From: Cyanidioschyzon merolae
Lineage: Eukaryota
NCBI GenBank assembly: GCA_000091205.1
Contig: AP006485.2
Length of the DNA: 64,000 nucleotides
Reading direction: 5' to 3' (one strand)
Shown here: piece after piece, positions 1-64,000 of the stretch
How the letters are laid out: each line of letters opens with the position of its first letter
How positions within the stretch are numbered: the stretch's first letter is position 1
Position numbers and translations under genes: made by a program
The notes under the pieces: model-generated
What the model was told of the DNA's origin: nothing
Seen by the model: only the letters and a program-made list of their open reading frames with translations
Databases searched by the model: none

Positions 1-18
1 GACTGCAGCCGTCGGGTT

Positions 19-1092
19 TTGCGCCAGCGCGCCTCGATCGCTTCGAGAATCGCGCGTGCGTGCGCGATCCGTTTCACGATTCGGGGGGGTATGCTGGCGA
101 GCTCCGGACCGCAAGCATCGTTGTACGTTGGTTGGTGTGTGTTTCGCAGTACCTTCATGGACGTTATCGGAGCCGTGGGTCGACTGAATACACTCTCAGA
201 GGACGTGCTTGTGCGCTGGGTGGACGCGCTTCTGCAGGGTCAGTTCGGAGTGGTCAGCAGGAGCGCGCAGCCGGTGTCGATGCCGCTCTACCGGCGCTTG
301 TTGGCGACGTGGGTCTTCCTTTACCTTGGATCTCTTGTACTTTATTACCTATTTGCGAGTATTGACTACTTTTTGGTGTTCGTGGCGTTTCGTAAGGCTA
401 CCGTAGGCACGAAATACCGTGCAAACTGGCGAGAAATCTGGAGAGAGGTGCGCATGTCGACCTGGTCACTCGCTGTGATGTCGCTTCTCACAACACCAAT
501 AGAGCTTCTGGTGCAGCTGGGGTATACCCGCGTCTATGACGATCCAAGGAAGCACGGGATCTTGTACTTTATTCTCTCCCCCGTGCTATTCTTGGTGTTT
601 AGCGATACCTTGATCTATTTTATTCACCGGGGCCTGCACCACCGCCGCGTGTATCGATTCCTCCACAAACCGCATCATTCATTCATTGATACGACGCCGT
701 TCTCGGCGTTTGCATTCCATCCCCTCGACGGTTTCGCCCAGGGCTTTCCGTATCAGTTATTCGTGTTGATTTTCCCGTTTCACAGTCTCCTACATCTGAT
801 ATCCCTCGCTGTGGTCGGGCTCTGGACGATCAATATTCACGATCGGGTGAGTCTCAGCATCCCCGGGGTGAATGGCGCTGCCCATCATCGCATCCACCAT
901 ACAACGTTTCGTTCCAACTATGGACAGTACTTTACATTCTGGGATCGTGTCTTCGGGACACACAAAGATCCCAAGCAGTGGCATGCGATTCGGTTTCGGG
1001 AGGAGGATGTGTACGGAGCCGCGGCCGGCAAGGGATATCTCCAATCCAAGTGCGTCGTTGCCAACGAGGTCTCGGTCGAAGCTGCGAAATGA
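19..1092 (+). CDS. SC5D: Lathosterol oxidase / sterol C-5 desaturase (fatty-acid hydroxylase superfamily). True start may be M at 91 or 157.
   Basis: Three histidine boxes HRGLHH, HKPHH and HHRIHH. Near-colinear match to SC5D/ERG3 core (IHRGLHHRxVYxxLHKPHH...TPFSAFAFHPLDGF...NGAAHH..HH..NYGQYFTFWDRVFGT). Multiple TM stretches. Confidence 0.88.
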   Translation: MRQRASIASRIARACAIRFTIRGGMLASSGPQASLYVGWCVFRSTFMDVIGAVGRLNTLSEDVLVRWVDALLQGQFGVVSRSAQPVSMPLYRRLLATWVFLYLGSLVLYYLFASIDYFLVFVAFRKATVGTKYRANWREIWREVRMSTWSLAVMSLLTTPIELLVQLGYTRVYDDPRKHGILYFILSPVLFLVFSDTLIYFIHRGLHHRRVYRFLHKPHHSFIDTTPFSAFAFHPLDGFAQGFPYQLFVLIFPFHSLLHLISLAVVGLWTINIHDRVSLSIPGVNGAAHHRIHHTTFRSNYGQYFTFWDRVFGTHKDPKQWHAIRFREEDVYGAAAGKGYLQSKCVVANEVSVEAAK

Positions 1093-1767
1093 CCCCTCGT
1101 CTACGGAGGGCGCGATCGTGACAGAATCGACGATGCCCACTGACGGTCTTTTCGTGCCGCAACATTCGTAAAAGTCCGTGACGTGTTTGTAGTGTACCTG
1201 GGAGTGCACCCGAGCCGACTGCGTACCACGTATGTATCGGAGGCGCGTTTCCAGCACACGGAGCAGAGGCTCTAGTTCTGGCCCCGTTTGCGTACCCGCT
1301 TTCCTCCCTGCAGCGGCAATGAGACGAGCGGTTTGCGCTCTGCGCAGGGCAGTGCGTCCCCGCCGACACTCGCTGGCACTCGAAAAAGAGTGCCCGACAT
1401 TAGCGCGTGGTATTCCCTGCACCGGTGCTGACGCTCAGTCGCTGTCGCGGTGTGCAATACGATGCAACCCTGGAGCCGGCCGCTGGGTACGCCACGACCG
1501 AACAGAGGCGACTTGAACTTTTGCGAGCGAGCTGGAAGCGTGCGTCACCGGCCAGTTTCACCCGCTCGGTGGCAAAACATTGAAGCGGCAACTGCTGGCT
1601 ACCGACCTTGTCCACTTGTCGTTAAGCTGCTGTGGAGGCTTTTTGCTGGAAAGCAAGTCGGAGGCGCCAGGCCCTCGAAGCCGCCCCGTCGTGCTTTCAA
1701 TTTCGACCACTGTAAAAACGGTTTTCATTAGCCTGAACGCACACACATACACATACACAGGTATCTT

Positions 1768-3057
1768 GTGGGCGTATCAGAAATGATCCTCTTTAAAACA
1801 CGCTTCTTCTGGCACAACTTACATGTTACTCGGCGTCTACACAGAGCGGCTGGACTCCTCGTCTCTGCGCGCCAGCTACATCTCCGCATCGACATGTCAG
1901 CGTTGAGGGTGCGGGCTCTAGCGGTACATCCTCTTTGCACTATGTTCGTATTGGCGTACGCAATTTTACCCGGCATTGCTGACGTTCTAGCCAGAAGGAA
2001 ATATGATGCAGTGGTCCTTGATCAGTTTGGTGTGCTGCACGACGGAAAACGTGCCTACCCATTTGCCATAGACTGTGTGCGGGAGCTGCACCGCCGCCAC
2101 GTGCCCTGCGTGGTTGCATCGAACTCTTCTCGTCTCCGTGAGGACTGCCTAGAACAGCTGGAGTCGCTCGGTTTCCGTCGTGAGTGGTTTGCAGGTGCCG
2201 TGACCTCAGGTCAACTGACACAAGACGCTTTGCTGGAGTTGCGACAAGCGCTCCGGAACCGCCAGCGCGAAGAGCCGCCAGCTACCCGAGTCTTCCACAC
2301 GAACTGGACGGATCGCGGCCGCGCAACTTTGCCCTCCCGAAAGCCGGATAATCTTACATACGACTACAAACCAGTCGGTATGCGGGTGGAGGACGCGGAG
2401 CTGGTGGTGACCCACGGGACCGAGGGCGTTACGCAAGAAGACGGCCAGACAGTTGCACCGCTGCCCTATGCGACACTGGTTAGCCTCCTCCGCGAGTGCG
2501 CAAGGCGCCAGCTCCCGCTGTGGTGTAGTAATCCGGACCTCGTAACCGTGGTTGGAGGCGTGAACTACGTGATGCCTGGATCACTGGCCCAGGCGTATGA
2601 GAAAATGCTCGCTGATGAAGACGTCGACGCTGAGACCATTCGGCAGCTCGTCCTTCGATTCGGGAAACCCGAGCTGCCAGTCTATGAGACAGTGCATCGT
2701 ATTCTCGGACTGGAGCCAGTCTGGCGCAAACCGCCAACCATGGTTCACCAATCCACTGCGACAAGAGCGAAAAGCGTGACGGAGGACAAGACCGGAGCTA
2801 GTACACGACTCTTGGCGATAGGAGATTCGCTCTTGCACGACATCTTGGGCGGACACAACGCTGGCATGGACACGGTACTGGTTGCCGGTGGTATCTATGC
2901 GCGAGAGTTCTTCGGCATACCTGCGGACGCCGAAAGCGCTGCATCGATTGTGCTGCAGAACAAATGCGAGATCAAAGCCGCTGCTGTGGAGTACCTGTTG
3001 CATCATTTCGATTCGCCTGTCACGCCAAGTTTTGTTACGGCGTACTTTCGATGGTAA
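1768..3057 (+). CDS. HAD-superfamily hydrolase, subfamily IIA (CECR5 / PNPase-like phosphatase). N-terminal about 60 aa may be presequence or an upstream start artefact.
   Basis: Motif I VVLDQFGVLHDGK (DxxGV), motif II VVASNSS, and C-terminal motif LLAIGDSLLHDILGGHNAGMDTVLV (GDxxxxDI..G) typical of HAD IIA. Confidence 0.7.
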   Translation: MGVSEMILFKTRFFWHNLHVTRRLHRAAGLLVSARQLHLRIDMSALRVRALAVHPLCTMFVLAYAILPGIADVLARRKYDAVVLDQFGVLHDGKRAYPFAIDCVRELHRRHVPCVVASNSSRLREDCLEQLESLGFRREWFAGAVTSGQLTQDALLELRQALRNRQREEPPATRVFHTNWTDRGRATLPSRKPDNLTYDYKPVGMRVEDAELVVTHGTEGVTQEDGQTVAPLPYATLVSLLRECARRQLPLWCSNPDLVTVVGGVNYVMPGSLAQAYEKMLADEDVDAETIRQLVLRFGKPELPVYETVHRILGLEPVWRKPPTMVHQSTATRAKSVTEDKTGASTRLLAIGDSLLHDILGGHNAGMDTVLVAGGIYAREFFGIPADAESAASIVLQNKCEIKAAAVEYLLHHFDSPVTPSFVTAYFRW

Positions 3058-3449
3058 ACGAAGTCGCTGAGAGCACGTATGCTGTACTTGAATCAATTTT
3101 GTGCTGCAATCTTGAGAGCCGTAGAAAAGAGATCAATCCAGCGCTTCCGCTAGCGTGCATCGAAAGGCGATCTACTCTGGATTCCCGGGAGCAACGGGAT
3201 ATAGACCTCGAGCAGACGCCTGCTACAGTGTGACCAAGTTGGCTTTTATGCGTCCGGTGTCGGCAACAGGGTGCATACAACATCGCAATAATGGTTTATG
3301 GTAGGCTTGCCACATGGAGGATCGCTTCAGCGAGCCTGTTGCCCAAAGCGCAAGTCCGGTTATCTGGTCGTGGCGCTGAAGCGTTTGGACCGGAGCAGAG
3401 TGGCAGCCATTGCCTTGCGTGCGGGTTTCATTACAACTGCGTATGCGAA

Positions 3450-4154
3450 GAACCCCGGTTAGACTTTTCGAGTGTATACCATAGAAAAATGGATCACTGT
3501 TGTGAGGTCATTGTAGTTGACGCGTGAACGCGTTCGTGCAACGCTCGGTGCGACTCCACCAGTATCTGCGTCCGTCTATGTGTGTTCGTGTGTATCAGGG
3601 CATATGTTTTTCAACAAGTTCTGCGCACTGCTTTACGACGCACATCAACGCCTGCGAAAAGCGTACACCATACCGTCGATACCGGGACAACGCGCTCAAC
3701 CGCTGCGTCCGTCACTGACACTAGACGTTGAGCCGCGCTCTCAGCTCTCCAGGCATTCATCTGCCGTATTCATGTTGCTGAGACTCCAAGAACTGTAGAC
3801 CTAGCATGACAGTAAATGTTCACGTGCAGAGAGATGAGAAACTGCAGAGAAATACGAACCTTTCATATGTAGATATTAGGGATTGTGTAGCCTGCACAGC
3901 ATATCAAGCTTGTACTGCTCATCTCTACACATCCCATACAAAGCAAAACGAGACCCGGCTCCAGTCTTATATGCCAAATACCTCCTTTCCCGCACCTGCA
4001 ATACCTTGTCAGTTCCATGCGAGTCTCCCATTCAAGAACGTCAAGACGAGAGCCTTGTTGCTACGAAGGTGCCGCGAACACTGCGGCGTCGACCGCATCC
4101 AGAACAATCAGGTTTTCCGTTTAGTTGTTGCCCGAGCGACTGGATGTTTTGGAC
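3450..4154. repeat. 705-bp dispersed repeat, copy 1 (about 98-99% identical to 34454..35157), abutting the 5' end of the EngA-like gene.
   Basis: Direct comparison of the two blocks shows only a handful of substitutions. Six-frame ORFs 3517..3798 / 34521..34802 and 3806.. / 34810.. are near-identical in translation. Confidence 0.9.
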
Positions 4155-4200
4155 GCACAAGTTCGTTTCTGATAGGTACACGCGTCTTCCATCTTTGCCG

Positions 4201-6150
4201 ATGCTGCGACATGACTCTAACCAAAGCGCTGCAGGCTCATCGTCTTTTGTTTGTAGTGGTGACGGTGTGAGGCTGGTGGCACCCCTGCGCTTTGAACGCT
4301 TTTCGCGCAAGCCCAGAGGCTCTCCACAAGCACGCCATCACTATGGCGTCGCCTCGCTGCGTCTGGAACCCGACGGGGTTCCTTCCAGAGTTGCAACCGC
4401 GCGTCTGAAGGCTAGCAGCACACACAAGGAGTCAAACTTGCCTTCCAGTCGACAAGAGCTTGTGCCGAAAAGCTCTGACGATCCGGCGGCTGCCTCTGCA
4501 CTGAGGAACGATGCACAAGCCACCTCACCTGAGACGGATACGGAACCTTCCAGTGATGCTGGTCTCTCCGAAAATCGGACTGCCTCTGACGGTGTTACTG
4601 AGGACTTGTCGATTCGAGGCGAGGCTGTTACAAGCGCAGAAACTGGCCTTCGTGATGAAACGAGCCCTGCAGCTGCCGAGCGCTCCGCAGCAACCTCTGG
4701 AGTTTACCGAAAAAGCTCTTTACCGCTGGTTGCTGTCATTGGACGCCCAAACGTAGGCAAGTCTATGCTCGTGAACCGCATCAGCGGTACCTTTCGCACT
4801 GGTGCTGTCGTAGAGGATACACCGGGTGTTACCCGAGACCGCACGTACCAGTTAGCGAACTGGAGCGGAAGACACTTTCGTGTCGTCGATACCGGCGGTC
4901 TCGTTTTCGAAGACACTCCTGGAGACGTTTTTATTCCGCAAATTCGCCAGCAAGCGCTCATAGCTCTACGTGAGGCGGATGTTGTCGTTCTTGTCGTCGA
5001 CGGCCAGCAGGGCGTTACCACCCTCGACCAGGATATCGCTGTTTTCCTTCGCAAGACTTGCGATGCGCGGGGCATCCTTGGTCGACGTATTCCAATCGTT
5101 GTTGCGGTCAATAAGTGTGAGAGCCAAACGATGGGCGAGGCCCAAGCTGCTGAGTTTTGGGAGCTGGGACTGGGCCAGCCGCTGGCTATCAGCAGTATTC
5201 ACGGCAGCGGTGTCGCAGAATTGCTCGATGAAGTCTGTTACTATTTACCCAATCATGGCGATGATCAGGAGGAGGCGCTATTGTCACAAGAGTCTGGTAT
5301 GCGGCGTGTCGCCATCATTGGTCGACCAAACGTCGGGAAATCGAGTCTGCTCAACGCGCTCCTCGGGGAAGAGCGGGTCATTGTGAGCGCCGTACCCGGC
5401 ACCACGCGAGACGCGATCGATGAGCTCCTCATCCAACGCGACCCTCGCACCGGAAGAGAGACCTGCTACCTGCTCATCGATACGGCAGGCATTCGACGGA
5501 AGAAGAACGTGGAGTACGGCACGGAGTTTTTTATGATCAATCGAGCATTCAAAGCGATTCGTCGTGCAGACGTGGTTCTTTTGGTCCTTGATATGGAAGA
5601 GGGTATCACGGATCAGGACGCGGAGCTGGCGGAGCGTATCGTAGACGAGGGCAAGGCCTGCGTCATCGTTGGGAACAAGTGGGACGCTCTCGGTCGCAAG
5701 GATAATCGTCTCCATAACGAGGCACAACTGCGGGTGCGGGAGCGATTGCCAGTGATCCACTGGGCGGATATGATTTTCGTGAGCGCAAAGACCGGACAAC
5801 GTATTCCACGTATCTTGGCTCTGGTGGACGCTGCAGCGGCACAGCACGCGCGACGCGTGTCAACGGCGGTGCTCAACGAGGTTCTCTTGGAAGCGGTGCA
5901 ATGGCAAGCACCGCCGACGAATCGTCGAGGCCAGGGTGGCAAAATATACTACTGCACACAGGTTGCGGTGCAGCCACCGACCCTGGCCCTCTTTGTGAAC
6001 GATCCTGAACTCTTCCCGGACACTTACAAGCGATATCTAGAGCGCAAGTTCCGTGAAGCGCTTGGATTTACCGGTACACCGATTCGACTGCTGTGGCGAG
6101 CGCGGAAGCGCCGTTCCAAGGCGGCATCCTCGCGAGCGACGCGTAAATGA
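4201..6150 (+). CDS. engA: EngA/Der-type double GTPase, ribosome-biogenesis GTPase of bacterial/organellar type, with an organelle-targeting-like N-terminal extension. The track ORF begins at 3883 but that part lies inside the 705-bp repeat.
   Basis: Two consecutive G domains (G1 [10 protein letters not shown]...DTPG / DTGG; G2 [12 protein letters not shown]...DTAGIRRK...GNKWD) followed by the KH-like C-terminal domain. A Ser/Ala/Thr-rich region precedes GD1. Confidence 0.88.
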
Positions 6151-7835
6151 GACGCATTTTCCTCGTAGATGAGGACTTGCGATGAACCTGGCCCGCTGTA
6201 CTAAGGCCTGGCGGTCATTTCTGGAGCCGAAATGCGTGCCAGACCCGTGGACGAAATAGCACTTGGCTTCGATGACTTTTATGGCGCGTCTGCTTGGGCA
6301 AACGTGATTCAAAATGACGGCGCCTTTGACTGTATTCGTATGAGCGGTGGGTATGAATCCACCACACACACACACAGACAGATAGAGAGAGAAACTGAGA
6401 TACCAGGCAAACCTGTGATATGACGTAGGTGCTCTGTCTCGGGCGTGCACCTCAATGTTTGGGACGCGTACCATTGTGCTCGATACCTGCCTTTGGGGTT
6501 TGTTCTGCGATCGCGTCCTTTGCCTATCTCTTATGCTCTGCCTTACGTATGCCGATGCCGCCTATACTCCCAGCTCTGTTGTCGGCAATCGGCAGTTACT
6601 GATGACAGCGATAGAGTCCTGGTTTGGGCGCTTTCGGAAGTAATCGACGCATTCCATGCTCAGGCGGAAGTTGCGATCTATGATTCGCTTGCCATGTTCC
6701 TGTTCTTTGCGTACTGCCTCGGTACACGCCTGGCAGCTGTGCCTCTTGGCTCTGCACAGCGGTTCGCGTATGTCGAGCGCACCCGTCTCCCCGAATGCTG
6801 GCCTGTGGCGCGTCAACGCTTGCACGATTGCTCGGTACATGTTCTCGACGGTACACACAAGTCGCCCAGCGATGCGTTGTGCGGTTTTCGCGCCCAGTCT
6901 CGGGCGCCACGATCAACAGCTTCTTCTCTGCGATCAGGCTGGCGAGCACTCTACTCAATAAACGTGCAAGCGTACGCTGTTCGATGGGATCGTGTATCGG
7001 TGGAATGCAGAGCGTCCCATGATGAATCAAGCACTTGAAGCGAAATCCAGGTTGGAGAACGAGTCGGGAGCTTCTGATGCGTCTACGCTCCCTTTGTACC
7101 AAGCTGTGACGCACGCCCTACTGCGAGCGATCACTTGTATGAAGGAAGGTCGCGTGCAATACCCTTCTCCATGCAAAAAAAATAAGAGACGGGAGCCTTC
7201 GCGAGCATATCCCATGTGAGTTATCATGCTGCTGTCGAGTGTTGCTCCGTCGATAGTCAGAGAGGGCGTAGGATTGAAATTTCGATCGGAATCGAGTGTT
7301 CGATTGCGTGAGAAGATCCGTGACCTTCGGTTTGGGCTCGTGAAAAAGTCGTCAACCGACGACGTCGAGTACGTTTGCTCGTCAATCCACTTGGACGATT
7401 TGCAGTGCCCACGAGTAACCCTGAAGTAGAAAGATCGAAATCTTGAAGAATGAATGCATTCAGCGAACGATGCACAAGAAAGGATAAGAATATCGGCTTG
7501 TACGTATGAACTGGTTCATGATATCGGTTATTTTACGGTACTGGAGTCTTGGGTGTCGCAAACAACTCGAACAGCAAAGCGCCGAACAAGCCATTCCGAA
7601 TGAACCACTGATGATCCTAGAACTACTTATGAATCCTGAATCCCCTATGACTGCACTTTGAATGTCGATGCGGTACATCTCAAAGTAGCACGAGAAAAAT
7701 CTAAAGCCAGAAACAGAGGCCTCTAGTTTCCTGTTCTATGCAAATCTACCATGCGTGTCGACGATACTTGTTCTCTCCTCTCGAACATCGGAAGGTTTTT
7801 CTGCGGACAAGTGAAAAGCTTCGGTTGCCGAATCA

Positions 7836-8840
7836 GTGTTCGCTGAAAAGGTTTCGAACAGACGAACGGACGGACGACGTCGTACCGTTTGCATGGTTTC
7901 GCCGGTGGAACCGGGGTTCACTGGCGTTCTGGTTACCACAGCAACGGGACGCGTTTCCAGGGCTTGTCGTGAAGCACTCGAGAGCTTTGCTGAACTCTGC
8001 TCTGAGAACACTGTATGTGAATTTGCTGGTGCTCAGGGCGTTCACGACGATAGCCGACTGCTGGGCGTCCAGACTGCGAACGACAGCGGCACCGCTGACA
8101 CCGCATCGACTCTGAGTCCCAAGCAAGCGACGCCGCAGGCTGCATCGTGGGTCAAAGTCCACGACACCGGCGTGCGGAATACGTTTTTTGTACGCATAGA
8201 GTTGGAGCAGGCACCCAGACCAGTGGAACTGGTGAAACTGCTCTTTGAACAAACGCGAAAGCAGGGTTATGTAGCTGTACCGTCCTGTGAGAGCTTTTTC
8301 CCCATAGATGTTGTTTGCAAAGCCTATACTCGTCACGCGGCACTCGCTTTGGCGGATCATGTAAGCGCATGGTTGCAGGCACCGATGAGCGGTACGCATA
8401 CGAAGCCGTGTCGCTTTGCGGTACGCTTCAGGTCCAGGAATAATGATCGAGTGCAAGCGCACGACTTTATCGACGTTATCTGCCGTCATGCGGTGCCACT
8501 GATTGAGCGGGGCCTCGCTCGAGTGGATCTCACCGAACCGGATGTCATTATTTACGTGCATATTCTGGGAAAGCTGTGCTGCTGCGGTGCAGTGCCTCGG
8601 GAGCTGCACCATCTCTCGTCGCCGCGCCTCAACATTCACGCGTGTATCCCGCGCCTCGCAGTCCAGGAGAAACGGGCCTTCGGGGAGCCACGAATTCATG
8701 CAGAGCCCGTGGCTGATCACTCAGCATCAGGGAAACGTCGGCGAGTAACAGACTCGCAAGCAGAACGAGATGGAAAGAGCACCGGCATTTCATCCTGTGA
8801 TGGTGTTCAAGCTGAGTCGAACGGCGTGCCGCCGCCGTGA
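7836..8840 (+). CDS. THUMP-domain protein (THUMPD1/Tan1-like, tRNA ac4C cofactor). Start may be M at 7893.
   Basis: Colinear motifs against human THUMPD1 (ours/human): RNTFFVRI / NNVVFIRT, FPIDVVCKAY / PISGTCKAF, FAVRFRSRNNDRVQAHDFIDVICRHAV / FQIVYKSRNNSHVNREEVIRELAGIV, RVDLTEPDVIIYVHILGKLCCCGAV / KVDLTNPQYTVVVEIIKAVCCLSVV. Confidence 0.78.
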   Translation: MFAEKVSNRRTDGRRRTVCMVSPVEPGFTGVLVTTATGRVSRACREALESFAELCSENTVCEFAGAQGVHDDSRLLGVQTANDSGTADTASTLSPKQATPQAASWVKVHDTGVRNTFFVRIELEQAPRPVELVKLLFEQTRKQGYVAVPSCESFFPIDVVCKAYTRHAALALADHVSAWLQAPMSGTHTKPCRFAVRFRSRNNDRVQAHDFIDVICRHAVPLIERGLARVDLTEPDVIIYVHILGKLCCCGAVPRELHHLSSPRLNIHACIPRLAVQEKRAFGEPRIHAEPVADHSASGKRRRVTDSQAERDGKSTGISSCDGVQAESNGVPPP

Positions 8841-8899
8841 CGGAACCCCAGCGTCTGGATGCCAGACGGGCGAGTGCTGTCGATACTCGAAGTGTACCC

Positions 8900-9075
8900 G
8901 ACTCTGATGCATCTACGGATGAATCGTTCTCTCGCAGCACCGGCATTGTATGGAGCGGGGAACAGAAAACCAGCACTGTACGCGACTCCGATGCATCTAC
9001 GGATGAATCGTTCTCTCGCAGCACCGGCATTGTATGGAGCGAGGAACAGAAAACCAGCACTGTACGCGACTCCGT
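8900..9075. repeat. 84-bp tandem repeat, about 2.1 copies, in the 3' flank of the THUMP gene.
   Basis: Unit gactc(t/c)gatgcatctacggatgaatcgttctctcgcagcaccggcattgtatggagcg(g/a)ggaacagaaaaccagcactgtacgc repeated head-to-tail, seen as the DSDASTDESFSRSTGIVWS.EQKTSTVR duplication in ORF 8837..9118. Confidence 0.9.
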
Positions 9076-11526
9076 CGTCTCGTACATGGCGCCGTCTTTC
9101 CCCGCATCATACTTGTAGAGCTCTTAGTGGAGACGAATATTGCGCTGTGCATGCGAATGCACGAATCCTCGGACAGTGAATCGCTCTCGGTACATCGCGT
9201 TCGTGCCTGATGATGCCTTGCATTCTGCGAAGGGCGTTCCAAGCGCAACGTTCACGATGCCGCGGCGTTTCACCAGCTGCACTGGAGGATGCTCTCGTGC
9301 AGCACTTGCTCGCACCTGCTTAACGACTAGAGACGCGTAAGCGCGAAGAACATATCGGGGGCGTCACGTTTTCCTCTGGAGCATGGAGATGGATTTCCTC
9401 CTTTTCGAATTCGGGTCAATACAACGTGTGCATGCACTGGAACCCATTGGATGATTGGATGTTGAAGGCACAGCATCCAGGAATGGAACGATCCCCAAGA
9501 TGCTCATCGTCATCTCTGAATCGAATTCGAAGCGGATGTACTCAGGGTTTCAGGGGCACGTACGGCTCGTGACGGCTGCGGTAACTTGGGCAACCCAAAA
9601 TGGTTTGGATAGTGACGTCCTCGTCATACGTCCTCGATAGAGTGCACGCTCGGAAGCGTCGGATGCATCTCGATAGCACTGGGGTTCGATGAAGCAAACC
9701 TCAGCTGATCCTTTCTGAGACTCGCCGTCCTGGATCCGCTGCGTTTCTTGTACGAAGTATCAGACTGAGACCCGGGCGTTTTGATCTCCAGAATATCGAT
9801 TCTGCAGCGTTGCAATGGCACATCAACTTTACCTCGATGCTGGTGCATCCGTTTGCGCTGCTGACATCCGCGACGTCCGACTCTGACGATTGCCAAGGCC
9901 AGCGTGCGGAGATACGATCGCTGTCGACCTGGCGGATGCTTAGGGAATGCATCTGATGTATGGATATTTTGGAGCAGCCTTGATCGCTTGGATCACGGCA
10001 ATAGACTCTGAAATATTGAATCGTGGAGCACTAGTATCGTCTACGCTTTTCGAAGGGAAATCGTTCGCGGTGTGCATAGAGAATCCGTTCCAGCCCTGCT
10101 GGATGGCTGAAACACCCCATGCGAGCGCCTCGCTCCTGGCGAGGATCCCATGTCCCGTTCCATGGGAACTGATGGTTTTGCATCCGTATTATGCCGTGCT
10201 TCAGCGAAATAGCCACACTGAGTATGAAACGATTCCTTCGAAAGTTCACTTGATTCAAAGACGACGTACGCACGGGAAGCTCGAGACATTTTTCCCGACG
10301 CTGATAGGGGCATTCGAGTCTCGCTTGAGAGAGCGCTTGGGCGTATGGTTGCTGGTTGAGCTTCACCAAACCAAGTGTCTCAGATTCGATGACCTAATCA
10401 TGTGATGTTCGATCAGCGCACCGTACTTGACCTTGTGTATACGACTCTGTTTCACACTGTTCTTCTCGATTGGTTTCGTCGTCCAGCTATGCGTATGATA
10501 CGTACCTGCCGTCCTGAGTGCATTGATGGGAATCGTGCAGAATCGATTCCTGCTTGCGTTGTCCGCGCTCGTCGACGAGGCAAGACCGCAGCCCTGACGC
10601 GCCATGAAACGCTCAGCATCGTGGGGTACTCGCGAACGACGAGACTGGTCAGGTGTTTGTTCTTGAAAATCCTTGAACAAGTTGGCGAATGCAGGCATCC
10701 CGTCTTTATACAAACGAAACCGTCGGTGATCCCAGCGCGGTCTCGAGTACTCGTAATCGAGATTGTTTGCTCGATCCATTAGGACGTTTGTGTACTCTCT
10801 ACATGAAGCGTAGAAAGCATCCTCTTCAGTGGATTGGGTACTCCGAGTGCAGAGAAGCGCGCGGACGCCACCATTCTAAACGTTTGCATGCATCCTGGCG
10901 TCCAGCATGCCCGACTCTCGATCATACCGATGCCTAGAAAACGTGGGTACCTCCATCCGCTTTCCATTAAGGCCGTCGGCTCCGCCCTCTTAATTTAGAA
11001 GCGCACTGACGGCGGTGATGTGTTTGAATACGGAAACCACGCACACTAGATCGTCTAGCTCTTCACCTATCTTGAGCGATCGACCGTGAGCTTCGTTACT
11101 CGACTCGCGCCAGGTTTCCGTGGAGTGCTTCCACACGGATGTTCACTCGGTCGCTATCGACGCTGTGAATTTCTTTCGTTTTCATCCTTACAGACGAGAG
11201 ACGTTGGGCGAGCTCCGTCGATTCTCTACTCCGCGACGTTGGAGTGAAGTAGGACTGCTAGTAGAGACAAGTCGAAGCGTTCTGAGAAGGCTATCCAGCA
11301 CAATACCCATGTGCCTACGGCGACATCGTGAGCTTTCAGCTCAGTTTTGTTTCGCCCCTGATGCGATGTATAGCAGGAGATCGAAATCTCGATGCAATGC
11401 GCTGTATAGATCGTCGACGAATTGCCTGTAGGATACGTCTTGTCCTGGACAGTGCGAGGTGGACTGCAATCCTCCTTCACTTCAGTCATAATGAAGTACT
11501 CTGATGGTTGCGGAACATCAAAAGGA

Positions 11527-12700
11527 ACAAGTAGATGTGTTCCGTGCCAAAAACAGGTATATTCAAAGAGTGGTTGCGGTCAACAGTAGAGAATGACCGG
11601 TTGATCACCCTAGGGAAAGCAAAACCGTCAAATGTAGTCGCCACGGACGTCCCTGTTCCTCAACAGCATGTTCGTGTGGTCGTGAAGACACCGGGATACA
11701 GTCGCGAAAAAGTCCTAGATTATGCATGGCCATCTTGCACCGAAATCGCAACGACAGCCTTCCTGGAGCGTCGCTATAGGTATGAAGCACAGTGACTTTG
11801 ATTTGTTTTTTTTTCTGTGGGTGAGACTTCCTTTCGAAGATATGGTCGGAGCGTATGCCGGCATTCGCGGAACAGGGCGCCCATTGTATGTAAATTCGAT
11901 TTAGATGAGAACGAGGATATCACGATCAGTTCGAGTTGCAGTGGATTCACTCTGCGGCCTCAGATTCGCTCGAGGAGAAAGCTCGTACAACGACACGAAC
12001 AGCTTTGTCGAATTCTTGAAGACTTTTCCGGACGTTCGATGACGTCCTTCTATGTTACAACCTGGCGTTTGACCATTCTTCTTGCGTTCACGCTTTTGCC
12101 GATTCAAACGGGAATAGAGCAGCTTTTCATTCCACTGTACGCTCCGTAATCCAGGCCCAGTGAAAGAGCGTTCTCCATCTTGATACGGTATGATCGCTTC
12201 ATTGGGCGAATCGCTGGAGTGTTCAGCACGCGGTGACACACCAGGCCATATGCCGTTGTTCTTCCGCGAGTCCATCCACCGCAGAGAGCGTCCTCACCTG
12301 GGTGCAGAGACAGGTGCATTCATTTTCAAAAAATATAAGGGATGAACTGAGATGTACACGTCCGGAGGCCGATATAGAGGGAAGGCAGCGGACCGCTTCG
12401 GCGATCGAAAATCACGGAGAGCCAACAGAGCACCAAATGGTACAGAAGGCGCGAGTTCCTGGAATCCTTGCATTGGCGAATCCAACCAGCGGCAAGAAAT
12501 GCAAAGAGCTTTCCATCCGAGACATGAACGCTACTTTCAATATTAGGAGATCTGCGACGCTGAAGACGATACCCGAGGTGCTTACGCAATGTAATTTTGC
12601 AGGGCAGCATCTCAGGCTCGAAGTGTACAAGGAGACGCTGAAGCTGATAGCAGGCGGCCGGATATAAATACACTGGGAGGCGTCTGCGGGCGGAGATTAA
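11527..12700 (+). mobile_element. Internally deleted, decayed copy of a TnpB/Fanzor-like transposon: N-terminal fragment plus RuvC-III end plus conserved 3' tail.
   Basis: ORF 11535..11795 is homologous to ORF 48240..48608 and to the end of the 45089..44415 ORF (FLERRYRYEAQ / FLERRDRYEAQ / FLDRELERKAE). ORF 12233..12667 carries a degenerate RuvC-III (ELSIRDMNATFNIRR; compare NRDFNAAINIRR at 43030). The 3' non-coding block 12553..12700 is conserved with the other two copies. Confidence 0.6.
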
Positions 12701-15104
12701 TTTACCAAATAATCGAAAAATTTTTTGTTTTCTTTACATGCACGTCCATGGGCATTTATCTAGTATACAGGACGCAAATCGAATAATCGTTTGGAGAGGC
12801 TAGCGCGCTCGCACACGAGCAGGGAATCCGCTTTAGCAGTGGCGTGCTCTGTTCAGCACAATACGTCGCTGAAAAAGGTGCAAGGCAGGCAGGCATCGTA
12901 TTCCAACTATCCTCCTGGAAACGCGTCCGCCAGTGCGAGGCTCAGAGCAACGACATGAGCCTGGGCGATCCGGAGCGACGCTCGCACGCGTTGCTAACCC
13001 GCTTCCGAACTCGCCACCAAGCGGTTTCTTTTCTGCTGCTAGGAGCTCATGAATTGGCTGCATTGACTCGCGAAGAATCCCATCCGTCACTCGTATTTTT
13101 TTTCTGAGCCAGAACAGTGAGGCTTTTTTTTTGGCGTATAACGTCCCTGAGGGTACCTCTCGTGAAGCGCTCGAGATTAACGTGTGTATGGTTTCTGATT
13201 TTGGTTTGAAGTTTCCTTAACGTATGCGCTGTAGAGCCCAGGTCGCCGAGATGCCACTGCGACTCGTCACAGGATTCTAACACATGCGTGTGCAAATGAC
13301 AGGTGCAACGATACGGAAGTATTGCATCTTCTGTACCGTGTATCCGTTGTGTGGTTGCATATGGGTTTCGTCGACAAATTCCGGAGCAATGTGGACAGCT
13401 GGCTGCCCTGTCGCCAGCATTCCTGCTTAAACTTGCTTGACGAGGTGCGTCATAGAGAGAGAGAGAGGCGAAACCAGGATCCCTCTAATAAGAAGCTACG
13501 TGATCCACCACGGTATTCTGTACGTTTCGGTACCGCGGATGCGAGCGACTCTGCTATTGAACCGTGATCGCAGTGAAAACGTTTCACAACAGAAATGACG
13601 ACTTCGACTGGATTGCACCGGACAGAACAGAACGGCACGAAGAGAAGCTCCGCGCTAGTCACAGCTGCGTTCTCCTCGACGGTTTTTGAGTGGTGGAAAA
13701 CGGCGGTGTCTAAACACAGGACATGTTTGTTTGGAAATGAGGAGCCACGAAGAGTGTTTCGACGGAGGTTAGGGTGCTTAACGCACTCGTCGCTTTGGCG
13801 GCGTTCAGGCGACCACGCAACGGACTCGTCGTCTGGGCAGGTACTGTTGCGATATTTGTTTGTCTCGTCTTTCCGAACAGCATTTTTGCCCTCTATGAGT
13901 TCCTATACGCAGGTCTGTTATTTGTCCCGAAACAAGTCTCACCGTTTGAGACTACGACCCGTTCAAACTGTAACAGTGTTCGCATTTCAATACAATATAG
14001 AGAGTAAGTGGGTCTGCGCGCGATAGTCTCACATTGAAGCATACCGGTTTCTTTGTCCATCGGTGTCCGGTTATCACCTTTCGTATCAGCGGGGCGGACA
14101 ATTCAGATCCTATGGTTCCTTTGGTAGGATTTCTCAGAGGTCGCTTGTAGTGAAATGAATAGACAAGAGGAAACAGTCCCGTAGAAAGAGTTCAATGAAC
14201 TCTGTTTCGGATGCACGATGAGAAGGATATGGACGACGAGAAATATGGTCGATCCGCGTGATGAAAGCAGACTTACGGACATCTACAAGTAGGGACGTTT
14301 TTTACACGCTCATAGTGACAGTGTAACATGTTTCCACCACCTTTCTCCAATCTGCAGGATACATTCCTGCTGTCGAACAACTAAGAGAAAAACAATCATA
14401 AACAAAAGGGCATGCAAATATATGTGCTCCAAAAATCGCTGCTCCTATAATAGGGCGTCTCGTGTGGACGCCAGCAAGTGCCTTCTCTCGATCGCTGTTC
14501 TTGAGCAACAGCGTATCGATGTAGCGAACTAGATTCTCCCAGATGCACAGCCTCTGGTGATGACCAGGAAGTAGACCTCGGGCATTAGCCCAGGATGCAG
14601 GACCCGACCAACCCCAGTGCAGCGTACCCGGATCAAGTCGGCGCTCGATCAATGCTCCAGTGCCCGGTACACCAGCTCGTGATCGCGCTTGAAACTTTGG
14701 AACGCAGATTCCATCCTGGGATCCGCGGAATGATTTTACCCGATCTGGTGTCCATGGGTGATACTAGCTACATCCAGGTACGTGCACGAACAATCGCCGC
14801 GACTCCAGATGCAGATATCGAAAGGCAAATCCTTCGTTATAGCAGACGCACCCTTGCAAGCACATGTACGAGTATATCTATATGCGCAGGCGCGCTCATT
14901 CGTCCGAGCATAAACATGCACGCCTGAATATACGCACGTACGTCCATGTATACATCCATAGACTTTCAAAGGAGGCAGAGGGCATGAACAGTGGTCTTTT
15001 TGTGAAATAACATCTCTGCATACCTGCAAGGCAGGCGGTAGTGATCCCCCACCCCGCCCCCGCCCCCCAACCCCGAGAAACATTAACATGCCCTGCCGCA
15101 GCGC

Positions 15105-15884
15105 TTACCCGGCCTCGACACCGATACGGAAAATCGTTCGCGATGGATAAACCCACGTCTGACTCGCCTGCTCCTCCAGCGATGAGAATCGCTGGAGGAG
15201 CTCCTCGGGTGCTGTTTCCAGTGCCATGCGCACCGTCTTGGCAACGTGCTCGACGGAGACTGCGAGTATGCCCCCCATGGACAAACGAAGTGTTTTCACA
15301 AGCTGCTGGGCAGCGCGTTCTGCTGGTCTGCTCGCACCGCTCGTTCGAGGCGGCGTCAGCAGCATGCCAGGCCTAAGGATATGCAGGGCCGCTCCGTATT
15401 CTGCACACAGCGCATGGACATGTTTCTCCGTCTCGCCTTTGACCCGCATGTAGAAGAAGAGAGATCGCTCTGAAGCACCAGATGCGGATATTAGTGCAAT
15501 TTTCCGAGCTCCGCAAGCTAAAGCTGTTCTTACGAAACCACAAATATAGTCGTGATCGACCCGTTGGAAAACCTCTTTTGACCCCCCAGCGTCTTTCATT
15601 GTGGTTCCCAGCGCACACACGGCAGCGCCAACGCCGGAAAGACTCCATAGCGGACAGTCCTTCGAGCGCCGTTCCGCAGGCGTTAATGTTAGTTCCCCAA
15701 AGTCCTCCAGAACGATCACGCGCACTTTACCAGCGTCTGCGAACGGGAGGCGAACATTTGCGCGACGGCAAAGGGCAATGACTTCTTCGCACCGCGGAGT
15801 TGCCACCAGCTCACGAACGATAGCTTGGCCACAGGCTCCAGTGGCACCAGCAACGAGAACCTTGTACGAGGCTGCGGCACTCAT
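15105..15884 (-). CDS. HTATIP2 (TIP30/CC3)-like NAD(P)-binding oxidoreductase, atypical SDR.
   Basis: N-terminal Rossmann motif KVLVAGATGACGQ. Colinear with human HTATIP2 (CALGTTMKDAGGSKEVFQRVDHDYI...IALISASGASERSLFFYMRVKGETEKHV versus [23 protein letters not shown]...[27 protein letters not shown]). Confidence 0.75.
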   Translation of the reverse strand: MSAAASYKVLVAGATGACGQAIVRELVATPRCEEVIALCRRANVRLPFADAGKVRVIVLEDFGELTLTPAERRSKDCPLWSLSGVGAAVCALGTTMKDAGGSKEVFQRVDHDYICGFVRTALACGARKIALISASGASERSLFFYMRVKGETEKHVHALCAEYGAALHILRPGMLLTPPRTSGASRPAERAAQQLVKTLRLSMGGILAVSVEHVAKTVRMALETAPEELLQRFSSLEEQASQTWVYPSRTIFRIGVEAG

Positions 15885-17309
15885 GACGTGCCCGATAGCC
15901 CAGGGGTCGCTTTGTGGCGTTCAGCCGCAGCACCAGAAGCGCCAGTACCAGTACCGGGGTGTCGAGCGGAGTCGAACTGCAGGAGCAGTGTCAGTAGAAG
16001 CCACTGTAACAATAGACTCGCAGATTGGCAGTGCAGAAGCAGTACCCGAAGCAGCAACAGGTTTGCGAGAAGCAGCCGACGCTGCAAATCGGCTGCTCCT
16101 CGCAGGCCTTCCATGCAGATCAGTCGATGACACAACTTGGGGATCGTGAAACTGTAGAATGAAATTGTTTGCGAATGCAAAAGTCCCAATTGGTCATTGA
16201 AATTTACTTCGGGACACGCAGATGCAACTGACTGACACAATCAGGATTGCTGGAGTACAGCCAATAGCTCGGGTTCTGCGACGGAACCGTCGCACGAGAC
16301 CCATGGAAGCCACCAAAACAGTCGTCTAGCACTCTAATGCGACTTTCTAAAGCAGAAAAGTTAACGCTATCAACTACGAGCGGAGCAGGTGCTCATCACA
16401 TCTCATACGCCTGAGGATTCTGTTTCACGGCATGCGGTGCCATTGTCGTAGCGACGACAATCTCATTGACAAGATCACCTGCTTTGCTTCGAGCATATCG
16501 TCAAGAAGATAACGCAGAGCCGTTCTGTCTCCTTGTGGTGATCGTGCATGTTGGCTCGGCATTGTGGCAAGCGTCCGCACTAGGTAAAACACCAGCACCG
16601 TTTCAGATCGATCAGCCATCTAAGCTTCACGGGAACATGCACTCGAGGTCCATGGAACCTAGAAGCGTCAACAATCGTCATGCGGTGCGGTGTCCGGCTT
16701 GTTGCATTACTCGAGCATCCAACGGCATCTGCGTAGATTCCCTGACTTTGTCCCTAGGATGAAGCTGCTTCGCGTCTGATCCCTAATAAGTCTGAGACTG
16801 CTTCGGCGACCGCGCAACCCGCATGCCGAAAACACCGTGGAGGAACTCGGCAGTGTTGCTACGTCTATTGAATCCGCGCAAATGTATGCCAGTGATGCTT
16901 CATGTAATGTAAAGCGCACGGACGCTAACGGCAATCCTGTCCAGTCTGGTGACCAGGTCGGCCTGTTTCGCGAGTCACGCCGCGCACGACTTTTTCAGTA
17001 ATTGCAGGCAACACTAGAGGCAGCCTTTCAACGAACCAGCAGCACCGGATGGGCGTCTCATTCGTGGATGGTAGCATGCGAGATCCGCGGGCGAAGCAGA
17101 GCTCGCTCCCCTGAATACCGATACCCGTCGTGCATCCGGGATGCCCGATACAATGGATTGATCCGGCACCATGCAACATGTGAGCCGCGGTTGCTAGCGC
17201 AGGCGCGAGCACTGCTCAGTGAACCGCCAAGACGCCGCGTTTCCACCGGGCAGCCCGCAGCAAGGCCCGGCGCTCGAGCACCCACAAGACCGTGCAACGG
17301 TCGTAGGGA

Positions 17310-18014
17310 TCAGAGGATTCCGTACCTTCCTTCAAACGCATGGCAAACGCGACTGCAAATGGTTGCGGCAGAACATGCATATGCGCTAATGGCCATGTGC
17401 TCCTCGGTCCAGTCGGGAGCAATATCCCCGTGGCTGATCGCACCAATAGCAAAAGCCACATCCTCATCATTGGCTATATCATGAACAGCAAGTTCACGAA
17501 TATCTCGAAGTTTTTCGCTCGTATCCGTGAGGAGGATTTTACGGCATCCCACGGGGAGATGTTTCGCAATGGGATTCGGCACCACTCTCATCAGTATTTC
17601 ATTTGAGTTCGTCGCCAAAATTCGACGTTTCTCTAGCAGCTGCGCAACAAGTCCACTAAAGCGACGAAACGTGCGCGGTAACCGCACTCTAGGGTGCACT
17701 TCGATGAGAACGTTCTTTTCCGTGTGTATGAACACACGCAACCGACCCGCTTTGTTCAGAGGAGAGTCCAGCAGATTCAGCAGACAATGATGTGTGATGT
17801 CTGGGCGATATTTCGCGGGATCGCTCCCCAATGATCGGGTAATGAAGGTGGCGTGCTCCTCGCCCGAGAGCAGCACAAGCGGCTCCGCGGCACCTTGGCG
17901 CCGCTTTCCTTTATCGACCCGAGCGGCTTCAAGACAGGCCCCTTCAAGCACTACGTAGACTTTCCCACTGCCTATGTAGTCCTCAGTGGATACCTCTGTT
18001 CGTCGACGCTTCAT
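17310..18014 (-). CDS. EMG1: EMG1/Nep1 SSU-rRNA pseudouridine N1-methyltransferase (SPOUT fold). Start called at MKRRRTEV (18014); the track ORF extends to 18197.
   Basis: Near-colinear with EMG1: VVLEGACLEAARVDKGK, ARPDITHHCLLNLLDSPLNKAGRLRVFIHTEKNVLIEVHPRVRLPRTFRRFSGLVAQLL, NPIAKHLPVGCRKILL, and the C-terminal CSRVCHAFEGRYGIL. Confidence 0.88.
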   Translation of the reverse strand: MKRRRTEVSTEDYIGSGKVYVVLEGACLEAARVDKGKRRQGAAEPLVLLSGEEHATFITRSLGSDPAKYRPDITHHCLLNLLDSPLNKAGRLRVFIHTEKNVLIEVHPRVRLPRTFRRFSGLVAQLLEKRRILATNSNEILMRVVPNPIAKHLPVGCRKILLTDTSEKLRDIRELAVHDIANDEDVAFAIGAISHGDIAPDWTEEHMAISAYACSAATICSRVCHAFEGRYGIL

Positions 18015-18329
18015 TACACCCGTAAGTTCTACAACACCGAGAATATACTCGAACACCTGACACCGCCGTCCGATGTTTGACGGTACGGCGGGCAGGCCGG
18101 ACGCCCGCCGCGACGCTGCGGAACACACACCCCAGCGACGGCTGTGGAGAAGTGTCGACGAGCTATTGGAGTTGTTGCAAACTGACGTTGCTTGCACACC
18201 AGTGTTACGGGGTATTCAGCGCTTGTGCTGGCGAAACACTAGGGAAGACATATCCGCAACAGATCCTTTGGGGGTTGTACGTGCGGCTGGTGTACGATTA
18301 ACAAGGAAAGCGGTTACCGCTTGTGAAGC
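18015..18329. promoter_or_regulatory. 315-bp head-to-head intergenic region between EMG1 (-) and eIF3i (+): candidate bidirectional promoter.
   Basis: Divergent orientation of two confidently called genes, with start codons at 18014 (-) and 18330 (+). Confidence 0.4.
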
Positions 18330-19325
18330 TTGCCACGTGCTATGCGGCCGCTGCTTTTGAAAGGGCATGAGCGCCCGCTGACCCAGCTCAAGTTCAATCC
18401 TGAAGGGGACCTGCTCTTTACAACCGCGAAAGATACGCGCCCAACGGTATGGTGGGCCTCCACCGGCGAGCGTCTCGGCACGTACGACGGCCACACGGGT
18501 GCTGTTTGGTCGTGCGACGTTTTCTGGGACTCGACGCGTCTTCTAACCGGCTCTGCCGATAACACTGCGCGCCTCTGGGACGTCCAGACGGGACGAGAGC
18601 TTTTTCGTTGGTCGCTACGATCTTCGGTGAGATCGGTGGGTGTGGCGCCCGGCTGCCGTTTGATGCACCTCGCGAACTCCAAGCTCCTGGGCCAGGAGTC
18701 CTGCATCCACCTCTTTCGTCTAAAGTCAGACGGTAACTGGCAGGAACAAGAGACGGAACCGTTCCTGGTGCTTCGTGGGCATACGGCGACCATAACTGGA
18801 GTCGTTTGGTACAACACGGCCGAGTATATGCTCTCGGTCTCGGAGGACGGCACAGTCCGCAAATGGGATGTCGAAACCGGCAAGGAAGTCGATCGTGCCA
18901 AGCGTCACAAGAAAGCAATCACCGATATCAAGTTCAGCAAGGATCATCAGATGTTTTTGACGGGATCTGCAGACGGGACAGCGGTTCTCTGGGATACCCA
19001 CGCCATGCAGGAGATCAGGTCATTCGTTCTGGACCGGCCGCTCAATGCGGTGGACTTGTCGCCGCTCATGCCCCACGCAGTCGTCGGCGGTGGCCAGGAA
19101 GCGAGCCAAGTAACGACTACTGCTGGCAAAGCTGGCAAATTTGCAGCAACGTTCCTTCATTTGATTTATGGGGAAGAGATTTTCTCGGTGAAGGGCCACT
19201 TTGGCCCCATCAATTGTCTCTCTTTTACACCGGATGGACGTGGCTTTGCCTCCGGTGGTGAAGATGGATACGTCCGTTTGCATCACTTTGATGAAGAATA
19301 TTACCGGCGAAGTAGTGAAATATAA
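18330..19325 (+). CDS. EIF3I: Eukaryotic translation initiation factor 3 subunit I (eIF3i/TRIP-1), WD40 beta-propeller.
   Basis: N-terminus MRPLLLKGHERPLTQLKFNPEGDLLFTTAKDTRPTVWWASTGERLGTYDGHTGAVWSCD closely matches eIF3i ([26 protein letters not shown]...). Multiple WD repeats; size 331 aa. Confidence 0.9.
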   Translation: MPRAMRPLLLKGHERPLTQLKFNPEGDLLFTTAKDTRPTVWWASTGERLGTYDGHTGAVWSCDVFWDSTRLLTGSADNTARLWDVQTGRELFRWSLRSSVRSVGVAPGCRLMHLANSKLLGQESCIHLFRLKSDGNWQEQETEPFLVLRGHTATITGVVWYNTAEYMLSVSEDGTVRKWDVETGKEVDRAKRHKKAITDIKFSKDHQMFLTGSADGTAVLWDTHAMQEIRSFVLDRPLNAVDLSPLMPHAVVGGGQEASQVTTTAGKAGKFAATFLHLIYGEEIFSVKGHFGPINCLSFTPDGRGFASGGEDGYVRLHHFDEEYYRRSSEI

Positions 19326-20244
19326 AAGAGTTTTGTTGCACGACGTTTGGACTCGGGCAGGGCACGGGGCAGTTTCCGTCGCGTTCCCCAGCAGGCAGGC
19401 TTCCGCGATAGCGATGTCATGTAGTTGCCCTACAATAGGTCTGTGTCCGGAGTTGCTCTGGAAACAGGCTACGAAACGCGCTGTGGAGCACGCGATGCTT
19501 CGTTAGCTGGGCTGTGTAGCTCTAGAGGCACCGTGCATGGCATGCGCGCCCATACGGGGCTTGTTCACAGAAGCATAGGCGCGGTCGTTCATCGAAAGCG
19601 CTATGCCACGGTGCCTGCATCGAATGTGGTGAGTAATCGGCGACAGAGACCCGATATCTCCATTGCGAAACGAGTGTCACCAGACGTCTGTCAGACCCAA
19701 TCCGTCCATGCAACGCCTATGGTTGCTTCTCGGGAGCCAGCGCTCCACTGTTTGGCACGCGACCGTCAAGGAAGCCACCGCTATCCGTCGGTGGCGTTCG
19801 GATATCAGCAGACAAGGCTTTTTCGAAGAGGTCATGCACGATGAATCGAACAGATTTGATGTTTGCGGTCGGAACGAAAGACAGCACCCCCAAAGATGCT
19901 CGCACCGGCTCCTCGATTCTATATGCTTGAGTTTTCACGCAGATTCTCTCCATGCGAAACCTGATTTCGCTGATCGCACCGGTTCATCGAGCCGCACTCC
20001 AACGTCCGAGCATCATCGTTCCGTGCACCTTGACGTCCAATAAGTCCATAGATTTCGCATTTGCATGCGTGTCTGGGCAATGCGCGCAACAAATCGATCA
20101 TAGAACGCGCTGCGACGCGGCCGCGCGGCTTACGCGTGCGTTGGCGCGACGCACGCATCCGATGGCGGGAATTCGGCACGCATGCGTCACGTCGCATGCA
20201 ACTGTTTTCTGTTCAACTTGCAGCTTGAACGTTTGCGGGCAGGA

Positions 20245-21444
20245 ATGAAGGTTTTTTCAAATGCAGCGCTTCCTTTGTTCCTACGGAAGGATGCCGGGTC
20301 TATGGTGAAAAACAGGACGCGCTCTTTCCGTTCAAGGCCTTGTGCTGTTGTCACTTCGGCGCTGACTCTTGTGCTTTTTGGCGTCTTGATGTGGTTGCAG
20401 CGTGGCGCTAGGTTCGCGTCACCGGCTGCAAGCCGCCAGGAGTCGCAAGCCCGAGGCGTAGATGCCTCTGATGCTTTTGAACAACCTCAGGACAGCGTTT
20501 CGCAGACGGGCAACGGCCTGTCCATGCGCTCATCTTGCGCTGGTGAAGTCGTCTTCTTTATTCGCAGTCGGAGCAGCGATTTTCCCGAGCGCGTGCAGAG
20601 CGTCCTCAGCACCTGGGGCCAGCTCTTCCCACCGGAAGATCTCTTCTTTGTGTCTGGGGATCCTGTTCGAGACAAGTTCGGGGCGCAGGTGATTGTCGAA
20701 CCGCGTATTGGAGCGGACCCGCTCTATGGACGTTTCCCCGTCCATGACCCGTTGGTGCTGGGTCTCGCATGGAATGTGCTGCAGCAGAGGCAGCAAGTCC
20801 GTTTTATCATGATTATTGACCCTGACACATTCGTTTTGCCCGATAATCTGTGCTCGTATGCGATCCCAGAGGTTTCCAGTGGTAGATCGCCCTACAATGA
20901 CTACGTCTACAGTGGGTTCGGAGTTTATATGGGCCCGCCCTGGGGTGCGAATAACGCCGGCACCTCCTGCCTCGAAAAGGGCAGAGCACCGCGCGAGCTT
21001 CCGAACCAAGGCCCTGCGGGAATTTTCGCTTCTGGACCGGTCGGCGTCCTTCTCAGTCGGGCGTTGGTCCGCGACCTCGCGCCATACGCAGAGGCGATCT
21101 GGAATGAGACCCAGTGCATCGATACCGGTGATATGCGCCTCTGGATGGGCATGTACTTTCATGAGAATGATGCGCTGCAAGGGAAAACGGTCCGTGATGC
21201 GATGTTGTGCTCCTCATTGACAGCATCGGGAAATCTGATGTCTGTATACGAGACCTTGCCGCCGAACCATGCCGTTGTCGAGCGAGACTTCGAGACCTTC
21301 TATGCCACACTGCCGCAAACAAGTCCAGATCATGCAAGAATTCTCATGGAGATGTTTCGCAGGCATCAAATGAGCGCGCTAAGCGCCGCCGATATCATGC
21401 TCGAGTTCCAGCGTCTGCGGAAATGGCGAGAAAACGTACGTTAA
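20245..21444 (+). CDS. Putative type-II membrane glycosyltransferase (Fringe-like / GT31-type fold). Function uncertain.
   Basis: N-terminal signal-anchor AVVTSALTLVLFGVLMWL. Luminal domain with DxD-like IMIIDPDTFVLPDNL and overall Fringe/DUF604-like pattern. Motif-level only. Confidence 0.4.
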   Translation: MKVFSNAALPLFLRKDAGSMVKNRTRSFRSRPCAVVTSALTLVLFGVLMWLQRGARFASPAASRQESQARGVDASDAFEQPQDSVSQTGNGLSMRSSCAGEVVFFIRSRSSDFPERVQSVLSTWGQLFPPEDLFFVSGDPVRDKFGAQVIVEPRIGADPLYGRFPVHDPLVLGLAWNVLQQRQQVRFIMIIDPDTFVLPDNLCSYAIPEVSSGRSPYNDYVYSGFGVYMGPPWGANNAGTSCLEKGRAPRELPNQGPAGIFASGPVGVLLSRALVRDLAPYAEAIWNETQCIDTGDMRLWMGMYFHENDALQGKTVRDAMLCSSLTASGNLMSVYETLPPNHAVVERDFETFYATLPQTSPDHARILMEMFRRHQMSALSAADIMLEFQRLRKWRENVR

Positions 21445-21685
21445 GGGCGTGTTCAGAGACCCGCGATGTTCCACGAGACCCTGCGCCGCCATCTGATGTT
21501 TTCGCACATTGCATATCTGCGTTTGAGGTGCTTGATGACGATTCTTTAGGACATCTCAACGGTGCTGTTGCCTGCTGTGCACCGCGGACAACAAATGAAG
21601 CGATTCGGCTCTCCGATAAAGCTCTTTGAATCGGATGCCACGCGAGGAACGCGGAAAAGCGCGATGCAAACCTTTTTCAACGCAG

Positions 21686-21880
21686 GCGCTGGATTCACGT
21701 TCACAGGGTTGCCTCGTTCACCGGATCCTCCATGTGCAACAAAGACCTGCGCGATGAGAGACTGCATTGGTCCAAGAACTGGATTCGCCTTGACGGAGTT
21801 ACCCCGTGCACCGGATGCTCCATGCGCAACACAGGTACGCGAGCTGACAGGCTGCTCCGGCACACGCAACGAGACAGCTT
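21686..21880. repeat. Imperfect tandem duplication of about 96 bp, 2 copies at about 80% identity.
   Basis: ctggattcacgttcacagggttgcctcgttcaccggatcctccatgtgcaacaaag... is followed by ctggattcgccttgacggagttaccccgtgcaccggatgctccatgcgcaacacag... (GLPRSPDPPCAT / ELPRAPDAPCAT in ORF 21562..22059). Confidence 0.6.
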
Positions 21881-22490
21881 TGAAATATGTATCGTATTCT
21901 GGCAGATTTCAATATCTCGGTATATTATTCATCAGAAACCCGAAGCCTGGTACCATAAAACGAACACGTCGTATCCGTCCTCTGGACATGCGTCCGCGAA
22001 AGCAGAGTTCGTCAGCGACCAGTAGGGAGGCAAACGAGGCATCTGTGGTTCGCAGATGAGCGCGACAACATCGGCTCAAGCCTCGTGCACCGCTTCATAC
22101 AGGCGCTGCATGTAGAGAAACGCGGTTGTCAATCCGCACCGCAATTAAGACTCGATTGCAGCAGAGAAAAGGGCAGTCAACGGAAGCGTGCCCCCTGGGT
22201 ACGTGCACGAAAACAAAATGTGCAGCCTCGTCCGCATGAGGCGATCGCGTGCATCCTATCATACGCTTCGCCAGAGACCTGGCGGATACAGCGTCGTATG
22301 ATCGGACCATGCTGCGCAGAGCCGAATCCGTTCATGTACGATGTTGCATGCTCTAATAGAATCCCCGTAAACGACCAGAGAGCAGTTTAGAATGTCAGGG
22401 TGCGACACACCCTATGGTGCCCCGGATGTACCCGAACGACATCAGATGAAGGGAGACCAGATGTGGTGTTCCCCGTGCAGCGACTCAGTT

Positions 22491-24317
22491 TCATTGCTTA
22501 AACCCAAAACCGCTCTTCTTGGATGACGAGGCATCACTCTTCTTCTTATTAAGTTTTCGACGAGCAGCTCGGTTCCCGATATTGCTTGCCAGATCCCCAG
22601 ATGCCAGGTTCGTCGCCAAGTCTCCCGGATTCTGTGACGCATTCGAAGGAACCGGTCCAGCGCCACTGCCACCGCCCATCATCCTTCTCGACATCTGGGC
22701 CATCACGTTCCTCATGTTCACGAAATCGCGCATGAGGCTCTCCACTTGCTCCAGCGATCGACCCGATCCCCGGGCAATCCGTCGCATGCGACTCGCCGCC
22801 GTTTTATCAACGGTGAGTAGATCGGGATTCGCGCGCTCCCGCGGCGTCATCGAATTAATGACAGACTCAGCTAGGCGCAGACGCTTTTCGCCAGCGCGCA
22901 ACTGGTCCTCCTTCAGCATACCGGAGACGCCAGGCAACAACTTTAGAACGCCGGCGAAGGAACCCATCGAACGCACGAACCGAGTCTGGCGTAAAAAGTC
23001 ATTGAAATCAAAGCGCGCCTCCAGCATCTTGCGAGCCAGCTGTTCAGCCTCCTTTTCGTCGACCGCCTCCTGCGCACGCTCAACCAGCGTGATGATATCA
23101 CCCATGCCGAGGATGCGTGACGCCATTCGATCTGGATAGAATTTCTCCAGTTTGTCCAGTTTCTCACCAACCCCGATGAATTTAATCGGCGCCCCCGAGA
23201 TCTGCTTGATCGACAACGCTGCGCCGCCGCGCGTGTCGCCATCCATTTTCGTGAGGATCGCACCCGTGATCCCAATCCGCTCATGGAATGCTCGCGTGAT
23301 ATTGGCTGCCTCCTGACCGATCATCCCATCGACAACGAGCAGGATTTCCGCTGGAGAGAGCACCCGCTTGATCTGTTGAAGCTCCTCCATGAGTCGCTCA
23401 TCGATGACTTGGCGGCCGGCTGTGTCCACGATCATAAAATCGAACGCTTTCTGTTTGGCGTAGTCGAGGGCTCTGGTGGCCACCTCCAGTGCGGTAACGG
23501 AGCCGGTCCCAACCATAGCTGGGATGAAAACTTCCGTTTCAATTTGTTGACCTAGCGTTTGGAGTTGCTCGACTGCGGCTGGTCGCTGCACATCAGCCGC
23601 AACGAGCAGAACCTTTTTCCGCGATCGCTTTTCGGTTTGGAGTAAACGTGCAAGTTTCGCTGATTGTGTCGTCTTGCCAGCGCCCTGCAGGCCGGCCATG
23701 AGAATCACGGTAGGTTTCGTGGGACTCTCTGCTAGTGCCGGCAGAGGAGATGCACCCGCCTTGCTGGAACTGGTCGCCGGGTCACCGCCTAGCAGGCGAA
23801 TCAGCTCGTCGTAGACGATTTTCACGAACTGCTGGCCTGGTGTTACGCCTTTCACAACCTTCATGTTCAGCGCTTGCTCTTTAATCGCGGCAAGGAGGAT
23901 GTCGACCACTTTGACGTTTACATCAGCGTCAATCAAGGCGCGCCTCACTTCTTTAAGGGTCGGCTCGATATTGGTCTCCGTGATTTTGTCCAGACCTCGC
24001 AGTGCGGCCAATGAGCGTTGAAAGTTTTCGGTAAGGGCTTCAAAAAGCATTCGGGTACCTGCAAAGCCATGAGGAGAACCCCGCAGAGCGTGAAACCTGC
24101 GGAAAGCAACCTGCTCCCTCTCCAGGTGCAGCACTCTTGCTGTTGCAATACCCGCCCTGTCGTAGCTTCCTAGCCACGCTGACTTGTGACGGAAAGAGCA
24201 TCCCGTGCTCGCCTGGGGCCCGAACCCGCGGCTGTTTCTTCCGGGGCAAACAGCTCGCAGCTGCCTATTGCGGGAGGTTCTTGACCAACAAACGTGAACC
24301 TGAAAGGCTGTTTGCAT
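22491..24317 (-). CDS. ffh: Chloroplast-type signal recognition particle 54-kDa protein (cpSRP54 / Ffh homolog) with an N-terminal presequence of about 95 aa.
   Basis: Ffh-like N domain (MLFEALTENFQRSLAALRG..EVRRALIDADVNV). G domain with GLQGAGKTT, DTAGR and TKMDGDTRGGAALS. M domain with the Met-rich C-terminus. Presequence is rich in R/S and has no hydrophobic signal peptide. Confidence 0.9.
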   Translation of the reverse strand: MQTAFQVHVCWSRTSRNRQLRAVCPGRNSRGFGPQASTGCSFRHKSAWLGSYDRAGIATARVLHLEREQVAFRRFHALRGSPHGFAGTRMLFEALTENFQRSLAALRGLDKITETNIEPTLKEVRRALIDADVNVKVVDILLAAIKEQALNMKVVKGVTPGQQFVKIVYDELIRLLGGDPATSSSKAGASPLPALAESPTKPTVILMAGLQGAGKTTQSAKLARLLQTEKRSRKKVLLVAADVQRPAAVEQLQTLGQQIETEVFIPAMVGTGSVTALEVATRALDYAKQKAFDFMIVDTAGRQVIDERLMEELQQIKRVLSPAEILLVVDGMIGQEAANITRAFHERIGITGAILTKMDGDTRGGAALSIKQISGAPIKFIGVGEKLDKLEKFYPDRMASRILGMGDIITLVERAQEAVDEKEAEQLARKMLEARFDFNDFLRQTRFVRSMGSFAGVLKLLPGVSGMLKEDQLRAGEKRLRLAESVINSMTPRERANPDLLTVDKTAASRMRRIARGSGRSLEQVESLMRDFVNMRNVMAQMSRRMMGGGSGAGPVPSNASQNPGDLATNLASGDLASNIGNRAARRKLNKKKSDASSSKKSGFGFKQ

Positions 24318-24884
24318 CTCCAGTCGCTCGAAGCGTCCGAACTGTGCACCCGCTCAGCTGCAAGTACCTGAACTTGCCGGCTGTTAGGAATCAAGCGTCC
24401 CCTCGCGAAGGCGACGGGCACGCGCCAGCGTGCGGCCTCGCGCCCACGTACGCCGGGAGGCCGCCCGCCGCCGCCGCATCACCGGGGCGGGATCGCCATC
24501 GCACCCGGACCTGTCGAAGCATTTGCGGGTACGCTCGTGCCGATGAACATGGAACACTGCACTGCATGCTGTTTCCCTGATTTTCAGTATTTGCGAGGTT
24601 TTTATTCGATGTCCAGTTTTGGTGTATGAAGTGCAGCAGTAAGCGTGCGCAGACACACAAGTCGTTGTATGAATCTCGGACGCAATTTTGATGTGGAATC
24701 CTCGCCGCGTTGCAGATGCAGTTTGCTCTGTTACCGGATTCAGGATAATTTGCAATGCGCTCGAACAAGGACTTGTAAATGAATCGAGTACCTCTTCCAA
24801 AGCATATGTGTGAACATCGATTATTTACTTGTTGTTAGGTGTAGCATGCTTAAATCCCCCATGCTTTAAGTTTTTCCAAGCATT

Positions 24885-25320
24885 TTGTCGCTAGGCAACT
24901 CGTCGACGTCCGTGATGACATGTCAACAAGCTGATGCCGAATTTTCACAGAGCTTATCGTGTTCAATAATCGATTCTGTTCGTAAGACAAATCCACTTTT
25001 CTTTGTTGCCATTGATGAAATGGCATACCTCTGCATAATGATACCTTTCATGGAATATGCTCCCAGACGCCCCGATGTCTTATGTTCGCATGGAAAGGAG
25101 CCTTCGGATTGGATTTCATTTGTGGCAGTGATTGCTTCCAGTGGAGTTCGCATCACCGCTTTGCAGGAATGGAGCGCAAACAGATCGAAATGTCTCGACG
25201 TGTTCTCAAGGCTGGATTTGTCTTTTGGTGCTTGTTTCATCATGGACAACATCGCGTTCCACGTATGCTCCATCTATTGGGGAAGTGTGCGCTTGCATGC
25301 GCAGCGGACGGCGTAATCGC
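24885..25320. repeat. Diverged dispersed repeat, about 75% nt identity to 30960..31260.
   Basis: Shared segment gcttgtttcatcatggacaacatcgcgttccac(g/a)tat(g/c)ctccatc. Translations agree on both strands (ACFIMDNIAFH on +; MWNAMLSMMKQA on -). Confidence 0.7.
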
Positions 25321-26007
25321 CGCAAAAAGACGCAATGATGAAGCCACTGATGGCGGAGTGCAGCACCGGACGCGGAAACGGAGGAGTGCATCGAGGCGAG
25401 CCCCTGCAACTGTCAAGGGCGTTTATCGAATGGTGGTGCAAGCGTTCGCAGGCCAGAGAACGGCGCTAAGAGCAGAATGAGGTGTGATTCAGGTTTGAGA
25501 ACTCCTGACGACTGCCAAATGTAACCCTTGCCAGGGGTGCACAGAGGCTTGATCTAAATTGGATGAAGATAGTACGTGAAACGTAAATTCCTATTTCCGC
25601 CTGTGCATAAATTGGGTGAACAACATCTGGAAGCAGCGAAATTTTGCCTTTGACGCTGCCTTGATTATCCTTCGACCGCTGGTGACGGAACTGTAAAGAA
25701 GCGAGAGACCGGCGTCGTTCAAGTCTGTGATCAGAGGACGGATAAGGGAGCAGTCGCAGAATGTCTCGCATATGCTGGTATAGATGGTATTGGAAAGAAA
25801 AGGGAAACCTCAGCGTATAGGGGCCAATCAGTGGATCTGCTCTATTTCATACCGACATGGATGTAGTAGGGCGATGCAAGAATTGCCACGAGTGCTGGCC
25901 TTGCAAAAGAAAATAGGAATAGAAGCCGCGGTGTCCAAGTCTATTCCGCCATAACATACCATTCGACAGACGCTATGTACTCGTGAATACGGGCGCTCTC
26001 TGTATTC

Positions 26008-26036
26008 CACATCTCGCTCGCTCGCTCGCTCGCTCG
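26008..26036. repeat. (CTCG)6 microsatellite.
   Basis: ctcgctcgctcgctcgctcgctcg read directly. Confidence 0.9.
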
Positions 26037-26777
26037 ACGCTTCGAAATACTATGCGTTGATTGGTGCACTCTACCGGAAATGTCTCGTTTTATGGAAGAT
26101 GTTTTGCACCATCACTTGTCCACATCTGTTTGTGGTACAGTGGAAGAGGGCGGTCCTTCAGTATGCCTCGCTACCTAGCTCGATAAATGTGGTCGAGAGA
26201 GACGCCACGTTTCGATGCAGTTCAGCGGGTATCGTTTCCTGGAAACGCTGGCCGTTGGAATAGCAACATGCTTTCATCGCCAATTGCAGTCGTCACAATG
26301 GTAAATAAAAAGCCCCTGTGGTTTTTACAATGCATTGGGAACGTTGCAGCGCGCCGCTCGGCGGCCAGGTTCCTCGAGCACCTGTGCGCTCTGATCTACT
26401 CGGGCGATATTCCGGTACGTGCGCGAAAAGTGATAAAATCCTGGCGCTAGACTCATCGATCATGAACCATCAAAAAGAAGGTCAGCACCAAAAACCTCCG
26501 AACATCAAAGCCCGCCGATCCAACGAAAGGCCATTCAGTTTCTAGACGAATCGTGCCGCAGCGCCCGGCCCCAGTTGCCACTGCTCCTCCAGGAACGCTG
26601 GTCTGATCTAGCGTCTATTCCCCAAACAGAAACATTTCGAGACTTGCTGATGCATAGAGACATCTGTTATGGTTCGGTGGTTTCACGCGCCGTTATTTGC
26701 TGCCATCACGCGTCCAGACGGGTTTGGCTCGACCCATAGATCTTGTTCCAAAAAATCCCTGCAGTGCCTGCAAAAGG

Positions 26778-27443
26778 TTACTCGAAAGCCAGGAGGATAA
26801 CCCATGCCAGACCGCAGAACAATAGCGCGATGGGAAACTGCGCAAGAGGTTTCCGACCAGCTTGGACGCCCACATCCGCTAGCAGTGTCGAGCTCGCGAA
26901 CACGGACCATCCCAGCGCGACGAGGATCGTCACAACGCGCAGCAAACTCTCGATAACCTGACTAGCGACGGCTGCGTGCCATATCAGACAAAGCACTGCT
27001 CCAACGAATAAAGGCGTCACTGCATACCCGAGCAAGCAGATGCTCTGAAATAGCGGTAGCTTGCACCCTAACAGCGAAGCGTTCAGCGTTACGATGGCGC
27101 CTCCAACCCAGATTATCACAAACACCAGACTGAACACTGTCGACGGAGCGCTCTTTGAAACAGCGGACAGCGTCACCGACAGTGCCAGACAGACAAGCAG
27201 TGGGCCCCACAGGTCCCAGTCGTGCAACTCTGTCTGTAACTCGGCTGCACGACGTCGAGCTTCGGGAAGCGATAGGCCCCGGTCACTCGCACAACGACAC
27301 GGTAGCGCGACCAAGCGTGCGCGTTTAAGAACGACCCGCAAGTCTCGAAGAATAGAGTCCAGTAAGCTTTCGTCCAGCGTGCTCGGAGACACCATCCACT
27401 TGCAGGTAGAGGCCAGTGAATAGTGGAGAAGCACACGCGGCAA
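26778..27443 (-). CDS. Yip1-domain family membrane protein (Rab-GTPase-interacting, Golgi). Tentative.
   Basis: Cytosolic N-terminal region of about 85 aa followed by the family-typical DLWGPL motif (HDWDLWGPLLVCL) and about 5 TM helices; 221 aa. Confidence 0.5.
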   Translation of the reverse strand: MPRVLLHYSLASTCKWMVSPSTLDESLLDSILRDLRVVLKRARLVALPCRCASDRGLSLPEARRRAAELQTELHDWDLWGPLLVCLALSVTLSAVSKSAPSTVFSLVFVIIWVGGAIVTLNASLLGCKLPLFQSICLLGYAVTPLFVGAVLCLIWHAAVASQVIESLLRVVTILVALGWSVFASSTLLADVGVQAGRKPLAQFPIALLFCGLAWVILLAFE

Positions 27444-29229
27444 TGGCCTGGAAAGAGACGCTTGCCAGTGGACACGTGTCTCGTTGCTGCCCAGGTACGC
27501 GAATCGCCCGCGGGATTTGCGCGAAAGCTACGGCGGACCTGCTTCTGGTGTAACGTCGACATCTCGCTTTCTTTTGACAAAGCGTTTACACGGACGTGTG
27601 ATTCCCTCATGTGCGGTTGATAGCAGCAGTCGCGAAAAGTTCTATCGATTGATTTACCTACATCTAAATTGCACGATGCATAATTTTCCTCGGAGGTACC
27701 AGTTCTTTCGTACGTTCGAAAGTGTACCGAGCCTGTTGTGAGCGTCAGCGATAGCACTTGGAGCGCAGTTGCTGACGCATGACGAAAACGGAACAGCTTT
27801 GCCGTACCACGGAGCGTGTCAGCTCCCGGGCCGGTATCATCGATGCACGGCACGCGTGCGCGACACGATACTGGCCTGGTTGCATGATTCTCGCGACGGT
27901 AACGCCATGACTGTAGGCGAGGTGCAGGCACGCGCGTCGTGGGGCTTCTTCTACGCATCATAGGGACGCATTCCGCCGAATCAAATGTTATGGATGGAGA
28001 TTGCCTGATACCGGAGAAACAACCAAGTGGACCCTCGGTTACGTTTCACTGGTGATGATGCGCGATTCCGTGGACGAGCGCGTCCATGTTGCTCTGCGTC
28101 CAGGGCGGGTCAAGGAGCCTGTTCTGCTGTCGCCATGAGCTCATCGCGTTTGGTGTGTCGGGCCGACGATTGCTAGCTGCTAAGTTGAAGTGCTTGGTGT
28201 GGCGGAGTTAGGTTATGCGTGTGCACGTGCCGCAGGTGAATACCGCTGTCTCTTTTTTCGACTGAGCGTCGCGCGGTCAAGCCCCGGCAGGATGCATCCC
28301 GCTCTGCTTTCTATGCTTGAGCACGCTGGACGCTGCTCCATAGCATGATGCGAGCATCGCGTTGGCGTTCACTGTCGTGCCGTGCTCCTCCGTCAGCCGT
28401 TCCTTCCAGACTCATCGAGTGCACGCCTCATTCGTGGAAGTGGAGCGTATTATAGAGTTTTGCCCTGAGTGCCGCCCGGCAGACGACCAAACATGGCATC
28501 GAAGCATCGTTCAGGGAAGTCAGCTCGACTGGACTCGGCAATCAGAGACTCGGGTTTTCCTCGAACTCTAGGTTTAGCATCAGCAGTGCAGCACCGAACG
28601 AAATCCAACGTACGAGCACGCGGATCGTACCTCGAATATGGACTCCTGGGTCTAGAGCAGCGGGGAACCGTCGCGTTCCCAGGGATTCATGATGAGCGCA
28701 TCACAACTGCCCGCTCGGATGCTTGTCTAGCTGGGCGTTCAACCACAGCGAGTGAGTTTGAATTCATGCTGGCACGGATACCGACCAAGGAATACCGTCT
28801 TGCGGTGTGCGACCGCGCACGCATTGGACATCGTCTCTGCACAGCATCAATGCTGTACAAGATGCATGCATCCGCTCATGTTGTGCACCAAACGGCCGGA
28901 GTTGCGCACTTACGACCCGCTTGTCCCCCAAAGCATGTGCAGCCTACGCCAAGATCTTTCTCTGTGGAGAATCGATGTTGTTGGAGATATCCAGCGCTGC
29001 TTGCATGAGCAAAACAACAGACAAAATGCCTAACGCGCCGCGCTGGCAGGACGCGAGATATTTTTCGCAGCTGCGTGACACGGCCGGCGGAGGCGGCGGC
29101 TGGCATTTCTCGCGCCTAATCTGAAATTCGAGCAAGATTTGAGGTTGAACGGCTGGACGTGTAACGCTACGCAGGCACACGGTACAAGACTTTGGAGCAA
29201 CTTGAGTTTTCCAGGAACACTGGAAGTGT

Positions 29230-30183
29230 GTGTGCGAAATGGTTGGTGAAAAGGTATCCACCTCAAGGCGTGGTAGTGCGCAGGACGTCTCAAAGAACAC
29301 ACCCGAGGCAGACGCAACCGCAGGAGCCTATGGGTCGCCTGCGCTGCACGGTGCCTCCTGGGGCGGCACCTCGCTGCGACAACGTCAGCGGAACGCACTG
29401 GGCTTGCCAAGATCAAGTCCGGATCAAGATGAATCGCGGCAAAGGTCACCGACTCCTGGACGGAGCTGTCCAGCGTCACCACCTGCTACCCGATTACAGG
29501 GAAAGGCCGAGGAAGGCCGTCGTCACAGCACGGAACAACGTCGTAGTCTGGGCGACTTTGAAAGTTTATCTTCTCGTTCGAGCCAAAGCAGTGGACCTAT
29601 GTCGCCGACACTCTCGGGGTTACAGACTGAGCTCATTCCGGAGCACGCACCTCTAGACCCGGGTTTGCCGTCGAGCCTTTTTGGCCTGGGGCCGACCTGC
29701 AAGGAACACGACTCGTTCTCGGTGCCAGGTCAGAAGGGCGCACGCCCGCCACATCGACGAACACATGAGTATAGCCACGAACACGCGGCAGGGGCCGACA
29801 TGGGGCCCTCCACGCGTATCGGTAGCCTGGAAGTTATACCACGCTTGGTCAGCGACGAGGGCATCCACGCGCAGTTGATGGATACACCGCGACTGGGCTC
29901 TTTTGACGCATCCGGAGGCAGTATCGCACGGTCGCTAGACTCTTGGCGCCCTTGCTTGCCAAGCGACGAAATTTTTTGCGACATTGATGGGTCACAGGTC
30001 CAGAAACTGGAGAAACTCGTGGGTGCGCTGCGCGCTTTGGTCCCGAGTGATGAGGAACGCTGCACAATTCTGGGGAACGAACTGCGGAACGCGCTCGAGC
30101 ACCGCGGACTGAGTGTTCAGATCCACACGGTCATGCGGATGCTCGAAGACGCTGATCAAATAGAGTTGACGAAGGGACATTGA
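29230..30183 (+). CDS. Hypothetical protein: Ser/Pro/Arg-rich low-complexity N-terminal half and structured C-terminal about 90 aa.
   Basis: Longest ORF in an otherwise ORF-poor stretch. No recognisable family. Could be a chance ORF in GC-rich DNA. Confidence 0.3.
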   Translation: MCEMVGEKVSTSRRGSAQDVSKNTPEADATAGAYGSPALHGASWGGTSLRQRQRNALGLPRSSPDQDESRQRSPTPGRSCPASPPATRLQGKAEEGRRHSTEQRRSLGDFESLSSRSSQSSGPMSPTLSGLQTELIPEHAPLDPGLPSSLFGLGPTCKEHDSFSVPGQKGARPPHRRTHEYSHEHAAGADMGPSTRIGSLEVIPRLVSDEGIHAQLMDTPRLGSFDASGGSIARSLDSWRPCLPSDEIFCDIDGSQVQKLEKLVGALRALVPSDEERCTILGNELRNALEHRGLSVQIHTVMRMLEDADQIELTKGH

Positions 30184-30676
30184 TGTTTTGGGTCCATCGA
30201 CGTAGGCGAGCGCATGTCGCAAAAAGCGCTCGCCTTTGTTTCCTAACGTGAGCGATTAACACGTACCGATAGATGGCAGCGTCCCTATAAACGCTGCTCG
30301 TGGGGTCGGTGTAAAGGTAACCAGTGCTGTCGCCTGGCAACTGGGTGGTAAACGAAATCAGGCGCTGCTGCATCGAGCGGCAGGGCCTTGGCGTAGGTCC
30401 CACATCTACACTCGTGACAGATTAAAACGGGAGACTGAGGTGCTCCCTCACTTTTTACCTTTCGATGTTTCCGAAATTTTCAGATATACTGCCTCGATAT
30501 TCGAAGCGCAACAGGAAAGGCTTCTGGATGCATATGTCGTCTAGGAATGCTCGCTCGTGTTTTCCGAGGGCCACGTTGACGCGTTGCACCTGGAATTCGA
30601 TATGTCACCGGAATCAAGATGATTCGCGACGCGCTCGAAGACGGTTTTTGCAAAATCATCGAGATTGTGGTCCAGT

Positions 30677-31381
30677 TCAGACGGACAGATCTCCGCGCTT
30701 CGCCCTTTTCTGACGCTTACCGTGATGAATGCGCGAATTGTTCAAGTTTTTGATCTTTCTGTCTCGAGGCAGCTCGTGAGCGCTGCGATTCGCGCCACTC
30801 TGGATTGACGAGTGTGAATTCTCGACGCCATTTCCTGTCGAATTCTTCAGAGACTCCTGCCGACGTGTCATTGAACTGGTTACGTGGGTGAAGCATTGAG
30901 TTCGTTCCAAATAAAGATCGGCCTCGCTGTATAGTGGTCGGCGCAAGAGCATTCGACAACAGCATGATGCCCCGTACCCGATATGCTCGCAGTTGCTCTC
31001 GGTTCCTCGCGTTGCATGGAAAGGCGTTATAGACTCGGACTTGGCCATCGACGCTATCGCTTCCAGTCGAGAATGCGTCAGCGCATGCAGCTTAAGGACC
31101 GTGAACGGGCCGAAGTTTCTCGACTTGGTCTCGATCGTAGATGCTGCTTCCAGTGCTTGTTTCATCATGGACAACATCGCGTTCCACATATCCTCCATCA
31201 AATGGAGTAGCATCTGCTTGCTGGTGCAGCGGAAGGAGTCCTCGGCAAAGCTATCGCCCACAAGAGGCCTGTGATCGTAGACTACGTCGTCGGACGCAGA
31301 AACGAATCCGGGTATTGAAGCGAGCCTTTTGCGTCGATAGAGGGGAATGCAATCTGTGATGGAACCTGCAGGTCCGTACAA
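30677..31381 (-). CDS. Hypothetical protein encoded within the diverged repeat family (MWNAMLSMMKQA-containing). Paralogous shorter ORF at 24923..25273 (-).
   Basis: 234-aa ORF. Its central about 70 aa are conserved, with amino-acid substitutions, with the 24923..25273 ORF. No family recognised. Confidence 0.3.
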   Translation of the reverse strand: MYGPAGSITDCIPLYRRKRLASIPGFVSASDDVVYDHRPLVGDSFAEDSFRCTSKQMLLHLMEDMWNAMLSMMKQALEAASTIETKSRNFGPFTVLKLHALTHSRLEAIASMAKSESITPFHATRGTESNCEHIGYGASCCCRMLLRRPLYSEADLYLERTQCFTHVTSSMTRRQESLKNSTGNGVENSHSSIQSGANRSAHELPRDRKIKNLNNSRIHHGKRQKRAKRGDLSV

Positions 31382-31822
31382 TTTATTTTATGATTGCGTA
31401 TCATGAGGAGCAGGACACTCGCTACATTCCTGCACGATTAAGAACCGGAACCAATTCAGGATAGAAGAGCTTCAACCGGGTATTGTTTTTATTCCAAGCA
31501 ATCTCCTCGAAATGCTGTTTGCCTTCCCTGTCTTTGTGACGCGAACGTCGAGCACGACGCCCTCGCATCCAAATGGCGAGCATTAGGAGACTACCTGGAG
31601 ACGCTGGTGTGGGCCCGCTTAGCAAATACTCTCCACAGCAACGAGACTCCAGTTGGCGATTCCTGATAGCGCCTTGAAGCTACTTGTTGCCGAGCGCTGA
31701 AACAGCTTGTCGATGCGTCCAGTTTCTACAGCGAACACCATGCTGTGGAGCACAGGGCGCTCAGCGGGCGTCCAGCGCGCTCCACAACTTCGCGACAGAG
31801 CTATATGCATAGCTTTAAATGA

Positions 31823-34445
31823 TGGAATGCAGAAGGCAGCACAACCTTTTTGGTTTTTCTCGAAGATATTTAAAATACAGAATTGGAACATTTTGATTCG
31901 AGAACGATCATGGTAGGGTTTTATGTGTTCATGGCTCGCTTGAGACATAAAAGCCTCATACAAGTCAGCCATTCGACGGTTAGCGGGTGGATAAACCACC
32001 CTTCTCGTCGTCGTCGTTACCCATTACGTCGTGCATCCAGACCAGAACCCATCGACTGCGATCTGCACGACTGTCTACTCGTCGATCCGTCCCACTACAT
32101 ACCTCCTGTGAGCAAAGATATCAGAGGAGACACAGCGTGTGAAGTTTCGCGCATTTGGCACAAACAATGGCGAGCAGACACGAGTGCACGAAGGAGAAAG
32201 CACGCTCCTGGAGGATATCGTCAGGCGTTGAAGGACACACGATCGATTTCGAACTGAAACGCGAAAGCCTTGAAGTGGAGCGGCGGATGCTCGTCTCAGT
32301 CGACGAGACGTTATTCAGGACAAATGGTCAAACGATGTGTGCGTACTCAATGTGGAGCAAACTGTTGTGTATGAATAAACGGAAACCGAGCGTGACGTCA
32401 ACGCGAGCTCTCGGGGCAGTTCAGTGGAGCGCTTTCCCACATAAATCACAGAATCGATACGCTCGTTCAACACAGCATCCTTCGTTGAACCACGCTTCGT
32501 GGCTTCTCCGTCCCGCATTCCTCTGTCCAGCTGCTGCACGGCAACTTCGCTTTCCGCCACTCACAAGCGGTCAACAAGTGCGCTGCTGAGACTGGCGACG
32601 AGCTGCCCTTCGTGACAACCTCTGTTCCCTCGTTCAGTGCAGTCGAATGCCTCCGCTCTGTTCGCAGAGGCAACGTCTGCGCTCTCGGATCCATAGACGG
32701 GTCATTCGCGTGCACGTTGCGGTTCGTTCATAAACCGTTATTTCGACAGCCGTGCTCGCTCTCCTCAATCGCTAATCTGCTCTGTTGGTTCTGTGTTCGA
32801 GAACCGGGGCGAACGGAAGGCCGCGCTTCGGTCCATGAGCGCGCACACCGTGGAAAAGAGGAGCAAGCGCCAAGTAGGCAGCAGTGGATACATATATCTT
32901 TAGGAAAGGTACGCTCCGGTCCCGTCGTGCACCCCGTGCGCCCGAGTCCTGATGAAAACTAACCGATATGGCGCATCGTGATGATACACATGCCAACCTG
33001 CCAAATGGAGGACTCGCACTGGAAACCACCAGGCAGGCAAAGAAGCAAGAATGCTCCGGAATACGGGGACGAGCAGCGCCTGGAAGGAAAAATATCGGTG
33101 CAGCTATTGCTCAGTCTGGAACGGTCATCATAGCCTCGCTACCGAAACACACATCAACCGGGAGAATCACCCAAAAAGGAAGATACAGGGCGCCCTAAGG
33201 GGATGCGTAGCTTCTGACTCGAGCAGGGCTCGCTCCGCTTCCTTCGCTTTGACGTACCCTGTCAGGGTACGGCGCGTCGGCATCACCGGTGCAGCGCTGT
33301 CAGCTGTTCCAAAGCGTCTTGAAGGTTTCGATCAAATCGTCGTGCGACAACGTAACGGACACTCAGGGCAGACGATGCGAACCGTCCTGATTGTAGGATC
33401 AGTGATGTGTATACACGTTTCACAGAGGACCTCGAAGTTTCGGTGCGCCTGTCGTCGCTTCGAAGACCTACAGCGTCGGTGCCAATACGTACCAACGTGA
33501 ATCCCCGAAAGCCGAAATCATAGGCAGGCTCGTGTCGGGCGCTTCATGAGGCGCTGTATGTGCGTATTCGCGCCTCAGCTCACGGGCCCAGACTCGTGGC
33601 GACTAGTTCAAATGAATCTGCGTAACAGATACGCTACGAGTTTCCAGGCGGCGCATGTGAACCGTCTTTGGCAAGAGTACATGGGAGCGCGCCGGGGTTC
33701 ACAACGGTGTCTATCGTAAAGAGGCAGGAAACTTGCATTCGGCAACGTGTTGAATGCGTTGCAAGAAAAGGAATGGACTTGAACGTCGCGTTGTTTGATC
33801 GTAGCGTATTGGGCTGAGCGTGCTGTAGGACGCGAAAAGCGCACCCCTGTTCACTCGACAAGAGCGTACACCGAGTGCAGGAATCTGTGCTGCACGGTAT
33901 CTATCGAATCGTTCAGAACGACATACGAACACCGAGAGTGGGCGTGCACTGTGAAACTGGTAGAGAGGAAAACGCTGAAACACGGCCGAATGCACTTCAT
34001 GGTGTCCAGTACGCTGAGCGAACTTCACATACCGAAGCACTCGATGATCAGAGTCGTTGCTGTAGCGTACATCCAGCAGCCGTCGTAGGGAGACGCTCAA
34101 GCACATGCTGCACCGAGACTCTAATGCATCGATGAACCTACGGAAATGTCTTGCGCTTCCAGAATGTCTACCGGGTTGATGTCGAGCGAACGTTCAAGTA
34201 ACTGTTTCGAACTCGGACGAGGGAACGTCTCGAAACAATGAAGCCTTTGGGTGTGAAAAAATGTGGCAAGGGTAGCTGGCATTGGATTCTCGCCTGAAGC
34301 AAGGCACTGGTATGGTACATTTCGCAATGCAAAGTGACTGAAGCGCCCTATGTCTATATAGGTACCGGTACCAGTGTTCCTGTGTCATTGGTGAGCAGTA
34401 AAGATGATCCAGTATTCGATACTTTGAGCATACTCCATTTCGATG
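31823..34445. repeat. 2,623-bp direct repeat, copy A (about 98-99% identical to 59601..62223; constant offset 27,778 bp).
   Basis: All six-frame ORFs in 31.8-34.4 kb recur at +27,778 with 0-2 aa differences (for example 31883 / 59661, 32612 / 60390, 33051 / 60829, 33875 / 61653). Boundaries read from sequence (tggaatgcag ... catttcgatg). Confidence 0.92.
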
Positions 34446-34453
34446 TTTCCGGG

Positions 34454-35157
34454 GAACCCCGGTTAGACTTTTCGAGTGTATACCATAGAAAAATGGATCA
34501 CTGTTGTGAGGTCATTGTAGTTGACTCGTGAACGCGTTCGTGCAACGCTCGGTGCGACTCCACCAGTATCTGCGTCCGTCTATGTGTGTTCGTGTGTATC
34601 AGGGCATATGTTTTTCAACAAGTTCTGCGCATTGCTTTGCGACGCACATCAACGCCTGCGAAAAGCGTACACCATACCGTCGATACCGGGACTACGCGCT
34701 CAACCGCTGCGTCCGTCACTGCCACTAGACGTTGAGCCGCGCTCTCAGCTCTCCAGGCATTCATCTGCCGTATTCATGTTGCTGAGACTCCAAGAACTGT
34801 AGACCTAGCATGACAGTAAATGTTCACGTGCAGAGAGATGAGAAACTGCAGAGAAATACGAACCTTTCATATGTAGATATTAGGGATTGTGTAGCCTGCA
34901 CAGCATATCAAGCTTGTACTGCTCATCTCTACACATCCCATACAAAGCAAAACGAGACCCGGCTCCAGTCTTATATGCCAAATACCTCCTTTCCCGCACC
35001 TGCAATACCTTGTCAGTTCCATGCGAGTCTCCCATTCAAGAACGTCAAGACGAGAGCCTTGTTGCTACGAAGGTGCCGCGAACACTGCGGCGTCGACCGC
35101 ATCCAGAACACTCAGGTTTTCCGTTTAGTTGTTGCCCGAGCGACTGGATGTTTTGGA
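34454..35157. repeat. 705-bp dispersed repeat, copy 2. It lies 8 bp after the end of 2.6-kb repeat A and abuts the 5' end of the USP25/28-like gene.
   Basis: See copy 1. Identity resumes at gaaccccggttagac and ends at ...gactggatgttttggac in both copies. Confidence 0.9.
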
Positions 35158-35169
35158 CTTTTCCCGCAG

Positions 35170-38100
35170 ATGCGAAACATCTTCGCCAAGACTCGATCCG
35201 AGAATAGCTCTCAGCGCAACTCTAGCGCGAATGTGAGAGATCGACCAACAGCCGTTCGGGAAACGGGTAGTTCGCAGACAAAACGCATGGAGGTGTGGAA
35301 GCTTGCCGCCGAGCTGGGTTTCACTGATGCCCAGGTGGCGGTTGCCCTGAAACACGGTTGCCACTCGACAGAACAAATTTTAGACTACATTCTGACGCAC
35401 AAGATTCGCCCGGATGGCTCGAGCGCCGGCCCTGCGGCTGGAGCTCAGAGAACGTCACCGGAGCCTAACTCGGGCTTGCCTCCACCTGCCGACCGACACC
35501 GCGACCAGAAAGAAGGCACGAACGACCCGAACAACACAGAGCAGGCAGAGTTGCAAAGAGCAATCGAACTCTCACGCCGCGAGTACCTTCGGCCTAGAGA
35601 TGCATTGGCGTCCAGTACGGAGAACGCAGTTTCCAAACCCGTTGGTTCCCAAGCGCCGACCGCGGAGAGTCCGCTCGCTCTCGCCTCGGATACTGAACTA
35701 CAGCGCGCTATCGAAGCGTCCCTTGAAGAAGAACGAAAAGCCCGACAGCGCTTTGAACTCTCTCTCTTTAGGCCGTCGGAGGCATCGCTTGATCCGAATA
35801 CTGTCGTCCGAGTGTCACCGATGGAGCCAATTGGTCTCTGTAATGTCGGCAACACCTGCTACCTCAATTCCTTACTCCAAGTATACTACCATACCCCTTC
35901 TTTTGTTAGGCGTGTATTTTCGTGGCGCGAGGATCGAGTCGACACAGAAAAGACACCTCCGAAAGCCATTGATGTCGTTCGCGAGCTCCAACGCCTCTTC
36001 GCGTACCTGCTTCTCTCCGAGCGCCGTTACGCGGACCCTACCGGTTTCCTGTACGCGCTTGCGGAGACCTTGAATTCAGCTGCCCTGGATCTGGGAGCTC
36101 AACACGACCTCAGTGAGTTCAATGAGACGTTCCTGCGCTCCATAGAGGCTGCTCTGCAGACGGTAGACAACACGGAGCCATTGCAGCGCACATTTACGCA
36201 CTCCTTTGTTCAGGAATTGCATTGTCGAGTCATGGAGGGAGCGCATCAAGTCGCAATGGCGGTTGAAATGAATCCACAATGCTCATCCGATGGATCGGGC
36301 ACCCACGGGGCGCCCCAGTCCCCAGGAGCAAGCGATACACCAGCGCTCGACGCGATGCTGGAGCGGCTCAGCGGACTGCAGTCCGCAACGTGGCGGCTTG
36401 CCGACCGAGTTGAGGGAACCACCAGTGCGCTCATTCTCGATGTTGCTTCGGGTAACTGCCGGGACTTGTACGCTGCATTGGATGAGTATGTGCTCGCCGA
36501 TGTGGAGTATCAGCCAGAAAAGCTGACGCCGGGGACTCCTATACACGCAGATTCTAATCCGAGCGATACGCAGGCGTCGACGAGCGGGATAACAACAGCA
36601 CCAACGACGAATACCCGCACCGCAACCAAGTCTGTATGGTTTCAAACTCTGGCTCCAGTGCTTTTTATCTATCTTCAGCGATTGCGCTTCAACCAAGAGA
36701 CTCACATGCCGGAGAAGGTGAACGATTTCTTCGATTTCGCAGAGACAATCTATCTAGATCGGTACCTTGAGCGTAACCGTGAAGCAGCGCTCTTAGCACG
36801 ACTACAAGATGCGCAGTATTGCCGTGAATACGCTCAGTTAGAGCAGGAGCTCCAACGACTGCTTCACTTACCAGGGTTGCAAGAGCCATCGGATGTCGTC
36901 TACGAGGCGGTGCTTGAGCGACTACGCGCCCTGGATCCCGGAAATTCCTCACATCCGCCTGTCGTTGTCGACCAGAGCGAGACTGCACATCGGGAACAGG
37001 CCCTTGAGAGCTTGTCCTACGTCTACGTGACAGAGAAACAACAACGCGAACGGCTTGAGACACGAATGGCGTGTCTCGCGGAGGAAATGGTGCAAAACTT
37101 TGCCAGCCTGTCGAATGAAGCGTATCGGTTGCAGGCAGTGCTTGTACACGAGGGCGCCCCCGAGGCAGGTCATTATTTTGTTTTCATTCGATCGACTCGA
37201 GCGGGCGACTGGTACGAATTCAATGACCAACGAGTACGTCGCGTCTCGTGGGAGCATGTCCACTCGGTGGGGCGCGGTGGGCCCGGCACAGCCTCTGCCT
37301 ACGCGTTGCTCTACAGACGGGAAGAACACGGGGAGGCGAGCCAGCTTCCCTCCATCGAAGAGGCCAAGCGTCTGCTACCGGCGTCGCTCGTAGCGGAAAT
37401 CGCTGCGAACAACGCAGTGCTTCGGGAGGAGGTAGAACGCGAGAAATTGCGTCCAGTAGTTGAGAGCATCTCCGAACGCCTTCGACAACCGGAAAAGGAC
37501 GAGACATTCCTGGAGCGCCCTGAATGGCTTTGTCTTCATCAAGGTCAGGTCGCAGACGCTGTCCTCTTGGCAACATGTCATGTGTACAGCGACCAGACCC
37601 AGGGCGTAGATCTGTTCACGGCGCTGCGAAAACACCGTGCACTACGGACACATACAAACGACGAAACAGCAGGGAACACCGAGGCCAACGAGCCAGTGTT
37701 GCCGCCAACCAAGGCGTCAGCGTCCACGTTTCTCGGAGCGATGAAGTCCGCAGCGTCCGGGCCATTCTCCGACGACATTCGCGAACTTGCTACCCGTCTC
37801 GAGTGCGCAGACAACGAAACTCTGAACCAGCTGGAAAACGCATACACGCGAGCCCAACAAACGTATCGAGTGACGATTCTAGCGCTGATGCTCACCGGTA
37901 TCGCCGCAGAATGCATACGAGAAAGTTCCTGGCGCGATGCAGCGTCTGCGATCACCAGTATATACGATAAGGCGTCGGCGGGCATCTCGTATGCAGGGCT
38001 GACTGCCTCTCTTAGGAATTGTGTAGAGCAGCTTGTTTCCCAAACGAAAACCTCTGACCCGGAGCTGTCCAACTGGTTTGCGCACGAATACCTGCCAGAG

Positions 38101-38343
38101 AAGGCGCTTGAAAAGGAGCCAGCAGACAACTCGACACCAACGTCGACACCTGCACCCGCTTCCGGAGCTGCGCCTGGTAGCGAGATAGAGCGTTGCTCGC
38201 GACGCACGGCACCGCAGCGTCCAAGGTTACCTCCCTGTGATGAACGTATGGTCAGTGCCAGAATATCTGCGTTTGGAAGCCAAGAAGCGGCAGTTCGTTG
38301 GTACGATGGTCTCGTGCGGGGTTTGGGTTCGCCTCAGCGTTGA
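35170..38343 (+). CDS. Ubiquitin carboxyl-terminal hydrolase with N-terminal UBA-like domain and tandem UIMs (USP25/USP28-like architecture). Alternative start M at 35287; the track ORF from 34810 runs through the repeat.
   Basis: Cys box GLCNVGNTCYLNSLLQVYYHTPSF. His box YRLQAVLVHEGAPEAGHYFVFIRS...WYEFNDQRV. UBA-like VWKLAAELGFTDAQVAVALKHGCHSTEQILDYIL. Two UIM-like motifs (EQAELQRAIELSRRE; TELQRAIEASLEEE). Large insertion in the catalytic domain, as in USP25/28. Confidence 0.85.
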   Translation: MRNIFAKTRSENSSQRNSSANVRDRPTAVRETGSSQTKRMEVWKLAAELGFTDAQVAVALKHGCHSTEQILDYILTHKIRPDGSSAGPAAGAQRTSPEPNSGLPPPADRHRDQKEGTNDPNNTEQAELQRAIELSRREYLRPRDALASSTENAVSKPVGSQAPTAESPLALASDTELQRAIEASLEEERKARQRFELSLFRPSEASLDPNTVVRVSPMEPIGLCNVGNTCYLNSLLQVYYHTPSFVRRVFSWREDRVDTEKTPPKAIDVVRELQRLFAYLLLSERRYADPTGFLYALAETLNSAALDLGAQHDLSEFNETFLRSIEAALQTVDNTEPLQRTFTHSFVQELHCRVMEGAHQVAMAVEMNPQCSSDGSGTHGAPQSPGASDTPALDAMLERLSGLQSATWRLADRVEGTTSALILDVASGNCRDLYAALDEYVLADVEYQPEKLTPGTPIHADSNPSDTQASTSGITTAPTTNTRTATKSVWFQTLAPVLFIYLQRLRFNQETHMPEKVNDFFDFAETIYLDRYLERNREAALLARLQDAQYCREYAQLEQELQRLLHLPGLQEPSDVVYEAVLERLRALDPGNSSHPPVVVDQSETAHREQALESLSYVYVTEKQQRERLETRMACLAEEMVQNFASLSNEAYRLQAVLVHEGAPEAGHYFVFIRSTRAGDWYEFNDQRVRRVSWEHVHSVGRGGPGTASAYALLYRREEHGEASQLPSIEEAKRLLPASLVAEIAANNAVLREEVEREKLRPVVESISERLRQPEKDETFLERPEWLCLHQGQVADAVLLATCHVYSDQTQGVDLFTALRKHRALRTHTNDETAGNTEANEPVLPPTKASASTFLGAMKSAASGPFSDDIRELATRLECADNETLNQLENAYTRAQQTYRVTILALMLTGIAAECIRESSWRDAASAITSIYDKASAGISYAGLTASLRNCVEQLVSQTKTSDPELSNWFAHEYLPEKALEKEPADNSTPTSTPAPASGAAPGSEIERCSRRTAPQRPRLPPCDERMVSARISAFGSQEAAVRWYDGLVRGLGSPQR

Positions 38344-38957
38344 GGCTCGTAGGTGCGAGCTTCGCCTGACGGGCTCGGTGTCCCTGGATGCGGAATGCAG
38401 GCATCGCCCCTGTGGCAGCAGCACGACCGCAGCCGCAGCCGATGATACGCACCGCCCCAGCATGTGCTCAGTGGTTCAGCAGACGACTCCGCATCGACTA
38501 TGACGGTTGTGAATTGCAGTGCATCTAGACGCATGTTCTGTCATTCGTGACGAGAGCGTGCTCCTCAGCGCAAGTGCGTCTTCTCGCACCTGATATCAGC
38601 GCACTACAATGCCTCGTGTTATTGCTGCACAGCGCCCGCTCACGATGTACCAGCCCGCAGATGCACTGGCTTGAGTGTGCGGCACGAATCGACGGCATGA
38701 GGGCACCACGATACCTACGTTCTTCCGCGCCGGGAGTAGAGCGCGCAGTCCAAGGTGTACGCACTTGGTGCCCGATACCAGTGTCCCAGCTTGAGACGCG
38801 AAGCTGCATACCAAACCGCGGAAAGAGGCGCTGGTGCATTGACAACTGCGATATACAACCGGAATAATCTCGGAAATACAAGTACGATGCGGATAGCGTC
38901 GAAGCGACGCAAAGCGGTCGACACTTTGCCTGTGCGTCTCTGCTCATGACGTTTCGT

Positions 38958-40598
38958 TCACAGCATGACCAATCCGTTTTCTTCACACCGCAAAACACTC
39001 GTCCGCCAGTTATACACATAATAGTGGAGTTCGCCATCACCCGGTGCAAATTTGAGCTGATCGAAAACCTCTCGATTTTCCATCAAGTGCAGTGCATTAA
39101 AAACATCGAATCCTGCATTTTTCGCGAGAATAAGGGCATCTTGCATGAGGTCCTGAAACGAGCAACTCGTCGCTACGTTGTAGAAGGAATACGCTGCTCG
39201 CAGGGTGCGGTGTTTGCTACTGTGAATCACGCTCGATGGGAGTGAGTAGAAACTAATGAGGTCGGTGACGCGTTCGTTTGAGGTACCGGTGGCGCTGGTG
39301 TTTCGCTGCACGCGCACGAAACTGTAAATGACGTCATCGCGTGGCAAAAACCAGTGTTCAAACTCGGTTTCTGAGAAGCATGGATGGAATTTGGTGTGCG
39401 TTTCCAAGTACTGAGAGAGCAGTGCCCGAGCCGATGCGCAATGCCTTCGTTCCAAGGGCATCACGTCCGGGTGTAGCGGTTTCTCCGGAAGCGCATAGAG
39501 TCTTTCAGTGAGTTTCATGGTCATGCGAGGTCGTAATCTACTAAAACCGCACTCAATCAGTTTTCGGGCATCCAGCGAGCGATGCCAATAGCGACAGGTA
39601 ACCAGCGGCCTGGGAAGCAGCGTACCCGCCGTGTATACCGCTTGGTAGATGCCTTGGCGGTGCGCTCGTCGGGTGATTTCGCGGATCAGCACAGGGGCCA
39701 GTCGTTTGTGCCGAAGCCTCTTATGGATGCAGAGAAAGTTCACCTCGACGACAGCAAGAGCTTTGACATCTCGAAGTCGCATGGTTACCGGCACTGCGGC
39801 AATGAAGGCTACCAGTTTGGAGCTCGTGCTCACGCGAACGCCAACATGCCAGACACGTTTCCAACCTGGTGGTGATAGCGCCCAACGCAGAAACGCAGGC
39901 GAATAGTCGAAACGAAACTGGGCATCGTCGTCTTCGACGTAGTTTGAACGAAGCAGTTCATACAGTTCCTGGATATCGCTTTCGGCACTGATATCGAGTT
40001 CACACCAAGAGAACCCGGCAAGCAACGGGTACGGCGCCTCCGGCACTGACGCCGGGTCCAAGCGGGGACGCTCGTCAATGGGTCCATCACACGTCACACA
40101 GGTCTCGTTGTACTGAGGTACCGGTTGTGAGGACCAAAAACGATGCTGGTGTCGCTGCTGTTGAGGCGGCGCTTCGGGCGCCTGGTGCTCGAGTCTCAGC
40201 TGCTGTTCACTGAGCGCGGTTGAAGCGTCGGTGCCTGCAGCGGTGCTCCGTAGACTTAAAGCCTTCGCCAACCGCTCTGCAATGTCCGGCACATGCAGAC
40301 CGTACGCAGAAAGCGGGGTACCCGTGTCCGGTGAACCACCTGAAGAGGCGCCGTTCTGGTCAGTTTGCTCAGGCTGCGTCCCAGCAGTGCCGACCTGGCG
40401 CTCCGTGTGCGTCCCTATGCAAGGCTCTTCATCGGTAACCGCAGCTGCCTTGTCTTCACCGTTTCCAGAAGCTTCGTGATCGCTTTTCGACGCTTCCATC
40501 AAACAAGCGTTTCTGCTCTTTTTCGGTCCGCGAACGCTGCAAAGTCGCCAGTTTCGCTGCAGCTCGAGTCGCTGAACACATTCTCCTGGCTGACGCAT
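38958..40598 (-). CDS. NMT: Glycylpeptide N-tetradecanoyltransferase (N-myristoyltransferase) with N-terminal extension of about 150 aa. Possible alternative start at 40499.
   Basis: FWSSQPVP, the acyl-CoA binding region EVNFLCIHKRLRHKRLAPVLIREITRR, and the C-terminal ...YVYNW...GLVML characteristic of NMT. Confidence 0.9.
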   Translation of the reverse strand: MRQPGECVQRLELQRNWRLCSVRGPKKSRNACLMEASKSDHEASGNGEDKAAAVTDEEPCIGTHTERQVGTAGTQPEQTDQNGASSGGSPDTGTPLSAYGLHVPDIAERLAKALSLRSTAAGTDASTALSEQQLRLEHQAPEAPPQQQRHQHRFWSSQPVPQYNETCVTCDGPIDERPRLDPASVPEAPYPLLAGFSWCELDISAESDIQELYELLRSNYVEDDDAQFRFDYSPAFLRWALSPPGWKRVWHVGVRVSTSSKLVAFIAAVPVTMRLRDVKALAVVEVNFLCIHKRLRHKRLAPVLIREITRRAHRQGIYQAVYTAGTLLPRPLVTCRYWHRSLDARKLIECGFSRLRPRMTMKLTERLYALPEKPLHPDVMPLERRHCASARALLSQYLETHTKFHPCFSETEFEHWFLPRDDVIYSFVRVQRNTSATGTSNERVTDLISFYSLPSSVIHSSKHRTLRAAYSFYNVATSCSFQDLMQDALILAKNAGFDVFNALHLMENREVFDQLKFAPGDGELHYYVYNWRTSVLRCEENGLVML

Positions 40599-41963
40599 AC
40601 GACTGCGGTGATGCGTATCATGGACAGTTTCTTCTTGTATTCGTCAAGGGCATTCCGTGGTAGCTGGAAACGATCATCCACCCTCATAGAAAGACAAGGT
40701 ACTTTACGATTCGTGTAAACGATTTGATATTTGCGGAAAATAGATAGGATCACGAGGAAAACGACCGCTCAAACCACAGCCGCATGCCTTGCGTTTCCAA
40801 CGAACACGACGTCGTGAAGCTTCAATATCAGGCATGCACGGTTTTGAACTGCAGGTTTTTCTGGCGAACCACTTGGCGGACTCCACGTCGCTTCGCGTTG
40901 GTTACATCGTTCAGCCTCGGTATGCAGCGCTGTCTGGATGCTTCCAGCTGCTGGCGATGACTGCCTTGCCACACGTCTTTCAGCGAGCGCTTACATAAGA
41001 AGCGTCCTGCAGCCACGTGTTTACGGTTGCCAGGTACAGTATGATGAACCGGCAGCGCACAGAACCCGTTGCCTCGTTACCTAAGAACGATGACGGGATC
41101 CGGGGAGAGCCTCTTTCCGATGAACGTCCGAGCCTCGAACTCGAGTGTCTTGCGGGCAGTGAGAGGACTCGCACGCAGCGCTCCGCTGGAACGTGCAACG
41201 ACCAGCCTGGGGAGTTTAGACCAAGCGGACAGGACGCAATCTGGTCTCCTGAGCATTCAAGTGATTTCCTGTCGTTTCCATTTACCATTGAGAGTACTTC
41301 GTACGTGCGCTGCGTCGAAAGTCGAGTGCAGATCGAATCCGATCACCGCGTCGTGAGCGCTACAGAAGCGCCTCGTCCCGATCTACCACCCGCTTGAGGC
41401 ACTTTGCGCGATACGTATCCAGCATACGACAATCATTGTGCTTCACCATGCGCGTATTCGATTTTGAGGATGACCTCATCGAGCCTTGCTGTCTGAACTC
41501 TACTGCAGCTGCTGCTGTCGTCCAGGCGAAGGTGAGCGATGCACGTCACCAAATCGATCGGTATGAAAGCGCTCAAGGGTGCTCTTGCGGATCCTCTCGG
41601 AGCATCGTTGACGAGTCCCATGCCTGGGACAAAGCCCTGACCTGACACACTCAGTGCAGTCATTGCTGCCACTGAAGGCACGGCTTGCGCAGAGCAACAG
41701 CTGCTGATATGCTGCTCGGAAACGGACTCGCTGTTGAGCGTCTCAAACCTGGGTGCAGCCGTTGTTCTGACGTCGCATAGGGTGTAGCGGCGAGCAGAGG
41801 CCTGTTCGCCCTCTCGCCAGGGTTTTCGTCGCTCGCATTCCAGGCCATGACGCAGTGCCTATGCAGCCGCAGAGGCTGCAGCGGTCTCCAGAAAGCCGCT
41901 TCGCGCGCCCCGGTTGACGAGGCACGTCACGGGACGTGCATTTTCAACGCGTACACTCTTCGT

Positions 41964-42701
41964 TTAAATCAGTTTCTTTGCCCTGAAGAAAGCGTTGAGG
42001 TAGCGTGCCTGCCAGATACCTGCTCCGATCATAACCAAGCAAGAGATGATGCTGTACCAGAGCACGCGCCGCGACACCGACTCGTTGATTGAGCGCATAG
42101 CCTCTTCACGAGCCCGCATATGCTCCAGTTCTTCCAGAATGGACTTCACTTCATCTTCCATGCGCCGCAGGGCGATTTCCAGGTTATCAAGGTGCTCTAC
42201 CTTGGCTACTGTTGAGTAGTCCTTCGCCGCGGCTCCCGTACTGACGTGGAGCGTAATTTTGCGTTTCGTCTCGGGCCCGTCACCGTTTTTTCCCGAAAGG
42301 CAAAACTGGTAGTTGTAGGTAGGCCATACGTCTCCGTAGTTTTCGTCGAACTCTTGGTGCTCTTTGTCCGCCTCTCCAACGTTACCGTGCGGGTGCTGAC
42401 CGCGCTGCGGTCCCGCTGGACTCTCGAACGTGAACTTTCCCTGATCGATGTTGTCTTTTTGAAAGATTACCTTACCGTCAGGTCCAGTGACCACCAGCTC
42501 GACATCAAGTTTACCTGGGCCGGCAGTGACGAGGTACTCGCCTAGAACGCGGGTCCCCGCGGTCACGTCCTCGCTGAAACACTTCTTTTGGCCACTTTTC
42601 AGGAAAAACTGAAGCGCGCCCGTCACCGGAACCCGAGCTAATACGCCCAGCACGAGCAAACACCAAACCAGAGTACACAGTCTACGCGAAACCGACGACA
42701 T
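41964..42701 (-). CDS. p24/emp24 (TMED) cargo receptor: GOLD domain, coiled coil, one TM, short tail. Start called at the signal peptide M (42701); the track ORF extends to 42929.
   Basis: Signal peptide MSSVSRRLCTLVWCLLVLGVLA. GOLD-domain pattern (FFLKSGQKKCFSEDV...YLVTAGP...VELVVTGPDGKVIF). Coiled coil LEIALRRMEDEVKSILEELEHMRAREE. TM plus C-terminal FFRAKKLI. Confidence 0.82.
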   Translation of the reverse strand: MSSVSRRLCTLVWCLLVLGVLARVPVTGALQFFLKSGQKKCFSEDVTAGTRVLGEYLVTAGPGKLDVELVVTGPDGKVIFQKDNIDQGKFTFESPAGPQRGQHPHGNVGEADKEHQEFDENYGDVWPTYNYQFCLSGKNGDGPETKRKITLHVSTGAAAKDYSTVAKVEHLDNLEIALRRMEDEVKSILEELEHMRAREEAMRSINESVSRRVLWYSIISCLVMIGAGIWQARYLNAFFRAKKLI

Positions 42702-42884
42702 TCTTGCCACGAGCGCTCGGATCCAGGCCTTGAGTAACGTCTGAGATGCGAGCACTGCCCGTTGTGTGATTGTTTGCGTGCGAGGGTGCGTTTGTGTCGG
42801 TATACCACCGGTAGAGCGGGCGCACAGTCGAACGATGCCACCGGTGTACAGAAGCGGCGAGAAACCCGCTTTCGAGGAAACGTC

Positions 42885-45089
42885 TCCAAGTGATGTGCAG
42901 ACGCCCCCTCGTCTTTCTCGGCGGGCCATCTTCTACTGATTCCAAGTTTTTCTCATATAGTTCGACTTGGGAAGGTTGTCCAACAACGTTCCCTCCTGTG
43001 GACTCTGGAGGTCTTTTCTCCATTACCAATCATCTCCGTATATTGATTGCGGCGTTAAAGTCTCGGTTAAAAACCTCCATCCGTTTCTTGCGATTGGAAG
43101 TTGTACTCACTAATGCAAATAGCCCCTGCACTTTTGCCCTCCTTTCCATTTGCTCCTCCGTCAGCGGTCCGTACTTTGCTATATCCTCATGGCTCCTCTG
43201 GCACTTTTCCATCTCCACCCTCTGAAGTGTACACCCCAGCTCGTGGTGTGTATAGGACGTTCGGAACTCATCTATCGGTATTATAACAAAACGCCGTGCA
43301 CACTCCTTGCACGTTCTTGTCGTTGGAGCTGGTGTACACCCTTTTTGGGTCTTCCATCGCCCTGCTCCGTATGCCACTACCAGCCTCTGATTTTCATCCT
43401 CCTTCAGGGCACTCAACTGATTGAAAAAATTCGCGAGCGCCCGCTGCTTTCCACAATACAAATTCATTCGCAAACGAGCCCACCGGGGCTTTGCATACTC
43501 CTCGCACAGCGTATCTCAATGAGGAACGCGAACTTCCATGAATTTTCGAAAAGCTGCAAAGTCCGCTCCTCGGCTCGTCACCTCGCTCAAAGCTTCCAGG
43601 TGATCCTTCATTCCTACATTCCATGCAGCAATTTCCTTCCTTGCATTCATTGTTCCCGGTTCTCGATAGTATATTGCTCTCGAGAACCTCAAAAAAGACG
43701 CATGTCTTTCTGACGTAAGTTACCATCAGCACTATCTTCCGTACGCTTCGGTGCTGCGATGGTTATGATATTCGTATTCCCAGGGTCCGCGCCGACGACA
43801 AAGTCGTTATCCTGCACTTTCTGCGTGGCAAAATCCTCCTCCTTCTCATCTTCATGCATCGCCACGCCAACGACAAAGTCGTTAGCTTGCACCTCCTGCG
43901 TCGCAGCACCCGCCTCCTTCTCATCTTCATCGTTCGTCACGCCAAAGACAAGGTCGTTATCATGCACCTCCTGCGTCGCAGCATCCTCCTCTTTGTTTTC
44001 TTCATGCTTCGCCGCGTGAACGACAAGATCGTTATCCTCTACCTCCTGCATCGCTGGATCCGACTCCTTCTCATCTTCATGCTTCGTAACGGGCGAAGCC
44101 GAGGGCGGAACTGGACGATTTTTCTTCAAGCGCCGATATTGTACACACGTGGCTACTCCATCGGTTTCGATCATCCCAGTGAATACCTTTTGTTTGCTCA
44201 CTTCAGATGTTTGAAATCGAAGATATTCTTCCAGTACGTCTCACGATTTTCGCCGGAGAACTCCTCCTTGTTAGCATTGAACACCGGACTGATCTCCCTC
44301 ATGATGCCGTAAAGGATTCTGGAGTCCATACTCACAAAATGTGACTTGATGTTGCACATTGGAACCACGTTGAAGCGCTTCCCCACTAGGGCAGCCTTCC
44401 ATCTCTCCCACGCTTCATTTTTCCCCACTCAGCTTCACCTCTGCCTTGCGTTCGAGTTCACGGTCCAAAAACACGAAATACCGCAGGACGAGGCGATAGT
44501 ATCTTTCCTTATCTTCTCTCAACTCTGATATCTTGTCTGTTGGATTCGCTAACTCCAAGACTGCGCGGTGCTCTTGTATAGCCGCACGGATTACAGAAGC
44601 TTCATTTGTGCCCCTGCGTGACGCCTTCTCTCCGACGAATTCGATCTCATCTTCATGCTTGCGATCGTTCGTGATGCCGTTGATAATCGCCCATTTTCCG
44701 TTACGAGAGATGCCCGGGTACAGTGCAAACACGGCGCGTATCATGAAATGTTCGAGGTTCATTCTGAAATGGTTCTTCAGATTCGTCAGGTACTTCATCG
44801 CCCCATATGTGTAGATATCCGCGTCACCACTGTATCGGGTACCCTCGAGGAGGAATTCCGCGAAGTTTTCGTGGAGGACTTTCACCCGCTTATTTTCCCT
44901 CCGCGCTTCCTCTATGCCAAGCATCAAGTGACGAAAAAATGTGTTGTCGAAAAACTCGTCCGGAAGCTCGACCGTTTCCATGTTCGTCACGTAGCGATAC
45001 ATCTCCCTCACCAAATGCGTCGGTCCTGAAGAAGCCTTTATCATACTCATGGAGTACGACTCGAGACGGTTTTTGATGGCGTCCCGCAA
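42885..45089 (-). mobile_element. Near-full-length TnpB/Fanzor-like (OMEGA-type RNA-guided nuclease) transposon copy. The coding region is broken into 5 consecutive overlapping reading frames (pseudogene, or possibly short introns).
   Basis: Minus-strand ORFs 45089..44415, 44428..44198, 44201..43689, 43732..43394 and 43473..43030 are contiguous and overlap by a few to 80 bp. ORF-c ends with a RuvC-I-like VVGADPGNTNIITIAAP. The last ORF has the TnpB hallmark ...FVIIPIDEFRTSYTHHELGC...(degenerate Zn finger)...NRDFNAAINIRR* (RuvC-III DxNAAxNI). The 3' non-coding tail 42885..43027 is conserved with the two truncated copies. Confidence 0.65.
43791..44090. repeat. 75-bp tandem repeat x4 (encodes 25-aa acidic units) inside the Fanzor-like ORF, just N-terminal to the RuvC-I motif.
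   Basis: Units start at 43791, 43866, 43941 and 44016 (gcc(g/a)a(c/a)gacaa(a/g)gtcgtta...cttcatg...). Translated on minus strand as ..HEDEKEEDFATQKVQDNDFVVG.. x4. Confidence 0.9.
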
Positions 45090-45642
45090 CTTTTCCTTCT
45101 ACGGATCCTTGATATATTTAAGAACACAGGCTTTCACCACTATCTCGTTGTACAGTTGCCTTTCTTGCCGCCTTCGACGTAGAACCTCGCCCCCTTTTGA
45201 TTCCTCATCACTTCCTGTTCCTTTTCGCTCCGCCATGTTTATCCTTCTTTTCCGACGGCCGGCGATATCGGCCCTCCGGGATCCTCCACTTCCATTTCCA
45301 TGACTTTCCTTTTTTTATTTTTTTTGAAAACGAACGCTCTTTGAACGCTTCTGTTATATACTTCGAAAAAACACTTGAATATACTCAATTGAGGGTCGGA
45401 ATAGGATGGAACAAAAAACCTATACTTTGCTACGACCTCAACGCGAATACAACTTTTACAGTAGAATAGCACGCCAGTGATCAGGATCACTGTTCCCCTC
45501 AGGAGCGACCAGAGCGTCGTGTCTCGTGCCCGCCGGATCTGCCAGGTGCGCGTGCACGCGCAGCGGCTGACATGCGCCCCGCCGCCGATCAGGAGATTGC
45601 TTCTGGATATGTCTATCTCAAAGCGTGATAACCTGTTGCTGA

Positions 45643-47529
45643 ATGAACGCTCACCACAATGACTGGACTCCCGATAAAGTATTGGATACAGTGAGGGAAT
45701 ATGTAGACGCTGGAGCACTGTCGGAGTGTGCGGCACTGGACTTGCTGGAGCGTTTGCCGTTACCGCTGCTGGGCTGGACACTGGAGGAGTACGCGGTGCG
45801 GGCGTCGCTCGAGGCTTCAGACAGCGACGCGGTACCTTCTGACAACATATTTGATTCCATGCAGGTATTAACGAAAACAATGGAGAAACTGGTCAAGCTC
45901 TCTGCAACAAGTGCCCGAGTGCGTCACGTCGTACCTATAGAGCAGGTGCTCCAGCTCATCCACCTCGGTCTGAGCAGCCGGTACCCGCTGGTACGCACAG
46001 CTGCGCTCCGTCTGCTTTGTCTCCTTCTTGAACGGAATGACTTGCCTGAAGCGTTTTGTCAGCAAGTTGCAGACACTATTATCGAACGTTTTGAAAGTAC
46101 GAACGAGCTTCGTCCGGAGATAGAGGCCGCACAAGCGCCAGGTCCAGAAGTGAACGCTCCCAGCACAACTGCACAGCACGCCAGCGATATCCTGTCACTG
46201 GTGCTGCTGAGCTTCCGTGATGATCCATCCACCGAAGCTGCGGGAATTTGTGAAAAAATCCTGAAGAACCTGGTACAGCTGAAGCCGTTCCGCGGCGCAG
46301 TTGTGCTCTTCAGCGAAGCACGAGGCGCGCAAATCCTCGTACAGGAGATGCTCTCGGGTGCAGCGGGTGCGGTTGCGCATATCCGAGCCTTGAACTTGCT
46401 GCTTGAGATCTGCGACTACTCGTCTGTTGCAGAGATTGCCGCACGTCGGCTGTTGCCAACCGTGCTTGTAGCCAAAATCGCAGCTCCTGTTCGTTTGGAT
46501 GAGGACTTGCTACTCCGCTTGAACTTGCTGGATGTGCTTGGGGCTTTTATGCAACGCAGTGCAATAGCAGCCGAGTTGCTCGACCAAATTTCGGTATTCG
46601 ATGTGCTGCTACGCCAACACCTTGCCTATTTGTTGGCGCCAGACGAGCCTGCCTCGAGCGACTTGGCGGAACGCTGGTTTATTTGGATGTGTGGGATTCT
46701 GAGGTTCGTGCGCACCAGTGCCGGCTCCAGCCGTTGCGCCTTCCACGCTTGGATGAACGCCAGTCTCGTAGAGATTCTTGGGCGCTTTCTCTTGGTTCAC
46801 GTGGTAGATGGCGAGACTGAGACAGCACACTGGTCCGTACAACTTGATCAAGTTCGTCGGACGACGCTGCTGGTGCATCTGATCTCCGCGGTAGGCGCTC
46901 TGGGGCTCTGTGAACGCGGGATGGACGTGCTGCTTGCGGACGTTGACACCTTGAAACTAACGCTTCGTTTCATTCAAACGGCGAGCGTGTGCGATATTCG
47001 AGTGGCCTCCTTGCGCGCTTTGAGTGTGTTCCTGGCAGGTCTCGACGAGCCGCTTTCATCAGCAGCCGTCTCAGGGTACGGAGCCGCCGAATCCGACCTC
47101 GAATTTCGGCAGCAAAGGGTGCTGCATCTGTTCACTGATGCGATCAGGGATGCGGATCCCGTCAAGGCGTTCACGAATGCACTGCCCATTGTCCTGGACT
47201 GTGCACGGCATCCTTCGGAAGAAGAGCGGCTGGCTGCTGCGGCGGTATTCGCTGCGCTAAGTCTGTCGAGAATCGGAGTTGTCGCGTTGGCTAGTATGGC
47301 GGGCTTTGTGGAATGGCTCTGCGACCCGACGGACGCTTCTCTCGAGGTCCTGGAAGCTAAGATGCGCGTTGCACGACGCCTAGTTGAGCTGCACGCCAGT
47401 GACGGAGAAGTCGCATTCGGTGCGCTGAAATGGTCACGTATTGTCGCCGTGGTCTCGAATGGAAGCGATCCTCGAGCTGTGCGTCAGCGGCGCGTGCCTG
47501 CTGTAAACATTGCCACTCTGAATCGTTAG
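45643..47529 (+). CDS. Hypothetical ARM/HEAT-repeat-like protein (628 aa). Function unknown.
   Basis: Long uninterrupted ORF with Leu/Ala-rich helical-repeat character throughout. No diagnostic motif recognised. Confidence 0.45.
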   Translation: MNAHHNDWTPDKVLDTVREYVDAGALSECAALDLLERLPLPLLGWTLEEYAVRASLEASDSDAVPSDNIFDSMQVLTKTMEKLVKLSATSARVRHVVPIEQVLQLIHLGLSSRYPLVRTAALRLLCLLLERNDLPEAFCQQVADTIIERFESTNELRPEIEAAQAPGPEVNAPSTTAQHASDILSLVLLSFRDDPSTEAAGICEKILKNLVQLKPFRGAVVLFSEARGAQILVQEMLSGAAGAVAHIRALNLLLEICDYSSVAEIAARRLLPTVLVAKIAAPVRLDEDLLLRLNLLDVLGAFMQRSAIAAELLDQISVFDVLLRQHLAYLLAPDEPASSDLAERWFIWMCGILRFVRTSAGSSRCAFHAWMNASLVEILGRFLLVHVVDGETETAHWSVQLDQVRRTTLLVHLISAVGALGLCERGMDVLLADVDTLKLTLRFIQTASVCDIRVASLRALSVFLAGLDEPLSSAAVSGYGAAESDLEFRQQRVLHLFTDAIRDADPVKAFTNALPIVLDCARHPSEEERLAAAAVFAALSLSRIGVVALASMAGFVEWLCDPTDASLEVLEAKMRVARRLVELHASDGEVAFGALKWSRIVAVVSNGSDPRAVRQRRVPAVNIATLNR

Positions 47530-48229
47530 ACCAAGGGCAGCATCGGCGATCGACACAGCGCTCTGCACGTTGAGCGCGACTCGTGTGCTTGCCAATGACC
47601 GGGCTTGGAGTCGCAGGGGAACCTGCTCGTCAGCTATCAGGTGCCGTGGACCTGGTCGGGATCGGTAGCATCTGCAGTCGTGCGGTCCAAGCGTCAGACA
47701 GCACCGTGCTGACAACAAACGCCTACTTGGCGCGCTTGTACGACAGGACGCTGTGCAGAAGCATGTTTGGTGTCGTTTTCGACGATCTGAGGATCGATGC
47801 AAGGTGCGTCTTCGAGGAAGGCATGCTCGGACGGCAAAACTTGGGTACCAAGGGCACTTCGATGCCTGTTCGCATCGATCGCTGGTATGCTGCGTATCTG
47901 GTAGAGGCGAATACCGTACATAGAGGTATGCGCTGGTGCGTCCGTTCACCGTCTCGATCCGCTGCTGGTACGCGGCTGCGTTAGAATTTCGAGTACCCGA
48001 CGCTGTTACGACGTAAAGGCGCTTCGGTTGATAGTCTTTCAACTCAATTTTGTTTCATCGCGGCTACGGTATATAGGAGGAGGACGAAATCACTAGGTAA
48101 TGTTCTGTATAGATTGTGGAGGAATTGCATACGGCATATGTATTCTTCACTGAACAATGCAATGATGATTGCATTGCACCTCGATGTCAATCATACCACT
48201 ATACGCAGATGCTGAACGAGCACTGAAAG

Positions 48230-49395
48230 AAACAAGTATATGCGCTCCGGGCCGAAACCTGATATTCTCAAAGCCTGCCTGCAATCAGTGATAGAAAACG
48301 ACCAGTTGATCAATTTACGGGAAGCAAATGCGTCCATAGTAGCCACCACGGGCGTCTCTGTTTCGCAACAGCTTATTCGCGTGATCCTGAAAACACCGGG
48401 ATCCAATCGCAATAAAGTGCTAGTTCATTCACAGCCAGCTTCTACCGAAATCGCAGGCACGGTGTTCCTGGAACGTCGCGATCGGTATGAAGCACAGGAA
48501 CATCAGTTTGTTTTCTCACTCGATGAGACTTGCTTCAAACGAGACAATCGCAGCGTAGATGAATACTTGCTGAGCGGGAGCCCGTTGCTCGTACGCTCGA
48601 AATCGTAGAGAACGTCGACATCATCATCTGTTCTAGCTGCGGTGGATTCATTTGGCTGCCTCAGTTCCGCTGAAGAGAACACTCATGCAGCAGCGCCCTC
48701 TTTTTGTAGAGTCATTGAAGACTTGTCCCAGACGTCTGGTGAAGTCCTTCTATTGGACATAGTGGTATTTAGCCGTTCTGCTTCAGTTCGAGCATTTTTA
48801 GATTCTTTCGAGGGGTAGAGCTGGTTTCATTCCTTCTTCTCAACCATGGTTCATCCCCATAGAAGAAGAGTTTTGCGTCCTGAATCGTCACGATCGCTCC
48901 ACCGGGCGAATTGATGAAGCGTTCAGCACATGGTGACCAACCGGGGCACATTTGGTCTTTATTCCGCATGTGCTGCTCGATGCGGGAAGGTCGTCATCTC
49001 AGGCTATAAACAAATGCGTTCATTTTCGAAAAATCTAAGGGATGAGCTGGAATATACACCCTAGGATGTTGAGTTGGAGCGAGGCCAGTGGAGCGTTTCG
49101 TCGACAGATCAGCACGAAGAGCTAACAGAGCACCCAATGGCACAGCGTACACGGCTTCGTGGTCTCCTTGTATCGATTAGTTCAACCAGTGGCAACAAAC
49201 ACATGGAGTTCACGAACCGAGACTTTAACGCTGCGATCAGTACAAGACGGTGTGCGATGCTAAAGACGATACCCGATTGGCAGACGCGATCTAACTTTGT
49301 GGAGCAGCCTCTTAGGCATAAAATAAACAACGAGAAAATGAAACCGATCGCAGACAGCCGGTCTAAACAGACTGGAAGGCGTCTTCGAGTGGATT
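48230..49395 (+). mobile_element. Second internally deleted, decayed copy of the TnpB/Fanzor-like transposon.
   Basis: ORF 48240..48608 is homologous to ORF 11535..11795 (about 55% aa). ORF 49074..49442 has MEFTNRDFNAAISTRR (RuvC-III). The 3' tail 49252..49395 is conserved with the 12553..12700 and 42885..43027 tails. Confidence 0.6.
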
Positions 49396-49795
49396 TTCAT
49401 CTACGCTCCATGGTTTTGAGGCATTCCTTTTTGTCTCACTGACGATGAGCCTAATCGAGAAGGAAATCAAGGCCAGTATCTGATATCGAAACTTGTTGCT
49501 GCCCAACAGATAGATTTAGGGTTCGTTCTTCTGTATCAGAAAACCTAGAGTGCGGCATCCGCGTATTCTGTATCCAGATATACTCACCCGCGAATAGCTG
49601 CCGCACTGCCGTGGCATTCGGGCGATATCTGTCTTTCAGACAACATTCTCGCTTCCACGCAAAGCCCCTGACGCACAGGCCGCGGGCAGCACAACCAGTA
49701 CCTGCAGAGAACATCGTGCAACGCTCCCCAGCGTTTGAAATCTGTCGAGGTTGCCGTGCTCTCGCTCCGATGAAAGCTCCAAACGCATGCAAAGC

Positions 49796-51058
49796 TCACA
49801 CGGGCCATTGGTGTTCTATCTCCGTCCGATGGGCTGTCTCAAAATCCAAGTGCACAAAGCAACGCTCCACGTAAGGCAAACACTCAATGCGGGCCTGGAG
49901 CGACTCCCCAATGTCATGAGAAACAACCAGCGGCATCTGCGGATCCAGCACAATATCGATTTCGGCAAAGCATGCTGGACCCACGTGGTACAGACAAACA
50001 CGATCGATCGCTCGAATCCGCGAATCATGCCAAAGCGCTGCAAAAGTTACCACAGAGTGCAGCCTACAGGATGCCGAGCGCGACAAAAACTGATCCAGAT
50101 GTCGTGAGGTCAGCCGCCACCAGTTGCGTAGGATAAAAGCAGAGATGAGCATGCCACCGAGAGGGTCTGCGGGCGGCCACCACTGCGCCAGAGCAGCAGC
50201 GCTCAGGGCACCCATATTCGACAGACAGTCATTCCAGTGGTCCATAGCCAACGCTGCAACCGAGTCCTGCACAGATACACGACAGTAGAGGAAGAGCGCT
50301 GCCTTGCTCAACAGGGCCACACCGATCCAGATGAGCACTGGGCGGGTAAATGGGTGCACTGTTGATGACCGTTCCGAGCCGCTCACGTACAGCACCAGCG
50401 ACTCTATGGACTGCGTCAGTACATTCAAGGTCAGTGCGGTCATGAGAACGGCCATGAGGATCACACCCACCGACTCGAGCCGCGTCCTACCGACCGGGTA
50501 TCGATAGCGAGTGGTGCGATCGTGTCGGTGGTGGCGCACATACCACGTCAGACCGATAATGACACCAGAGAAAAAGTCGAGGACGGCATCCACGGTATTG
50601 GCCAACAGCGCGAGACTTTGCATGGACACGTAGGCATACGCCTGCCCAAGGAGAAGCAGCAGGTTCGCTCCGTTGGATGCAAGGATCGCGCGTCGAGCGT
50701 AGTCTTCGGTGTCGACTCCTTGGTGCTGCGACTTGTTCGGAGGCATCACCGCGGTCCCTGGACGCTCCTCGGTCGACGTGCAGCTCGTGTAGGAGACGCT
50801 GGGCGTTGGCTCCGCAGTCAGCAGGTGCTTCGCTTCCTCAGGCGCTTCTGTCGAGAGGTTTGGCGTTGATGCCGCTGGCCAGCAGCTCGCATCCGCCGGG
50901 GCTGTCGGCAAAGACACGTACTGATCGAGCAGTTCATTCTGACGCTCATAAAACTTCCGGAGCGCAGCGTTCTCCAGATGCGTTGCATCCGCTCGAAAAA
51001 AGGCGCGTCTCCACTGTAGCGCCAACTGGTGACCCTGCACTGCGCTCGGTACGTCCAT
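49796..51058 (-). CDS. Cation diffusion facilitator (CDF/MTP, Mn/Zn-type) metal efflux transporter.
   Basis: TM bundle with the CDF signature region ...NTVDAVLDFFSGVIIGLTWYVRHHRHDRTTRYRYPVGRTRLESVGVILMAVLMTALTL... (compare plant MTP8-11: DSLLDLLSGFILWFT...YPIGKKRMQPVGIIVFA), then a C-terminal cytosolic domain; 420 aa. Confidence 0.8.
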   Translation of the reverse strand: MDVPSAVQGHQLALQWRRAFFRADATHLENAALRKFYERQNELLDQYVSLPTAPADASCWPAASTPNLSTEAPEEAKHLLTAEPTPSVSYTSCTSTEERPGTAVMPPNKSQHQGVDTEDYARRAILASNGANLLLLLGQAYAYVSMQSLALLANTVDAVLDFFSGVIIGLTWYVRHHRHDRTTRYRYPVGRTRLESVGVILMAVLMTALTLNVLTQSIESLVLYVSGSERSSTVHPFTRPVLIWIGVALLSKAALFLYCRVSVQDSVAALAMDHWNDCLSNMGALSAAALAQWWPPADPLGGMLISAFILRNWWRLTSRHLDQFLSRSASCRLHSVVTFAALWHDSRIRAIDRVCLYHVGPACFAEIDIVLDPQMPLVVSHDIGESLQARIECLPYVERCFVHLDFETAHRTEIEHQWPV

Positions 51059-51930
51059 TCAGTGATTTTATGGTAGGCTGCCCGGATTTTGCAAGTGCAC
51101 AAGGAAGAAAACGCCTGGTTTTCTGGATGAAGCGCTTCCCTGGTGGTACCTACCCGCCAAGTATAACGCGCTTTCCCGGTGGAAATGGCACCCGGGTAGA
51201 GCGCGTAGCTCCCGATGCGTAGCTGACTTCTCTACTCGAGCGTAGAGCAGCTACAGGCCTTGTGCATTCGCTAGGCTTTCCACTTAGTGCCTCTTTGACA
51301 AGAAAGTAGTTCGACTCGGAAGCACGTCGCTCCTAGCGGGTGCAGCAGCGAAAAACGCTCTGCCCGCAACCCAGGTGACTAGTGCGCTGGACGACGAGGC
51401 GTCGGTGTTTCGCTTCAAGCGACACTAGAGCTGAGCTCAGCGTGGACGCGAACGAGTCTCGAGGTTCGCAGCTTCCATCGTCGTATAGCGGTCAGTTGTC
51501 TATCTGGTAGACTGTTGACACTTGCCGTCTGTGTAGGAGACAAGGAGTCTGTACCTGGGTTGCTCTTCGGGACGAAGCACCAGCACCTGCATCAACGTAG
51601 CCGCGCTTCGTCTCTGCAAACGAACGCTTTGCGGAAAGCGACGCGTTTAGCTAAAGCACAGGACTCGGGTGTTTTTGGAGACGCTGTTTGAAAATCCGAG
51701 AATAAGAGGCTCTGCGTTAGAAGCGGACTCTGTAGGGTGCATAGACGCTAGGGCAGCACGCTTGGGCTCTGGAAAGCACACGAGCGCGCAGCCGGAGCAA
51801 CAGCAGCTGCAACCGAACTCGAAACGCTCTACGCACACTCGAAGAAGCACTGATTCGGGTTTGTGCTGTTTTCGTGCAGCGCTGGATAGGGCTCGCGGCG
51901 GTACGACTCTCCCGCTTCCGGTGACCGGGC

Positions 51931-53238
51931 GTGAAGGCGGCGTCACAGCCAGGCAAAACCGTTGCAACTGACGCGATGCAGCACGTCAAGCGCGGGCAGC
52001 AGCAGCAGCAGCAGCAGCGAATCGTGCTCTCCAGAACTGCAATGAGTATGGCAAGGGCACCAGTGGTGCGTTCTTGGGGTGCGACAGGTCAAGTTTCTGA
52101 ACTATGGAGAGACGCGCTCCAGCGGGATAACCGACTATCTGGCCCGGTTATGAGGCTGCTGGGTGTACGGACTCAGGTTGCCAGCATTCTGTCGTTCGCG
52201 GCACCTGTCTTGCAGCCGAGCTCGATATCGGAGACCAGTTTCCCGCGTACTCTAGAAACATGCAGGACAAAGGCGATATGCTGGTTGAGCGTTCGGGCGG
52301 CTGCATGTACGGCATCGTCGTCGTTCGGCTCGAAACGCAAAAACATGATACAGCGGAACTGCGACCGCTCCGCACCGCTGTTGACTGTTGCAGCTGGATG
52401 GTCAATGCAGAGGAACGCCAAAATCATGTTTTTGGGTCCCAGGACGCCTTTCAGAAAGCTTACCACTGTCGGGGTGGTGCTACTCAAGGCCACCGCTCCG
52501 ACCGAGCAGAAAGAGACCCAACCGCTGTGGTATACAGGTGTTATTCGGAGGAATCGTCCAGAGGCTGAAGATCTCTTCCTTCTGGAGTGCGTTGTTCCCC
52601 AGGAAATCGTCACGAGTTATCACGTACCTGGTCAGTATGTGATGCTTCGACGCGATTCGATGCAAGCGAAACCGGGTTTCTTCTCGATAACCTCACCACC
52701 GCATCATCATCCTGACGCCGCAGACTGTATCGAACTGCTGGTGAAACAGGTAGATCGAACGCGTTGGCTATGCGCTTTAACGCCTGGATCATCGGTGGAG
52801 GTCACAGTGGCGCAGGGCTCGGGCTTCGCGCTCCGGTCTGATACCCGTGACGCTATCCGACATGTGCTGCTCTTCGCGACTGGAAGCGGTATTGCGCCAA
52901 TCCGAGCGGTATTGGAGGATGATCGCTTTTTGGCTCATATGGATTCCGTCAAGCTTTACTATGGATGCCGCAACCTGCACCGAATGGCCTACCAGGAACG
53001 CTTTGCACAATGGCAACAGGAGCGCGGTGTCCAGGTGGTTCCCGTCTTGAGTCAACCGGACACCTCCTGGACAGGCGAACGCGGTTACGTTCAGCACGCG
53101 TTAGAACGGGACGGTGTGCAGACGCCTCCTGAGCAAACACTCGTGTTTTTGTGCGGTCTCCCGGGAATGACGTCAGCAGTAGAAGCGTACCTCTTGAAGC
53201 AGGGCTTGAAGAAGCAACATATTCTCTATAACTTTTAA
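51931..53238 (+). CDS. FNR-like FAD/NAD(P)-binding oxidoreductase with a long (about 200 aa) N-terminal extension containing a polyQ tract. Start uncertain.
   Basis: FAD-binding RxYS-type motif GFFSITSPP, NAD(P) motif LLFATGSGIAPIRAVL, and C-terminal LCGLPGMTSAV. Resembles plastid pKIWI502-type reductases. Confidence 0.6.
   Translation: MKAASQPGKTVATDAMQHVKRGQQQQQQQRIVLSRTAMSMARAPVVRSWGATGQVSELWRDALQRDNRLSGPVMRLLGVRTQVASILSFAAPVLQPSSISETSFPRTLETCRTKAICWLSVRAAACTASSSFGSKRKNMIQRNCDRSAPLLTVAAGWSMQRNAKIMFLGPRTPFRKLTTVGVVLLKATAPTEQKETQPLWYTGVIRRNRPEAEDLFLLECVVPQEIVTSYHVPGQYVMLRRDSMQAKPGFFSITSPPHHHPDAADCIELLVKQVDRTRWLCALTPGSSVEVTVAQGSGFALRSDTRDAIRHVLLFATGSGIAPIRAVLEDDRFLAHMDSVKLYYGCRNLHRMAYQERFAQWQQERGVQVVPVLSQPDTSWTGERGYVQHALERDGVQTPPEQTLVFLCGLPGMTSAVEAYLLKQGLKKQHILYNF
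51997..52017. repeat. (CAG)7 microsatellite, in the N-terminal extension of the FNR-like ORF (encodes Q7).
   Basis: cagcagcagcagcagcagcag read directly. Confidence 0.9.
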
Positions 53239-55035
53239 AGAGATCGCTGGACACAAATCTGGGCAGTTGCACGTCGAACAAGGCGTTGGGTTCGCAGCTC
53301 CTGACCGACAGCCTCTAAGGACGTGCACGCTGCAGCATTCGCTCCGAGTCCGACGAGATCAGCAGCAAAGCAACCCCGTGGATATTCGTCCACGACCCGT
53401 GACGCATAGGTCGAAAGTGCCGCACCGAACCAGACGCGCTCTTCAGTACACTCGGACTGCTTGATTAACAGGATGTTTACGCCCGGTATCCGCGCTTGCT
53501 CACAAGTTTGTTATCCGCGTCCGCCAGCGCGTCGATACGGAACTTTCGAACTGGGCGATAACAAAGCCGCTCCGCGAGTCTCAGATGCAAGGATACGGTT
53601 AGCGCTGCAGCAGTTGCAACGCTGGAAGCTTGTTTATATGATTCATTTAGGTTCAATATTGAACAATAGTACCCCATCCATGGGCATTCATGATTGTCGC
53701 TAGGTGCTGCTGCTGCTGCTGGGCACTTTCCCGTGCACGACCATTCGACATAGCCGTGATTCATGTGTACCAACCGGGACACGAGGTTGCTATCCAGCAC
53801 CTCACCATGTATCCAAGCGCGGCTCGTCGTCCTCTCGTCCGTTCAAAGGCAGAAAATCAGTAAGCATTTGCAGACGCGCTCGGGAGTGAAGTCTGCTCGG
53901 GGTCTAGGTGCGCTCACCGCGCGGAGGTACACCTGCAGAGCCGATCAGCACGCTCCGCAGCGGCAGCGAGTCGAGGTTCGTCGACGGAATTTGGAGTCAT
54001 TCGGTCTCGGTGAAGCGACGATGGTGACGGAGCATCCATCGCCACCGCGAGCGTGTGAGACAAGCACGGCATCTGGAAGTTTCGTAGATCGATGGAGCAG
54101 GCGGTAGCCATCGGTATCCAAAGCGCCGCGGTAATCGCTTCTCTTGTCGGTAACAGCAAGCACACATCCGAAGAAAAATCCTGGTCGATGTATTGATCCT
54201 AGACCGCCAAAGGGTATTGCAACGACACCGCCACGGGGCAAGCATGCTTTGCTTTTACTTGAGCATGAATGCTTTCGCACTGCGCTTGTTGTGTGCACTA
54301 TCCTAATATGGTTTATCCCAGCGCCTTTGCGAACAGTGCTCCGCTCTTAAGATCACACTGCGCACCCAATCGCGACTGGTACTTGTTTAATCTACGAGCG
54401 CGGTTCGACACGCAACGATCCATTGATGACGTTGCATGGGCGATTGGCGCTCGCGTCTAGTTCAAGCATCCTTGCTGCTCATATGGGGCCACTTTGGCGA
54501 GCTTTCGACGTGCTCGCGCCGAAATGAGTGTCGGCTTCTGCGAAAGATGCAATGCGCAGCTCGAGGATTGGCACATGCCACTTTTGTAATGGGCATGCTT
54601 TTGCGTCCAGCACAGGCGTTAGGGATCGTCGTGAGCAGCCTCAGTGGGCAGTCGCTTGCGTGGCAAGTCCGAATGCACAACAACGATGCGTTGATTACCG
54701 TTCGTGGCCGTTTTTCGCAACATGCACATGGACTGATTTTGAAACAAAGGTCTCGCGTCACTGAAAAATGCTTGAGCGCCGTCTACAGGTTGCTGCGGCT
54801 TCGGATGCCGGCAACGCCGCGGTGATACCGGAGAGGCGGCCTCGCGGCACGATTTCGTCCCTGAGGGTTTCGCATCACCTGCTCCATTCCTGCTCATCGC
54901 CAGCGCCCGCCGTGCATCTTCTATGGCATTCACGACAGCTATAGCGCTTCGTGGAAATCCTTCGGGGTCTGCATCGCACGCCAGGTGCCAGTAGATAGCG
55001 CACTCAAGCACGCTGCACGCGAAACACCTGCAGAG

Positions 55036-55310
55036 AGCACTCTCTCATCGGATGAGCGAGCGTCTCGCTGTTCCACGTGCCTGCATCATAGATGAAGCGT
55101 CCAGGCATATGGACTCAAGTTGCTGACCGAACTTTCTCTGATAGCGCCTCAGCTGGGTGGCATTGCCTTCGGGATAGCACTCTCTCATCGGATGAGCGAG
55201 CGTCTCGCTGTTCCACGTACCGGCATCATAGATGAAGCGTCCAGGCATATGGACTCAAGTTGCTGACCGAACTTTCTCTGATAGCGCCTCAGCTGAGTGG
55301 CATTGCCTTC
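55036..55310. repeat. Tandem duplication of about 140 bp, 2 copies at about 98% identity, spanning the stop codon / 3' end of the PLP-deaminase-family gene.
   Basis: agcactctctcatcggatgagcgagcgtctcgctgttccacgt...ggcattgccttc occurs twice head-to-tail. ORFs 55045..55248 and the end of 55185..56330 both translate ...GNATQLRRYQRKFGQQLESICLDASSMM(Q/P)(A/V)RGTARRSLIR. Confidence 0.9.
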
Positions 55311-56330
55311 AGAACCGCCAGTAGCGACGTACAGCACATCTCTCAACCGTTCCGGGGCATCTGCAAAGTATGCACTGAGCGCGAGGAGCGTCGGCGGTGC
55401 GTAAATCAAATCAAAATAAGACGGTAATGCCCGCCACAACCTGTAGAGTTCCGATTTCAGCGTCCCGAAACCACCGGACTCGTTCGGCAACACTTGTACG
55501 CTCCGTCGTAGCGACACCGCTGTGCCTCGAGAAGCTGCATGGGTACGTGCTTCCAGTCGCCGAAACTGGGCCTTCAGGTATTGGGAATCACCTACACAAG
55601 CGACTGCCAGTACTTGCACATTCGCTGGCAGGTACTGTTGCAGGTACCACGCGGTCGTGCCAGTGCCTGCTGGGACACACACCATTCGGATATCACGCAG
55701 GTCCTCTGCGGCAATAGACTCCGCCAGTCTGCGCAAACCAACCGCTGCCTCCGGACAAGCAACGCCTTGCGGCACGAATAACTTCTGCGGGTAGCCGATC
55801 TGCTCGCTTTGCCGCTGGTACTCCTGCTCGAGCTCGGAAACGGTGCTTTGATATTCGGTAAAGGTTCGGCACTCCCAGAGCTCCATACCAAGGGAAAGTG
55901 CCCGCTTGAGGTTCCCGCACGGCCGCTCTCGAAGCCAGCGCGGCAGCGGACGGGTTACGTACTGGAACCGGACCCCTAAAGCACTAGAGAAACCTGCAAG
56001 TGCGAGCATTGCGTTGCTCTGGGCCCCACCGTGGCTAACGAGGCGCTCGACCTTCATCGACGTGTTGCTAGCGGCTTCCGCAAAGGCCGCGAGTTTGCGA
56101 GCCTTGTTTCCACAAACAGCACCCAGCGGTCCATCACCTCCAAGACAGTTAATATCGTCGCGGAATACCTTGAGCGGAACAGGTGTCGCTCCAGCACAGG
56201 TGAAGAGCCACGGCGGGAGCAACACCGTCTCTATAAAAGTCGCCGCTCTGCTCGCAGGTTGTTGTGCTGCGACTTTCCTGTGCGCCCGACGAAGCCGGGT
56301 ACTGTCGCTGGTGCGGGGAGAACGCATCAA
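55185..56330 (-). CDS. PLP-dependent ACC deaminase / D-cysteine desulfhydrase family enzyme.
   Basis: GNKARKL (GNKxRKLE) lysine motif, GGAQSNAMLALAGFSSALGV (GGxQSNH...A), and a fold-type II PLP enzyme layout; 381 aa. Confidence 0.68.
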   Translation of the reverse strand: MMRSPRTSDSTRLRRAHRKVAAQQPASRAATFIETVLLPPWLFTCAGATPVPLKVFRDDINCLGGDGPLGAVCGNKARKLAAFAEAASNTSMKVERLVSHGGAQSNAMLALAGFSSALGVRFQYVTRPLPRWLRERPCGNLKRALSLGMELWECRTFTEYQSTVSELEQEYQRQSEQIGYPQKLFVPQGVACPEAAVGLRRLAESIAAEDLRDIRMVCVPAGTGTTAWYLQQYLPANVQVLAVACVGDSQYLKAQFRRLEARTHAASRGTAVSLRRSVQVLPNESGGFGTLKSELYRLWRALPSYFDLIYAPPTLLALSAYFADAPERLRDVLYVATGGSEGNATQLRRYQRKFGQQLESICLDASSMMPVRGTARRSLIR

Positions 56331-56536
56331 TGGCTCGGAAGCGCCTTTTCATCCACGCTGAGCTTGCCTTTAGCCAAAGCGTGTACGCACGGCGAACGCC
56401 AGTAGAGCCAGATACGAACGAGACCTTCGTACCAGGACAAGCGTTCCACGTAAGCCTGCGAAGAACGACAACACCGCCGCGCTTTCAGCGACGCGTCACT
56501 AGTCGTTTCCGAGCTCCGAGGTATCCAACGCGGATG

Positions 56537-57223
56537 TTTTCGTTGCAGAATCCGTGGTATGATGCATCAGCGGCAGCAGCTGCAGCAGCAGCACCGCTAC
56601 TTGTTTCAAAGCGGCAGGCACTGTGCGTCGGCCTGGGGACCTCCAGTGCGCTGCTTCTCTACGTAACCTACTGGATCGCTCTCGGCCGTCTCCAGAGACG
56701 AGGAAACGTACCCGATATGCTGTCTGAACCAAAAGTGCGGCAAATCTTCCGCATCCTTGCTTTCATGGAACTCTTCGTCGTCTACTTGGCTCCGTTGCTT
56801 GCGACGGCGTTCGCACAGCTCAGCGGCGGTGCGAGCGTACCCCCGCTCGGGTCGACACTGAGCCTCGCTGCCCTGTACTTTCTCCCGAATATGGTCATGA
56901 CTGCAGTAAATATTCGATTGGAAGGTTTATTTCGAAAGCGAAAGCAATTGCTCGTTAACTACAGCTCCACTGCTGTCAATAATCTGTGGCGACTCATAGC
57001 ATATGTTCTGATTCTCCTGGATACGCAACGACGACGCCTGCAGGCACCTGCATCGGCTTCAGCCTCGGATATCCGGGCTCTCGCAGGCTTTCGGCTTGTT
57101 GCATACGCTGGTATCCTGATAAGTGTGCTCATTATGATCGTGTTCGAACCAGTTGCAGTCTGGGTACTTGCGCCTGCATCACTGCAGCGGGTCACTGCGA
57201 AGAAGGATCACCCGGGTTCTTGA
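56537..57223 (+). CDS. Hypothetical multi-pass membrane protein. The track ORF starts at 56264 and would overlap the opposite-strand gene start, so a conservative internal start is used.
   Basis: Poly-Ala stretch then about 5 hydrophobic helices. No family recognised. Confidence 0.3.
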   Translation, partial: FSLQNPWYDASAAAAAAAAPLLVSKRQALCVGLGTSSALLLYVTYWIALGRLQRRGNVPDMLSEPKVRQIFRILAFMELFVVYLAPLLATAFAQLSGGASVPPLGSTLSLAALYFLPNMVMTAVNIRLEGLFRKRKQLLVNYSSTAVNNLWRLIAYVLILLDTQRRRLQAPASASASDIRALAGFRLVAYAGILISVLIMIVFEPVAVWVLAPASLQRVTAKKDHPGS

Positions 57224-57967
57224 TCCGGAGCGTTCAGGAGAATGCCCTCCATTTTCGCCAGGTCACACACGATTGTCGCAATACTTCCATTCTGGACCAT
57301 GGTGATGAGCTGCACGGAGGTCGTGCAGGGCTTTCTGGTCTCCAGCGTGTTGAACACTGAGATGCGCCCTGGATCCGTGAGCCATTGTGTTAACGTCGCG
57401 AACGTAGCGTTTCCGGAGCAAGTTGTGCCTCTGCATCGTTGATGTGCATCGGACAGAGCATTCAGTGTGTTGTGAGTGTAGCATGGCAAATGTGAGCAGG
57501 AGGAGCGATTATCCGTTGCGTCTCAAACGTGCCATTCCAGGCAAAACTGCTGTTTCGCGGTGTTTTGGCGCGTAGCTACGCTTCCCGCATCATTTCCTGT
57601 GCTTTCATGTAATGAGGGCTGTGCTTGATCGAGAAAATACTTGTGGTCATCGGATACATCCGCGATATACCTGACGAACATGTTGTGCTGAGGCCGATCA
57701 CACGAGCCGCACCGACGCGTTCTCCATACTAGCGAGGCGACTGATATAGCTCGTGTGCTGAAGCCAGACGCATGAGCTCTATTCATACCCTGGTCATCCC
57801 GGTTACATGTCTGATGACACCTCTCTATTCGAGACGCTCAGTCGCAGGTTCTCATGGGCTTCAGTCTAAAAAAAGCAGCTGAACGCGTACGTTCACGGAT
57901 TCGCTCGGGAGCAACAAGTCGCCTTGCCGTCTCGCACAGCCTTTTACCAGGCAGGACGCCCTGTTGC

Positions 57968-58354
57968 CTACAGCGGCGGCGCACCTGAGTCTAGTAGAGA
58001 CGTTCGCCACGTGTAAACGAGCGTCCAAACCAAAACAAATAACAGGAAAGCAGGCCACAGGTTTTCTGTGAAGCACAGCCAAGCAGTGTTCTCTCCGTAG
58101 GTTTCCAACTGCACGCCGATGAACTTGCGTAGCACAGTGGTCGGTAGAAAGCACGTGACCAGAATGTACGCTGATAGTGCCCCAACGCCCGTCAAAGGAA
58201 CCAGACCGAAGAGTAGCGCAAAACCTAGCGCACAGAGCAAACGCAAGTAGAACACCAGCGTCAAAAGCCTGGAGCGGTCCCACGAAGCTACCTCAACTCG
58301 AAGCCGCTTTCTCCACCGGTGTAGCACTGCACGCTGATGTGCTTGATCTGGCAT
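57968..58354 (-). CDS. Hypothetical small (128 aa) membrane protein.
   Basis: Three or four clear hydrophobic segments (LLTLVFYLRLLCALGFALLFGLV, LSAYILVTCFL, LWPAFLLFVLVWTLVY). Unassigned. Confidence 0.3.
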   Translation of the reverse strand: MPDQAHQRAVLHRWRKRLRVEVASWDRSRLLTLVFYLRLLCALGFALLFGLVPLTGVGALSAYILVTCFLPTTVLRKFIGVQLETYGENTAWLCFTENLWPAFLLFVLVWTLVYTWRTSLLDSGAPPL

Positions 58355-59600
58355 AGATCAGAGCCTGAAAGCGAGTGAACTTGTGTGTTCGTGTATAACC
58401 GACCTTTGGAGAGAACGTATGCGTTGGAGGACGCGAAGCACCAACCAAACACGTATCCTCTCTCAAAGCCGAGGATGCGATACTGTCGCAGAGGAACTGC
58501 TGCTGACGCCCAACGTACCGAGATGATCTGTTTATATAAGCTGTGGCATAGGGCGAGAGTTAAAGATCCTCCTCCATCAAGAATGAGCAATGGATACATT
58601 GTTCTGGTGCTGGTTTATGGAAGTGTGGATGCCCTTGTAGAGGATCCGCGGTCGATACCCTGCGTAACGACGGCTGGTGCGTATGTCGTCAATAGACTGA
58701 CTGACTGTCGAGGAGGCGGGAATCCGTGTCCCCATTGAAAGAACAGCACACCCGTAAACGAGCTCGTCCGCACCGCAAGTTCAGTCCTTGATCTGGTGGA
58801 GGAACCTGGCACCCGTTCGGAGTCGAGGCGAGCGGTCTATGGAACGCCCATTTGCGGGTTTCTCGGAAAGATATAGAAACACTCCCGCTGCGCGGCAGCA
58901 GCTGCAGACTGAAGTCTATTGGGCGACGCGCACTCTGAGTTGTGTTCCCTCTGGGCGCACGTGCTCATGAATGCCATTACATTGTCAGCCATGATGATGC
59001 CTCAAGGACGTCCGAGTTCACTTGGCACTATTCAGGTCCAGTTGACTGATCATAGCGGGACGGCGTCCAATGAACTGCGCAGAGCGGGTCCGCTGCACCA
59101 GACACGACGATCAGTTCGCTCACTGGCCAGAATGAACGCTTCCAACCAAATGCTTCGTATTGTGCAAACGCTACCGTTTACCTGGATACCGATACCAGCC
59201 TCTGGACGGGCGCCTCCGTGCTCCACTGTTGACGCTGGTGCGATGCACAAATCGATGATCCCGTTGGCGTCAACACTCGAACGATTCCGCGACCTGCCGG
59301 GGACGGCTCGGAGGCACCAGAGTCTCCTGAAACGTGACTCCTGTTAAATGCACTACATCTGCCGTTTTACGCAGTGCATCGGCATTGTGTCTGGGCCTTG
59401 TATCGAGCCGGTGCGAAGGCGCTCCGGGTCGAAAGCCAAGGCGATGTGCACCGTACGCATCTGGTGTCAGGAGGTCGCGCACTTGCGCCTCAAGTGAAGC
59501 GAGGAACACTGAGCACCTGTCTTTCAGACATGAGTGCGACGATGAATTCCTATTCCTCAATATCCAGGAAATCGTCTATGATACACAGAATAGTGAGTCC

Positions 59601-62223
59601 TGGAATGCAGAGGGCAGCACAACCTTTTTGGTTTTTCTCGAAGATATTTAAAATACAGAATTGGAACATTTTGATTCGAGAACGATCATGGTAGGGTTTT
59701 ATGTGTTCATGGCTCGCTTGAGACATAAAAGCCTCATACAAGTCAGCCATTCGACGGTTAGCGGGTGGATAAACCACCCTTCTCGTCGTCGTCGTTACCC
59801 ATTACGTCGTGCATCCAGACCAGAACCCATCGACTGCGATCTGCACGACTGTCTACTCGTCGATCCGTCCCACTACATACCTCCTCTGAGCAAAGATATC
59901 AGAGGAGACACAGCGTGTGAAGTTTCGCGCATTCGGCACAAACAATGACGAGCACACACGAGTGCACGAAGGAGAAAGCACGCTCCTGGAGGATATCGTC
60001 AAGCGTTGAAGGACACACGATCGATTTCGAACTGAAACGCGAAAGCCTTGAGGTGGAGCGGCGGATGCTCGTCTCAGTCGACGAGACGTTATTCAGGACA
60101 AATGGTCAAACGATGTGTGCGTACTCAATGTGGAGCAAACTGTTGTGTATGAATAAACGGAAACCGAGCGTGACGTCAACGCGAGCTCTCGGGGCAGTTC
60201 AGTGGAGCGCTTTCCCACATAAATCACAGAATCGATACGCTCGTTCAACACAGCATCCTTCGTTGAACCACGCTTCGTGGCTTCTCCGTCCCGCATTCCT
60301 CTGTCCAGCTGCTGCACGGCAACTTCGCTTTCCGCCACTCACAAGCGGTCAACAAGTGCGCTGCTGAGACTGGCGACGAGCTGCCCTTCGTGACAACCAC
60401 TGTTCCCTCGTTCAGTGCAGTCGAATGCCTCCGCTCTGTTCGCAGAGGCAACGTCTGCGCTCTCGGATCCATAGACGGGTCATTCGCGTGCACGATGCGG
60501 TTCGTTCATAAACCGTTATTTCGACAGCCGTGCTCGCTCTCCTCAACCGCTAATCTGCTCTGTTGGTTCTGTGTTCGAGAACCGGGGCGAACGGAAGGCC
60601 GCACTTCGGTCCATGAGCGCGCACACCGTGGAAAAGAGGAGCAAGCGCCAAGTAGGCAGCAGTGGATACATATATCTTTAGGAAAGGCACGCTCCGGTCC
60701 CGTCGTGCACCCCGTGCGCCCGAGTCCTGATGAAAACTAACCGATATGGCGCATCGTGATGATACACATGCCAACCTGCCAAATGGAGGACTCGCACTGG
60801 AAACCACCAGGCAGGCAAAGAAGCAAGAATGCTCCCGAATACGGGGACGAGCAGCGCCTGGAAGGAAAAATATCGGTGCAGCTATTGCTCAGTCTGGAAC
60901 GGTCATCATAGCCTCGCTACCGAAACACACATCAACCGGGAGAATCACCCAAAAAGGAAGATACAGGGCGCCCTAAGGGGATGCGTAGCTTCTGACTCGA
61001 GCAGGGCTCGCTCAGCTTCCTTCGCTTTGACGTACCCTGTCAGGGTACGGCGCGTCGGCATCACCGGTGCAGCGCTGTCAGCTGTTCCAAAGCGTCTTGA
61101 AGGTTTCGATCAAACCGTCGTGCGACAACGTAACGGACACTCAGGGCAGACGATGCGAACCGTCCTGATTGTAGGATCAGTGATGTGTATACACATTTCA
61201 CAGAGGACCTCGAAGTTTCGGTGCGCCTGTCGTCGCTTCGAAGACCTACAGCGTCGGTGCCAATACGTATCAACGTGAATCCCCGAAAGCCGAAATCATA
61301 GGCAGGCTCGTGTCGGGCGCTTCATGAGGCGCTGTATGTGCGTATTCGCGCCTCAGCTCACGGGCCCAGACTCGTGGCGACTAGTTCAAATGAATCTGCG
61401 TAACAGATACGCTACGAGTTTCCAGGCGGCGCATGTGAACCGTCTTTGGCAAGAGTACATGGGAGCGCGCCGGGGTTCACAACGGTGTCTATCGTAAAGA
61501 GGCAGGAAACTTGCATTCGGCAACGTGTTGAATGCGTTGCAAGACAAGGAATGGACTTGAACGTCGCGTTGTTTGATCGTAGCGTATTGGGCTGAGCGTG
61601 CTGTAGGACGCGAAAAGCGCACCCCTGTTCACTCGACAAGAGCGTACACCGAGTGCAGGAATCTATGCTGCACGGTATCTATCGAATCGTTCAGAACGAC
61701 ATACGAACACCGAGAGTGGGCGTGCACTGTGAAACTGGTAGAGAGGAAAACGCTGAAACACGGCTGAATGCACTTCATGGTGTCCAGTACGCTGAGCGAA
61801 CTTCACATACCGAGGCACTCGATGATCAGAGTCGTTGCTGTAGCGTACATCCAGCAGCCGTCGTAGGGAGACGCTCAAGCACATGCTGCACCGAGACTCT
61901 AATGCATCGATGAACCTACGGAAATGTCTTGCGCTTCCAGAATGTCTACCGGGTTGATGTCGAGCGAACGTTCAAGTAACTGTTTCGAACTCGGACGAGG
62001 GAACGTCTCGAAACAATGAAGCCTTTGGGTGAGAAAAAATGTGGCAAGGGTAGCTGGCATTGGATTCTCGCCTGAAGCAAGGCACTTGTATGGTACATTT
62101 CGCAAGGCAAAGTGACTGAAGCGCCCTATGTCTATATAGGTACCGGGACCAGTGTTCCTGTGTCATTGGTGAGCAGTAAAGATGATCCAGTATTCGATAC
62201 TTTGAGCATACTACATTTCGATG
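59601..62223. repeat. 2,623-bp direct repeat, copy B (partner of 31823..34445).
   Basis: See copy A. Downstream of copy B the 705-bp module is absent (sequence diverges right after catttcgatg). Confidence 0.92.
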
Positions 62224-64000
62224 CAGCAACATGTCCGCACTTTTGCCCTGCAACGAAACCGCACGACCGATAGGTCTCCCATCTGAAGATTCTCGTTCGA
62301 GGAAGGAACGAAAACATCGCGGATCAGGCCTTGTGATGGAAAGCATGCACTTGCACGGTAGCATTGAGAAGAACGTCCAAGAAATTGTTGGCAAGGCTCG
62401 TTCCCTTCTGCTTGAATACTCGGATACCTAACAATGCAACGGATACCTAACAATGCACCAAACTGCGACTGCTACTGCCGCTGCTGCCAAAGGACCCGAT
62501 ACCTACTCGCCAGTTGCTAAGCAATGAACGATGTTATAAAGCGCCATAGCAGCTAGCCTGATCTTGCACGTTACCTGCATCAAAGCGCATGACTTTGTTT
62601 GCAGTGCTCCAGCACAACAGGCGCTTGAGTACGGCAAACGCCGGAGCGACGCTCTCGAGTTCCCCGGTCAATGGCATACAGCGGGCCGTCCGGAGTCTTG
62701 TTGGCATGCATAGACCGTGTGTGAACTTTCTCATCAAAAAAGGACGAGGTGGACTCCACGCTTGAACCTCAATCTGTTTTGCTCTCTGCATATGACAGCG
62801 CTACGGAGGCACAAAACACTCGAAACGGAAAACGCCCGTGGAACGCAACACGACGCGTTTGAGGTCAGCTTGAAGGCTTTCGAACTTGTTCGTTTCGAGT
62901 CTGGGACCATGCTTGCAGCGTATCGCCACAAACCGCAGGTGCGTTTCGTTTTTCCGCAGCCTCCGCCCGGCTGCTTCAGTGACACGATTCCGGTGGTATC
63001 CACGTATACGTATCTGCTGTTTCTGCAGAGTGCTTCTCGGATTTTATACCTGACGTGTTCAAACATCACCGCATTGGACGTGTTGTCGCAGGTCGCAGTG
63101 CTCGTGGTGCATTCGCAGTCCTGGGCAACGTGCTGCATCAAGGCCTGCACCAGCGCGACCTGCTCCTGATGCAATCCAGATACAGCGTGAGCGTGGATGC
63201 GCCTCACAAAGAAAACGTCGCCTACATTGCTTGTGGATGCCGTGGCCCGCCAGGTATCGCTTGTGGCAACCACTCTCGCAGCAACACATCCCAAGACGAG
63301 TCCCTGTTCCTCGCCTGATCCTTACACTGGGCAGAGCACGCGTGCTTGTGCTGCAGGCCCAGGCGAGGCGCAAGCCAGGTAACTCGAGATTTCAGATCCT
63401 CCTGAAAGAGCTCCATGATTCGAAAATCATCATCTGAACGACTGCGACATGCTCGAAAGTCCCACTCGAGACCAAGGAAGAGTGCACAGCCGCAGGCCGC
63501 AAGCGTATGCGAAGCAACCAAGTGGTCAGGCCCCAAGGCAACTACCCAGGTGTCCGTTTCATCCTTTTTCCGCAGTATCGGCTGCGAGGTGTCAGTCTCA
63601 TGATCTTGACTGGTTCCCTTGGAGAAGCAATCGGGGCGAGCCCCTTCAGGAGCCGTGTGCATTTCCTGGGACATCGATGAATATGCGGCAGCTATCCTAT
63701 CGTGCCGGACAGTTTCCACGAGAAACTGCTGATCCGCGTCCGCACTATGATGCGCTACACTGCAAGGTTCATCGTGTGTGTAGGTACGAGCTGCAGGCTC
63801 AGAATCTTCGTCTTCGAACAGAGTGCGCTCGAGCGTCTCCACAAAACTCCGCATCGAAGTCAAAGCCTTCACGATCTCGACGACGTGTTCTCGAGGATCA
63901 GTCTCTACCTCAGGACCGAAAGAAACAAAAGCATATACTTGTTCGTGATCAGCAGCAAAACCTCGTTCTCGTTGTATCTTCTCGTCGGGACAAGTTGCGG

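Follow-up and report, generated by a model that had tools for sequence, protein, structure and literature searches.

Concerted evolution is textbook knowledge in the case of rDNA, tandem arrays and a small number of duplicated coding genes. Among dispersed gene copies, those of tufA/tufB in bacteria and TEF1/TEF2 in yeast evolve in concert by gene conversion: two copies at separate loci are near-identical within a genome and diverged between species, the duplication took place before these species separated, and non-reciprocal homologous recombination is the accepted explanation. In human fetal globin HBG1/HBG2 and similar tandem duplicates, the conversion tracts take in 5' flanking sequence, and promoter-proximal DNA is thereby homogenized with sharp tract boundaries. 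Short non-coding repeats located immediately 5' of genes as possible promoters are represented by MITEs and by solo LTRs that donate promoters. For Cyanidioschyzon merolae, Nozaki et al. (2007) described an interspersed repetitive element of 253 copies and a mean length of 3.2 kb on all chromosomes, together with an absence of LTR elements (PMC1955436). In Cyanidiococcus, Cho et al. (2023) found repeats to make up only 0.59%, and the gene pair described below was not mentioned (PMC9812998). Our literature search returned no relevant report of either process, gene conversion or concerted evolution, from Cyanidioschyzon or Cyanidiococcus, and nothing relevant on shared promoters of unrelated genes.

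Here we describe a 705-bp block (R) of C. merolae 10D which resembles each of these systems in part. Like tufA/tufB and TEF1/TEF2, it is present in two near-identical copies at separate loci and derives from a duplication older than the species compared; the unit in those cases is, however, coding, under strong purifying selection and alignable between orthologues, whereas R is non-coding, completely turned over between species and located upstream of two unrelated genes. The proposed homogenization of R resembles that of the HBG1/HBG2 flanks, but the latter belong to co-converted paralogues, while the genes downstream of R are non-paralogous and the homology stops before their start codons. 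R shares with MITEs and solo LTRs its small size and its position, but it lacks inverted or long terminal repeat ends and a target-site duplication, it has only two copies, and insertion does not account for a gene pair that is the same from species to species. The 253-copy element resides in the same genome and is similar in length if R is summed with an adjoining repeat (X), but it has hundreds of copies and a truncated WSV486-like ORF, whereas R and X are two-copy repeats and R contains no long or conserved ORF. What is new here is thus a two-copy, non-coding, promoter-proximal block common to unrelated genes, rewritten between species and about 99% identical within each of them.

The window analyzed was a stretch of 64,000 nucleotides of C. 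merolae 10D chromosome 3 (GCA_000091205.1, contig AP006485.2), in which 7 of 10 long ORFs looked up are exact matches to annotated 10D proteins (range BAM79001-BAM79013). Copy A of R is located at 3450..4154 (+) and copy B at 34454..35158 (+), forming direct repeats 31,004 bp apart. The two copies were compared using MAFFT and blastn and differ by 6 mismatches and 0 gaps over 705 bp (99.15% identity), in agreement with the difference of only a few bp given in the first-pass annotation, which had placed both copies correctly except that copy B was ended one base short, at 35157. The edges of the block are sharp on both sides, and the homology of copy A to copy B ends abruptly at 4154. Copy A lies between a HAD-hydrolase gene (stop codon at 3057) and the Der/EngA gene, from whose ATG it is separated by a 46-nt unique spacer (4155..4200, +). 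The Der/EngA gene (4201..6150, +) encodes a double GTPase of the chloroplast ribosome-assembly type, 649 aa from ATG 4201, with two MMR_HSR1 domains and a KH_dom-like domain in Pfam. Copy B lies immediately 5' of a gene for a Ubp2-like ubiquitin-specific protease, here USP (35170..38343, +; 1057 aa), which matches BAM79009.1 ("similar to Ubp2p") exactly and contains the Pfam domains UCH and UIM; the unique spacer is 11 nt in this case (35159..35169, +). The earlier placement of the block directly 5' of two unrelated genes was therefore right, since Der/EngA and a UCH/UIM deubiquitinase are involved, while the gaps of 47 and 13 bp given for them were corrected to the 46 and 11 nt above. The 30.3-kb interval between the copies (4155..34453) contains EngA, a THUMP protein, a TIP30-like protein, EMG1/NEP1, eIF3i, CMC065C, SRP54 and others (Pfam), and its synteny is kept in both relatives examined.

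A second repeat, which the first-pass annotation had missed, was detected by self-comparison of the window. Repeat X spans 2623 bp, and its copy at locus B (31823..34445, +) is 99.0% identical to a second copy at locus C (59601..62223, +). At locus B, X adjoins copy B of R with an 8-bp filler, TTTCCGGG (34446..34453, +), at the junction; the filler is absent from loci A and C. The locus B copy of X carries CMC069C (33051-33500, BAM79008.1), an annotated protein of 149 aa with no Pfam hit. Its counterpart in the other X copy (60829-61278) differs by 4 residues and is apparently unannotated, and CMC069C is probably a spurious ORF. The longest ORFs reach at most 154 aa in R and at most 149 aa in X. 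No paralogy was found between the genes that precede the two X copies.

Copies of R were searched for independently of their flanks by an exact 22-mer scan of JGI metagenome contigs, which yielded 3 loci, and by an exact look-up of a 49-aa ORF within R, which yielded 7 contigs; all of them fell into the two known contexts. Including those reached via the EngA and USP proteins, R is present, whole or in part, in 17 contigs. The left flank is always the HAD side (a1) or the X side (b1), and the right flank is always EngA (a2) or USP (b2); multiple copies at unrelated sites were not found among the contigs carrying R. Among the public contigs found, X likewise occurs in two contexts only. R is thus a two-copy repeat among these contigs, and a third copy elsewhere in the genome is unlikely. 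With only two contexts each for R and X, R can be classed neither as a dispersed family nor as a piece of the 253-copy element. The context of copy A (a1-R-a2) recurs in six independent contigs (L005, L006, L008, L015, L017 and L020) and that of copy B (b1-R-b2) in one (L014). The repeat is not an artefact of the 10D assembly, since other assemblies, made independently, show the two contexts as well.

The same gene pair was then located in two relatives via the EngA and USP homologues. The first relative, here sp2, is represented by JGI contig Ga0531430_00015 (L010) and by NCBI GCA_041825655.1 JBBELT010000080.1 (L032); its EngA and USP are 72% and 55% identical to those of C. merolae, respectively. 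In Cyanidiococcus yangmingshanensis, both loci are on one NCBI contig (GCA_013995675.1 VWRR01000012.1). Both relatives have a duplicated block at these genes. In sp2 it is 1279 bp long, upstream of EngA at L010 8607-9885 (ATG 10001) and upstream of USP at L032 8694-9972 (ATG 10001), with 1 mismatch between the copies (99.92% identity). In C. yangmingshanensis the copies are located at L036 8554-9921 (EngA, ATG 10001) and L034 7487-8881 (USP, ATG 8917, MRNFF), with 9 substitutions and a single indel of ~25 nt between them over ~1.38 kb (~99.3% identity plus the indel). The copies are direct repeats of matching orientation in all three species, 31.0 kb (C. merolae), 20.9 kb (sp2) and 19.1 kb (C. 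yangmingshanensis) apart. The edges are sharp, and the block ends 46, 115 and 79 nt before the EngA ATG and 11, 28 and 35 nt before the USP ATG in C. merolae, sp2 and C. yangmingshanensis, respectively. The left edge in sp2 and C. yangmingshanensis lies 931 and 1027 nt past the HAD gene at one locus, and 553 and 582 nt past a 311-aa gene at the other, so that the spacing is similar in the two relatives. All three species have the same gene order from the HAD gene to a cation-efflux gene.

The blocks of the three species could not be aligned with each other: blastn at word size 7 and tblastx returned nothing, local alignment scores were at the level of shuffled sequences, and shared 7- to 10-mers were at chance level. 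Other intergenic DNA is equally unalignable between the species, and all hits between L034 and L032 are coding. The possibility that R is ancestral intergenic DNA traceable in the relatives was rejected, as non-coding DNA cannot be aligned at this distance.

Within-genome identity of the block is hence far above its between-species similarity, which is undetectable, in three of three species. The block occupies the same two intergenic regions with similar boundaries in each of them, and three independent duplications with like boundaries are not credible; the duplication therefore predates the split of Cyanidioschyzon, Cyanidiococcus and the sp2 lineage, as judged from these sequence comparisons. 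A freely evolving duplicate of that age would be unalignable within the genome, so the identity of ~99-99.9% reflects homogenization and not youth. We consider it probable that R is an ancient duplicated 5' flanking region kept identical by intrachromosomal gene conversion. Both copies would drift between species as fast as any non-coding DNA, while non-crossover homologous recombination between the direct repeats would keep them nearly identical within each genome. EngA, EMG1/NEP1, eIF3i and SRP54 are essential in yeast, and strain 10D is haploid. If the copies recombined by crossover or single-strand annealing, SRP54, eIF3i, EMG1 and EngA would be lost, presumably with lethal effect; only conversion products would survive, and the repeat pair would be effectively trapped. 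The direct repeats would thus persist here because the crossover deletion would be lethal and non-crossover products would remain.

The smaller size of the C. merolae block (705 bp versus ~1.3-1.4 kb) can likely be explained by repeat X. The left limit of homology at the C. merolae USP locus coincides with the end of X, which probably sets the left edge of copy B homology. No copy of X was found upstream of USP in sp2 (blastn and gene layout), where the interval is only ~1.1 kb, or at the C. yangmingshanensis locus (gene layout). A copy of X may have replaced the left part of a longer block at the C. merolae USP locus and thereby ended the homology; the 392 bp to the left of copy A would then have no counterpart. 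Compared with the 441 bp preceding X at locus B, these 392 bp showed no homology.

Variation among strains was examined in metagenome contigs. Most EngA-linked copies of R carry T-C-A-A at R positions 121/130/131/133 (in strain-level consensus contigs that are unphased and in several cases chimeric), while the EngA-linked copies of 10D and L015 carry G-T-G-G, which is the state of all USP-linked copies. The G-T-G-G of copy A in 10D and L015 is the outcome expected of a B-to-A conversion and may be taken as a weaker sign of it. Of the six mismatches between the 10D copies, five fall within the first 269 nt of R; a run of 388 identical bases comes next, and the clustering is marginal (P ~0.06). 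Separately, R in the wild strains (L005, L006, L008, L013 and L014) was observed to differ from 10D by 1.3-2.7% and the 300-bp flanks by 0-1.3%; such excess variation in R is expected either from exchange between diverged copies or from a collapsed two-copy assembly.

Two alternatives to conversion of an old duplicate would make R a member of a repeat class. The first-pass annotation had interpreted it as a mobile promoter/5'-UTR cassette of recent duplication or a small non-autonomous element inserting by preference upstream of genes. The 99% identity of the copies and the position of both just 5' of genes agree with this, as does a TTTCC on both sides of copy B, provided that the insert is taken to include 3 nt more on the left and 1 nt more on the right. 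The pair is, however, offset by these 3 and 1 nt from the homology edges, and copy A has no target-site duplication; the ends of R, GAACCCCGG... and ...GTTTTGGAC, contain no terminal inverted pair at seed length 7, and the retroelement hallmarks (TG...CA ends, and a 3' poly(A) or simple-repeat tail with target-site duplication) are absent. Only two contexts exist in all assemblies reached, and the same gene pair carries mutually unalignable blocks in three species, for which independent insertions give no reasonable account; MITE surveys found no such elements in C. merolae (PMC3964958). Mobility is thus highly improbable, and the recent date proposed with it gives way to a duplication before the species split, since each species has its own block at the same two genes. 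The idea that R is a fragment of the 253-copy element, with locus B (3336 bp) as a full-length and locus A as a 5'-truncated copy, draws on the adjacency of X and R and on their sum (X + 8 bp + R = 3336 bp), which is near the published mean of 3.2 kb (PMC1955436). Against it, X and R have two contexts each instead of hundreds, locus C has no R, locus A has no X, the 8-bp filler between X and R is unshared, and the relatives have an R-type block at both genes without X; there is scarcely any chance that this idea is correct.

A further alternative treats the direct repeats as functional recombination sites, by which a 19-31-kb block would be excised as a circle or amplified, so that unusual junctions would be real molecules. 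Eleven contigs span R with both flanks (L001 and L004 being one contig), and four of these have exchanged flanks: the deletion-type junction a1-R-b2 was found in three independent samples (L001/L004, Ga0080006_1145043; L003, JGI24721J44947_10004819; L016, Ga0506617_00134), and the circle- or duplication-type junction b1-R-a2 in one contig (L019, SRR29605853_19164). These junctions, together with the same gene block flanked by direct repeats in three species, would be explained by such a process. The a1-R-b2 contigs, of metagenome or Logan origin and in one case up to 62 kb long, skip 31 kb of essential genes. However, mis-joins and breaks at R are expected because a near-identical 705-bp repeat exceeds short-read inserts, and assemblers would join the flanks randomly or break there; six contigs (L007, L012, L013, L018, L021 and L023) do end at or inside R, L013 beginning exactly at 34454, and L023 stops exactly at 34445. 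In addition, the R of chimeric contigs equals the normal R of other samples, as in L016 and L017. The chimeric contigs are probably mis-assemblies through the repeat, and functional recombination sites are very unlikely. It is also conceivable that R holds a fast-evolving non-coding RNA or a very small protein, perhaps transcribed divergently, with its position at the gene pair being incidental. The persistence of the two-copy state in three lineages would suit such a hidden gene, which is compatible with gene conversion, and transcription of a C. merolae repeat has been noted, although for a different element (Nozaki et al. 2007, PMC1955436). On the other side, Rfam run at the gathering threshold and at E<=1 gave no match in the three blocks except two sub-threshold chance hits, ARAGORN found no tRNA, and folding was no more stable than that of shuffled sequences on either strand (z -0.9 and +0.3). 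No ORF is conserved among the blocks of the three species by tblastx, k-mer sharing is at chance, and nothing is annotated at the blocks in the NCBI record of C. yangmingshanensis. A hidden gene is therefore unlikely, and the earlier view of R as a non-coding duplicate, in which a shared coding exon is improbable, was upheld.

As to function within the conversion model, R probably includes the promoter and most of the 5'UTR of both EngA and USP, a proposal held with less confidence than the model itself. Drawn purely from geometry, a shared promoter/5'UTR role would be the most plausible one. Since the block ends 11-35 nt before the conserved USP ATG, the USP transcription start almost certainly falls within R as predicted from position, and that of EngA likely does so. 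A 2025 paper describes TATA-box and transcription start positions as unknown for every endogenous C. merolae promoter (PMC12770821). No motif is common to the blocks of the three species, so that nothing in these sequences points positively to a regulatory element under constraint. A reading in which the identity of R is itself selected, R being a co-regulatory cassette that has coupled the expression of EngA and the deubiquitinase since before the Cyanidioschyzon/Cyanidiococcus split, appears unlikely to us; under it, the two promoters may co-evolve through gene conversion. In a bolder variant, the translation-gene block may in addition be repeatedly excised or amplified through the direct repeats, and the a1-R-b2 and b1-R-a2 junctions may be real.

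The start codons of both genes were affected by R in the ORF predictions. Two plus-strand frames are open through the 3' half of R and produce the ORFs 3883-6150 and 34810-38343, and prokaryote-style gene callers on metagenomes accordingly output a USP of 1177 aa (P0085 and P0088). The USP start at 35170 is the annotated one, and the N-terminus MRN[I/L/F]F is conserved in the two other species. The in-frame upstream extension of USP is not conserved in sp2 (GCA_041825655.1) and is therefore an artefact, as had been suggested for the N-terminal ORF extensions at first reading. For EngA, P0098 is 100% identical to the window protein over 649 aa, and translations from ATG 4201 and ATG 4144 gave no exact NCBI entries in the protein collection. 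In C. yangmingshanensis, USP (L034 8917-12058) was observed to consist of two overlapping out-of-frame ORFs (8917-10023 and 9836-12058), and because of this split the NCBI model F1559_002010 (685 aa) lacks the N-terminal third of the protein; the frameshift may be either an assembly error or real.

Several practical points follow for work on these loci. Near-identity of the two copies is no evidence of recent duplication or mobility. ORF-based gene callers lengthen both EngA and USP into R, short-read assemblies mis-join the R loci, and a gene-targeting construct whose homology arm lies in one of the upstream regions could integrate at the other. The case is unusually clean, conserved across genera and experimentally testable in a tractable alga. 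It can serve to decide whether gene conversion alone preserves a dispersed non-coding duplicate for long periods when deletion is lethal, or whether identical regulation is selected. C. merolae has efficient homologous recombination and simple genetics and is suited to such a test.

Other repeats and features were observed in the window. Two segments of ~1.38 kb, 11333-12705 and 48036-49404, share 68% identity with the same orientation and contain no ORF of more than 144 aa; they could represent decayed copies of the 253-copy interspersed element. A dispersed similarity of ~197 bp (72.6% identity) connects 25131-25326 and 31056-31249. CMC074C (45643-47529), a hypothetical protein of 628 aa, clusters at >=90% identity with CMQ418C from another chromosome, and some of its metagenome copies are mislabelled "preprotein translocase Sss1". 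Just upstream of it, the region 42000-46000 has a strong GC/AT skew (-0.16 / -0.14), and 75-bp tandem repeats are present at 43787-44091. At 55033-55310, a 138-bp unit is tandemly duplicated with 97% identity and overlaps the 5' end of the minus-strand ORF 55185-56330. Finally, an 84-bp tandem repeat is located at 8893-9074, just past the THUMP-domain ORF; the wild-strain contigs L005-L007 align to it in overlapping segments, which means one unit fewer than in 10D and hence a copy-number polymorphism.

Follow-up and report, generated by a model that had tools for sequence, protein, structure and literature searches.

Near-identical 2.6-kb direct repeats in Cyanidioschyzon merolae are probably two insertions of a non-autonomous Fanzor1-type element

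Results

Two long direct repeats in a 64,000-nucleotide stretch of the Cyanidioschyzon merolae nuclear genome (GenBank assembly GCA_000091205.1, contig AP006485.2, from chromosome 3 of strain 10D; the whole stretch is called 'the window' below) are probably two insertions of one 2.6-kb non-autonomous element of the Fanzor1 (TnpB-like) group, internally deleted and pseudogenised. The Fanzor1-type group is the main interspersed repeat of the C. merolae 10D nuclear genome. An interspersed element whose ORF is truncated and resembles WSV486 has been described there in 253 copies, with an average length of 3.2 kb and amounting to about 5% of the genome (PMC1955436). Fanzor1 CMe-1A was described from about 150 copies with approximately 80% identity to their consensus, without terminal inverted repeats (TIRs) and with target-site duplications (TSDs) that could not be determined, and a Fanzor1 is also encoded by WSSV (Bao & Jurka 2013, PMC3627910). 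Taken together, the two papers suggest that the CMe-1A group is the 253-copy WSV486-like element, WSV486 being the WSSV Fanzor1. At the level of the family, the repeats thus largely belong to a high-copy element with coincidental local insertions (253 copies, PMC1955436; about 150 of CMe-1A, PMC3627910), a finding that an earlier, sequence-only reading of the window had named as one that would count against its view of them.

Copy A (31823..34445, + strand) and copy B (59601..62223, + strand) are both 2,623 bp long. The 2.62-kb direct repeats on the same strand with a spacing of 27,778 bp that had been read from the letters were recovered at exactly these coordinates by self-BLASTN, and a second repeat search agreed. 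Over 2,623 bp the copies showed 99.009% identity with 26 mismatches (14 transitions and 12 transversions) and no gaps, and the longest identical run was 347 bp, compared with a simulated median of 360. Mismatches were evenly distributed (KS test against a uniform distribution, p=0.81) and identity persisted up to the terminal base at each end of the unit (5'-TGGAATGCAG...CATTTCGATG-3'), beyond which the flanks of A and B were unrelated on either side. The even spread and the complete identity at the ends indicate a single event. Alternatively, ectopic gene conversion could have homogenised two insertions of this lineage that are old and arose independently. In favour of this, the copies share a chromosome and an orientation at a distance of 27.8 kb (conditions that promote ectopic recombination), the family is otherwise old (65-86% identities among other copies) and the identity is restricted to the element. 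Conversion would, however, be expected to leave a mosaic of converted and unconverted tracts, which the even spread of mismatches does not show, and also diverged margins, since a tract needs homology outside it, yet here identity reaches the first and last base. A further, unrelated pair of 705-bp repeats in the window has diverged by about 0.9%, as would sooner be expected if both pairs had moved in one burst, and gene conversion is considered unlikely.

The unit was described earlier as having no long ORF, which is borne out by a longest ORF of 149 aa. A codon-usage log-likelihood score, for which the genes of the window served as training set, was below 0 throughout the unit, compared with +15 to +30 in the neighbouring USP gene, and no Pfam domains were found when its six frames were scanned. 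A coding gene was rejected on the basis of the ORF listing, codon usage and the six-frame Pfam scan, with the exception of Fanzor debris detected by tblastn, for which the query was a translation of the published CMe-1A consensus (the CMe-1 Fanzor1 protein). The better preserved remnant belongs to the RuvC-like C-terminal half (CMe-1 aa 516-650, 32% identity) and lies on the + strand at 33645..34052 in copy A and 61423-61830 in copy B (unit positions 1823-2230; tblastn E 2.7e-15 against the window and 1e-17 against the unit alone; nhmmer E 1.6e-18 against the CMe-1A consensus). It is a pseudogene with in-frame stops in which the DEFRTS motif persists as IESFRTT, and no zinc-finger or final RD motif can be recognised in the unit any more. 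A weak N-terminal remnant (CMe-1 aa 68-206, 25% identity) was located on the + strand at 33174..33608 in copy A and at 60952-61386 in copy B, with tblastn E values of 0.008 and 0.002 when the window was searched and 2e-4 when the unit was searched by itself. Both remnants lie in one frame, interrupted by stops, on the + strand of the unit, and CMe-1 aa 207-515 are missing between them.

The decayed Fanzor coding sequence that is kept thus amounts to approximately 840 bp; because about 930 bp of the ORF are gone, the unit can encode nothing, and the intact Fanzor ORF of about 600-800 aa that characterises an autonomous element is absent from it. A search of the pseudo-ORF against 5.8 billion proteins gave no matches, and an annotated intact close relative is therefore lacking. 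The possibility that the unit is antisense to the Fanzor ORF was discarded, since its own remnants are on the + strand when compared with either the CMe-1A consensus or the protein. An RNA gene in the unit was likewise not supported: neither Rfam at its gathering thresholds nor a tRNA scan gave a match anywhere in the window, and sliding MFE z-scores were unremarkable, the lowest in the unit (about -2.3) being at the 5' end. A guide RNA (omega-RNA) locus would be sought in a structured RNA that overlaps the 3' end of the ORF and the right end of the element; z-scores of the 3' 450 nt ranged from -1.9 to +3.1 on both strands without a conspicuous value, the copies being too few and too diverged for covariation.

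The ends of the unit are corroborated by an old full-length relative of the same lineage (the U lineage) at 9994..14431 on the - strand, with about 65% identity to the unit in three colinear blocks. Unit positions 29-907, 1362-1731 and 1829-2603 aligned to 14395-13520, 13522-13156 and 10776-10010 (nhmmer E 1e-52, 1e-17 and 1e-45, respectively), the longest exact word in common being 12 nt. Minus a nested insert, the old copy measures about 3.06 kb; it holds Fanzor ORF remnants (aa 142-185 and 365-679), and its Fanzor ORF falls where the unit shows merely a 37-98 bp gap. The identity between A and B starts and stops at the same nucleotides as the similarity to the old copy (termini 5'-TGGAGCACAT...ATTGCCGTG-3') within three different sets of flanks, so that all three copies in the window have homologous start and end nucleotides in unrelated surroundings. 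No duplicated bases indicative of a TSD were present in the flanks of the three copies, nor did they share a conserved target motif or TAM (5' flanks ATGA, GTCC and TTTT).

The absence of obvious TIRs from the unit, as first noted, holds for perfect repeats (none of at least 100 bp), and the longest perfect complement between its 5' and 3' ends was 4 nt. In the old U copy, a perfect 8-nt match between the 5'-terminal and 3'-subterminal sequence starts at position 1 (shuffle P 0.005) and is followed by a 3' hairpin, and the CMe-1A consensus has a 10-nt terminal/subterminal match (P 0.0004) with the hairpin GCCGCCA...TGGCGGC after it. In the young unit there is just a bulged, imperfect end match (TGGAATGC/GCAT(AC)TCCA).

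Fanzor-type elements make up 24% of the window, none of them with an intact Fanzor ORF. One complete and one truncated Fanzor-like element had been recognised between the repeats. The truncated one (48035..49406, + strand, in the ARM-CDF spacer) was confirmed, matching CMe-1 aa 575-730 at 40% identity; the supposedly complete one (42830..45563, - strand) proved to be a near-full-length CMe-1A copy (consensus 647-3154, 85-86% identity) with a broken ORF and a 75-bp tandem expansion at 43787-44091, which fills the TMED-ARM spacer. The truncated fragment belongs to another lineage (lineage X), of which a homologous Fanzor1 fragment is nested in the old U copy (11332..12707, + strand), and a CMe-1A-like fragment from the 5' (TE-N2_CMe) part lies at 27575..27835 (+ strand, consensus positions 4-262). 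Protein identities to CMe-1 of 31-40%, the CMe-1A copy excepted, mark at least three deeply diverged Fanzor1 lineages in the window.

The 705-bp module mentioned above, a separate non-coding repeat that was not assigned to a family, is present on the + strand at 3450..4154 and 34454..35158. Its two copies, 31 kb apart, differ at six sites (99.15% identity by self-BLASTN). Comparison of the junctions verified that the module begins 8 bp past copy A and is missing after copy B; the spacer (34446..34453, TTTCCGGG) forms CCGGGG-AA-CCCCGG together with the module start. The second module copy ends 11 bp upstream of the USP start codon (ATG at 35170) and the first 46 bp upstream of an in-frame ATG (4201) of an EngA-like GTPase gene. 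Identity of the module with TE-N2_CMe, the 635-bp 5' part of CMe-1A, was rejected in the absence of nhmmer similarity to the CMe-1A consensus, and nhmmer found no similarity between the module and the rest of the window.

The genes listed earlier between the copies were all found (UCH/USP, NMT, EMP24/TMED, ARM-like, cation efflux, NAD-binding/FNR-like and PALP enzyme), the NMT ORF showing 100% identity to NMT of C. merolae 10D. The repeats do flank a multigene block, as had been claimed; that description failed to recognise the repeat as a transposable element of Fanzor origin. Cyanidiococcus yangmingshanensis and another member of the Cyanidiophyceae share the gene order SRP54-Yip1-o29230-USP-NMT-TMED-ARM-CDF-FNR-PLP-214aa-EMC6-562aa, and gene orientation, too, is kept in both relatives between and outside the repeats. 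For the two genes searched, the best matches outside C. merolae reached at most 70% (NMT) and 85% (PLP) amino-acid identity. The o29230-USP spacer measures 1,990 and 1,878 bp in the relatives and 4,987 bp in C. merolae, where 3,336 bp of it are accounted for by unit A, the 8-bp spacer and the module. Between EMC6 and 562aa, the relatives have 800 and 1,003 bp and C. merolae about 4,380 bp, including the 2,623-bp unit B. Neither the unit nor CMe-1A, the module or Fanzor-like sequence was found at the syntenic loci of the two relatives. Since synteny is conserved and the spacers of the relatives are short and free of repeats, the repeats are best seen as two insertions into intergenic spacers. 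Judged by gene order, the comparison shows the 25-kb block to be ancestral, neither made nor moved by the repeats.

Three further explanations are to be weighed against these results. The unit could be a non-coding gene (a lncRNA locus, for instance) or a regulatory region of the host that was segmentally duplicated and kept for its function; it has no coding capacity, and the interspersed elements of C. merolae are reported to be transcribed (Nozaki et al. 2007, PMC1955436). This is very unlikely given the Fanzor ORF debris inside the unit, boundaries that match the ends of an older copy of the transposon, the lack of anything similar in the syntenic spacers of relatives, the lack of an Rfam match in the window and ordinary RNA folding. 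Nor does the pair resemble a segmental duplication, its identity being bounded by family termini, as the third copy shows, with unrelated flanks.

Long direct repeats around a discrete block might also be the ends of one large LTR-like or composite element, or have arisen together with a duplication or translocation of the block. The block and the genes outside it are, however, in ancestral order and orientation, as in two other genera, housekeeping genes on both strands fill its interior, where an LTR element would have gag/pol, PBS and PPT, the pair has no flanking TSD of 4-6 bp (AAATGA...CAGCAA), its termini are TG...TG (TGG...ATG) and not TG...CA, and LTR retrotransposons are not known in this genome (PMC1955436), which makes such an origin extremely improbable. 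Lastly, the assembler might have misplaced or duplicated one copy, since long repeats of near identity are notoriously prone to misassembly. The copies, however, differ at 26 fixed sites, each is set in unique flanks along which the conserved synteny carries on, and the genome is reported to be 100% finished, telomere to telomere (PMC1955436); the probability of an artefact is negligible.

Discussion

The closest known counterpart of the repeated unit, here interpreted as a transposed Fanzor1 derivative, is CMe-1A of the same genome, whose full-length form is likewise about 3 kb long, intergenic and mostly equipped with decayed ORFs, with an ORF homologous to the RuvC-like half of Fanzor1/TnpB and neither TIRs nor detectable TSDs. 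Against the CMe-1A consensus (3,169 bp), solely positions 2469-3018 of the consensus align to the unit, at 61% nucleotide and 32% amino-acid identity; as this is the best-conserved region, the unit represents a lineage separate from CMe-1A, and the identity of about 80% over most of the length that marks CMe-1A sensu stricto was not found. The ends also differ (TGGAATG...TTCGATG in the unit, CGATGAC...AAAGGCG in CMe-1A), ORF aa 207-515 are lacking from the unit, and identity is 99% between A and B but about 80% between CMe-1A copies and their consensus.

Bacterial TnpB-only elements of the IS200/IS605 type likewise have a TnpB-family ORF as their sole ORF, defined asymmetric ends and no TIRs or TSDs, and their non-autonomous derivatives likewise depend on a transposase in trans. 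The unit differs from them in its eukaryotic host, in having no known TnpA partner, in the lack of a conserved target-adjacent motif among the three window copies and in the lack of clear subterminal hairpins in the young unit. We know of no transposase for the C. merolae Fanzor elements, nor, to our knowledge, is a RepHel gene known from C. merolae. Resemblance to the Chlamydomonas Helitron2 elements with Fanzor1 (CRe-1, 2 and 3; PMC3627910) extends to Fanzor1 cargo, frequent internal deletions, a lack of classical TIRs, a 5' end starting with T, end complementarity followed by a 3' hairpin (in the old U copy and the CMe-1A consensus) and a small repeat abutting the element end head-to-tail (unit A and the module; TE-N2 and CMe-1A). 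Unlike Helitron2, in which an asymmetric inverted repeat of 8-15 bp pairs the 5' terminus with a site 20-30 bp from the 3' end and autonomous members encode RepHel, the young unit has an imperfect, bulged end match, variable-length TSDs are absent, and there is no preference for a TTTT target (one of three copies). Solo or paired LTRs and composite transposons share with the pair the long direct repeats around a DNA block, but not its syntenic gene interior, its lack of TSD and of TG...CA ends, or the fact that each repeat is a complete transposon relic.

How the pair arose can be outlined as follows. A may have given rise to B or B to A, or both may stem from a near-identical master, recently as judged from the divergence of about 1%, by a copying process that would recognise the ends of the element and leave neither TSD nor TIR. 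Such copying would point to mobilisation in trans by machinery encoded elsewhere. Among candidate mechanisms, a single-strand or rolling-circle one (HUH-type, IS200/IS605- or Helitron2-like) is tentatively favoured; because the match in the unit is bulged and its structure thermodynamically ordinary, the ends hint at this mechanism rather than point to it. The youth of A and B (1%) within an old family, alongside the module pair (0.85%), is suggestive of a mobilisation in trans that was recent and may have been a local hop over 28 kb. The fuller proposal, that ORF-less Fanzor1 derivatives were recently mobilised in trans by an HUH or rolling-circle mechanism and that the unit and module pairs belong to one burst, is doubtful, if somewhat less so than gene conversion. 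The bracketing of the 25-kb block would be a by-product of insertion and not a function.

As direct repeats, A and B are formally recombination substrates and form a potential substrate for homologous recombination, which is efficient in C. merolae. Recombination between them would be expected to give a deletion allele with the junction ...GCTTTAAATGA-unit-CAGCAACATGTCC... and a reciprocal circle with the junction ...AGTGAGTCC-unit-TTTCCGGGGAACC...; a circle of a single unit, if formed, would join CATTTCGATG directly to TGGAATGCAG. NMT and other housekeeping genes in the block are expected to be essential, and a haploid deletion product would lose them. For gene-targeting designs near USP, NMT and EMC6, the presence of 2.6-kb repeats with 99% identity is a caveat.

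C. merolae is usually portrayed as almost without active transposons. The odd-looking structure in the window comes down to two copies of a known Fanzor-type interspersed repeat and implies no special biology of the block. Where the published catalogue has one Fanzor family for C. merolae, the window shows more lineages. What stands out is the youth of A and B relative to their family: the pair is far younger, and its junctions are therefore clean, with precise ends and neither TSD nor TIR. Such junctions were probably unobtainable for CMe-1A in the original description, owing to the high diversity of its copies. A young non-autonomous pair in a finished 16.5-Mb genome is convenient material on how Fanzor1 elements spread without a transposase of their own, and if the unit was indeed mobilised in trans recently, the junctions of this pair would be the best available material on the spread of Fanzor1.

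Geometry and divergence of the repeat pair

Self-BLASTN of the window aligned positions 31823-34445 (copy A) with 59601-62223 (copy B) over 2623 bp, with 26 mismatches and 0 gaps (99.01% identity), on the same strand and 27,778 bp apart, which bore out the 2.62-kb direct repeats and their spacing as described in the sequence-only reading. The flanks of A and B were unrelated on both sides. The 26 differences (14 transitions and 12 transversions) were evenly distributed along the repeat, here called the unit (KS test against uniform, p=0.81), and the longest identical run was 347 bp (simulated median 360). An assembly artefact is a very unlikely source of the pair, given the unique flanks, the 26 fixed differences and a C. 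merolae genome that has been finished telomere to telomere (PMC1955436). The earlier remark that the repeat holds no long ORF was also right: no ORF in the unit exceeded 149 aa, the codon-usage score (trained on the window's genes) was negative along its entire length, and no Pfam domain was detected in any frame. Neither Rfam families nor tRNAs were found in the whole window. A separate 705-bp repeat (the module; 3450-4154 and 34454-35158, both on the plus strand, 99.15% identical by self-BLASTN) begins 8 bp (TTTCCGGG) past copy A yet is missing past copy B, as had been noted.

The unit as a Fanzor1-type element

Searching the rest of the window with the unit by nhmmer (a sensitive DNA search), and reciprocally, revealed a third, older copy in the opposite orientation (9994-14431, minus strand). 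Three colinear blocks, each approximately 65% identical, relate the two: unit 29-907 to 14395-13520 (E 1e-52), 1362-1731 to 13522-13156 (E 1e-17) and 1829-2603 to 10776-10010 (E 1e-45). When the ends of A, B and the old copy were aligned three ways, their similarity set in and broke off at identical nucleotides (in unit orientation, 5'-TGGAATGCAG...CATTTCGATG-3' for A and B, and 5'-TGGAGCACAT...ATTGCCGTG-3' for the old copy), and the flanks formed three unrelated sets. The direct repeat is therefore bounded by the ends of a repeat family, not by arbitrary duplication breakpoints, and segmental duplication was rejected on this ground. No target-site duplication (TSD) or terminal inverted repeat (TIR) was found at A, B or the old copy; the lack of TIRs agrees with the sequence-only reading.

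The unit (plus strand) matched positions 2469-3018 of the consensus of CMe-1A, the published Fanzor1 family of C. merolae (E 1.6e-18). The protein of that family, CMe-1, aligned to the unit in one frame, weakly for aa 68-206 (unit 1352-1786, 25% identity) and with in-frame stops for aa 516-650 (unit 1823-2230, 32% identity, E 2.7e-15); the conserved DEFRTS stretch persists as IESFRTT, and approximately 930 bp corresponding to aa 207-515 are absent between the two pieces. The unit belongs to a Fanzor1 lineage, designated U, as a pseudogenised copy with an internal deletion. With 61% nucleotide identity to CMe-1A in the best region, U is a separate lineage, and the unit was excluded as CMe-1A proper on the same figure. 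A functional Fanzor was likewise excluded (pseudogenised ORF, aa 207-515 gone). The pseudo-ORF had no match among 5.8 billion proteins, and thus no annotated intact close relative. Those features of Fanzor1 repeats that could be tested were all found in the unit, namely a Fanzor ORF remnant, the lack of TIRs and TSDs, and termini common to dispersed copies. No omega-RNA locus was detected in it (its folding was unremarkable, and the window contained no Rfam family).

Insertion into an ancestral gene block

The window's genes, which include a plastid-type EngA GTPase, SRP54 with an N-terminal extension, NMT, a USP-type deubiquitinase and a cation-efflux protein, are all intron-free, with 55% GC. 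Orthologues of NMT and the PLP enzyme in Cyanidiococcus yangmingshanensis were used as anchors, and approximately 20 kb around each was compared; a second relative (GCA_041825655.1 and matching metagenome/SRA contigs) was examined likewise. The window's order of SRP54, Yip1, o29230, USP, NMT, TMED, ARM-like, CDF, FNR-like, PLP, a 214-aa protein, EMC6 and a 562-aa protein, and their orientation, were identical in both relatives. The spacer occupied by the module, unit A and the 8 bp between them was 4987 bp long in C. merolae versus 1990 and 1878 bp at the relatives' loci; the 3336 bp of inserted repeats essentially correspond to this difference. The spacer with unit B measured approximately 4380 bp versus 800 and 1003 bp. 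The TMED-ARM spacer was filled by a CMe-1A copy and the ARM-CDF spacer by a fragment of another Fanzor1 lineage (X). No unit-, CMe-1A-, module- or Fanzor-protein-like sequence was found in the relatives' syntenic loci. Since the relatives have the same gene order with short, repeat-free spacers, the repeats neither created nor moved the block; A and B are insertions into two intergenic spacers of an ancestral block. An LTR pair and a composite transposon were both rejected (ancestral block, no TSD).

Recombination is possible between direct repeats this long (2.6 kb) and this similar (99%), with a 27.8-kb deletion and a reciprocal circle as products. Between A and B lie USP, NMT, TMED, the ARM-like, cation-efflux and FNR-like proteins, the PLP enzyme and EMC6, and a haploid cell could presumably not survive the loss of these genes; owing to this expected lethality, no stable deletion allele is expected to exist. 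A 2.7-kb JGI metagenome contig carries a gene for a PLP enzyme with 85% identity to that of C. merolae, which points to a closer relative, as yet unsequenced, among public metagenomes, one in which the presence or absence of these insertions could be checked.

Other Fanzor-type elements in the window

The CMe-1A consensus (PMC3627910 Additional file 2) was compared with the window at the DNA and protein levels. A CMe-1A copy at 42830-45563 (minus strand) corresponds to consensus 647-3154 at 85-86% identity, with a broken ORF and without the 5' part equal to the repeat TE-N2_CMe; within it, a 75-bp Fanzor-coding stretch (consensus 2117-2195) is tandemly expanded at 43787-44091. The copy takes up its intergenic spacer entirely and overlaps an upstream extension of the TMED ORF. 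An isolated TE-N2-like fragment (27575-27835, approximately 67% identical to consensus 4-262) lies near the Yip1-like gene. Two fragments of lineage X (11332-12707, plus strand, and 48035-49406) each have approximately 39% amino acid identity to CMe-1 and are 69% identical to each other. The old U copy (minus strand) retains CMe-1 aa 142-185 and aa 365-679, and the X fragment at 11332-12707 is nested in it, interrupting its ORF in the opposite orientation; minus this insert it measures 3062 bp, a typical full length for these elements. Altogether, Fanzor-type repeats and the two modules total 15.5 kb (24%) of the 64-kb window, well above the reported genome average of approximately 5%.

Origin of the pair

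Identity between A and B, which have diverged by 1%, reaches the last base at both ends, and the pair would stem from a single end-defined copying event, presumably transposition in trans because the unit encodes nothing. The main rival is that ectopic gene conversion between two older insertions made A and B alike; however, conversion should have left diverged margins or a patchwork of tracts, neither of which is present, and the unrelated module pair diverges equally (0.85% vs 0.99%), which better fits a shared recent mobility episode. The 28-kb spacing of such a transposition may reflect a local hop, depending on the genome-wide number of young copies.

For the chemistry, an HUH-type single-strand or rolling-circle process (IS200/IS605- or Helitron2-like) would be favoured by the lack of TSDs and TIRs and by the ancestral partner of TnpB being an HUH-type enzyme. 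It would also be favoured by Chlamydomonas Helitron2 elements that carry Fanzor1 (PMC3627910), and by complementarity between 5'-terminal and 3'-subterminal sequence, followed by a 3' hairpin, in the CMe-1A consensus and the old U copy. Positions 5-14 of the consensus (GACAAAACGT) can pair without mismatch with ACGTTTTGTC at the ORF stop (10 nt, shuffle P=0.0004), with a hairpin GCCGCCA...TGGCGGC thereafter; the old U copy begins with 8 nt (TGGAGCAC) whose complement, GTGCTCCA, lies approximately 30 nt before the 3' end (shuffle P=0.005), again with a 3' hairpin thereafter. The arrangement recalls Helitron2, whose terminal repeats are asymmetric. The complementarity was found although CMe-1A has been described as lacking TIRs (PMC3627910). 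In the young unit, terminal pairing occurs only in a bulged version and no unusual folding was seen, and no target motif is common to the insertion sites of A, B and the old copy, so that the indications of HUH-type or rolling-circle chemistry are weak.

The 705-bp module and tandem repeats

Both module copies lie in the same orientation directly upstream of start codons of unrelated plus-strand genes, the copy at 3450-4154 ending 46 bp before ATG 4201 of the EngA-like GTPase and that at 34454-35158 ending 11 bp before ATG 35170 of USP, a start backed by orthologue alignment from residue 1. The module is non-coding, and nothing resembling it was found elsewhere in the window, in the CMe-1A consensus or at the relatives' loci; it may represent a mobile promoter/5'-UTR-like repeat, or it may target promoters. 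The junction of unit A, 8-bp spacer and module start (34446-34462, TTTCCGGGGAACCCCGG) contains a near-palindrome, CCGGGG-AA-CCCCGG, which is absent at the left edge of the module copy at 3450-4154 and could be chance or a junction footprint. Two tandem repeats, each 97% identical, were also observed. One (55033-55310), a duplication of approximately 140 bp, overlaps the ACC-deaminase-like PLP gene at its 3' end, and the gene's last 20 or so codons occur twice (by tblastn, orthologue aa 340-359 matched in the gene and at 55170-55111); the other (8893-9074, 84-bp period) lies amid overlapping ORFs of both strands.

Relation to published repeats

The unit is of a kind already known, the Fanzor1-type interspersed repeats of C. 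merolae, and the pair is a real but mostly ordinary finding. The WSSV protein WSV486 is presumably the Fanzor1 of WSSV. A transcribed interspersed element with 253 copies, averaging 3.2 kb, accounts for approximately 5% of the C. merolae genome; its ORF is truncated and bears a weak similarity to WSV486 (Nozaki et al. 2007, PMC1955436). Fanzor1 elements are eukaryotic TnpB-like elements, and those described include CMe-1A, the C. merolae family, and one from WSSV (Bao & Jurka 2013, PMC3627910); CMe-1A has approximately 150 copies, approximately 80% identical to a 3169-bp consensus whose first 635 bp equal TE-N2_CMe, with no TIRs and with TSDs left undetermined in that study. Mildly new against the literature consulted are a very young pair of ORF-less copies with clean junctions and the coexistence in the window of at least three deeply diverged Fanzor1 lineages, compared with the one family catalogued.

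Follow-up and report, generated by a model that had tools for sequence, protein, structure and literature searches.

Prokaryotic TnpB (OrfB) proteins are ~350–500 aa long, have a canonical RuvC-II glutamate, and are associated with TnpA. Among the eukaryotic Fanzor1 proteins, solved structures are available for SpuFz1 from Spizellomyces punctatus (PDB 8GKH and 9CEU–9CEZ), PpFz1 from Parasitella, and GtFz1 from Guillardia. The architecture published for Fanzor1 is WED-REC-RuvC-NUC. The active-site residues of SpuFz1 are D383, E541, and D606, and SpuFz1 elements carry 30-nt inverted repeats (PMC10432273). A “rearranged catalytic site” has been published for the Fanzors (PMC10530073), and the Fanzor signature of Bao and Jurka includes, from the TS motif to RD, a zinc finger of the C4 type (OrfB_Zn_ribbon; PMC3627910).

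Two earlier descriptions concern the red alga Cyanidioschyzon merolae. In 2007, Nozaki et al. reported 253 copies of a 3.2-kb interspersed repeat that occupies ~5% of the genome, is transcribed, and has only truncated ORFs (PMC1955436). Bao and Jurka later described the C. merolae Fanzor1 CMe-1A, a ~3 kb element without terminal inverted repeats (TIRs) and with ~150 copies that are ~80% identical to the consensus (PMC3627910). The 2007 repeat was first recognized by its weak BLASTX similarity (1e-5 to 4e-2; PMC1955436) to WSV486 of white spot syndrome virus (WSSV), a viral rather than an algal sequence. One Fanzor1, SWv, is on record for WSSV (PMC3627910), and WSV486 is probably this viral Fanzor1.

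The DNA analyzed here (the window) is a stretch of 64,000 nucleotides from chromosome 3 of C. merolae 10D, and all coordinates below refer to it. Within a 2.94-kb intergenic gap, between BAM79011 (Tmp21/p24, 41964–42701) and BAM79012 (CMC074C, 45643–47529), we find an unannotated element which is very probably one dead copy of the interspersed Fanzor1 family of C. merolae, CMe-1A of Repbase and of Bao and Jurka. BAM79004, 79005, 79010, 79011, 79012, and 79013 are exact protein matches around the element, and no annotated protein was found for the element fragments that were searched. A first-pass annotation of the window had placed the locus in an algal host between a TMED gene and an ARM-like gene, and the annotated C. 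merolae neighbors bear this out. It had also proposed a near-complete element at 42885–45089, with its ORFs read from 45089 to 43030. The element is indeed there but is longer, with a start codon at 45236 and homology continuing past the NIRR residues. Comparison with 82 related loci by blastn places the whole core element, ~2.73 kb, at ~42826–45562 on the minus strand, as are all features described below. The similarity ends sharply at 45551–45553 (plus a palindrome arm of 7–15 nt) and at 42826. The 5' terminus is formed by a perfect, GC-rich palindrome of 16 nt, TGCGCGTGCACGCGCA (45547–45562), and an equivalent palindrome of different sequence (e.g., GCGCTCnnnGAGCGC) was read by eye at the same place in relatives.

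The family at this locus most likely equals both CMe-1A and the 253-copy repeat; the three have been equated by species, size, copy number, and divergence. They have in common the same host species, a length of ~3 kb, ~80% identity, the absence of TIRs, a truncated ORF, a Fanzor1/TnpB-like protein, and a dispersed multicopy distribution. The family is already known, as a repeat since 2007 and as a Fanzor1 since 2013. The window copy lacks a 5' module of 570–700 bp, which is present in many relatives, and the 3' arm of a terminal hairpin. This module may be the counterpart of a 635-bp, TE-N2_CMe-like segment in the published consensus. Four to six other remnants of the family lie within the same window, and 278 relatives with sharp common ends have been found in eukaryote-like metagenome contigs. 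No transposase, TIR, or target-site duplication (TSD) was found for the element, and no tnpA-like ORF is among the ORFs listed for it.

An intact metagenomic relative of 752 aa (protein P0001, encoded at locus L001) is colinear with the reading frame of the window copy; the two are 72% identical in amino acids over 96% coverage and 81.8% identical in nucleotides. The metagenomes that yielded P0001 also contain Cyanidioschyzon-like contigs. The likely ATG start (MAERKGTGSDEESKGGEVLRRRRQERQ..., followed by a basic N-terminal patch) is at 45234–45236 and aligns with the N-termini of P0001 and of a second relative, P0039. A series of five minus-strand ORFs had been noticed from the letters alone, and all five pieces match the family profile in colinear order (hmmsearch), far above chance. 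Piece 1 (44439–45098; profile positions 47–260, E 1e-48) is the N-terminal helical part and probably a REC-like region. Piece 2 (44201–44395; 256–318, E 4e-17) is probably the REC/WED junction. Piece 3 (43728–44231; 309–393, E 3e-14) comprises beta-strands, probably of the WED domain, an acidic linker, and the RuvC-I strand GADPGNTNIITIAAP. Piece 4 (RFSRAIYYREPG...SRGADFAAFRKFMEV; 43525–43695) matches profile positions 394–450 (E 5e-15), and piece 5 (43033–43515), the C-terminal RuvC half, matches positions 454–591 (E 2e-48). The domain names of pieces 1 to 3 have been assigned by inference.

The breaks between the pieces had been attributed to frameshifts or short introns. Pairwise alignment with L001 identifies three frameshifts and no introns: a 2-nt deletion at ~44421 (44420–44422), a 1-nt deletion at ~44205 (44204–44206), and a 2-nt insertion in a T-run at ~43696 (43695–43697). 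In addition, comparison with relatives reveals three in-frame stops, a TAG at 45099–45101 in place of a conserved Tyr (KDP*KEKL), a TGA at 43516–43518 in place of a conserved Trp (AHWDALW), and a TGA at 43030–43032 in place of a conserved Cys (NIRKCAVLE). ORFs 4 and 5 share one frame and are parted by the second of these stops, so that not every break between the five pieces is a frameshift. Beyond the last stop, the translation remains homologous to ~42980, with ~20–60 further codons in relatives. The window copy is dead, a pseudogene with six disabling lesions. Stop-codon reassignment, suggested by the in-frame TGA and TAG codons, has been rejected; the neighboring genes fit the standard code, and sense codons for Trp, Tyr, and Cys occupy these positions in relatives.

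Searches with a single sequence hardly detect the Fanzor1 homology. The repaired translation gave 41 protein matches, the best of which is P0001, all from JGI, ENA, or MetaClust and none from NCBI. Pfam, in a set without the precomputed family PF26935/DUF8286, gave no match to the repaired protein or to its intact relatives, and the NCBIfam models, including those for bacterial TnpB, gave none to the intact relative. Among the five ORF pieces, the sole Pfam match was to Cas12f1-like_TNB, over 12 residues (E 0.039). A profile search of the PDB with a shallow alignment of 12 sequences also gave no match. The family profile itself finds 2371 representatives at E <= 1e-3. With an alignment of 44 family members, including 42 distant representatives that were added, the profile matches the solved structures of PpFz1 (9cf0, E 3e-21), SpuFz1 (8gkh, E 9e-16), and GtFz1 (9cer, E 5e-13), and ten of the 44 members match PF07282, the Cas12f1-like TNB domain. 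The HMM check proposed in the first-pass annotation was negative for the repaired translation in Pfam; the five pieces match the family profile that finds the solved Fanzor1 proteins.

The structure-prediction check has been carried out on the intact relative P0001. The broken reading frame leaves the product of the window copy unable to fold. An AlphaFold (AF2) model of P0001 from a shallow alignment was unusable (pLDDT 35), whereas the 44-sequence alignment gave a model with a pLDDT of 81.6 and a pTM of 0.79. The top seven Foldseek matches of this model are all Fanzor1 structures (SpuFz1, PpFz1, and GtFz1), with E values of 2e-16 to 1e-13 and target-normalised TM scores of 0.49–0.71; SpuFz1 is matched at E 2e-16 with a TM score of 0.70. 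Cas12 variants, Fanzor2, and Cas12f are weak matches (E 1e-2 or worse; 0.02 or worse for Fanzor2 and Cas12f), and the 50 matches listed include no TnpB structure. The earlier preference for a Fanzor over a prokaryotic OrfB is upheld by the profile matches, the fold, the alignment of the catalytic residues, and the literature.

The algal family shares with SpuFz1, PpFz1, and GtFz1 the fold, the RuvC triad with its relocated glutamate, and the motifs TDG, DPG, DE(F/Y)xT(S/T), GLL, and NRD, at 12–16% identity. The RuvC-I Asp codon, GAC in GADPG (43785–43787), belongs to an invariant family column and aligns with SpuFz1 D383. At the inferred canonical RuvC-II site, there is an invariant Gly (G623; codon 43366–43368 in VVAYGAGRW) and no glutamate, an assignment made by motif reading rather than by alignment with TnpB. 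An invariant Glu (E656) is found 33 residues downstream, encoded by GAG in IDEFRTS (43267–43269), and aligns with SpuFz1 E541. The RuvC-II glutamate, which had not been located by eye, can be assigned to this residue. The RuvC-III Asp codon, GAC in NRDFNAAINI (43060–43062), aligns with SpuFz1 D606. The two aspartates and the glutamate are invariant or nearly so across the family alignment, all three codons are intact in the window, and they align to positions 777, 935, and 1000 of the 8gkh chain, which are D383, E541, and D606 of SpuFz1 with a 394-residue MBP offset. In P0001, the triad is D484, E656, and D725. The RuvC-III-like motif is accompanied by RuvC-I and RuvC-II counterparts. The Gly at the position read as canonical together with the downstream Glu fits the published rearranged site (PMC10530073).

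The region before RuvC-III had been described as a yTSqxC zinc-finger region. The TS motif is present but the zinc-ribbon cysteines are not: in 19 of the 20 members (out of 44) that could be parsed, the stretch from DEFRT(S/T) to NRD lacks any CxxC, and in the remaining one it contains just one. In this region, P0001 has only HH...C...C. On the other hand, SpuFz1, PpFz1, and GtFz1 retain the cysteines in the profile alignment and have a CxxC...CxxC zinc ribbon. The loss has been read as clade-specific degeneration, since PMC3627910 itself classes the C. merolae element as a Fanzor1.

The element ends of the algal clade, terminal hairpins or palindromes without a TIR, also differ from the 30-nt inverted repeats of SpuFz1 elements, and the window copy, as a pseudogene, is unlike the solved Fanzor1s. 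A further difference from SpuFz1 is an acidic linker ahead of RuvC-I. In the window, this linker is a 75-bp in-frame tandem repeat of 4.0 copies (43790–44086; TRF, 80% matches, no indels), encoding the acidic 25-aa x4 block that had been reported as an unusual insertion next to RuvC-I. The block is present, but it is typical of the lineage rather than specific to this copy, as 67 of the 82 relatives have a period-75 array with 2–7 copies. The equivalent residues of the P0001 model, 375–470, have a pLDDT below 50 and are probably disordered. The acidic block is an in-frame minisatellite in a low-confidence linker between the probable WED strands and the RuvC-I strand.

The 3' 150 nt of the element are conserved. 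The 3' alignment defines three stems, S1 (42925–42908), S2 (42907–42877), and S3 (42870–42856), together covering 42856–42925, and a conserved motif, CTNCTGTACAC, directly after S3 (42855–42844). In the three stems, 85% of the alignment cells are paired compared with 39–53% when the partners are slid. Helix 2 has many G-U pairs, and covariation over the three stems is weak, with 6 of 500 shuffles reaching the observed count. A terminal hairpin follows in most of the 44 distinct relatives, in at least four sequence variants, and 22 of the 44 have a z below -2 when each copy is folded alone. In the window, a remnant of the 5' arm of this hairpin is seen (GGCATCGTTCGACT; 42826–42839), but the 3' arm and the last ~15 nt are missing or unrecognizable, and no such hairpin folds (z = -1.0). 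RNAalifold retained a single 4-bp stem in the 336-column 3' alignment; it lost the other stems because the terminal-hairpin variants are out of register, and for this reason the named helices were counted and the copies were folded singly. No Rfam family matched the element, even with a threshold of E 1. The 3' stems are a possible omegaRNA scaffold, and the terminal hairpin is a candidate for part of the omegaRNA or for a transposon end. The 5' palindrome and the 3' hairpin resemble the single-strand transposon ends of IS200/IS605 or Helitron elements.

Other readings of the locus have been considered. If the breaks were short introns, programmed frameshifts, or sites of read-through, a functional gene could still produce a full-length Fanzor. 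The small overlaps between successive pieces, the three unbroken catalytic codons, and the reported transcription of the repeat family (PMC1955436) would agree with this. However, the frame is colinear with L001 without added sequence at the breaks, the frameshifts are indels of 1–2 nt, the stops stand at conserved Tyr, Trp, and Cys codons, and introns are very few in C. merolae (PMC1955436). The host neighbors match their annotated proteins under the standard code. Moreover, an ORF that runs from RuvC-I to RuvC-III occurs in only 2–3 of the 82 related loci, and these are repeated recoveries of one locus, the only intact one among the relatives examined, while Nozaki et al. found truncated ORFs in all copies (PMC1955436). 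A functional gene is therefore largely refuted and very improbable. Errors of sequencing or assembly in an otherwise intact gene are scarcely credible either. Two of the three indels do lie in or beside short homopolymers (GGGGAAAAA at ~44421 and TTTTTT at ~43696), but the genome is finished from telomere to telomere (PMC1955436), and three of the lesions are not indels but single-codon substitutions to a stop. The TAG at 45101 is also present in L019, an independently assembled metagenomic relative, and the ~18% DNA divergence from the intact copy fits a long period of neutral decay.

A bacterial IS200/IS605 or IS607 tnpB (OrfB), acquired by recent horizontal transfer or present as a contaminant, would account for the weak Pfam match to the Cas12f1-like/OrfB TNB domain. 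The algal elements and IS200/IS605 TnpB elements such as ISDra2 do share the RuvC core and ends with palindromes or hairpins instead of TIRs, and Nozaki et al. mention “bacterial-like” transposase matches in the genome (PMC1955436). A guide RNA derived from the 3' end is, by analogy, a further probable likeness. The element is, however, embedded among nuclear genes of the host, on a chromosome whose sequence is finished. Its intact protein, in which the N-terminal region is long and helical, measures ~750 aa, roughly double the ~400 aa of a TnpB. The canonical RuvC-II Glu of TnpB is apparently a Gly in the algal family, with the Glu relocated, and the ORFs listed for the element include none like tnpA. 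Along with the Fanzor1 sequence and fold matches, the weak Cas12f-type matches, and the lack of any match to the NCBIfam TnpB models, these differences leave a bacterial origin hard to believe. A different proposal concerns the ends only: the 3' hairpins and the 5' palindrome may be, instead of an omegaRNA, DNA ends recognized in trans by an HUH/Y1 or Helitron-type transposase, with the Fanzor gene as a passenger. This agrees with several unrelated hairpin sequences occupying one place, with the 5'-terminal palindrome, with the absence of TIRs and TSDs (PMC3627910), with the alternative 570–700-bp repeat modules that precede the Fanzor core in many copies, and with the capture of Fanzor1 by several transposon superfamilies described by Bao and Jurka (PMC3627910). 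Against it, the G-U pairs of helix 2 work only as sense-strand RNA, and no candidate transposase has been seen. We consider the proposal rather unlikely. The two readings could hold together, because the omegaRNA scaffold doubles as the end of the transposon in characterized Fanzor/TnpB systems (PMC10432273).

For the Fanzor1 family to which the dead copy very probably belongs, a function can be proposed from the characterized Fanzor1 systems. The intact element would encode a Fanzor1 of ~750 aa, a member of the TnpB/Cas12 lineage that would cleave DNA under RNA guidance. Its RuvC domain would be split, with the RuvC-II glutamate moved to the (V/I)DEFRT(S/T) motif and a glycine left at the canonical position. 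If it behaves like SpuFz1, GtFz1, and bacterial TnpB, the 3' end of the gene and element would give rise to a non-coding omegaRNA, and this putative source region holds the three conserved stems, the CTGTACAC motif, and the terminal hairpin. The sequence immediately past the 3' end of the element would serve as the guide. The ribonucleoprotein is expected to cut DNA beside a short target-adjacent motif, and this cleavage would help the element to be retained or to spread. Analogy also underlies what is proposed on transposition and on nuclease activity in intact members. The window copy is incapable of such activity, with its three frameshifts, three nonsense codons, and lost hairpin arm.

The window copy itself is of little import, being a decayed member of the commonest C. 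merolae repeat. More generally, the family profile and the predicted structure tie a clade without a zinc ribbon firmly to the solved Fanzor1 structures, and the 3' terminal structures, found in relatives of an alga from acid hot springs, offer a testable candidate for an omegaRNA and a transposon end. It seems quite improbable that the Cyanidiales Fanzor1 core constitutes a distinct variant, defined by its lack of TIRs, 5' GC palindrome, long covarying 3' hairpin, missing zinc ribbon, and acidic minisatellite. Should its structured 3' region be an omegaRNA of a new type, and should the P0001 locus be active, the variant would provide a Fanzor1 nuclease from a relative of the alga and a clue to Fanzor1 mobility without a recognizable transposase; the dead window copy would have no part in this. 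The locus is also a useful positive control, as a divergent nuclease pseudogene missed by Pfam and NCBIfam was recognized from the sequence alone. Finally, the neighboring gene CMC074C has a paralogue, CMQ418C, and the paralogous locus is on chromosome 17.

Protein-like translation at the minus-strand element alternates among the three minus-strand frames from ~45240 to ~42980. Searching the six-frame translation of the window with a profile HMM of 44 family members gave five colinear matches on the minus strand: profile positions 47–260 at 44439–45098 (E 1e-48), 256–318 at 44201–44395 (E 4e-17), 309–393 at 43728–44231 (E 3e-14), 394–450 at 43525–43695 (E 5e-15) and 454–591 at 43033–43515 (E 2e-48). 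The five successive ORFs described in the first-pass annotation are real and score as these pieces. The limits assigned to them, 45089 to 43030, were too narrow, as the ATG start lies at 45236 (minus strand; N-terminus MAERKGTGSDEESKGGEVLRRRRQERQ...) and homology continues past NIRR to ~42980.

Single-sequence searches barely detect the homology: Pfam searches with the ORF pieces gave only E 0.039 over 12 residues, and the intact relatives matched nothing in Pfam or NCBIfam. The conceptually repaired translation has 41 protein matches, all metagenomic, and the best of these is P0001, an intact protein of 752 aa with 72% identity over 96% coverage. When 1.84 billion representatives were searched with a profile, 2371 relatives reached E 1e-3 or better, and the best-listed of them are mostly 560–750 aa. 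P0001, the distant member P0041 and 42 of these relatives form the 44-sequence profile, which matches the solved Fanzor1 structures of Parasitella PpFz1 (9cf0, E 3e-21), Spizellomyces SpuFz1 (8gkh, E 9e-16) and Guillardia GtFz1 (9cer, E 5e-13). The Cas12f1-like TNB domain PF07282 is matched by 10 of the 44 members. With the 44-sequence alignment the AlphaFold model of P0001 reached pLDDT 81.6 and pTM 0.79 (pLDDT 35 with a 12-sequence alignment). In a Foldseek search of the PDB with this model, the top seven matches are all Fanzor1 (E 2e-16 to 1e-13, TM ≤0.71 on the target), followed by Cas12 variants, mimivirus Fanzor2 and Cas12f at E 1e-2 or worse. Profile, fold and catalytic residues together support the Fanzor interpretation put forward in the first-pass annotation; the Fanzor1 fold and catalytic triad are shown in an intact family member, and the membership of the locus in the Fanzor1 family is demonstrated.

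The Asp of GxDPG, the Glu of (V/I)DEFRT(S/T) and the Asp of NRD align in HMMER with chain residues 777, 935 and 1000 of 8gkh, an MBP fusion whose 394-residue offset converts them to SpuFz1 D383, E541 and D606. These three residues are reported to coordinate the two Mg2+ ions (PMC10432273). In P0001 numbering, D484 and E656 are invariant in the family and D725 is nearly invariant. The corresponding minus-strand codons in the window are GAC at 43787–43785 (RuvC-I Asp), GAG at 43269–43267 (the relocated Glu of IDEFRTS) and GAC at 43062–43060 (NRD Asp). Since it aligns with SpuFz1 E541, the Glu of IDEFRTS is the glutamate that had not been placed by eye. The position read by motif as the canonical RuvC-II site is occupied by an invariant Gly (AYGAG; codon 43368–43366, minus strand), which is the “rearranged catalytic site” published for Fanzors (PMC10530073). 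The Zn-finger region assigned earlier did not hold up. SpuFz1, PpFz1 and GtFz1 keep the CxxC...CxxC cysteines, whereas the 20 parsable members of this clade, which has 2371 representatives in the library, are without them. Residues 656–725 of P0001 (window 43269–43060) carry HH...C...C in place of the zinc ribbon, and this arrangement is not conserved.

The acidic 25-aa insertion reported next to RuvC-I is present as a 75-bp tandem repeat of 4.0 copies at 43790–44086 (80% matches, no indels). It is not special to this copy: 67 of the 82 related loci have the unit, at 2 to 7 copies each; lengths of the arrays examined are close to whole units, and the repeat is absent from P0041. In the P0001 model it corresponds to residues 375–470, which have pLDDT below 50, and it sits between the probable WED beta-strands and the RuvC-I strand. 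The linker that it encodes is modelled with low confidence, and the repeat itself is a polymorphic minisatellite typical of the copies of this lineage.

The broken frame had been attributed to frameshifts or short introns. The element is colinear with the intact copy at locus L001, which encodes P0001, with 81.8% identity over 2718 nt and no intron-like insert in the alignment. The sole length differences inside the ORF are three small indels, −2 nt at ~44421, −1 nt at ~44205 and +2 nt at ~43696, so introns do not account for the breaks. Nonsense codons on the minus strand replace a conserved Tyr (TAG, 45101–45099), Trp (TGA, 43518–43516) and Cys (TGA, 43032–43030). Sequencing error as the source of the lesions is opposed by the finished state of the C. 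merolae genome sequence (PMC1955436) and by the same TAG in the metagenomic locus L019. The window copy, disabled by six lesions and cut short at its 3′ end, is a pseudogene and not an interrupted gene. The family as a whole is overwhelmingly dead, as an ORF spanning RuvC-I to RuvC-III occurs in only two or three of the 82 related loci; L001 and L004 are recoveries of one locus, and L003 is 99% identical to P0001. The only intact copy found is this single locus from three metagenome assemblies (L001, Ga0504780_000149; L003, Ga0080006_1147940; L004, Ga0078972_1000527), a natural candidate for biochemical testing. Its neighbours are a 2OG-Fe(II) oxygenase gene and a GRAM/VASt gene.

Six host ORFs of the window match C. 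merolae 10D proteins from a 481,791-bp record exactly: CMC065C, SRP54, N-myristoyltransferase (BAM79010), the Tmp21/p24 precursor (BAM79011, 41964–42701), CMC074C (BAM79012, 45643–47529) and a Mn transporter (BAM79013). The CMC locus tags place the locus on chromosome 3. The accessions BAM79011 and BAM79012 follow directly on each other, so no annotated gene lies in the 2.94 kb that separate the two genes, and none of the element fragments tested is present in the protein collection. The 321-aa ORF at 41964–42929 (minus strand) is not a longer p24; it is the p24 frame prolonged upstream of its annotated start (42701) by 76 codons, which takes it into the element's 3′ end. The same over-extension recurs in several gene calls from metagenomes (321 aa, in the cluster of BAM79011), which shows that the element adjoins the p24 gene in related strains too.

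Among the 82 loci, blastn similarity ends sharply at 45551–45553 and at 42826 in most full-length copies. On the 5′ side a further 7–15 nt are common to the copies and complete a GC-rich palindrome, TGCGCGTGCACGCGCA (45562–45547, minus strand). Many metagenomic copies carry an extra repeat module of 570–700 bp (up to 1200 bp) directly 5′ of this palindrome (L002, L015, L018, L021, L024, L026, L052, L056, L064, L069 and L073–L077). The modules are of at least three unrelated kinds, and the window copy, L001, L005 and L013 have none. The last ~150 nt on the 3′ side are highly conserved, more than coding would require, and can be drawn as three minus-strand stems (42925–42908, 42907–42877 and 42870–42856), with 85% of cells paired versus 39–53% when the partners are slid. 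The many G-U pairs of helix 2 favour a sense-strand RNA. Covariation is weak (12 double changes versus 5.6 in shuffles; 6 of 500 shuffles reach the observed value). A conserved CTGTACAC motif follows the stems, and then a terminal hairpin. Most of 44 distinct copies have this hairpin, and its sequence comes in at least four unrelated versions (CGTCGTTCGA/TCGAACGGCG, AACGTTTTTC/GAAAGACGTT, GGCGAGCACGCGC/GCGCGTGCTCGCC and the version of L026), with a median z-score of −2.1 and z below −2 in 22 of the 44. The window copy keeps only the 5′ arm (42839–42826), the 3′ arm and true terminus being gone. Rfam gave no match for the element.

By analogy with SpuFz1, GtFz1 and TnpB, an intact element would produce the nuclease together with an omegaRNA encoded at its 3′ end (PMC10432273, PMC10530073). 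The flanking sequence directly past the terminus would act as the guide, and DNA that matches it next to a TAM would be cut by the complex. The 5′ palindrome and the terminal hairpin could have a role in the RNA, in recognition by a trans-acting transposase, or in both; no transposase was seen for the element.

Fanzor1 and Fanzor2 were defined by Bao and Jurka in 2013, with one Fanzor1 family each in C. merolae and WSSV (PMC3627910). The C. merolae family, CMe-1A, has ~150 copies that are ~80% identical to a ~3-kb consensus, without TIRs and with undetermined TSDs (PMC3627910). The present locus agrees with this family in species, size, divergence, its truncated ORF and the lack of TIRs, from which we infer that it is a CMe-1A copy. 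In CMe-1A the first 635 bp at the 5′ side are identical to a repeat of its own, TE-N2_CMe (PMC3627910), and the 5′ module of the metagenomic copies may be this part. The locus is an ordinary copy of an already described repeat. What may be new lies at the family level only: the lost zinc ribbon, the element ends with their hairpins and candidate omegaRNA, the minisatellite linker and the single intact metagenomic locus.

Nozaki et al. reported a transcribed repeat of mean length 3.2 kb that makes up ~5% of the C. merolae genome (PMC1955436). Six more short, strongly decayed Fanzor-like remnants lie in the window, at 10459–10971 (−), 12449–12613 (+), 13125–13352 (−), 33789–34164 (+), 49140–49328 (+) and 61567–61942 (+), with family-profile E of 1e-10 to 3e-3 and 30–43% amino acid identity to P0001 (tblastn). 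Old copies are thus scattered across the window, consistent with the reported genome fraction. A 2,623-bp direct repeat of 99.0% identity (31823–34445 and 59601–62223) holds a decayed Fanzor-like remnant in each copy; it is much younger than the main element and arose either by a recent segmental duplication or through recent movement of a composite repeat. A 705-bp repeat of 99.1% identity is perhaps short and non-autonomous, like TE-N2_CMe. One copy (34454–35158) lies directly next to the 2.6-kb repeat and covers the 5′ end of a 1177-aa ORF (34810–38343), and the other (3450–4154) overlaps the start of the ORF at 3883–6150. An old 1.38-kb pair of 68% identity (11333–12705 and 48036–49404), both ending in Fanzor C-terminal remnants, may represent a second, older Fanzor-bearing family.

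When L019 (Ga0080006_1142693) is compared with window 48212–42823, identity is 94% over the CMC074C-like flank and the element's 5′ half but only 83% over the 3′ half, and the other flank is unrelated. The switch in identity falls at the 75-bp repeats. This pattern points to an exchange between copies, by recombination or gene conversion, or else to L019 as the counterpart of the locus of CMQ418C, a CMC074C paralogue of at least 90% identity on a 1.23-Mb record.

Follow-up and report, generated by a model that had tools for sequence, protein, structure and literature searches.

The 3' end of decayed Fanzor1 genes in Cyanidioschyzon merolae: a coding tail and a candidate right-end module

CMe-1A is a family of Fanzor1-encoding transposable elements of Cyanidioschyzon merolae (Bao & Jurka 2013, PMC3627910), and the passages of that report dealing with it describe neither a 3' module nor an omega-RNA. 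The omega-RNAs of SpuFz1 and PpFz1 have been described by Saito et al. 2023 (PMC10432273) and Xu et al. 2024 (PMC11423790). Among Fz1 omega-RNAs the first stem-loop (SL1) is conserved and the second (SL2) variable (PMC11423790), and in the SpuFz1/PpFz1 literature non-coding 'ghost' loci share the omega-RNA region (PMC10432273/PMC11423790). In characterised Fanzor and TnpB systems the guide RNA is encoded where the nuclease ORF ends or immediately downstream (PMC10432273, PMC10530073), as the original prediction for the DNA studied here had stated.

We analysed a stretch of 64,000 nt (the window), which was assigned to chromosome 3 of C. merolae 10D by exact matches of window proteins to chromosome 3 genes. 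The original prediction had flagged the 143 bp at 42885..43027, downstream of the RuvC-III codons of one Fanzor-like copy (copy 3), together with the corresponding tails of two others (copies 1 and 2), as a conserved non-coding sequence and a candidate omega-RNA scaffold or right end. It spoke of all three copies; tblastn with the family consensus found at least six Fanzor1-like relics inside the window.

Protein family and coding content of the flagged interval

A consensus built from 41 related copies forms a single open frame of 784 codons, whose TAG stop lies 12 nt beyond 42885. Compared with this consensus by tblastn, copy 3 matched residues 1-37, 50-523 and 506-784. Protein identity was 65% over residues 50-523 and 80.6% over residues 506-784 (43710..42874), and the nucleotide identity of its tail to the family consensus was 82%. 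Copy 3 thus agrees with CMe-1A in host, size (~3 kb) and identity to the consensus (~80%), and it is split into at least six ORF pieces in the ORF list. The features of this copy that bear on the flagged interval are as follows.

42806..45555 (-): copy-3 element, approximate extent; the left limit is the start of similarity to related loci, the right limit the end of the terminal palindrome
42874..45301 (-): copy-3 gene, a full-length but disrupted Fanzor1 of CMe-1A type (tblastn with the 784-aa consensus)
43033..43068 (-): RuvC-III motif codons NRDFNAAINIRR, aligned in the family profile to NRD..A..N of PpFz1 and SpuFz1
43030..43032 (-): in-frame TGA, a nonsense lesion in the conserved Cys codon (TGT) of ...NIRRCAV... 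(homolog alignment)
42885..43027 (-): flagged tail, roughly codons 733-780 of the 784-codon family ORF, in frame with the ORF at 43030..43473
42871..42873 (-): GAA in place of the family stop codon TAG (comparison with the family)

The Fanzor-like identity of the copies, as originally proposed, stood up to profile comparison. Three RuvC motifs, FVVGADPGNTN, IPVDEFRTSY and NRDFNAAINIRR, occur in this order in the consensus and in copy 3, and in the family profile the corresponding motifs D (…G.DPG…), E (…DEFRTS…) and RD (…NRD.NAA.N…) align with PpFz1 and SpuFz1. The CMe profile retrieved 1191 relatives, including full-length ones at E-values down to 1e-73, and aligned by hhalign with a profile of 76 full-length relatives at E=3.2e-74, through ...RRCAVLE.RPPE.TR.NFVGQPL. 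The latter profile in turn matched the PDB entries 9cf0 (PpFz1, 4.7e-18), 8gkh (SpuFz1, 2.7e-10) and 9cer (GtFz1, 3.4e-5), with the tail motif aligned to the last residues of all three proteins.

Pfam returned no significant family for the ORF pieces, the 784-aa consensus or ten distant full-length relatives, the sole match being Cas12f1-like_TNB at a non-significant E=0.78, and phmmer searches of PDB sequences with the consensus and one relative as queries found nothing relevant. Since single-sequence searches gave no such match, Fanzor1 membership rests on profile-level homology and the motifs, which support the assignment of the copies to Fanzor-type (Fanzor1) genes at the level of sequence. 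The C4 zinc finger motif of Fanzor1, as defined by Bao & Jurka 2013 (PMC3627910), was absent between the [TS][TS] motif and RD: the consensus reads RTSYTHHELGCTLQRVEMEKCQRS…VRGLLALVSTT without CxxC…CxxC, and the wider clade reads DEFRTTK….VRGLLWC.ST in this region. An AlphaFold2 model from a 33-sequence alignment was unusable (mean pLDDT 37.6).

Read in the RuvC-III frame, the flagged 143 bp correspond to the last ~48 residues of the Fanzor1 protein (…RRCAVLEKRPPELTRENFVGQPLKVELYEKKLEAVVGGRSKKTGRRLH…); copy 3 encodes LVMEKRPPESTGGNVVGQPSQVELYEKNLESVEDGPPRKTRGRLHIT, and the consensus counterpart is AVLEKRPPELTRENFVGQPLKVELYEKKLEAVVGGRSKKTGRRLHVS. Homologous proteins align to the tail at their C-termini, and the solved Fanzor1 proteins do so over its first half. 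A protein search gave 224 homologs, many of them with 100% query coverage and the C-terminus ...GRRLHVxWRRxV, and the last 200 codons plus stop are intact in 9 of 72 copies. Ancestrally, the tail encoded the C-terminus of the RuvC domain (RRCAVLE-RPPELTR, common to solved Fanzor1 proteins) and a family-specific basic extension (…GGRSKKTGRRLHVSWRRFV). The description of the tail as non-coding is therefore contradicted by a consensus ORF that spans the whole interval in frame with RuvC-III, and the argument for an omega-RNA that was built on a conserved non-coding tail falls with it, the tail being coding in intact family members.

The tail had also been placed partly after the stop codon. In copy 3 a single TGA (43032..43030) is all that separates it from the RuvC-III ORF in the same frame; beyond it, the replacement of TAG by GAA lets the frame continue past the family stop position. 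The stop in copy 1 is likewise a lesion, and copy 2 is open to 49442. Stop codons in or before the tail are thus later pseudogene lesions, and all three window copies are pseudogenes of related C. merolae Fanzor1 lineages.

Conservation by codon position was compared between the tail and the sequence upstream of it. Upstream, third positions were clearly less conserved than first and second positions (0.81 vs 0.93/0.94, p=7e-22), and in the tail the same order was found with smaller differences (0.856 vs 0.886/0.898, p=0.04). The codon-position signature is weak in the tail. Third positions in the tail were slightly better conserved than those upstream (0.856 vs 0.810, p=0.047), which makes an extra nucleotide-level constraint on the coding tail possible. 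Taken together, the flagged 143 bp very probably represent the 3'-terminal coding sequence of dead Fanzor1 nuclease genes, and we infer that their apparent conservation reflects common descent and past selection on the protein.

Relationship of the three copies and their two types of 3' end

The similarity of the three tails reported by the original prediction is real. When the window was searched with a DNA profile derived from 76 related 3' ends, matches were obtained to copy 3 at 43097..42822(-) (E=4.7e-80), copy 2 at 49186..49386(+) (E=3.2e-26) and copy 1 at 12486..12687(+) (E=2.8e-22). In the 144 nt that follow the RuvC-III codons, nucleotide identity between copies 1 and 2 is 73%, and copy 3 is only 49% identical to either of them, a value well above the chance level, which we estimate at ~26%. 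That low figure is what would speak for chance or low-complexity similarity. Such an origin has a negligible probability: it is refuted by the profile E-values of 1e-22 to 1e-80, by in-frame tblastn alignments across the tail and by the profile-profile alignment, and the same motifs recur in hundreds of homologs.

Copies 1 and 2 are 60-61% identical to the CMe-1A consensus at the nucleotide level in the tail, and their proteins are 37-41% identical to it where the C-terminal regions align. They belong to one or more sister lineages at ~40% protein identity, outside CMe-1A proper; copy 3 is a member of CMe-1A. The 3' parts of copies 1 and 2 comprise the following features.

12551..12687 (+): coding tail of copy 1, disrupted near 12662 by a 1-nt insertion (tblastn)
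12688..12745 (+): second type of 3' end in copy 1, A/T-rich and unrelated to the copy-3 trailer (DNA alignment)
49251..49386 (+): coding tail of copy 2; its frame has no stop before the TGA at 49440..49442 (ORF list, tblastn)
49387..49445 (+): second type of 3' end in copy 2 (DNA alignment, ORF list)

The insertion in copy 1 creates a TAA at 12665..12667, and removal of the extra base restores ...GGRYKYTGRRLR. In copy 2 and in a related locus, L067, the protein frame extends ~19 codons through the second-type end to a TGA at the equivalent place, as judged by reading the aligned sequences by eye.

The alignments of all three copies stop directly after GGCGTCT[GT]C. At the core GGCGTCTGC the three-way similarity breaks off, since the 3' end modules beyond it are of two different kinds. 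An element end at the core itself was considered and ruled out: copy 3 and ~90 relatives continue beyond it, and copies 1 and 2, together with their relatives, have an end of their own in common.

The 3' end module of copy 3 and its candidate role

Position 42885, where the earlier right-end candidate stops, is not a boundary of copy 3, which remains homologous to family members for 60-80 nt further; across ~90 copies, homology persists about 60-80 nt beyond the stop position. From GGCGTCTGC on, the copy-3 module comprises the last 11 codons, the mutated family stop and a ~65-nt trailer reaching to about 42806. In the trailer, a small hairpin is followed by a conserved linker and then by the terminal CAC…GTG palindrome.

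42897..42905 (-): core GGCGTCTGC inside the codons G-R-L; last block common to the three copies and first bases of the copy-3-type module (alignments)
42873..42911 (-): predicted hairpin over the last codons, CGAGGGGGCGTCT ... AGACGTTTCCTCG, 13 pairs in copy 3 (folding)
42857..42869 (-): small hairpin right after the stop position, GCGGG-TTT-CTCGC in copy 3 (folding, alignment)
42847..42856 (-): linker, consensus CACTACTGTA, the best-conserved part of the trailer (conservation 0.89, trailer positions 11-20)
42806..42846 (-): terminal imperfect palindrome CACCGGTGG...CTACCGGTG (anchored stem search)

The hairpin over the last codons reads GAGGCGTCT/AGACGTTTT in the consensus and is paired in about 84% of cells across 51 copies; the small hairpin after the stop (consensus GGCGNG-loop-CNCGCC) is paired in 77% of cells. 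Neither showed an excess of covariation. The terminal palindrome varies in sequence among copies and forms a hairpin nearly always; in the copy-3 orthologue L002 its anchored stem has 9 pairs, a length equalled in 0 of 200 shuffles. It lies about 5 nt from the end of homology. A T-rich stretch (GGCGTTTGT) follows the hairpins.

The module is also found apart from its usual ORF. One solo copy without an ORF starts only at GCGTCTGC and no further upstream, and at two independent loci the module recurs 15-25 nt upstream of complete 5' ends. Between lineages the module is 84% similar, compared with 58% for the adjacent ORF. At the copy-3 site, no empty-site allele of the insertion was found among six strains, in the contigs encoding the neighbouring Tmp21; all six carry ORF fragments sized as in the copy-3 relic just upstream of Tmp21.

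An omega-RNA would be expected in non-coding sequence reaching the right end. The flagged interval 42885..43027 is coding and ends ~80 nt short of the right end, and it is the adjacent module at 42905..~42806, reaching into no more than the last ~20 nt of the flagged interval, that has the expected position. By analogy with the described systems, the ~105-nt module starting at GGCGTCTGC (42905) is plausibly a better candidate for an omega-RNA or right end than the flagged interval. The support for such a role is thermodynamic and by analogy, with no covariation.

Alignment and folding of the tails had been proposed earlier as a check. The consensus tail plus trailer (224 nt) folded better than shuffles (z=-3.06), as did copy 3 (z=-2.04); copy 1 was no better folded than shuffles (z=+1.06), nor was the trailer alone (z=0.15). 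Pair counting on three hand-specified structures revealed no covariation above shuffles: the consensus helices are paired in 80-87% of cells, with covariation the same as in shuffled controls. This comparison has low power, since members of a single transposon family decay neutrally once inserted, and clustering into subfamilies for compensatory changes added none, yielding essentially one star-like cluster (38 of 72 copies). RNAalifold predicted neither base pairs nor a consensus structure for 51 aligned 3' ends. Rfam gave no match at the gathering score across the whole window, and at permissive settings over 42700..43150 only a chance-level snoRNA match (E=3.6).

These folding data bear on a widened form of the original idea, in which a scaffold would start within 43027..42885 and run through the trailer, so that the interval would be both coding and scaffold. 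The z-score of the 224-nt consensus is in keeping with it, as are predicted long-range helices between GCAGTAGT/GGTGGC in the coding part and ACTACTGT/GTCGCC in the trailer (87% of cells paired in 51 copies), the slightly raised conservation of third codon positions in the tail, and the frequent overlap of omega-RNAs with the ORF end (PMC10530073). We nevertheless regard this as improbable: the structure was itself derived from the consensus, paired fraction and covariation equal those of shuffled controls (75/500 and 112/500), the solo module begins only at GCGTCTGC, copy 1 does not fold better than shuffles, and copies 1 and 2 keep the coding tail and differ in the 3' end.

Our working proposal is instead confined to the module. 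In elements of the copy-3 type, the ~105 nt from core to palindrome, made up of the last 11 codons, the stop and the ~65-nt trailer with its hairpins, would act as the functional right end. If SpuFz1 and PpFz1 serve as a model, the omega-RNA scaffold would be templated by this module as well, with the guide beginning a few nucleotides past the palindrome. We tentatively suggest that the unit from GGCGTCTGC (42905) to the CAC…GTG palindrome (~42806) might be an exchangeable omega-RNA gene and right end of CMe-1A. Such a unit would stand behind the ORFs of different Fanzor1 lineages, could be replaced by the A/T-rich module after the same 9-nt core, and could also occur alone, 15-25 nt before complete 5' ends of other elements. 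If this is true, the pattern would suggest that modules are exchanged at the core, or that elements insert directly behind a right end already in place.

In another possible reading, the module would act as a right end at the level of DNA and have no role as guide RNA; a transposase provided in trans would recognise its hairpins on ssDNA or dsDNA, as modelled on IS200/IS605 with their subterminal hairpins and on Helitrons with their 3' hairpin. Such an end would suit elements that, in the published description, have no terminal inverted repeats and are of unknown class (PMC3627910), and it would suit the variable-sequence terminal palindrome near the end of homology and the position of the module just upstream of complete 5' ends at two independent loci. 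It is opposed by many stem positions being G-T pairs, which favour RNA, and by the clearly better folding of the sense strand (by 6.5 kcal/mol over the antisense strand; 39 of 45 copies), and no candidate transposase was identified. The G+T-rich composition of the module contributes to this strand difference.

The trailer could also be no more than a 3' UTR with the termination signal for the Fanzor mRNA, carried inside the mobile unit. The T-rich stretch after the hairpins fits this, and copies of a transposon family are alike by descent whether functional or not; the occurrence of the module without an ORF and its higher similarity between lineages than that of the adjacent ORF make this explanation unlikely.

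Comparison with described Fanzor and TnpB systems

As flagged, the interval has little import: it represents the decayed coding end of transposon genes whose family has been known since 2013, and it should be annotated as a Fanzor1 (CMe-1A-like) pseudogene rather than as a non-coding RNA. The gain lies in the anatomy of the 3' end, laid out as core, stop, two hairpins and terminal palindrome, which provides a concrete guide-RNA candidate for a red-alga Fanzor1. A caution also follows: what decayed copies of old transposons have in common reflects how far the mobile unit extends and which parts were once under coding constraint, not present function.

CMe-1A is the closest described family. According to the description in PMC3627910, as far as it concerns these points, the likeness covers the same organism, a length of ~3 kb, about 80% identity among copies, a single Fanzor1 ORF, the lack of terminal inverted repeats and a 5' part common to another repeat. 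Copies 1 and 2 differ from it in their low protein identity to the consensus and in having another 3' end.

TnpB of IS200/IS605 is alike in that the guide RNA would be templated jointly by the 3' end of a RuvC gene and a right end carrying a hairpin. The elements analysed here differ in belonging to a eukaryotic Fanzor1 lineage of ~780 aa, in that no TnpA was identified, and in that the canonical C4 zinc-finger cysteines are not visible in the consensus of this Fanzor1 clade.

SpuFz1 and PpFz1 belong to the same protein family, and the ~65-nt trailer, with its small conserved hairpin and variable terminal hairpin, and the one solo module recall what has been described for their omega-RNAs. The C. 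merolae elements differ in lacking a terminal inverted repeat and in a first hairpin of 5-6 pairs, not 7. The resemblance to these omega-RNAs is a lead from the literature, with no sequence similarity between the two.

Coding status of the conserved 3' tails

The three Fanzor-like copies share 3' tails at the following positions:

~12551-12700 (+), tail of copy 1
~49251-49395 (+), tail of copy 2
42885..43027 (-), tail of copy 3 (the flagged interval)

Sequence reading, alignment and a DNA profile of 76 related 3' ends, which matched the three tails with E=4.7e-80, 3.2e-26 and 2.8e-22, confirmed that this similarity is real and lies at these positions; in copies 1 and 2 the profile match ends exactly after GGCGTCT[GT]C. 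Copies 1 (11333..12705) and 2 (48036..49404) share 68% identity across 1.38 kb, and copy 3, on the minus strand, is far more distant from both. Over the 144 nt past the RuvC-III codons, identity is 73% between copies 1 and 2 and 49% between copy 3 and either, so that "recognisably conserved", the wording of the original prediction, overstates the case for copy 3.

The flagged interval belongs to the coding region of an already described transposon gene family. ORF 43030..43473 of copy 3 ends …NRDFNAAINIRR-TGA and the next ORF continues in frame from the following codon. Used as a protein query with its stop masked, this stretch retrieved 224 homologs, many covering the full query, with Cys at the position of the copy-3 TGA and many ending …RRCAVLExRPPExTRENFVGQPLKVELYEKKLEAVVGGRSKKTGRRLHVxWRRxV. 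The TAA of copy 1 follows a 1-nt insertion, removal of which restored …GGRYKYTGRRLR, and the frame of copy 2 is open across the entire tail. Among 79 related loci from hot-spring metagenomes, the majority consensus of the 41 copies spanning the gene is a single uninterrupted 784-codon frame (MKKQVDD to WRRFV-TAG), of which the flagged interval represents approximately codons 733-780. The family stop lies 12 nt past 42885, where copy 3 has GAA (42873..42871); in 9 of 72 copies the final 200 codons are intact, as is the stop. The tail, in frame with the RuvC-III ORF and previously described as non-coding, thus belongs to a longer coding region in intact family members, the finding named beforehand as refuting the proposed non-coding omega-RNA tail.

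Conservation across copies upstream of the tail differed strongly between third and first/second codon positions (0.81 vs 0.93/0.94, p=7e-22). Within the tail this contrast was weak (0.856 vs 0.886/0.898, p=0.04), which indicates weaker protein constraint; tail third positions were marginally more conserved than upstream third positions, a mere hint (p=0.047).

Family membership and genomic surroundings

The gene family is already known as CMe-1A. The description by Bao and Jurka (2013, PMC3627910) gives ~150 copies with ~80% identity to a ~3-kb consensus, without inverted repeats and some of them intact. Pfam and PDB searches with single sequences gave no match. A CMe protein profile retrieved 1191 relatives from a library of 1.84 billion proteins, often 600-700 aa long and matching at their C-terminal end. 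Compared with a profile of 76 relatives it scored E=3.2e-74, the alignment running through …RRCAVLE.RPPE.TR.NFVGQPL, and the 76-sequence profile matched the solved Fanzor1 proteins of Parasitella parasitica (4.7e-18), Spizellomyces punctatus (2.7e-10) and Guillardia theta (3.4e-5). The tail motif RP..L.R aligns with the final residues of these proteins, and therefore the first ~25 tail residues correspond to the conserved C-terminal end of the RuvC domain; the other ~30 are a basic, lineage-specific extension. All three RuvC motifs were found in the family consensus and in copy 3. The canonical C4 zinc-finger cysteines were absent from the CMe-1A and clade consensus sequences inspected: unlike the published Fanzor/TnpB motif, this clade lacks CxxC…CxxC between RuvC-II and RuvC-III. 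The quality of an AlphaFold model was too poor for use.

Several window ORFs, among them those for CMC065C, SRP54, CMC074C and a manganese transporter, are residue-for-residue identical to annotated C. merolae 10D proteins. With the family consensus, tblastn detected at least six Fanzor1-like relics in the window. Copy 3 matched over its full length (80.6% identity over aa 506-784), copies 1 and 2 with 37-41% identity. Copy 3 and the further relics are placed as follows:

Between Tmp21 (BAM79011, minus strand, start near 42701) and CMC074C (BAM79012), copy 3
10297..11022 (-), fourth relic, aa 486-729 of the consensus, 33% identity, E=5e-28, containing stops
33651-34154 and 61429-61932 (+), two further relics, tblastn matches at 33651..34052 and 61429..61830, 33% identity, E~1e-13

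Since BAM79011 and BAM79012 are consecutive accessions, there is apparently no annotated gene between Tmp21 and CMC074C. The Tmp21 start codon lies only ~105-170 nt downstream of the copy-3 trailer and right end on the same strand (42701-42870 (-)), and ORF fragments sized as in the copy-3 relic precede Tmp21 in all six related strains examined. The copy-3 element end may now be part of the Tmp21 upstream region. CMC074C (628 aa, 45643-47529 (+)) shares a 90%-identity cluster with CMQ418C of another chromosome, which suggests a recent segmental duplication adjoining copy 3.

The fourth relic is oriented head-to-head with copy 1 and retains no tail resemblance downstream of its RuvC-III motif. 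The two further relics carry the RuvC-III-like motif HRDSNASMNLRKC and lie within a 2.6-kb duplication (31823-34445 vs 59601-62223, 99% identical), whose first copy is directly followed by the second unit of a 705-bp, 99% identical direct repeat (3450-4154 vs 34454-35158). A 75-bp tandem repeat within the copy-3 gene (43787-44086 (-)) encodes acidic units (…KEADPATQEVEDNDLVV…) repeating the lead-in to the RuvC-I motif DNDFVVGADPG; its equivalent in the family consensus (aa ~395-475) makes it older than the decay of copy 3.

Element end and candidate RNA module

The flagged boundary had also been proposed as the right end; the true boundary lies ~80 nt further in copy 3 and ~55 nt further in copies 1 and 2. 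Alignment of copy 3 to ~90 family members (BLAST, profile) extended homology past the stop position to ~42826-42822. Downstream of TAG the consensus reads GGCGCGTTTGTCGCC-ACTACTGTAC-ACCGCCGG-CGTCGTTCGACTTTCGAAAGGCG-TTCGT, after which conservation drops to background. Its final part is an imperfect palindrome starting with CAC and ending with GTG, which varies in sequence and length between copies and nearly always forms a hairpin; the uninterrupted CAC-anchored stem exceeded 95% of shuffles in 10 of 44 copies (maximum 19 pairs).

42897..42905 (-), 9-nt core GGCGTCTGC, last block common to the three copies
42846..42806 (-), terminal palindrome of copy 3

After the same core, copies 1 and 2 share a different, A/T-rich end of ~55 nt with three related copies at other loci; the three-way similarity ends at the core because the copies continue from it into one or the other of two kinds of 3' end.

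Rfam gave no match and RNAalifold on 51 aligned 3' ends predicted nothing. Helices set by hand (across the last codons, a small post-stop hairpin, and long-range pairs between coding tail and trailer, the ~65 nt after the stop) were paired in 80-87% of cells across copies vs 33-68% with partners slid. They showed no covariation, paired values equalling column shuffles. The test has low power, since members of a single transposon family decay neutrally once inserted; clustering yielded essentially a single star-like family. The covariation signal proposed as a check was thus not detected. Folding z was -3.06 for consensus tail plus trailer, -2.04, -2.83 and +1.06 for copies 3, 2 and 1, and 0.15 for the trailer alone. 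In 39 of 45 copies the 110-nt module folded better in sense than in antisense by 6.5 kcal/mol, vs 1.5 kcal/mol for the adjacent coding control (paired p=6e-5), a strand difference to which G+T-rich composition contributes.

A guide-RNA role is plausible only for the candidate module of ~105 nt, from core to terminal palindrome, to which the flagged interval contributes its final ~20 nt. The module also occurs at two independent related loci:

L038:941-1047, L004:961-1026, L078:1216-1278 and L077/L058 ~1171-1272, solo or foreign-ORF-linked module

At one locus, in three strains, it has no adjacent homologous ORF; it also follows a Fanzor ORF 58% identical to the CMe-1A consensus, that module being 84% identical to the solo copy. 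In both cases the complete 5' extension of a further CMe-1A element follows 15-25 nt downstream. The module may be present at each end of a full-length element, as a terminal direct repeat, or new insertions may occur directly behind a right end that is already there.

Comparison with known Fanzor1 guide RNAs

Non-coding "ghost" loci share the guide-RNA-linked region of known Fanzor1 systems (PMC10432273), and in solved Fz1 omega-RNAs the first stem-loop is conserved and the second variable (PMC11423790). The candidate guide-RNA module of CMe-1A resembles this layout in its trailer, by analogy with the literature: a small conserved hairpin and a conserved linker precede a variable terminal hairpin, which lies ~5 nt before homology ends.

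Follow-up and report, generated by a model that had tools for sequence, protein, structure and literature searches.

Cyanidioschyzon merolae 10D carries on chromosome 3, within the 64,000-nucleotide stretch analyzed here (the window), two short elements that resemble one another and end in a fragment of a Fanzor nuclease. Proteins of the window match genes of 10D chromosome 3 exactly. A sequence-only reading had interpreted both elements as Fanzor genes that share the same internal deletion, as would be expected if a deleted form had spread. We asked what the two elements are made of, where their shared structure came from, and what they imply for the repeats of this alga.

Composition of the two short copies

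The element at the center of this analysis (copy 2) and its counterpart (copy 1) are delimited in Table 1. An nhmmer family profile built from 20 copies matched copy 2 at 48037-49440, with an envelope extending to 49445. The two copies are colinear and about 67–69% identical at the DNA level (69.1% across the 1178 alignment columns joining 11521-12685 to 48226-49384, E 2e-30), in agreement with the earlier description of a second copy organized like the first. Both contain FLERRxRYEAQ and a RuvC-III motif at equal spacing. The roughly 55% amino acid identity previously given for the open reading frames at 48240..48608 and 11535..11795 was recovered (48/86 residues, 55.8%, including FLERR(D/Y)RYEAQ), as was the equal spacing: FLERR and the RD motif lie 750 bp apart in copy 2 and 755 bp apart in copy 1, close to the ~725 bp first estimated. 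The interval first assigned to copy 2 captured ~83% of the element and missed ~200 bp of coding sequence at the 5′ side and ~50 bp at the 3′ side. The weak likeness proposed between FSLDETCFKRDN and the open reading frame at 44428..44198 was at the level of chance, with a score of 24 compared to 19.5 ± 4.0 for shuffled sequences, 15% of which matched it. Another Fanzor relic is found 310 bp from copy 1, on the opposite strand.

Table 1 Features of the two short copies and of the full-length Fanzor1 element in the window
Feature	Positions	Strand	Basis or comparison
Copy 2, whole element, ~1410 bp (5′ terminus GTCTTTCAAC..., 3′ terminus ...CTCACTGAC)	48034..49443	+	family profile and paralogue ends
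Copy 2, 5′ leader, ~35 bp, terminus to start-codon position	48034..48068	+	
Copy 2, IS630/Tc1-mariner-type DDE_3 transposase pseudogene, ~322 codons	48069..49038	+	Pfam DDE_3, intact relatives
Copy 2, helix-turn-helix region IALHLDVNHTTIRR	48168-48209	+	
Copy 2, helix-turn-helix region VSVSQQLIRVILK	48354-48392	+	
Copy 2, first catalytic-Asp motif, SLDETCF	48516..48536	+	aligns with S(L/I)DE(T/V)SF of intact DDE_3 relatives
Copy 2, second catalytic-Asp motif, LLLDIVVF (consensus LLLDNVAFHHS)	48747..48770	+	
Copy 2, catalytic-Glu motif, FIPIEEEF (consensus PPYAPWFNPIEGVF)	48850..48873	+	
Copy 2, deletion junction, ...TAA GGGAT / GAGCTGG	49039..49044	+	alignments, Fanzor profile start
Copy 2, Fanzor1 3′ tail, ~last 125 codons, up to element 3′ terminus	49044..49443	+	
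Copy 1, organized as copy 2	11331..12742	+	family profile match 11334-12742
Copy 1, transposase ATG	11366		
Copy 1, transposase stop TAA	12336-38		
Copy 1, junction	12343/12344		
Copy 1, RuvC-III relic, IRDMNATFN	12515-12541		
Full-length Fanzor1 element, CMe-1A type, frameshifted	42826..45553	−	reference for tails

Judged by its sequence, the first 1 kb of copy 2 is a transposase gene of the IS630/Tc1-mariner (DDE_3) type, complete though decayed, and includes no Fanzor N-terminus. Its start codon has decayed to GTA (48069), where copy 1 still reads ATG; in-frame stops are found at 48213-15, 48606-08, and 48934-36, a +1 frameshift lies near 48816, and the reading frame ends with TAA at 49036-38. 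Searched as separate open reading frames, copies 1 and 2 gave no Pfam match at E ≤ 10. The DDE_3 match (PF13358) in copy 2 came only from the frame-joined translation (E 7.9e-6, profile positions 4-138 of 146), and its 26.2 bits fall just below the curated cut-off of 28.6 bits. The family consensus, frame-joined by hand, reached 78 bits against this same cut-off and 120.9 bits with the NCBIfam IS630 model NF033545 (cut-off 100), along with helix-turn-helix matches under their cut-offs (HTH_Tnp_Tc3_2, E 8e-4; HTH_33, E 1e-3). A HMMER search of 1.84 billion representatives identified 225 transposase relatives at E < 1e-3; a word-indexed search of proteins, using the translation of copy 2, returned one fragment (P0044). 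Intact relatives are 293–301 aa long, contain DDE_3 at E 1e-23 to 1e-28 together with HTH_23 / HTH_Tnp_Tc3_2, and align with the short-family transposase along its whole length. In alignments, the two helix-turn-helix regions coincide with HTH_23 and HTH_Tnp_Tc3_2 of the intact relatives P0103, P0106, and P0107, and 34 residues separate the second Asp from the Glu (DD34E), as counted on the frame-joined translation and on P0103.

The N-terminal fragment initially attributed to Fanzor is hence a DDE_3 transposase pseudogene: its first 275 residues did not resemble Fanzor1 (the 752-aa protein P0045 gave a best E of 0.71), nor did the 5′ region resemble the Fanzor pieces of the window itself. The motif FSLDETCF, likewise taken as Fanzor, is the first catalytic-Asp motif of the transposase. 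Copy 1 is more decayed than copy 2, and this motif now reads SVGETSF there. Today, neither of the two copies could produce a transposase or a nuclease.

The Fanzor tail and the deletion junction

The Fanzor-derived part of the element is limited to its last 400 bp, from codon ~665, right after RuvC-II, to the element end, and corresponds to the final sixth of a Fanzor gene. In copy 2, this tail is interrupted by one internal stop (49062-64) and includes MEFTNRDFNAAISTRR, as previously reported, with the RuvC-III motif NRDFNAAIS at 49215-49241. Its Fanzor origin is indicated by a BLASTP alignment to P0045 residues 671-751 (44% identity, E 4e-17), a match to residues 665-752 at E 1e-35, and tblastn matches at E 4e-11 to 5e-15 to the RuvC-III end of the full-length Fanzor1 located in the window. 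This full-length element is 81.8% identical over 2739 bp to the metagenome locus that encodes P0045 (L002); its codon ELGCT... is at 43242, and the family profile matches its tail at 43244-42893. Absent from copies 1 and 2 are the RuvC-I Asp motif (D.G..N; GADPGNTN in the local Fanzor1), the RuvC-II Glu motif (DEFRTS), and the zinc-finger/TNB region, the junction being just downstream of DEFRTSYTHH, and the Fanzor1 N-terminal region (P0045 residues 1 to ~480) has no counterpart in the short element.

On its left side, the junction consists of the first bases past the transposase stop, and on its right side of Fanzor codon E665 (P0045 numbering), with homology starting at ELGCT.... Consistently, three full-length Fanzor elements start matching the short-family profile at one position, 1014. 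The proposal of a shared internal deletion thus stands insofar as one junction occurs in both copies, but what was removed is not the middle of a Fanzor ORF. An in-frame transposase–Fanzor fusion, suggested by the open reading frames P0044, P0222, and P0236, was also considered and rejected, because the A-rich run that holds the junction varies in length and because copies 1 and 2, as well as a related locus (L011), have the transposase stop.

A dispersed family and its two-gene relatives

Hot-spring metagenomes contain the short form, with one junction and one set of termini, at about 20 distinct loci. At least 17 of ~22 distinct metagenome loci pass from transposase residue 320-322 to Fanzor residue 664-668 within 5–45 bp, a census based on contigs of close relatives (96–98% identical at the copy 2 locus) and not on the 10D genome. 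Element termini were set where 15–20 paralogous copies stop resembling one another, and are exact to within a few bp; upstream of (G)TCTTTCAAC, the flanks of the 15 aligned copies are unrelated. Since family copies share the junction and both termini and have unrelated flanks, a deleted derivative did spread, as the sequence-only reading had anticipated. Differing breakpoints, which would have pointed to independent decay, were looked for and not found: the junctions are identical.

Pairwise identity among 20 copies averages 66.7% (63–71%, SD 1.8), and each copy is 77–83% identical to the consensus. Their phylogeny is star-like, and diversity is evenly distributed across the three codon positions (0.30, 0.29, and 0.30), i.e., no codon periodicity indicative of purifying selection on the transposase was detected among copies. 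This combination suggests one old burst followed by neutral decay. All short-family copies seen are pseudogenes, and copies 1 and 2 are ordinary members of the star-like family rather than a special pair. No terminal inverted repeats were detected joining the ends of either copy or in the end consensuses of 15–20 copies, in a search whose sensitivity is limited by ~20% decay per copy, and no consistent TA target-site duplication was observed, the 5′-adjacent dinucleotides being variable (TA, TC, TG, GA, AG, and others). Both features are hallmarks of IS630/Tc1-mariner transposition, so movement by the encoded transposase is inferred.

Relatives of the family retain both genes. In L003, a gap of 43 bp separates the transposase P0107 from a downstream gene on its strand, whose 639-aa product can be aligned with P0045 from one end to the other (E 7e-73) and carries the motifs DPG, DEFRTS, and NRD; P0247 has the same layout. 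With the transposase directly upstream of a full Fanzor1 in intact relatives, the short form corresponds to a two-gene transposon minus ~2 kb. From Cyanidioschyzon itself, no intact two-gene parent was recovered: three loci from Cyanidioschyzon metagenomes (L018, L019, and L022) retain transposase residues 1-208 followed by a full Fanzor1 between the 5′ and 3′ ends of the family, and L018 lacks the C-terminal third of the transposase. Another locus, L011, consists of a complete transposase, a spacer, and the N-terminal half of Fanzor. It is doubtful as the ancestral parent, because over 3.25 kb, ending exactly at the junction, it shares 97% identity with a short copy (L010), and synteny between the two is lost on both sides.

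Tc1/mariner elements encoding both a transposase and Fanzor1 are already known (PGv-1 and PUl-1; Bao & Jurka 2013, PMC3627910). As in these, the presumed parent and the intact relatives have a DDE transposase followed a few tens of bp later by a same-strand Fanzor1, and one-gene-loss derivatives have been described from that group too, such as the Fanzor-only PUl-4 (PMC3627910). The short family, in contrast, kept the transposase and lost the nuclease except for its last ~125 codons, and shows none of the terminal inverted repeats and TA duplications of the published elements. Its gene has the typical organization of IS630/Tc1-mariner (ITm) DD34E transposases (HTH-HTH-DDE, ~300–320 aa, D..D(34)E, consensus above both cut-offs), but differs in being directly followed by a Fanzor fragment and in being represented by pseudogenes only. 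Bacterial IS200/IS605 and IS607 elements likewise split into one-gene forms that spread, including TnpB-less, transposase-only derivatives, and transposition as such does not require the RNA-guided nuclease (cited in PMC3627910); unlike these, the short family is of the DDE type, neither HUH nor serine recombinase, and its host is a eukaryote.

Within C. merolae, the closest comparison is CMe-1A, an unclassified Fanzor1 repeat with ~150 copies of ~3 kb that are ~80% identical to consensus (PMC3627910), the unit comprising a Fanzor1 ORF and sharing its 5′ 635 bp with TE-N2_CMe (Bao & Jurka 2013, PMC3627910). The final ~350 bp of coding sequence in CMe-1A are homologous to the short-element tail, and the two families overlap only at profile positions 1014 to ~1365: CMe-1A has no transposase gene and has another 5′ end and another last 70 bp, whereas the short family has none of the 664 N-terminal Fanzor codons of CMe-1A. 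No 5′ end common to both was found. A short remnant of the transposase 3′ end persists in the CMe-1A upstream region (nhmmer E 0.0027), and one short copy (L001) has a CMe-1A-type last 70 bp. The two families are equally old, both being ~80% identical to consensus. The genome paper of C. merolae listed 253 copies of a 3.2-kb WSV486-like repeat, which is probably CMe-1A, and 8 class II transposase-related elements closest to bacterial transposases, which are probably IS630-type transposases (PMC1955436).

Origin and significance of the short family

Taken together, the window copies are very probably decayed members of a 1.4-kb DNA-transposon family of Cyanidioschyzon derived from a two-gene transposase–Fanzor1 parent. 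This parent would have measured ~3.5 kb and consisted of the 5′ end, the DDE_3 transposase, a short spacer, Fanzor1, and the 3′ end. A deletion of ~2 kb, which appears to have occurred once, would have taken away Fanzor codons 1 to ~664, with the whole N-terminal part and the RuvC-I Asp and RuvC-II Glu motifs, as well as most of the spacer. Spared were the two termini, the complete transposase gene, and the final ~125 Fanzor codons. Having kept its own transposase and both ends, the derivative could still move, Fanzor/TnpB being unnecessary for transposition, and its own transposase is the likely agent of its mobilization. It would then have amplified in one burst to ~20 or more loci, after which every copy decayed neutrally. 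The tail would persist for its cis-acting right end, and possibly for a guide-RNA region.

Other origins are considerably less probable. If each short copy were a Fanzor gene without its middle, with an N-terminal fragment and RuvC-III retained, this would agree with the genuine RuvC-III tail and the colinearity of copies 1 and 2, but not with residues 1-275 of copy 2, which match DDE_3/IS630 transposases over their full length and resemble neither the 752-aa Fanzor1 nor the Fanzor pieces of the window, so that this scenario is barely credible. Equally remote is an independent nesting of a transposase-only transposon in Fanzor elements, through chance juxtapositions or segmental duplicates: C. 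merolae does have segmental duplications, and the opposite-strand Fanzor relic near copy 1 might be read in this way, yet the junction is nucleotide-identical among copies only 67% identical to each other, no upstream Fanzor part exists on the same strand, and termini are common to copies whose flanks are unrelated. A slim chance is left for the same deletion recurring at a hot spot in separate two-gene copies, for which the exact end of the L010–L011 identity at the junction and the CMe-1A-type end of L001 could be invoked. Against such recurrence are the star-like phylogeny, the uniform 63–71% pairwise identity, and the single junction in at least 17 loci, and no repeat or microhomology was found beside the breakpoints. 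Locally, the L011 spacer best matches sequence that precedes the Fanzor ORF and not codon 660, and the transposase 3′ relic upstream of CMe-1A could be a crossover site. Under a single old deletion, the likeness of L010 and L011 requires a later recombination or assembly join, and the loss of synteny on both sides is as expected of recombination or a chimeric assembly.

A separate question is whether the tail was functional, as a Fanzor omega-RNA gene plus right end served in trans by Fanzor1 from hundreds of CMe-1A copies. TnpB and Fanzor systems carry their guide-RNA gene at the 3′ end of the ORF or overlapping with it. The deletion spared the last 400 bp of the Fanzor gene as far as the element end; the consensus tail folds somewhat better than shuffled sequences (z −1.9), and the short family and CMe-1A are of equal age (PMC3627910). 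However, this z-score is weak, as 3/100 shuffles are equally good, Rfam returned no match on 42600-49600, and all copies decay neutrally. The 5′ end and last 70 bp of CMe-1A also differ, and therefore the two families have no common ends. Tail retention needs no RNA function, because any deletion derivative must keep its terminus. Overall, a functional tail is unlikely. There is a small chance that the parent split into two complementary same-age one-gene families, a transposase-only family that retains the Fanzor 3′ end (right end plus guide-RNA region) and whose 400-bp tail would still give rise to a guide RNA, and the Fanzor-only CMe-1A, with Fanzor1 acting in trans for the former; if true, the transposase-only family would be a naturally occurring "guide-only" satellite of Fanzor in a eukaryotic host.

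Returning to the single-deletion origin from a two-gene parent, the element is a long-dead, ordinary relic, one of 20 or more decayed copies, rather than a Fanzor gene that was gutted. The short family reveals no new mechanism, and because every copy is dead, its value is historical and for annotation. For annotation, what appeared to be a hollowed-out Fanzor gene is corrected to a transposase gene carrying a Fanzor tail. For the history of the genome, two separately reported repeat classes of C. merolae, the "bacterial-like transposase" relics and the abundant WSV486-like/Fanzor1 repeat, whose transposon class had been left unknown, are tied together by a common IS630/Tc1-mariner plus Fanzor1 ancestor. 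A Fanzor-bearing transposon kept amplifying after the loss of its nuclease, which fits a role of Fanzor/TnpB as an accessory of transposition rather than its engine.

Two colinear copies of a short element

Copy 2 lies between CMC074C and a probable Mn transporter gene, in a gap of 2.3 kb. When the window was compared with itself, 11521-12685 aligned with 48226-49384 as one colinear match (69.1% identity, 1178 columns, E 2e-30), and a global alignment of copies 1 and 2 contained only small indels. The sequence-only reading had taken copy 2 for a second internally deleted Fanzor-like copy, and the copies, motifs and spacing that it described are real: the two ORFs are 55.8% identical (48/86 residues, against a claimed ~55%) and have FLERR(D/Y)RYEAQ in common, copy 2 carries the RuvC-III motif NRDFNAAIS at 49215-49241, and FLERR and the RD motif lie 750 bp (copy 2) and 755 bp (copy 1) apart. 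One supporting detail was noise, as the weak alignment of FSLDETCFKRDN with the 44428..44198 ORF scored 24 against 19.5 +/- 4.0 for shuffles, 15% of which equalled it, i.e., chance level.

Features of the short elements and their surroundings (window positions)
Feature	Position	Strand	Remarks
Copy 1, whole element	11331-12742	+	placed by common termini of aligned copies
Copy 1 transposase start	11366		ATG; MYSRR, cf. MYSMDRR of P0103
Copy 1 transposase stop	12336-38		TAA
N-myristoyltransferase	38958-40598	-	exact match to annotated C. merolae 10D protein, chromosome 3
Full-length Fanzor1 element	42826-45553	-	frameshifted; 81.8% identity over 2739 bp to L002
Putative transposase 3'-end relic	45269-45341	-	in full-length element; L002 3902-4067; nhmmer E 0.0027
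CMC074C	45643-47529		exact match to annotated C. merolae 10D protein, 481,791-bp chromosome 3
Copy 2, whole element	48034-49443	+	placed by common termini of aligned copies
Copy 2 transposase start	48069		decayed to GTA
Copy 2 transposase stop	49036-38		TAA
Mn transporter (probable)	49796-51058	-	exact match to annotated C. merolae 10D protein, chromosome 3

Copy 1 may be nested within an older Fanzor element: a Fanzor1 relic at 10291-11022(-), matching residues 489-734 of the metagenome Fanzor1 P0045 (32% identity, E 8e-24), is on the opposite strand at a distance of 310 bp from its 5' end, and a possible, marginal Fanzor N-terminus match (13164-13337(-), E 0.037) lies past its 3' end. Elsewhere in the window, a 705-bp repeat (3450-4154 / 34454-35158, 99% identity), together with CMC074C and CMQ418C, which are both 628 aa, fall in one 90%-identity cluster and are annotated on different chromosomes, points to recent segmental duplications in this region of chromosome 3.

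A transposase gene joined to the end of Fanzor1

Residues 1-275 of the copy 2 translation, previously interpreted as a Fanzor N-terminal fragment, showed no similarity to P0045 (752 aa, encoded by metagenome locus L002; best E 0.71) and instead match DDE_3/IS630 transposases. This region contains, in frame and preceded by helix-turn-helix segments, FSLDETCF, LLLDIVVF.RS and FIPIEEEF, which by sequence are the predicted three catalytic motifs of IS630/Tc1-mariner transposases, with 34 residues separating the second Asp from the Glu. Joined across frames (48240-48815 plus 48817-49071), the translation matched Pfam DDE_3 at E 7.9e-6 over profile positions 4-138 of 146, with a score (26.2 bits) slightly below the 28.6-bit cut-off. 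Searching 1.84 billion representative proteins exhaustively with HMMER yielded 225 relatives at E<1e-3, many of them pieces of this decayed family itself. Those intact relatives that were tested (P0103, P0106, P0107 and P0110; 293-301 aa) reached DDE_3 E-values of 1e-23 to 1e-28, some also containing HTH_23 or HTH_Tnp_Tc3_2, and aligned with copy 2 from first residue to last, which places the start of the gene ~170 bp upstream of the ATG initially chosen. A frame-joined majority consensus of 20 copies scored 78 bits against DDE_3 and 120.9 bits against the NCBIfam ‘IS630 family transposase’ model (cut-off 100). In copy 2 the gene is interrupted by three in-frame stops and one frameshift; copy 1 is worse.

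For the tail, copy 2 was 44% identical to P0045 residues 671-751 (E 4e-17), and P0044, the ORF of a related short copy, was 69% identical to residues 665-752 (E 1e-35). The match begins at ELGCT, right after the RuvC-II motif DEFRTSYTHH, and extends through RuvC-III to the C-terminus, with one stop in copy 2. Since the Fanzor ORF ends very close to the 3' terminus, a deletion derivative has to retain part of it to be viable. Rfam gave no match for a guide RNA in the tail, and the fold z-score was weak (-1.9).

Within the full-length Fanzor1 element, tandem 75-bp repeats (43787-44091(-)) lie shortly before the RuvC-I motif and code for acidic repeats of 25 residues (…ATQEV.DND.VV…), whose number differs between this copy and P0045, P0046 and P0048. 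The 3' end of the element overlaps by ~100 bp (42826-42929) the longest ORF of a p24/GOLD-like gene (41964-42929(-)); that exact ORF sequence had no match in the protein collection, and translation probably starts at a Met further downstream.

Probable parent element, spread and decay

The copy 2 junction reads ...TTTCGAAAAATC TAA GGGAT|GAGCTGG, its right side being that of the full-length element ...CACCAC|GAGCTGGGG (HH|ELG, window 43242), and in three independent full-length Fanzor elements the match to the short-family profile starts at one position, 1014. In the short element, a leader of 35 bp thus precedes a complete transposase gene, which is followed by a few bases of spacer and then by Fanzor from codon 665 to the element's end. 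Contig L003 (3413 bp) encodes intact P0107 and, after a gap of 43 bp on the same strand, a 639-aa protein with DPG, DEFRTS and NRD motifs whose alignment with P0045 runs end to end (E 7e-73); P0247 is arranged likewise, its neighbour being 660 aa long. The same pairing of transposase and Fanzor1 is known for some Tc1/mariner elements (PMC3627910). Three Cyanidioschyzon-type metagenome contigs (L018, L019 and L022) combine the family 5' end, transposase residues 1-208, a spacer, full Fanzor1 and the family 3' end. Taken together, these layouts indicate that the short form is a two-gene element minus ~2 kb.

Scanning metagenome contigs with the transposase alignment identified 66 loci, representing ~22 distinct ones, of which at least 17 pass from transposase residue 320-322 to Fanzor residue 664-668 within 5-45 bp; most others are colinear, with decay too great for tblastn to reach the junction. 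Aligned copies begin with (G)TCTTTCAAC... and end with ...CCATGGTCGTGAAACGTTTTTCGTTTTACTGAC, and their flanks are unrelated on both sides. Different breakpoints would argue against the spread of one derivative; the junction was shared and, with the shared termini and unrelated flanks, bears out the proposal that a deleted derivative propagated.

Among 20 distinct copies, pairwise identity averaged 66.7% (range 63-71%, SD 1.8) and identity to their own consensus was 77-83%, copies 1 and 2 being no closer to each other than either is to any other copy. Diversity was equal at all three codon positions (~0.30, 0.29 and 0.30), and the two patterns together are the signature of a single burst and subsequent neutral decay. 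In age, the short family matches what has been reported for CMe-1A, the C. merolae Fanzor1 repeat (~80% identity to consensus; PMC3627910).

Four metagenome loci orthologous to that of copy 2 (L004, L005, L007 and L009) were 96-98% identical to window 46500-49233 and lost all similarity past 49233-49239, inside the RuvC-III motif, and L007 is without the downstream Mn-transporter gene; ectopic recombination of two copies within a single lineage would be expected to leave such a break. Each copy of a 2.6-kb duplication (31823-34445 / 59601-62223, 99% identity) holds a weak transposase relic (32259-32509 / 60051-60286; nhmmer E 2e-4 / 8e-4) and, ~1.1 kb downstream of it, a Fanzor relic (residues 563-703), a spacing unlike that of the short or intact two-gene form, so that it may be a differently deleted relic.

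Inferred mobilisation, possible recombinants and a possible link to CMe-1A

With neither terminal inverted repeats nor a consistent TA duplication found at the element ends, mobilisation by the encoded transposase is a step that we infer. Locus L011 contains a complete transposase, the spacer and the N-terminal half of Fanzor. Over 3.25 kb, of which 2.3 kb are upstream flank, it shows 97% identity to the short copy L010, and the two diverge exactly after the transposase stop codon. Recurrent deletion could still account for such a pair, but the copies form a star phylogeny, the L010 and L011 contigs lose similarity on both outer sides, and a putative transposase 3'-end relic upstream in CMe-1A could be the crossover site for L011. 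Because of the star phylogeny, we take L011 to have arisen by later recombination or by a join made in assembly.

CMe-1A-type elements differ from the short family at the 5' end and over the last 70 bp, and this absence of shared termini speaks against cross-mobilisation. One short copy, L001, has a CMe-1A-type 3' end. Ahead of their Fanzor ORF, CMe-1A-type elements carry a seeming transposase 3'-end and spacer relic (TTCnTTTnCAAAAA..TAAAAA..). L011 4761-4930 aligned locally with the window full-length element at a score of 29 (shuffle maximum 31), and with L002 as a colinear ~170-bp alignment with a raw score of 41. This weakly suggests that CMe-1A may also descend from a two-gene element.

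The C. merolae genome paper described eight ‘class II’ elements that most resemble bacterial transposases; a 3.2-kb repeat containing a WSV486-like ORF was counted apart from them, at 253 copies (PMC1955436). Bao and Jurka identified this repeat as Fanzor1 (CMe-1A), leaving its transposon class unknown (PMC3627910). A common two-gene ancestor would link these two repeat classes; a limited text search of papers did not find this stated. Overall, the sequence-only reading was half right, its shared deletion and propagated derivative standing and its Fanzor N-terminal fragment not: the short element is a dead IS630/Tc1-mariner transposon in which only the last sixth of the Fanzor1 passenger is left. 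The mechanism is not new, and the element is of use in annotation and in tracing Fanzor history.
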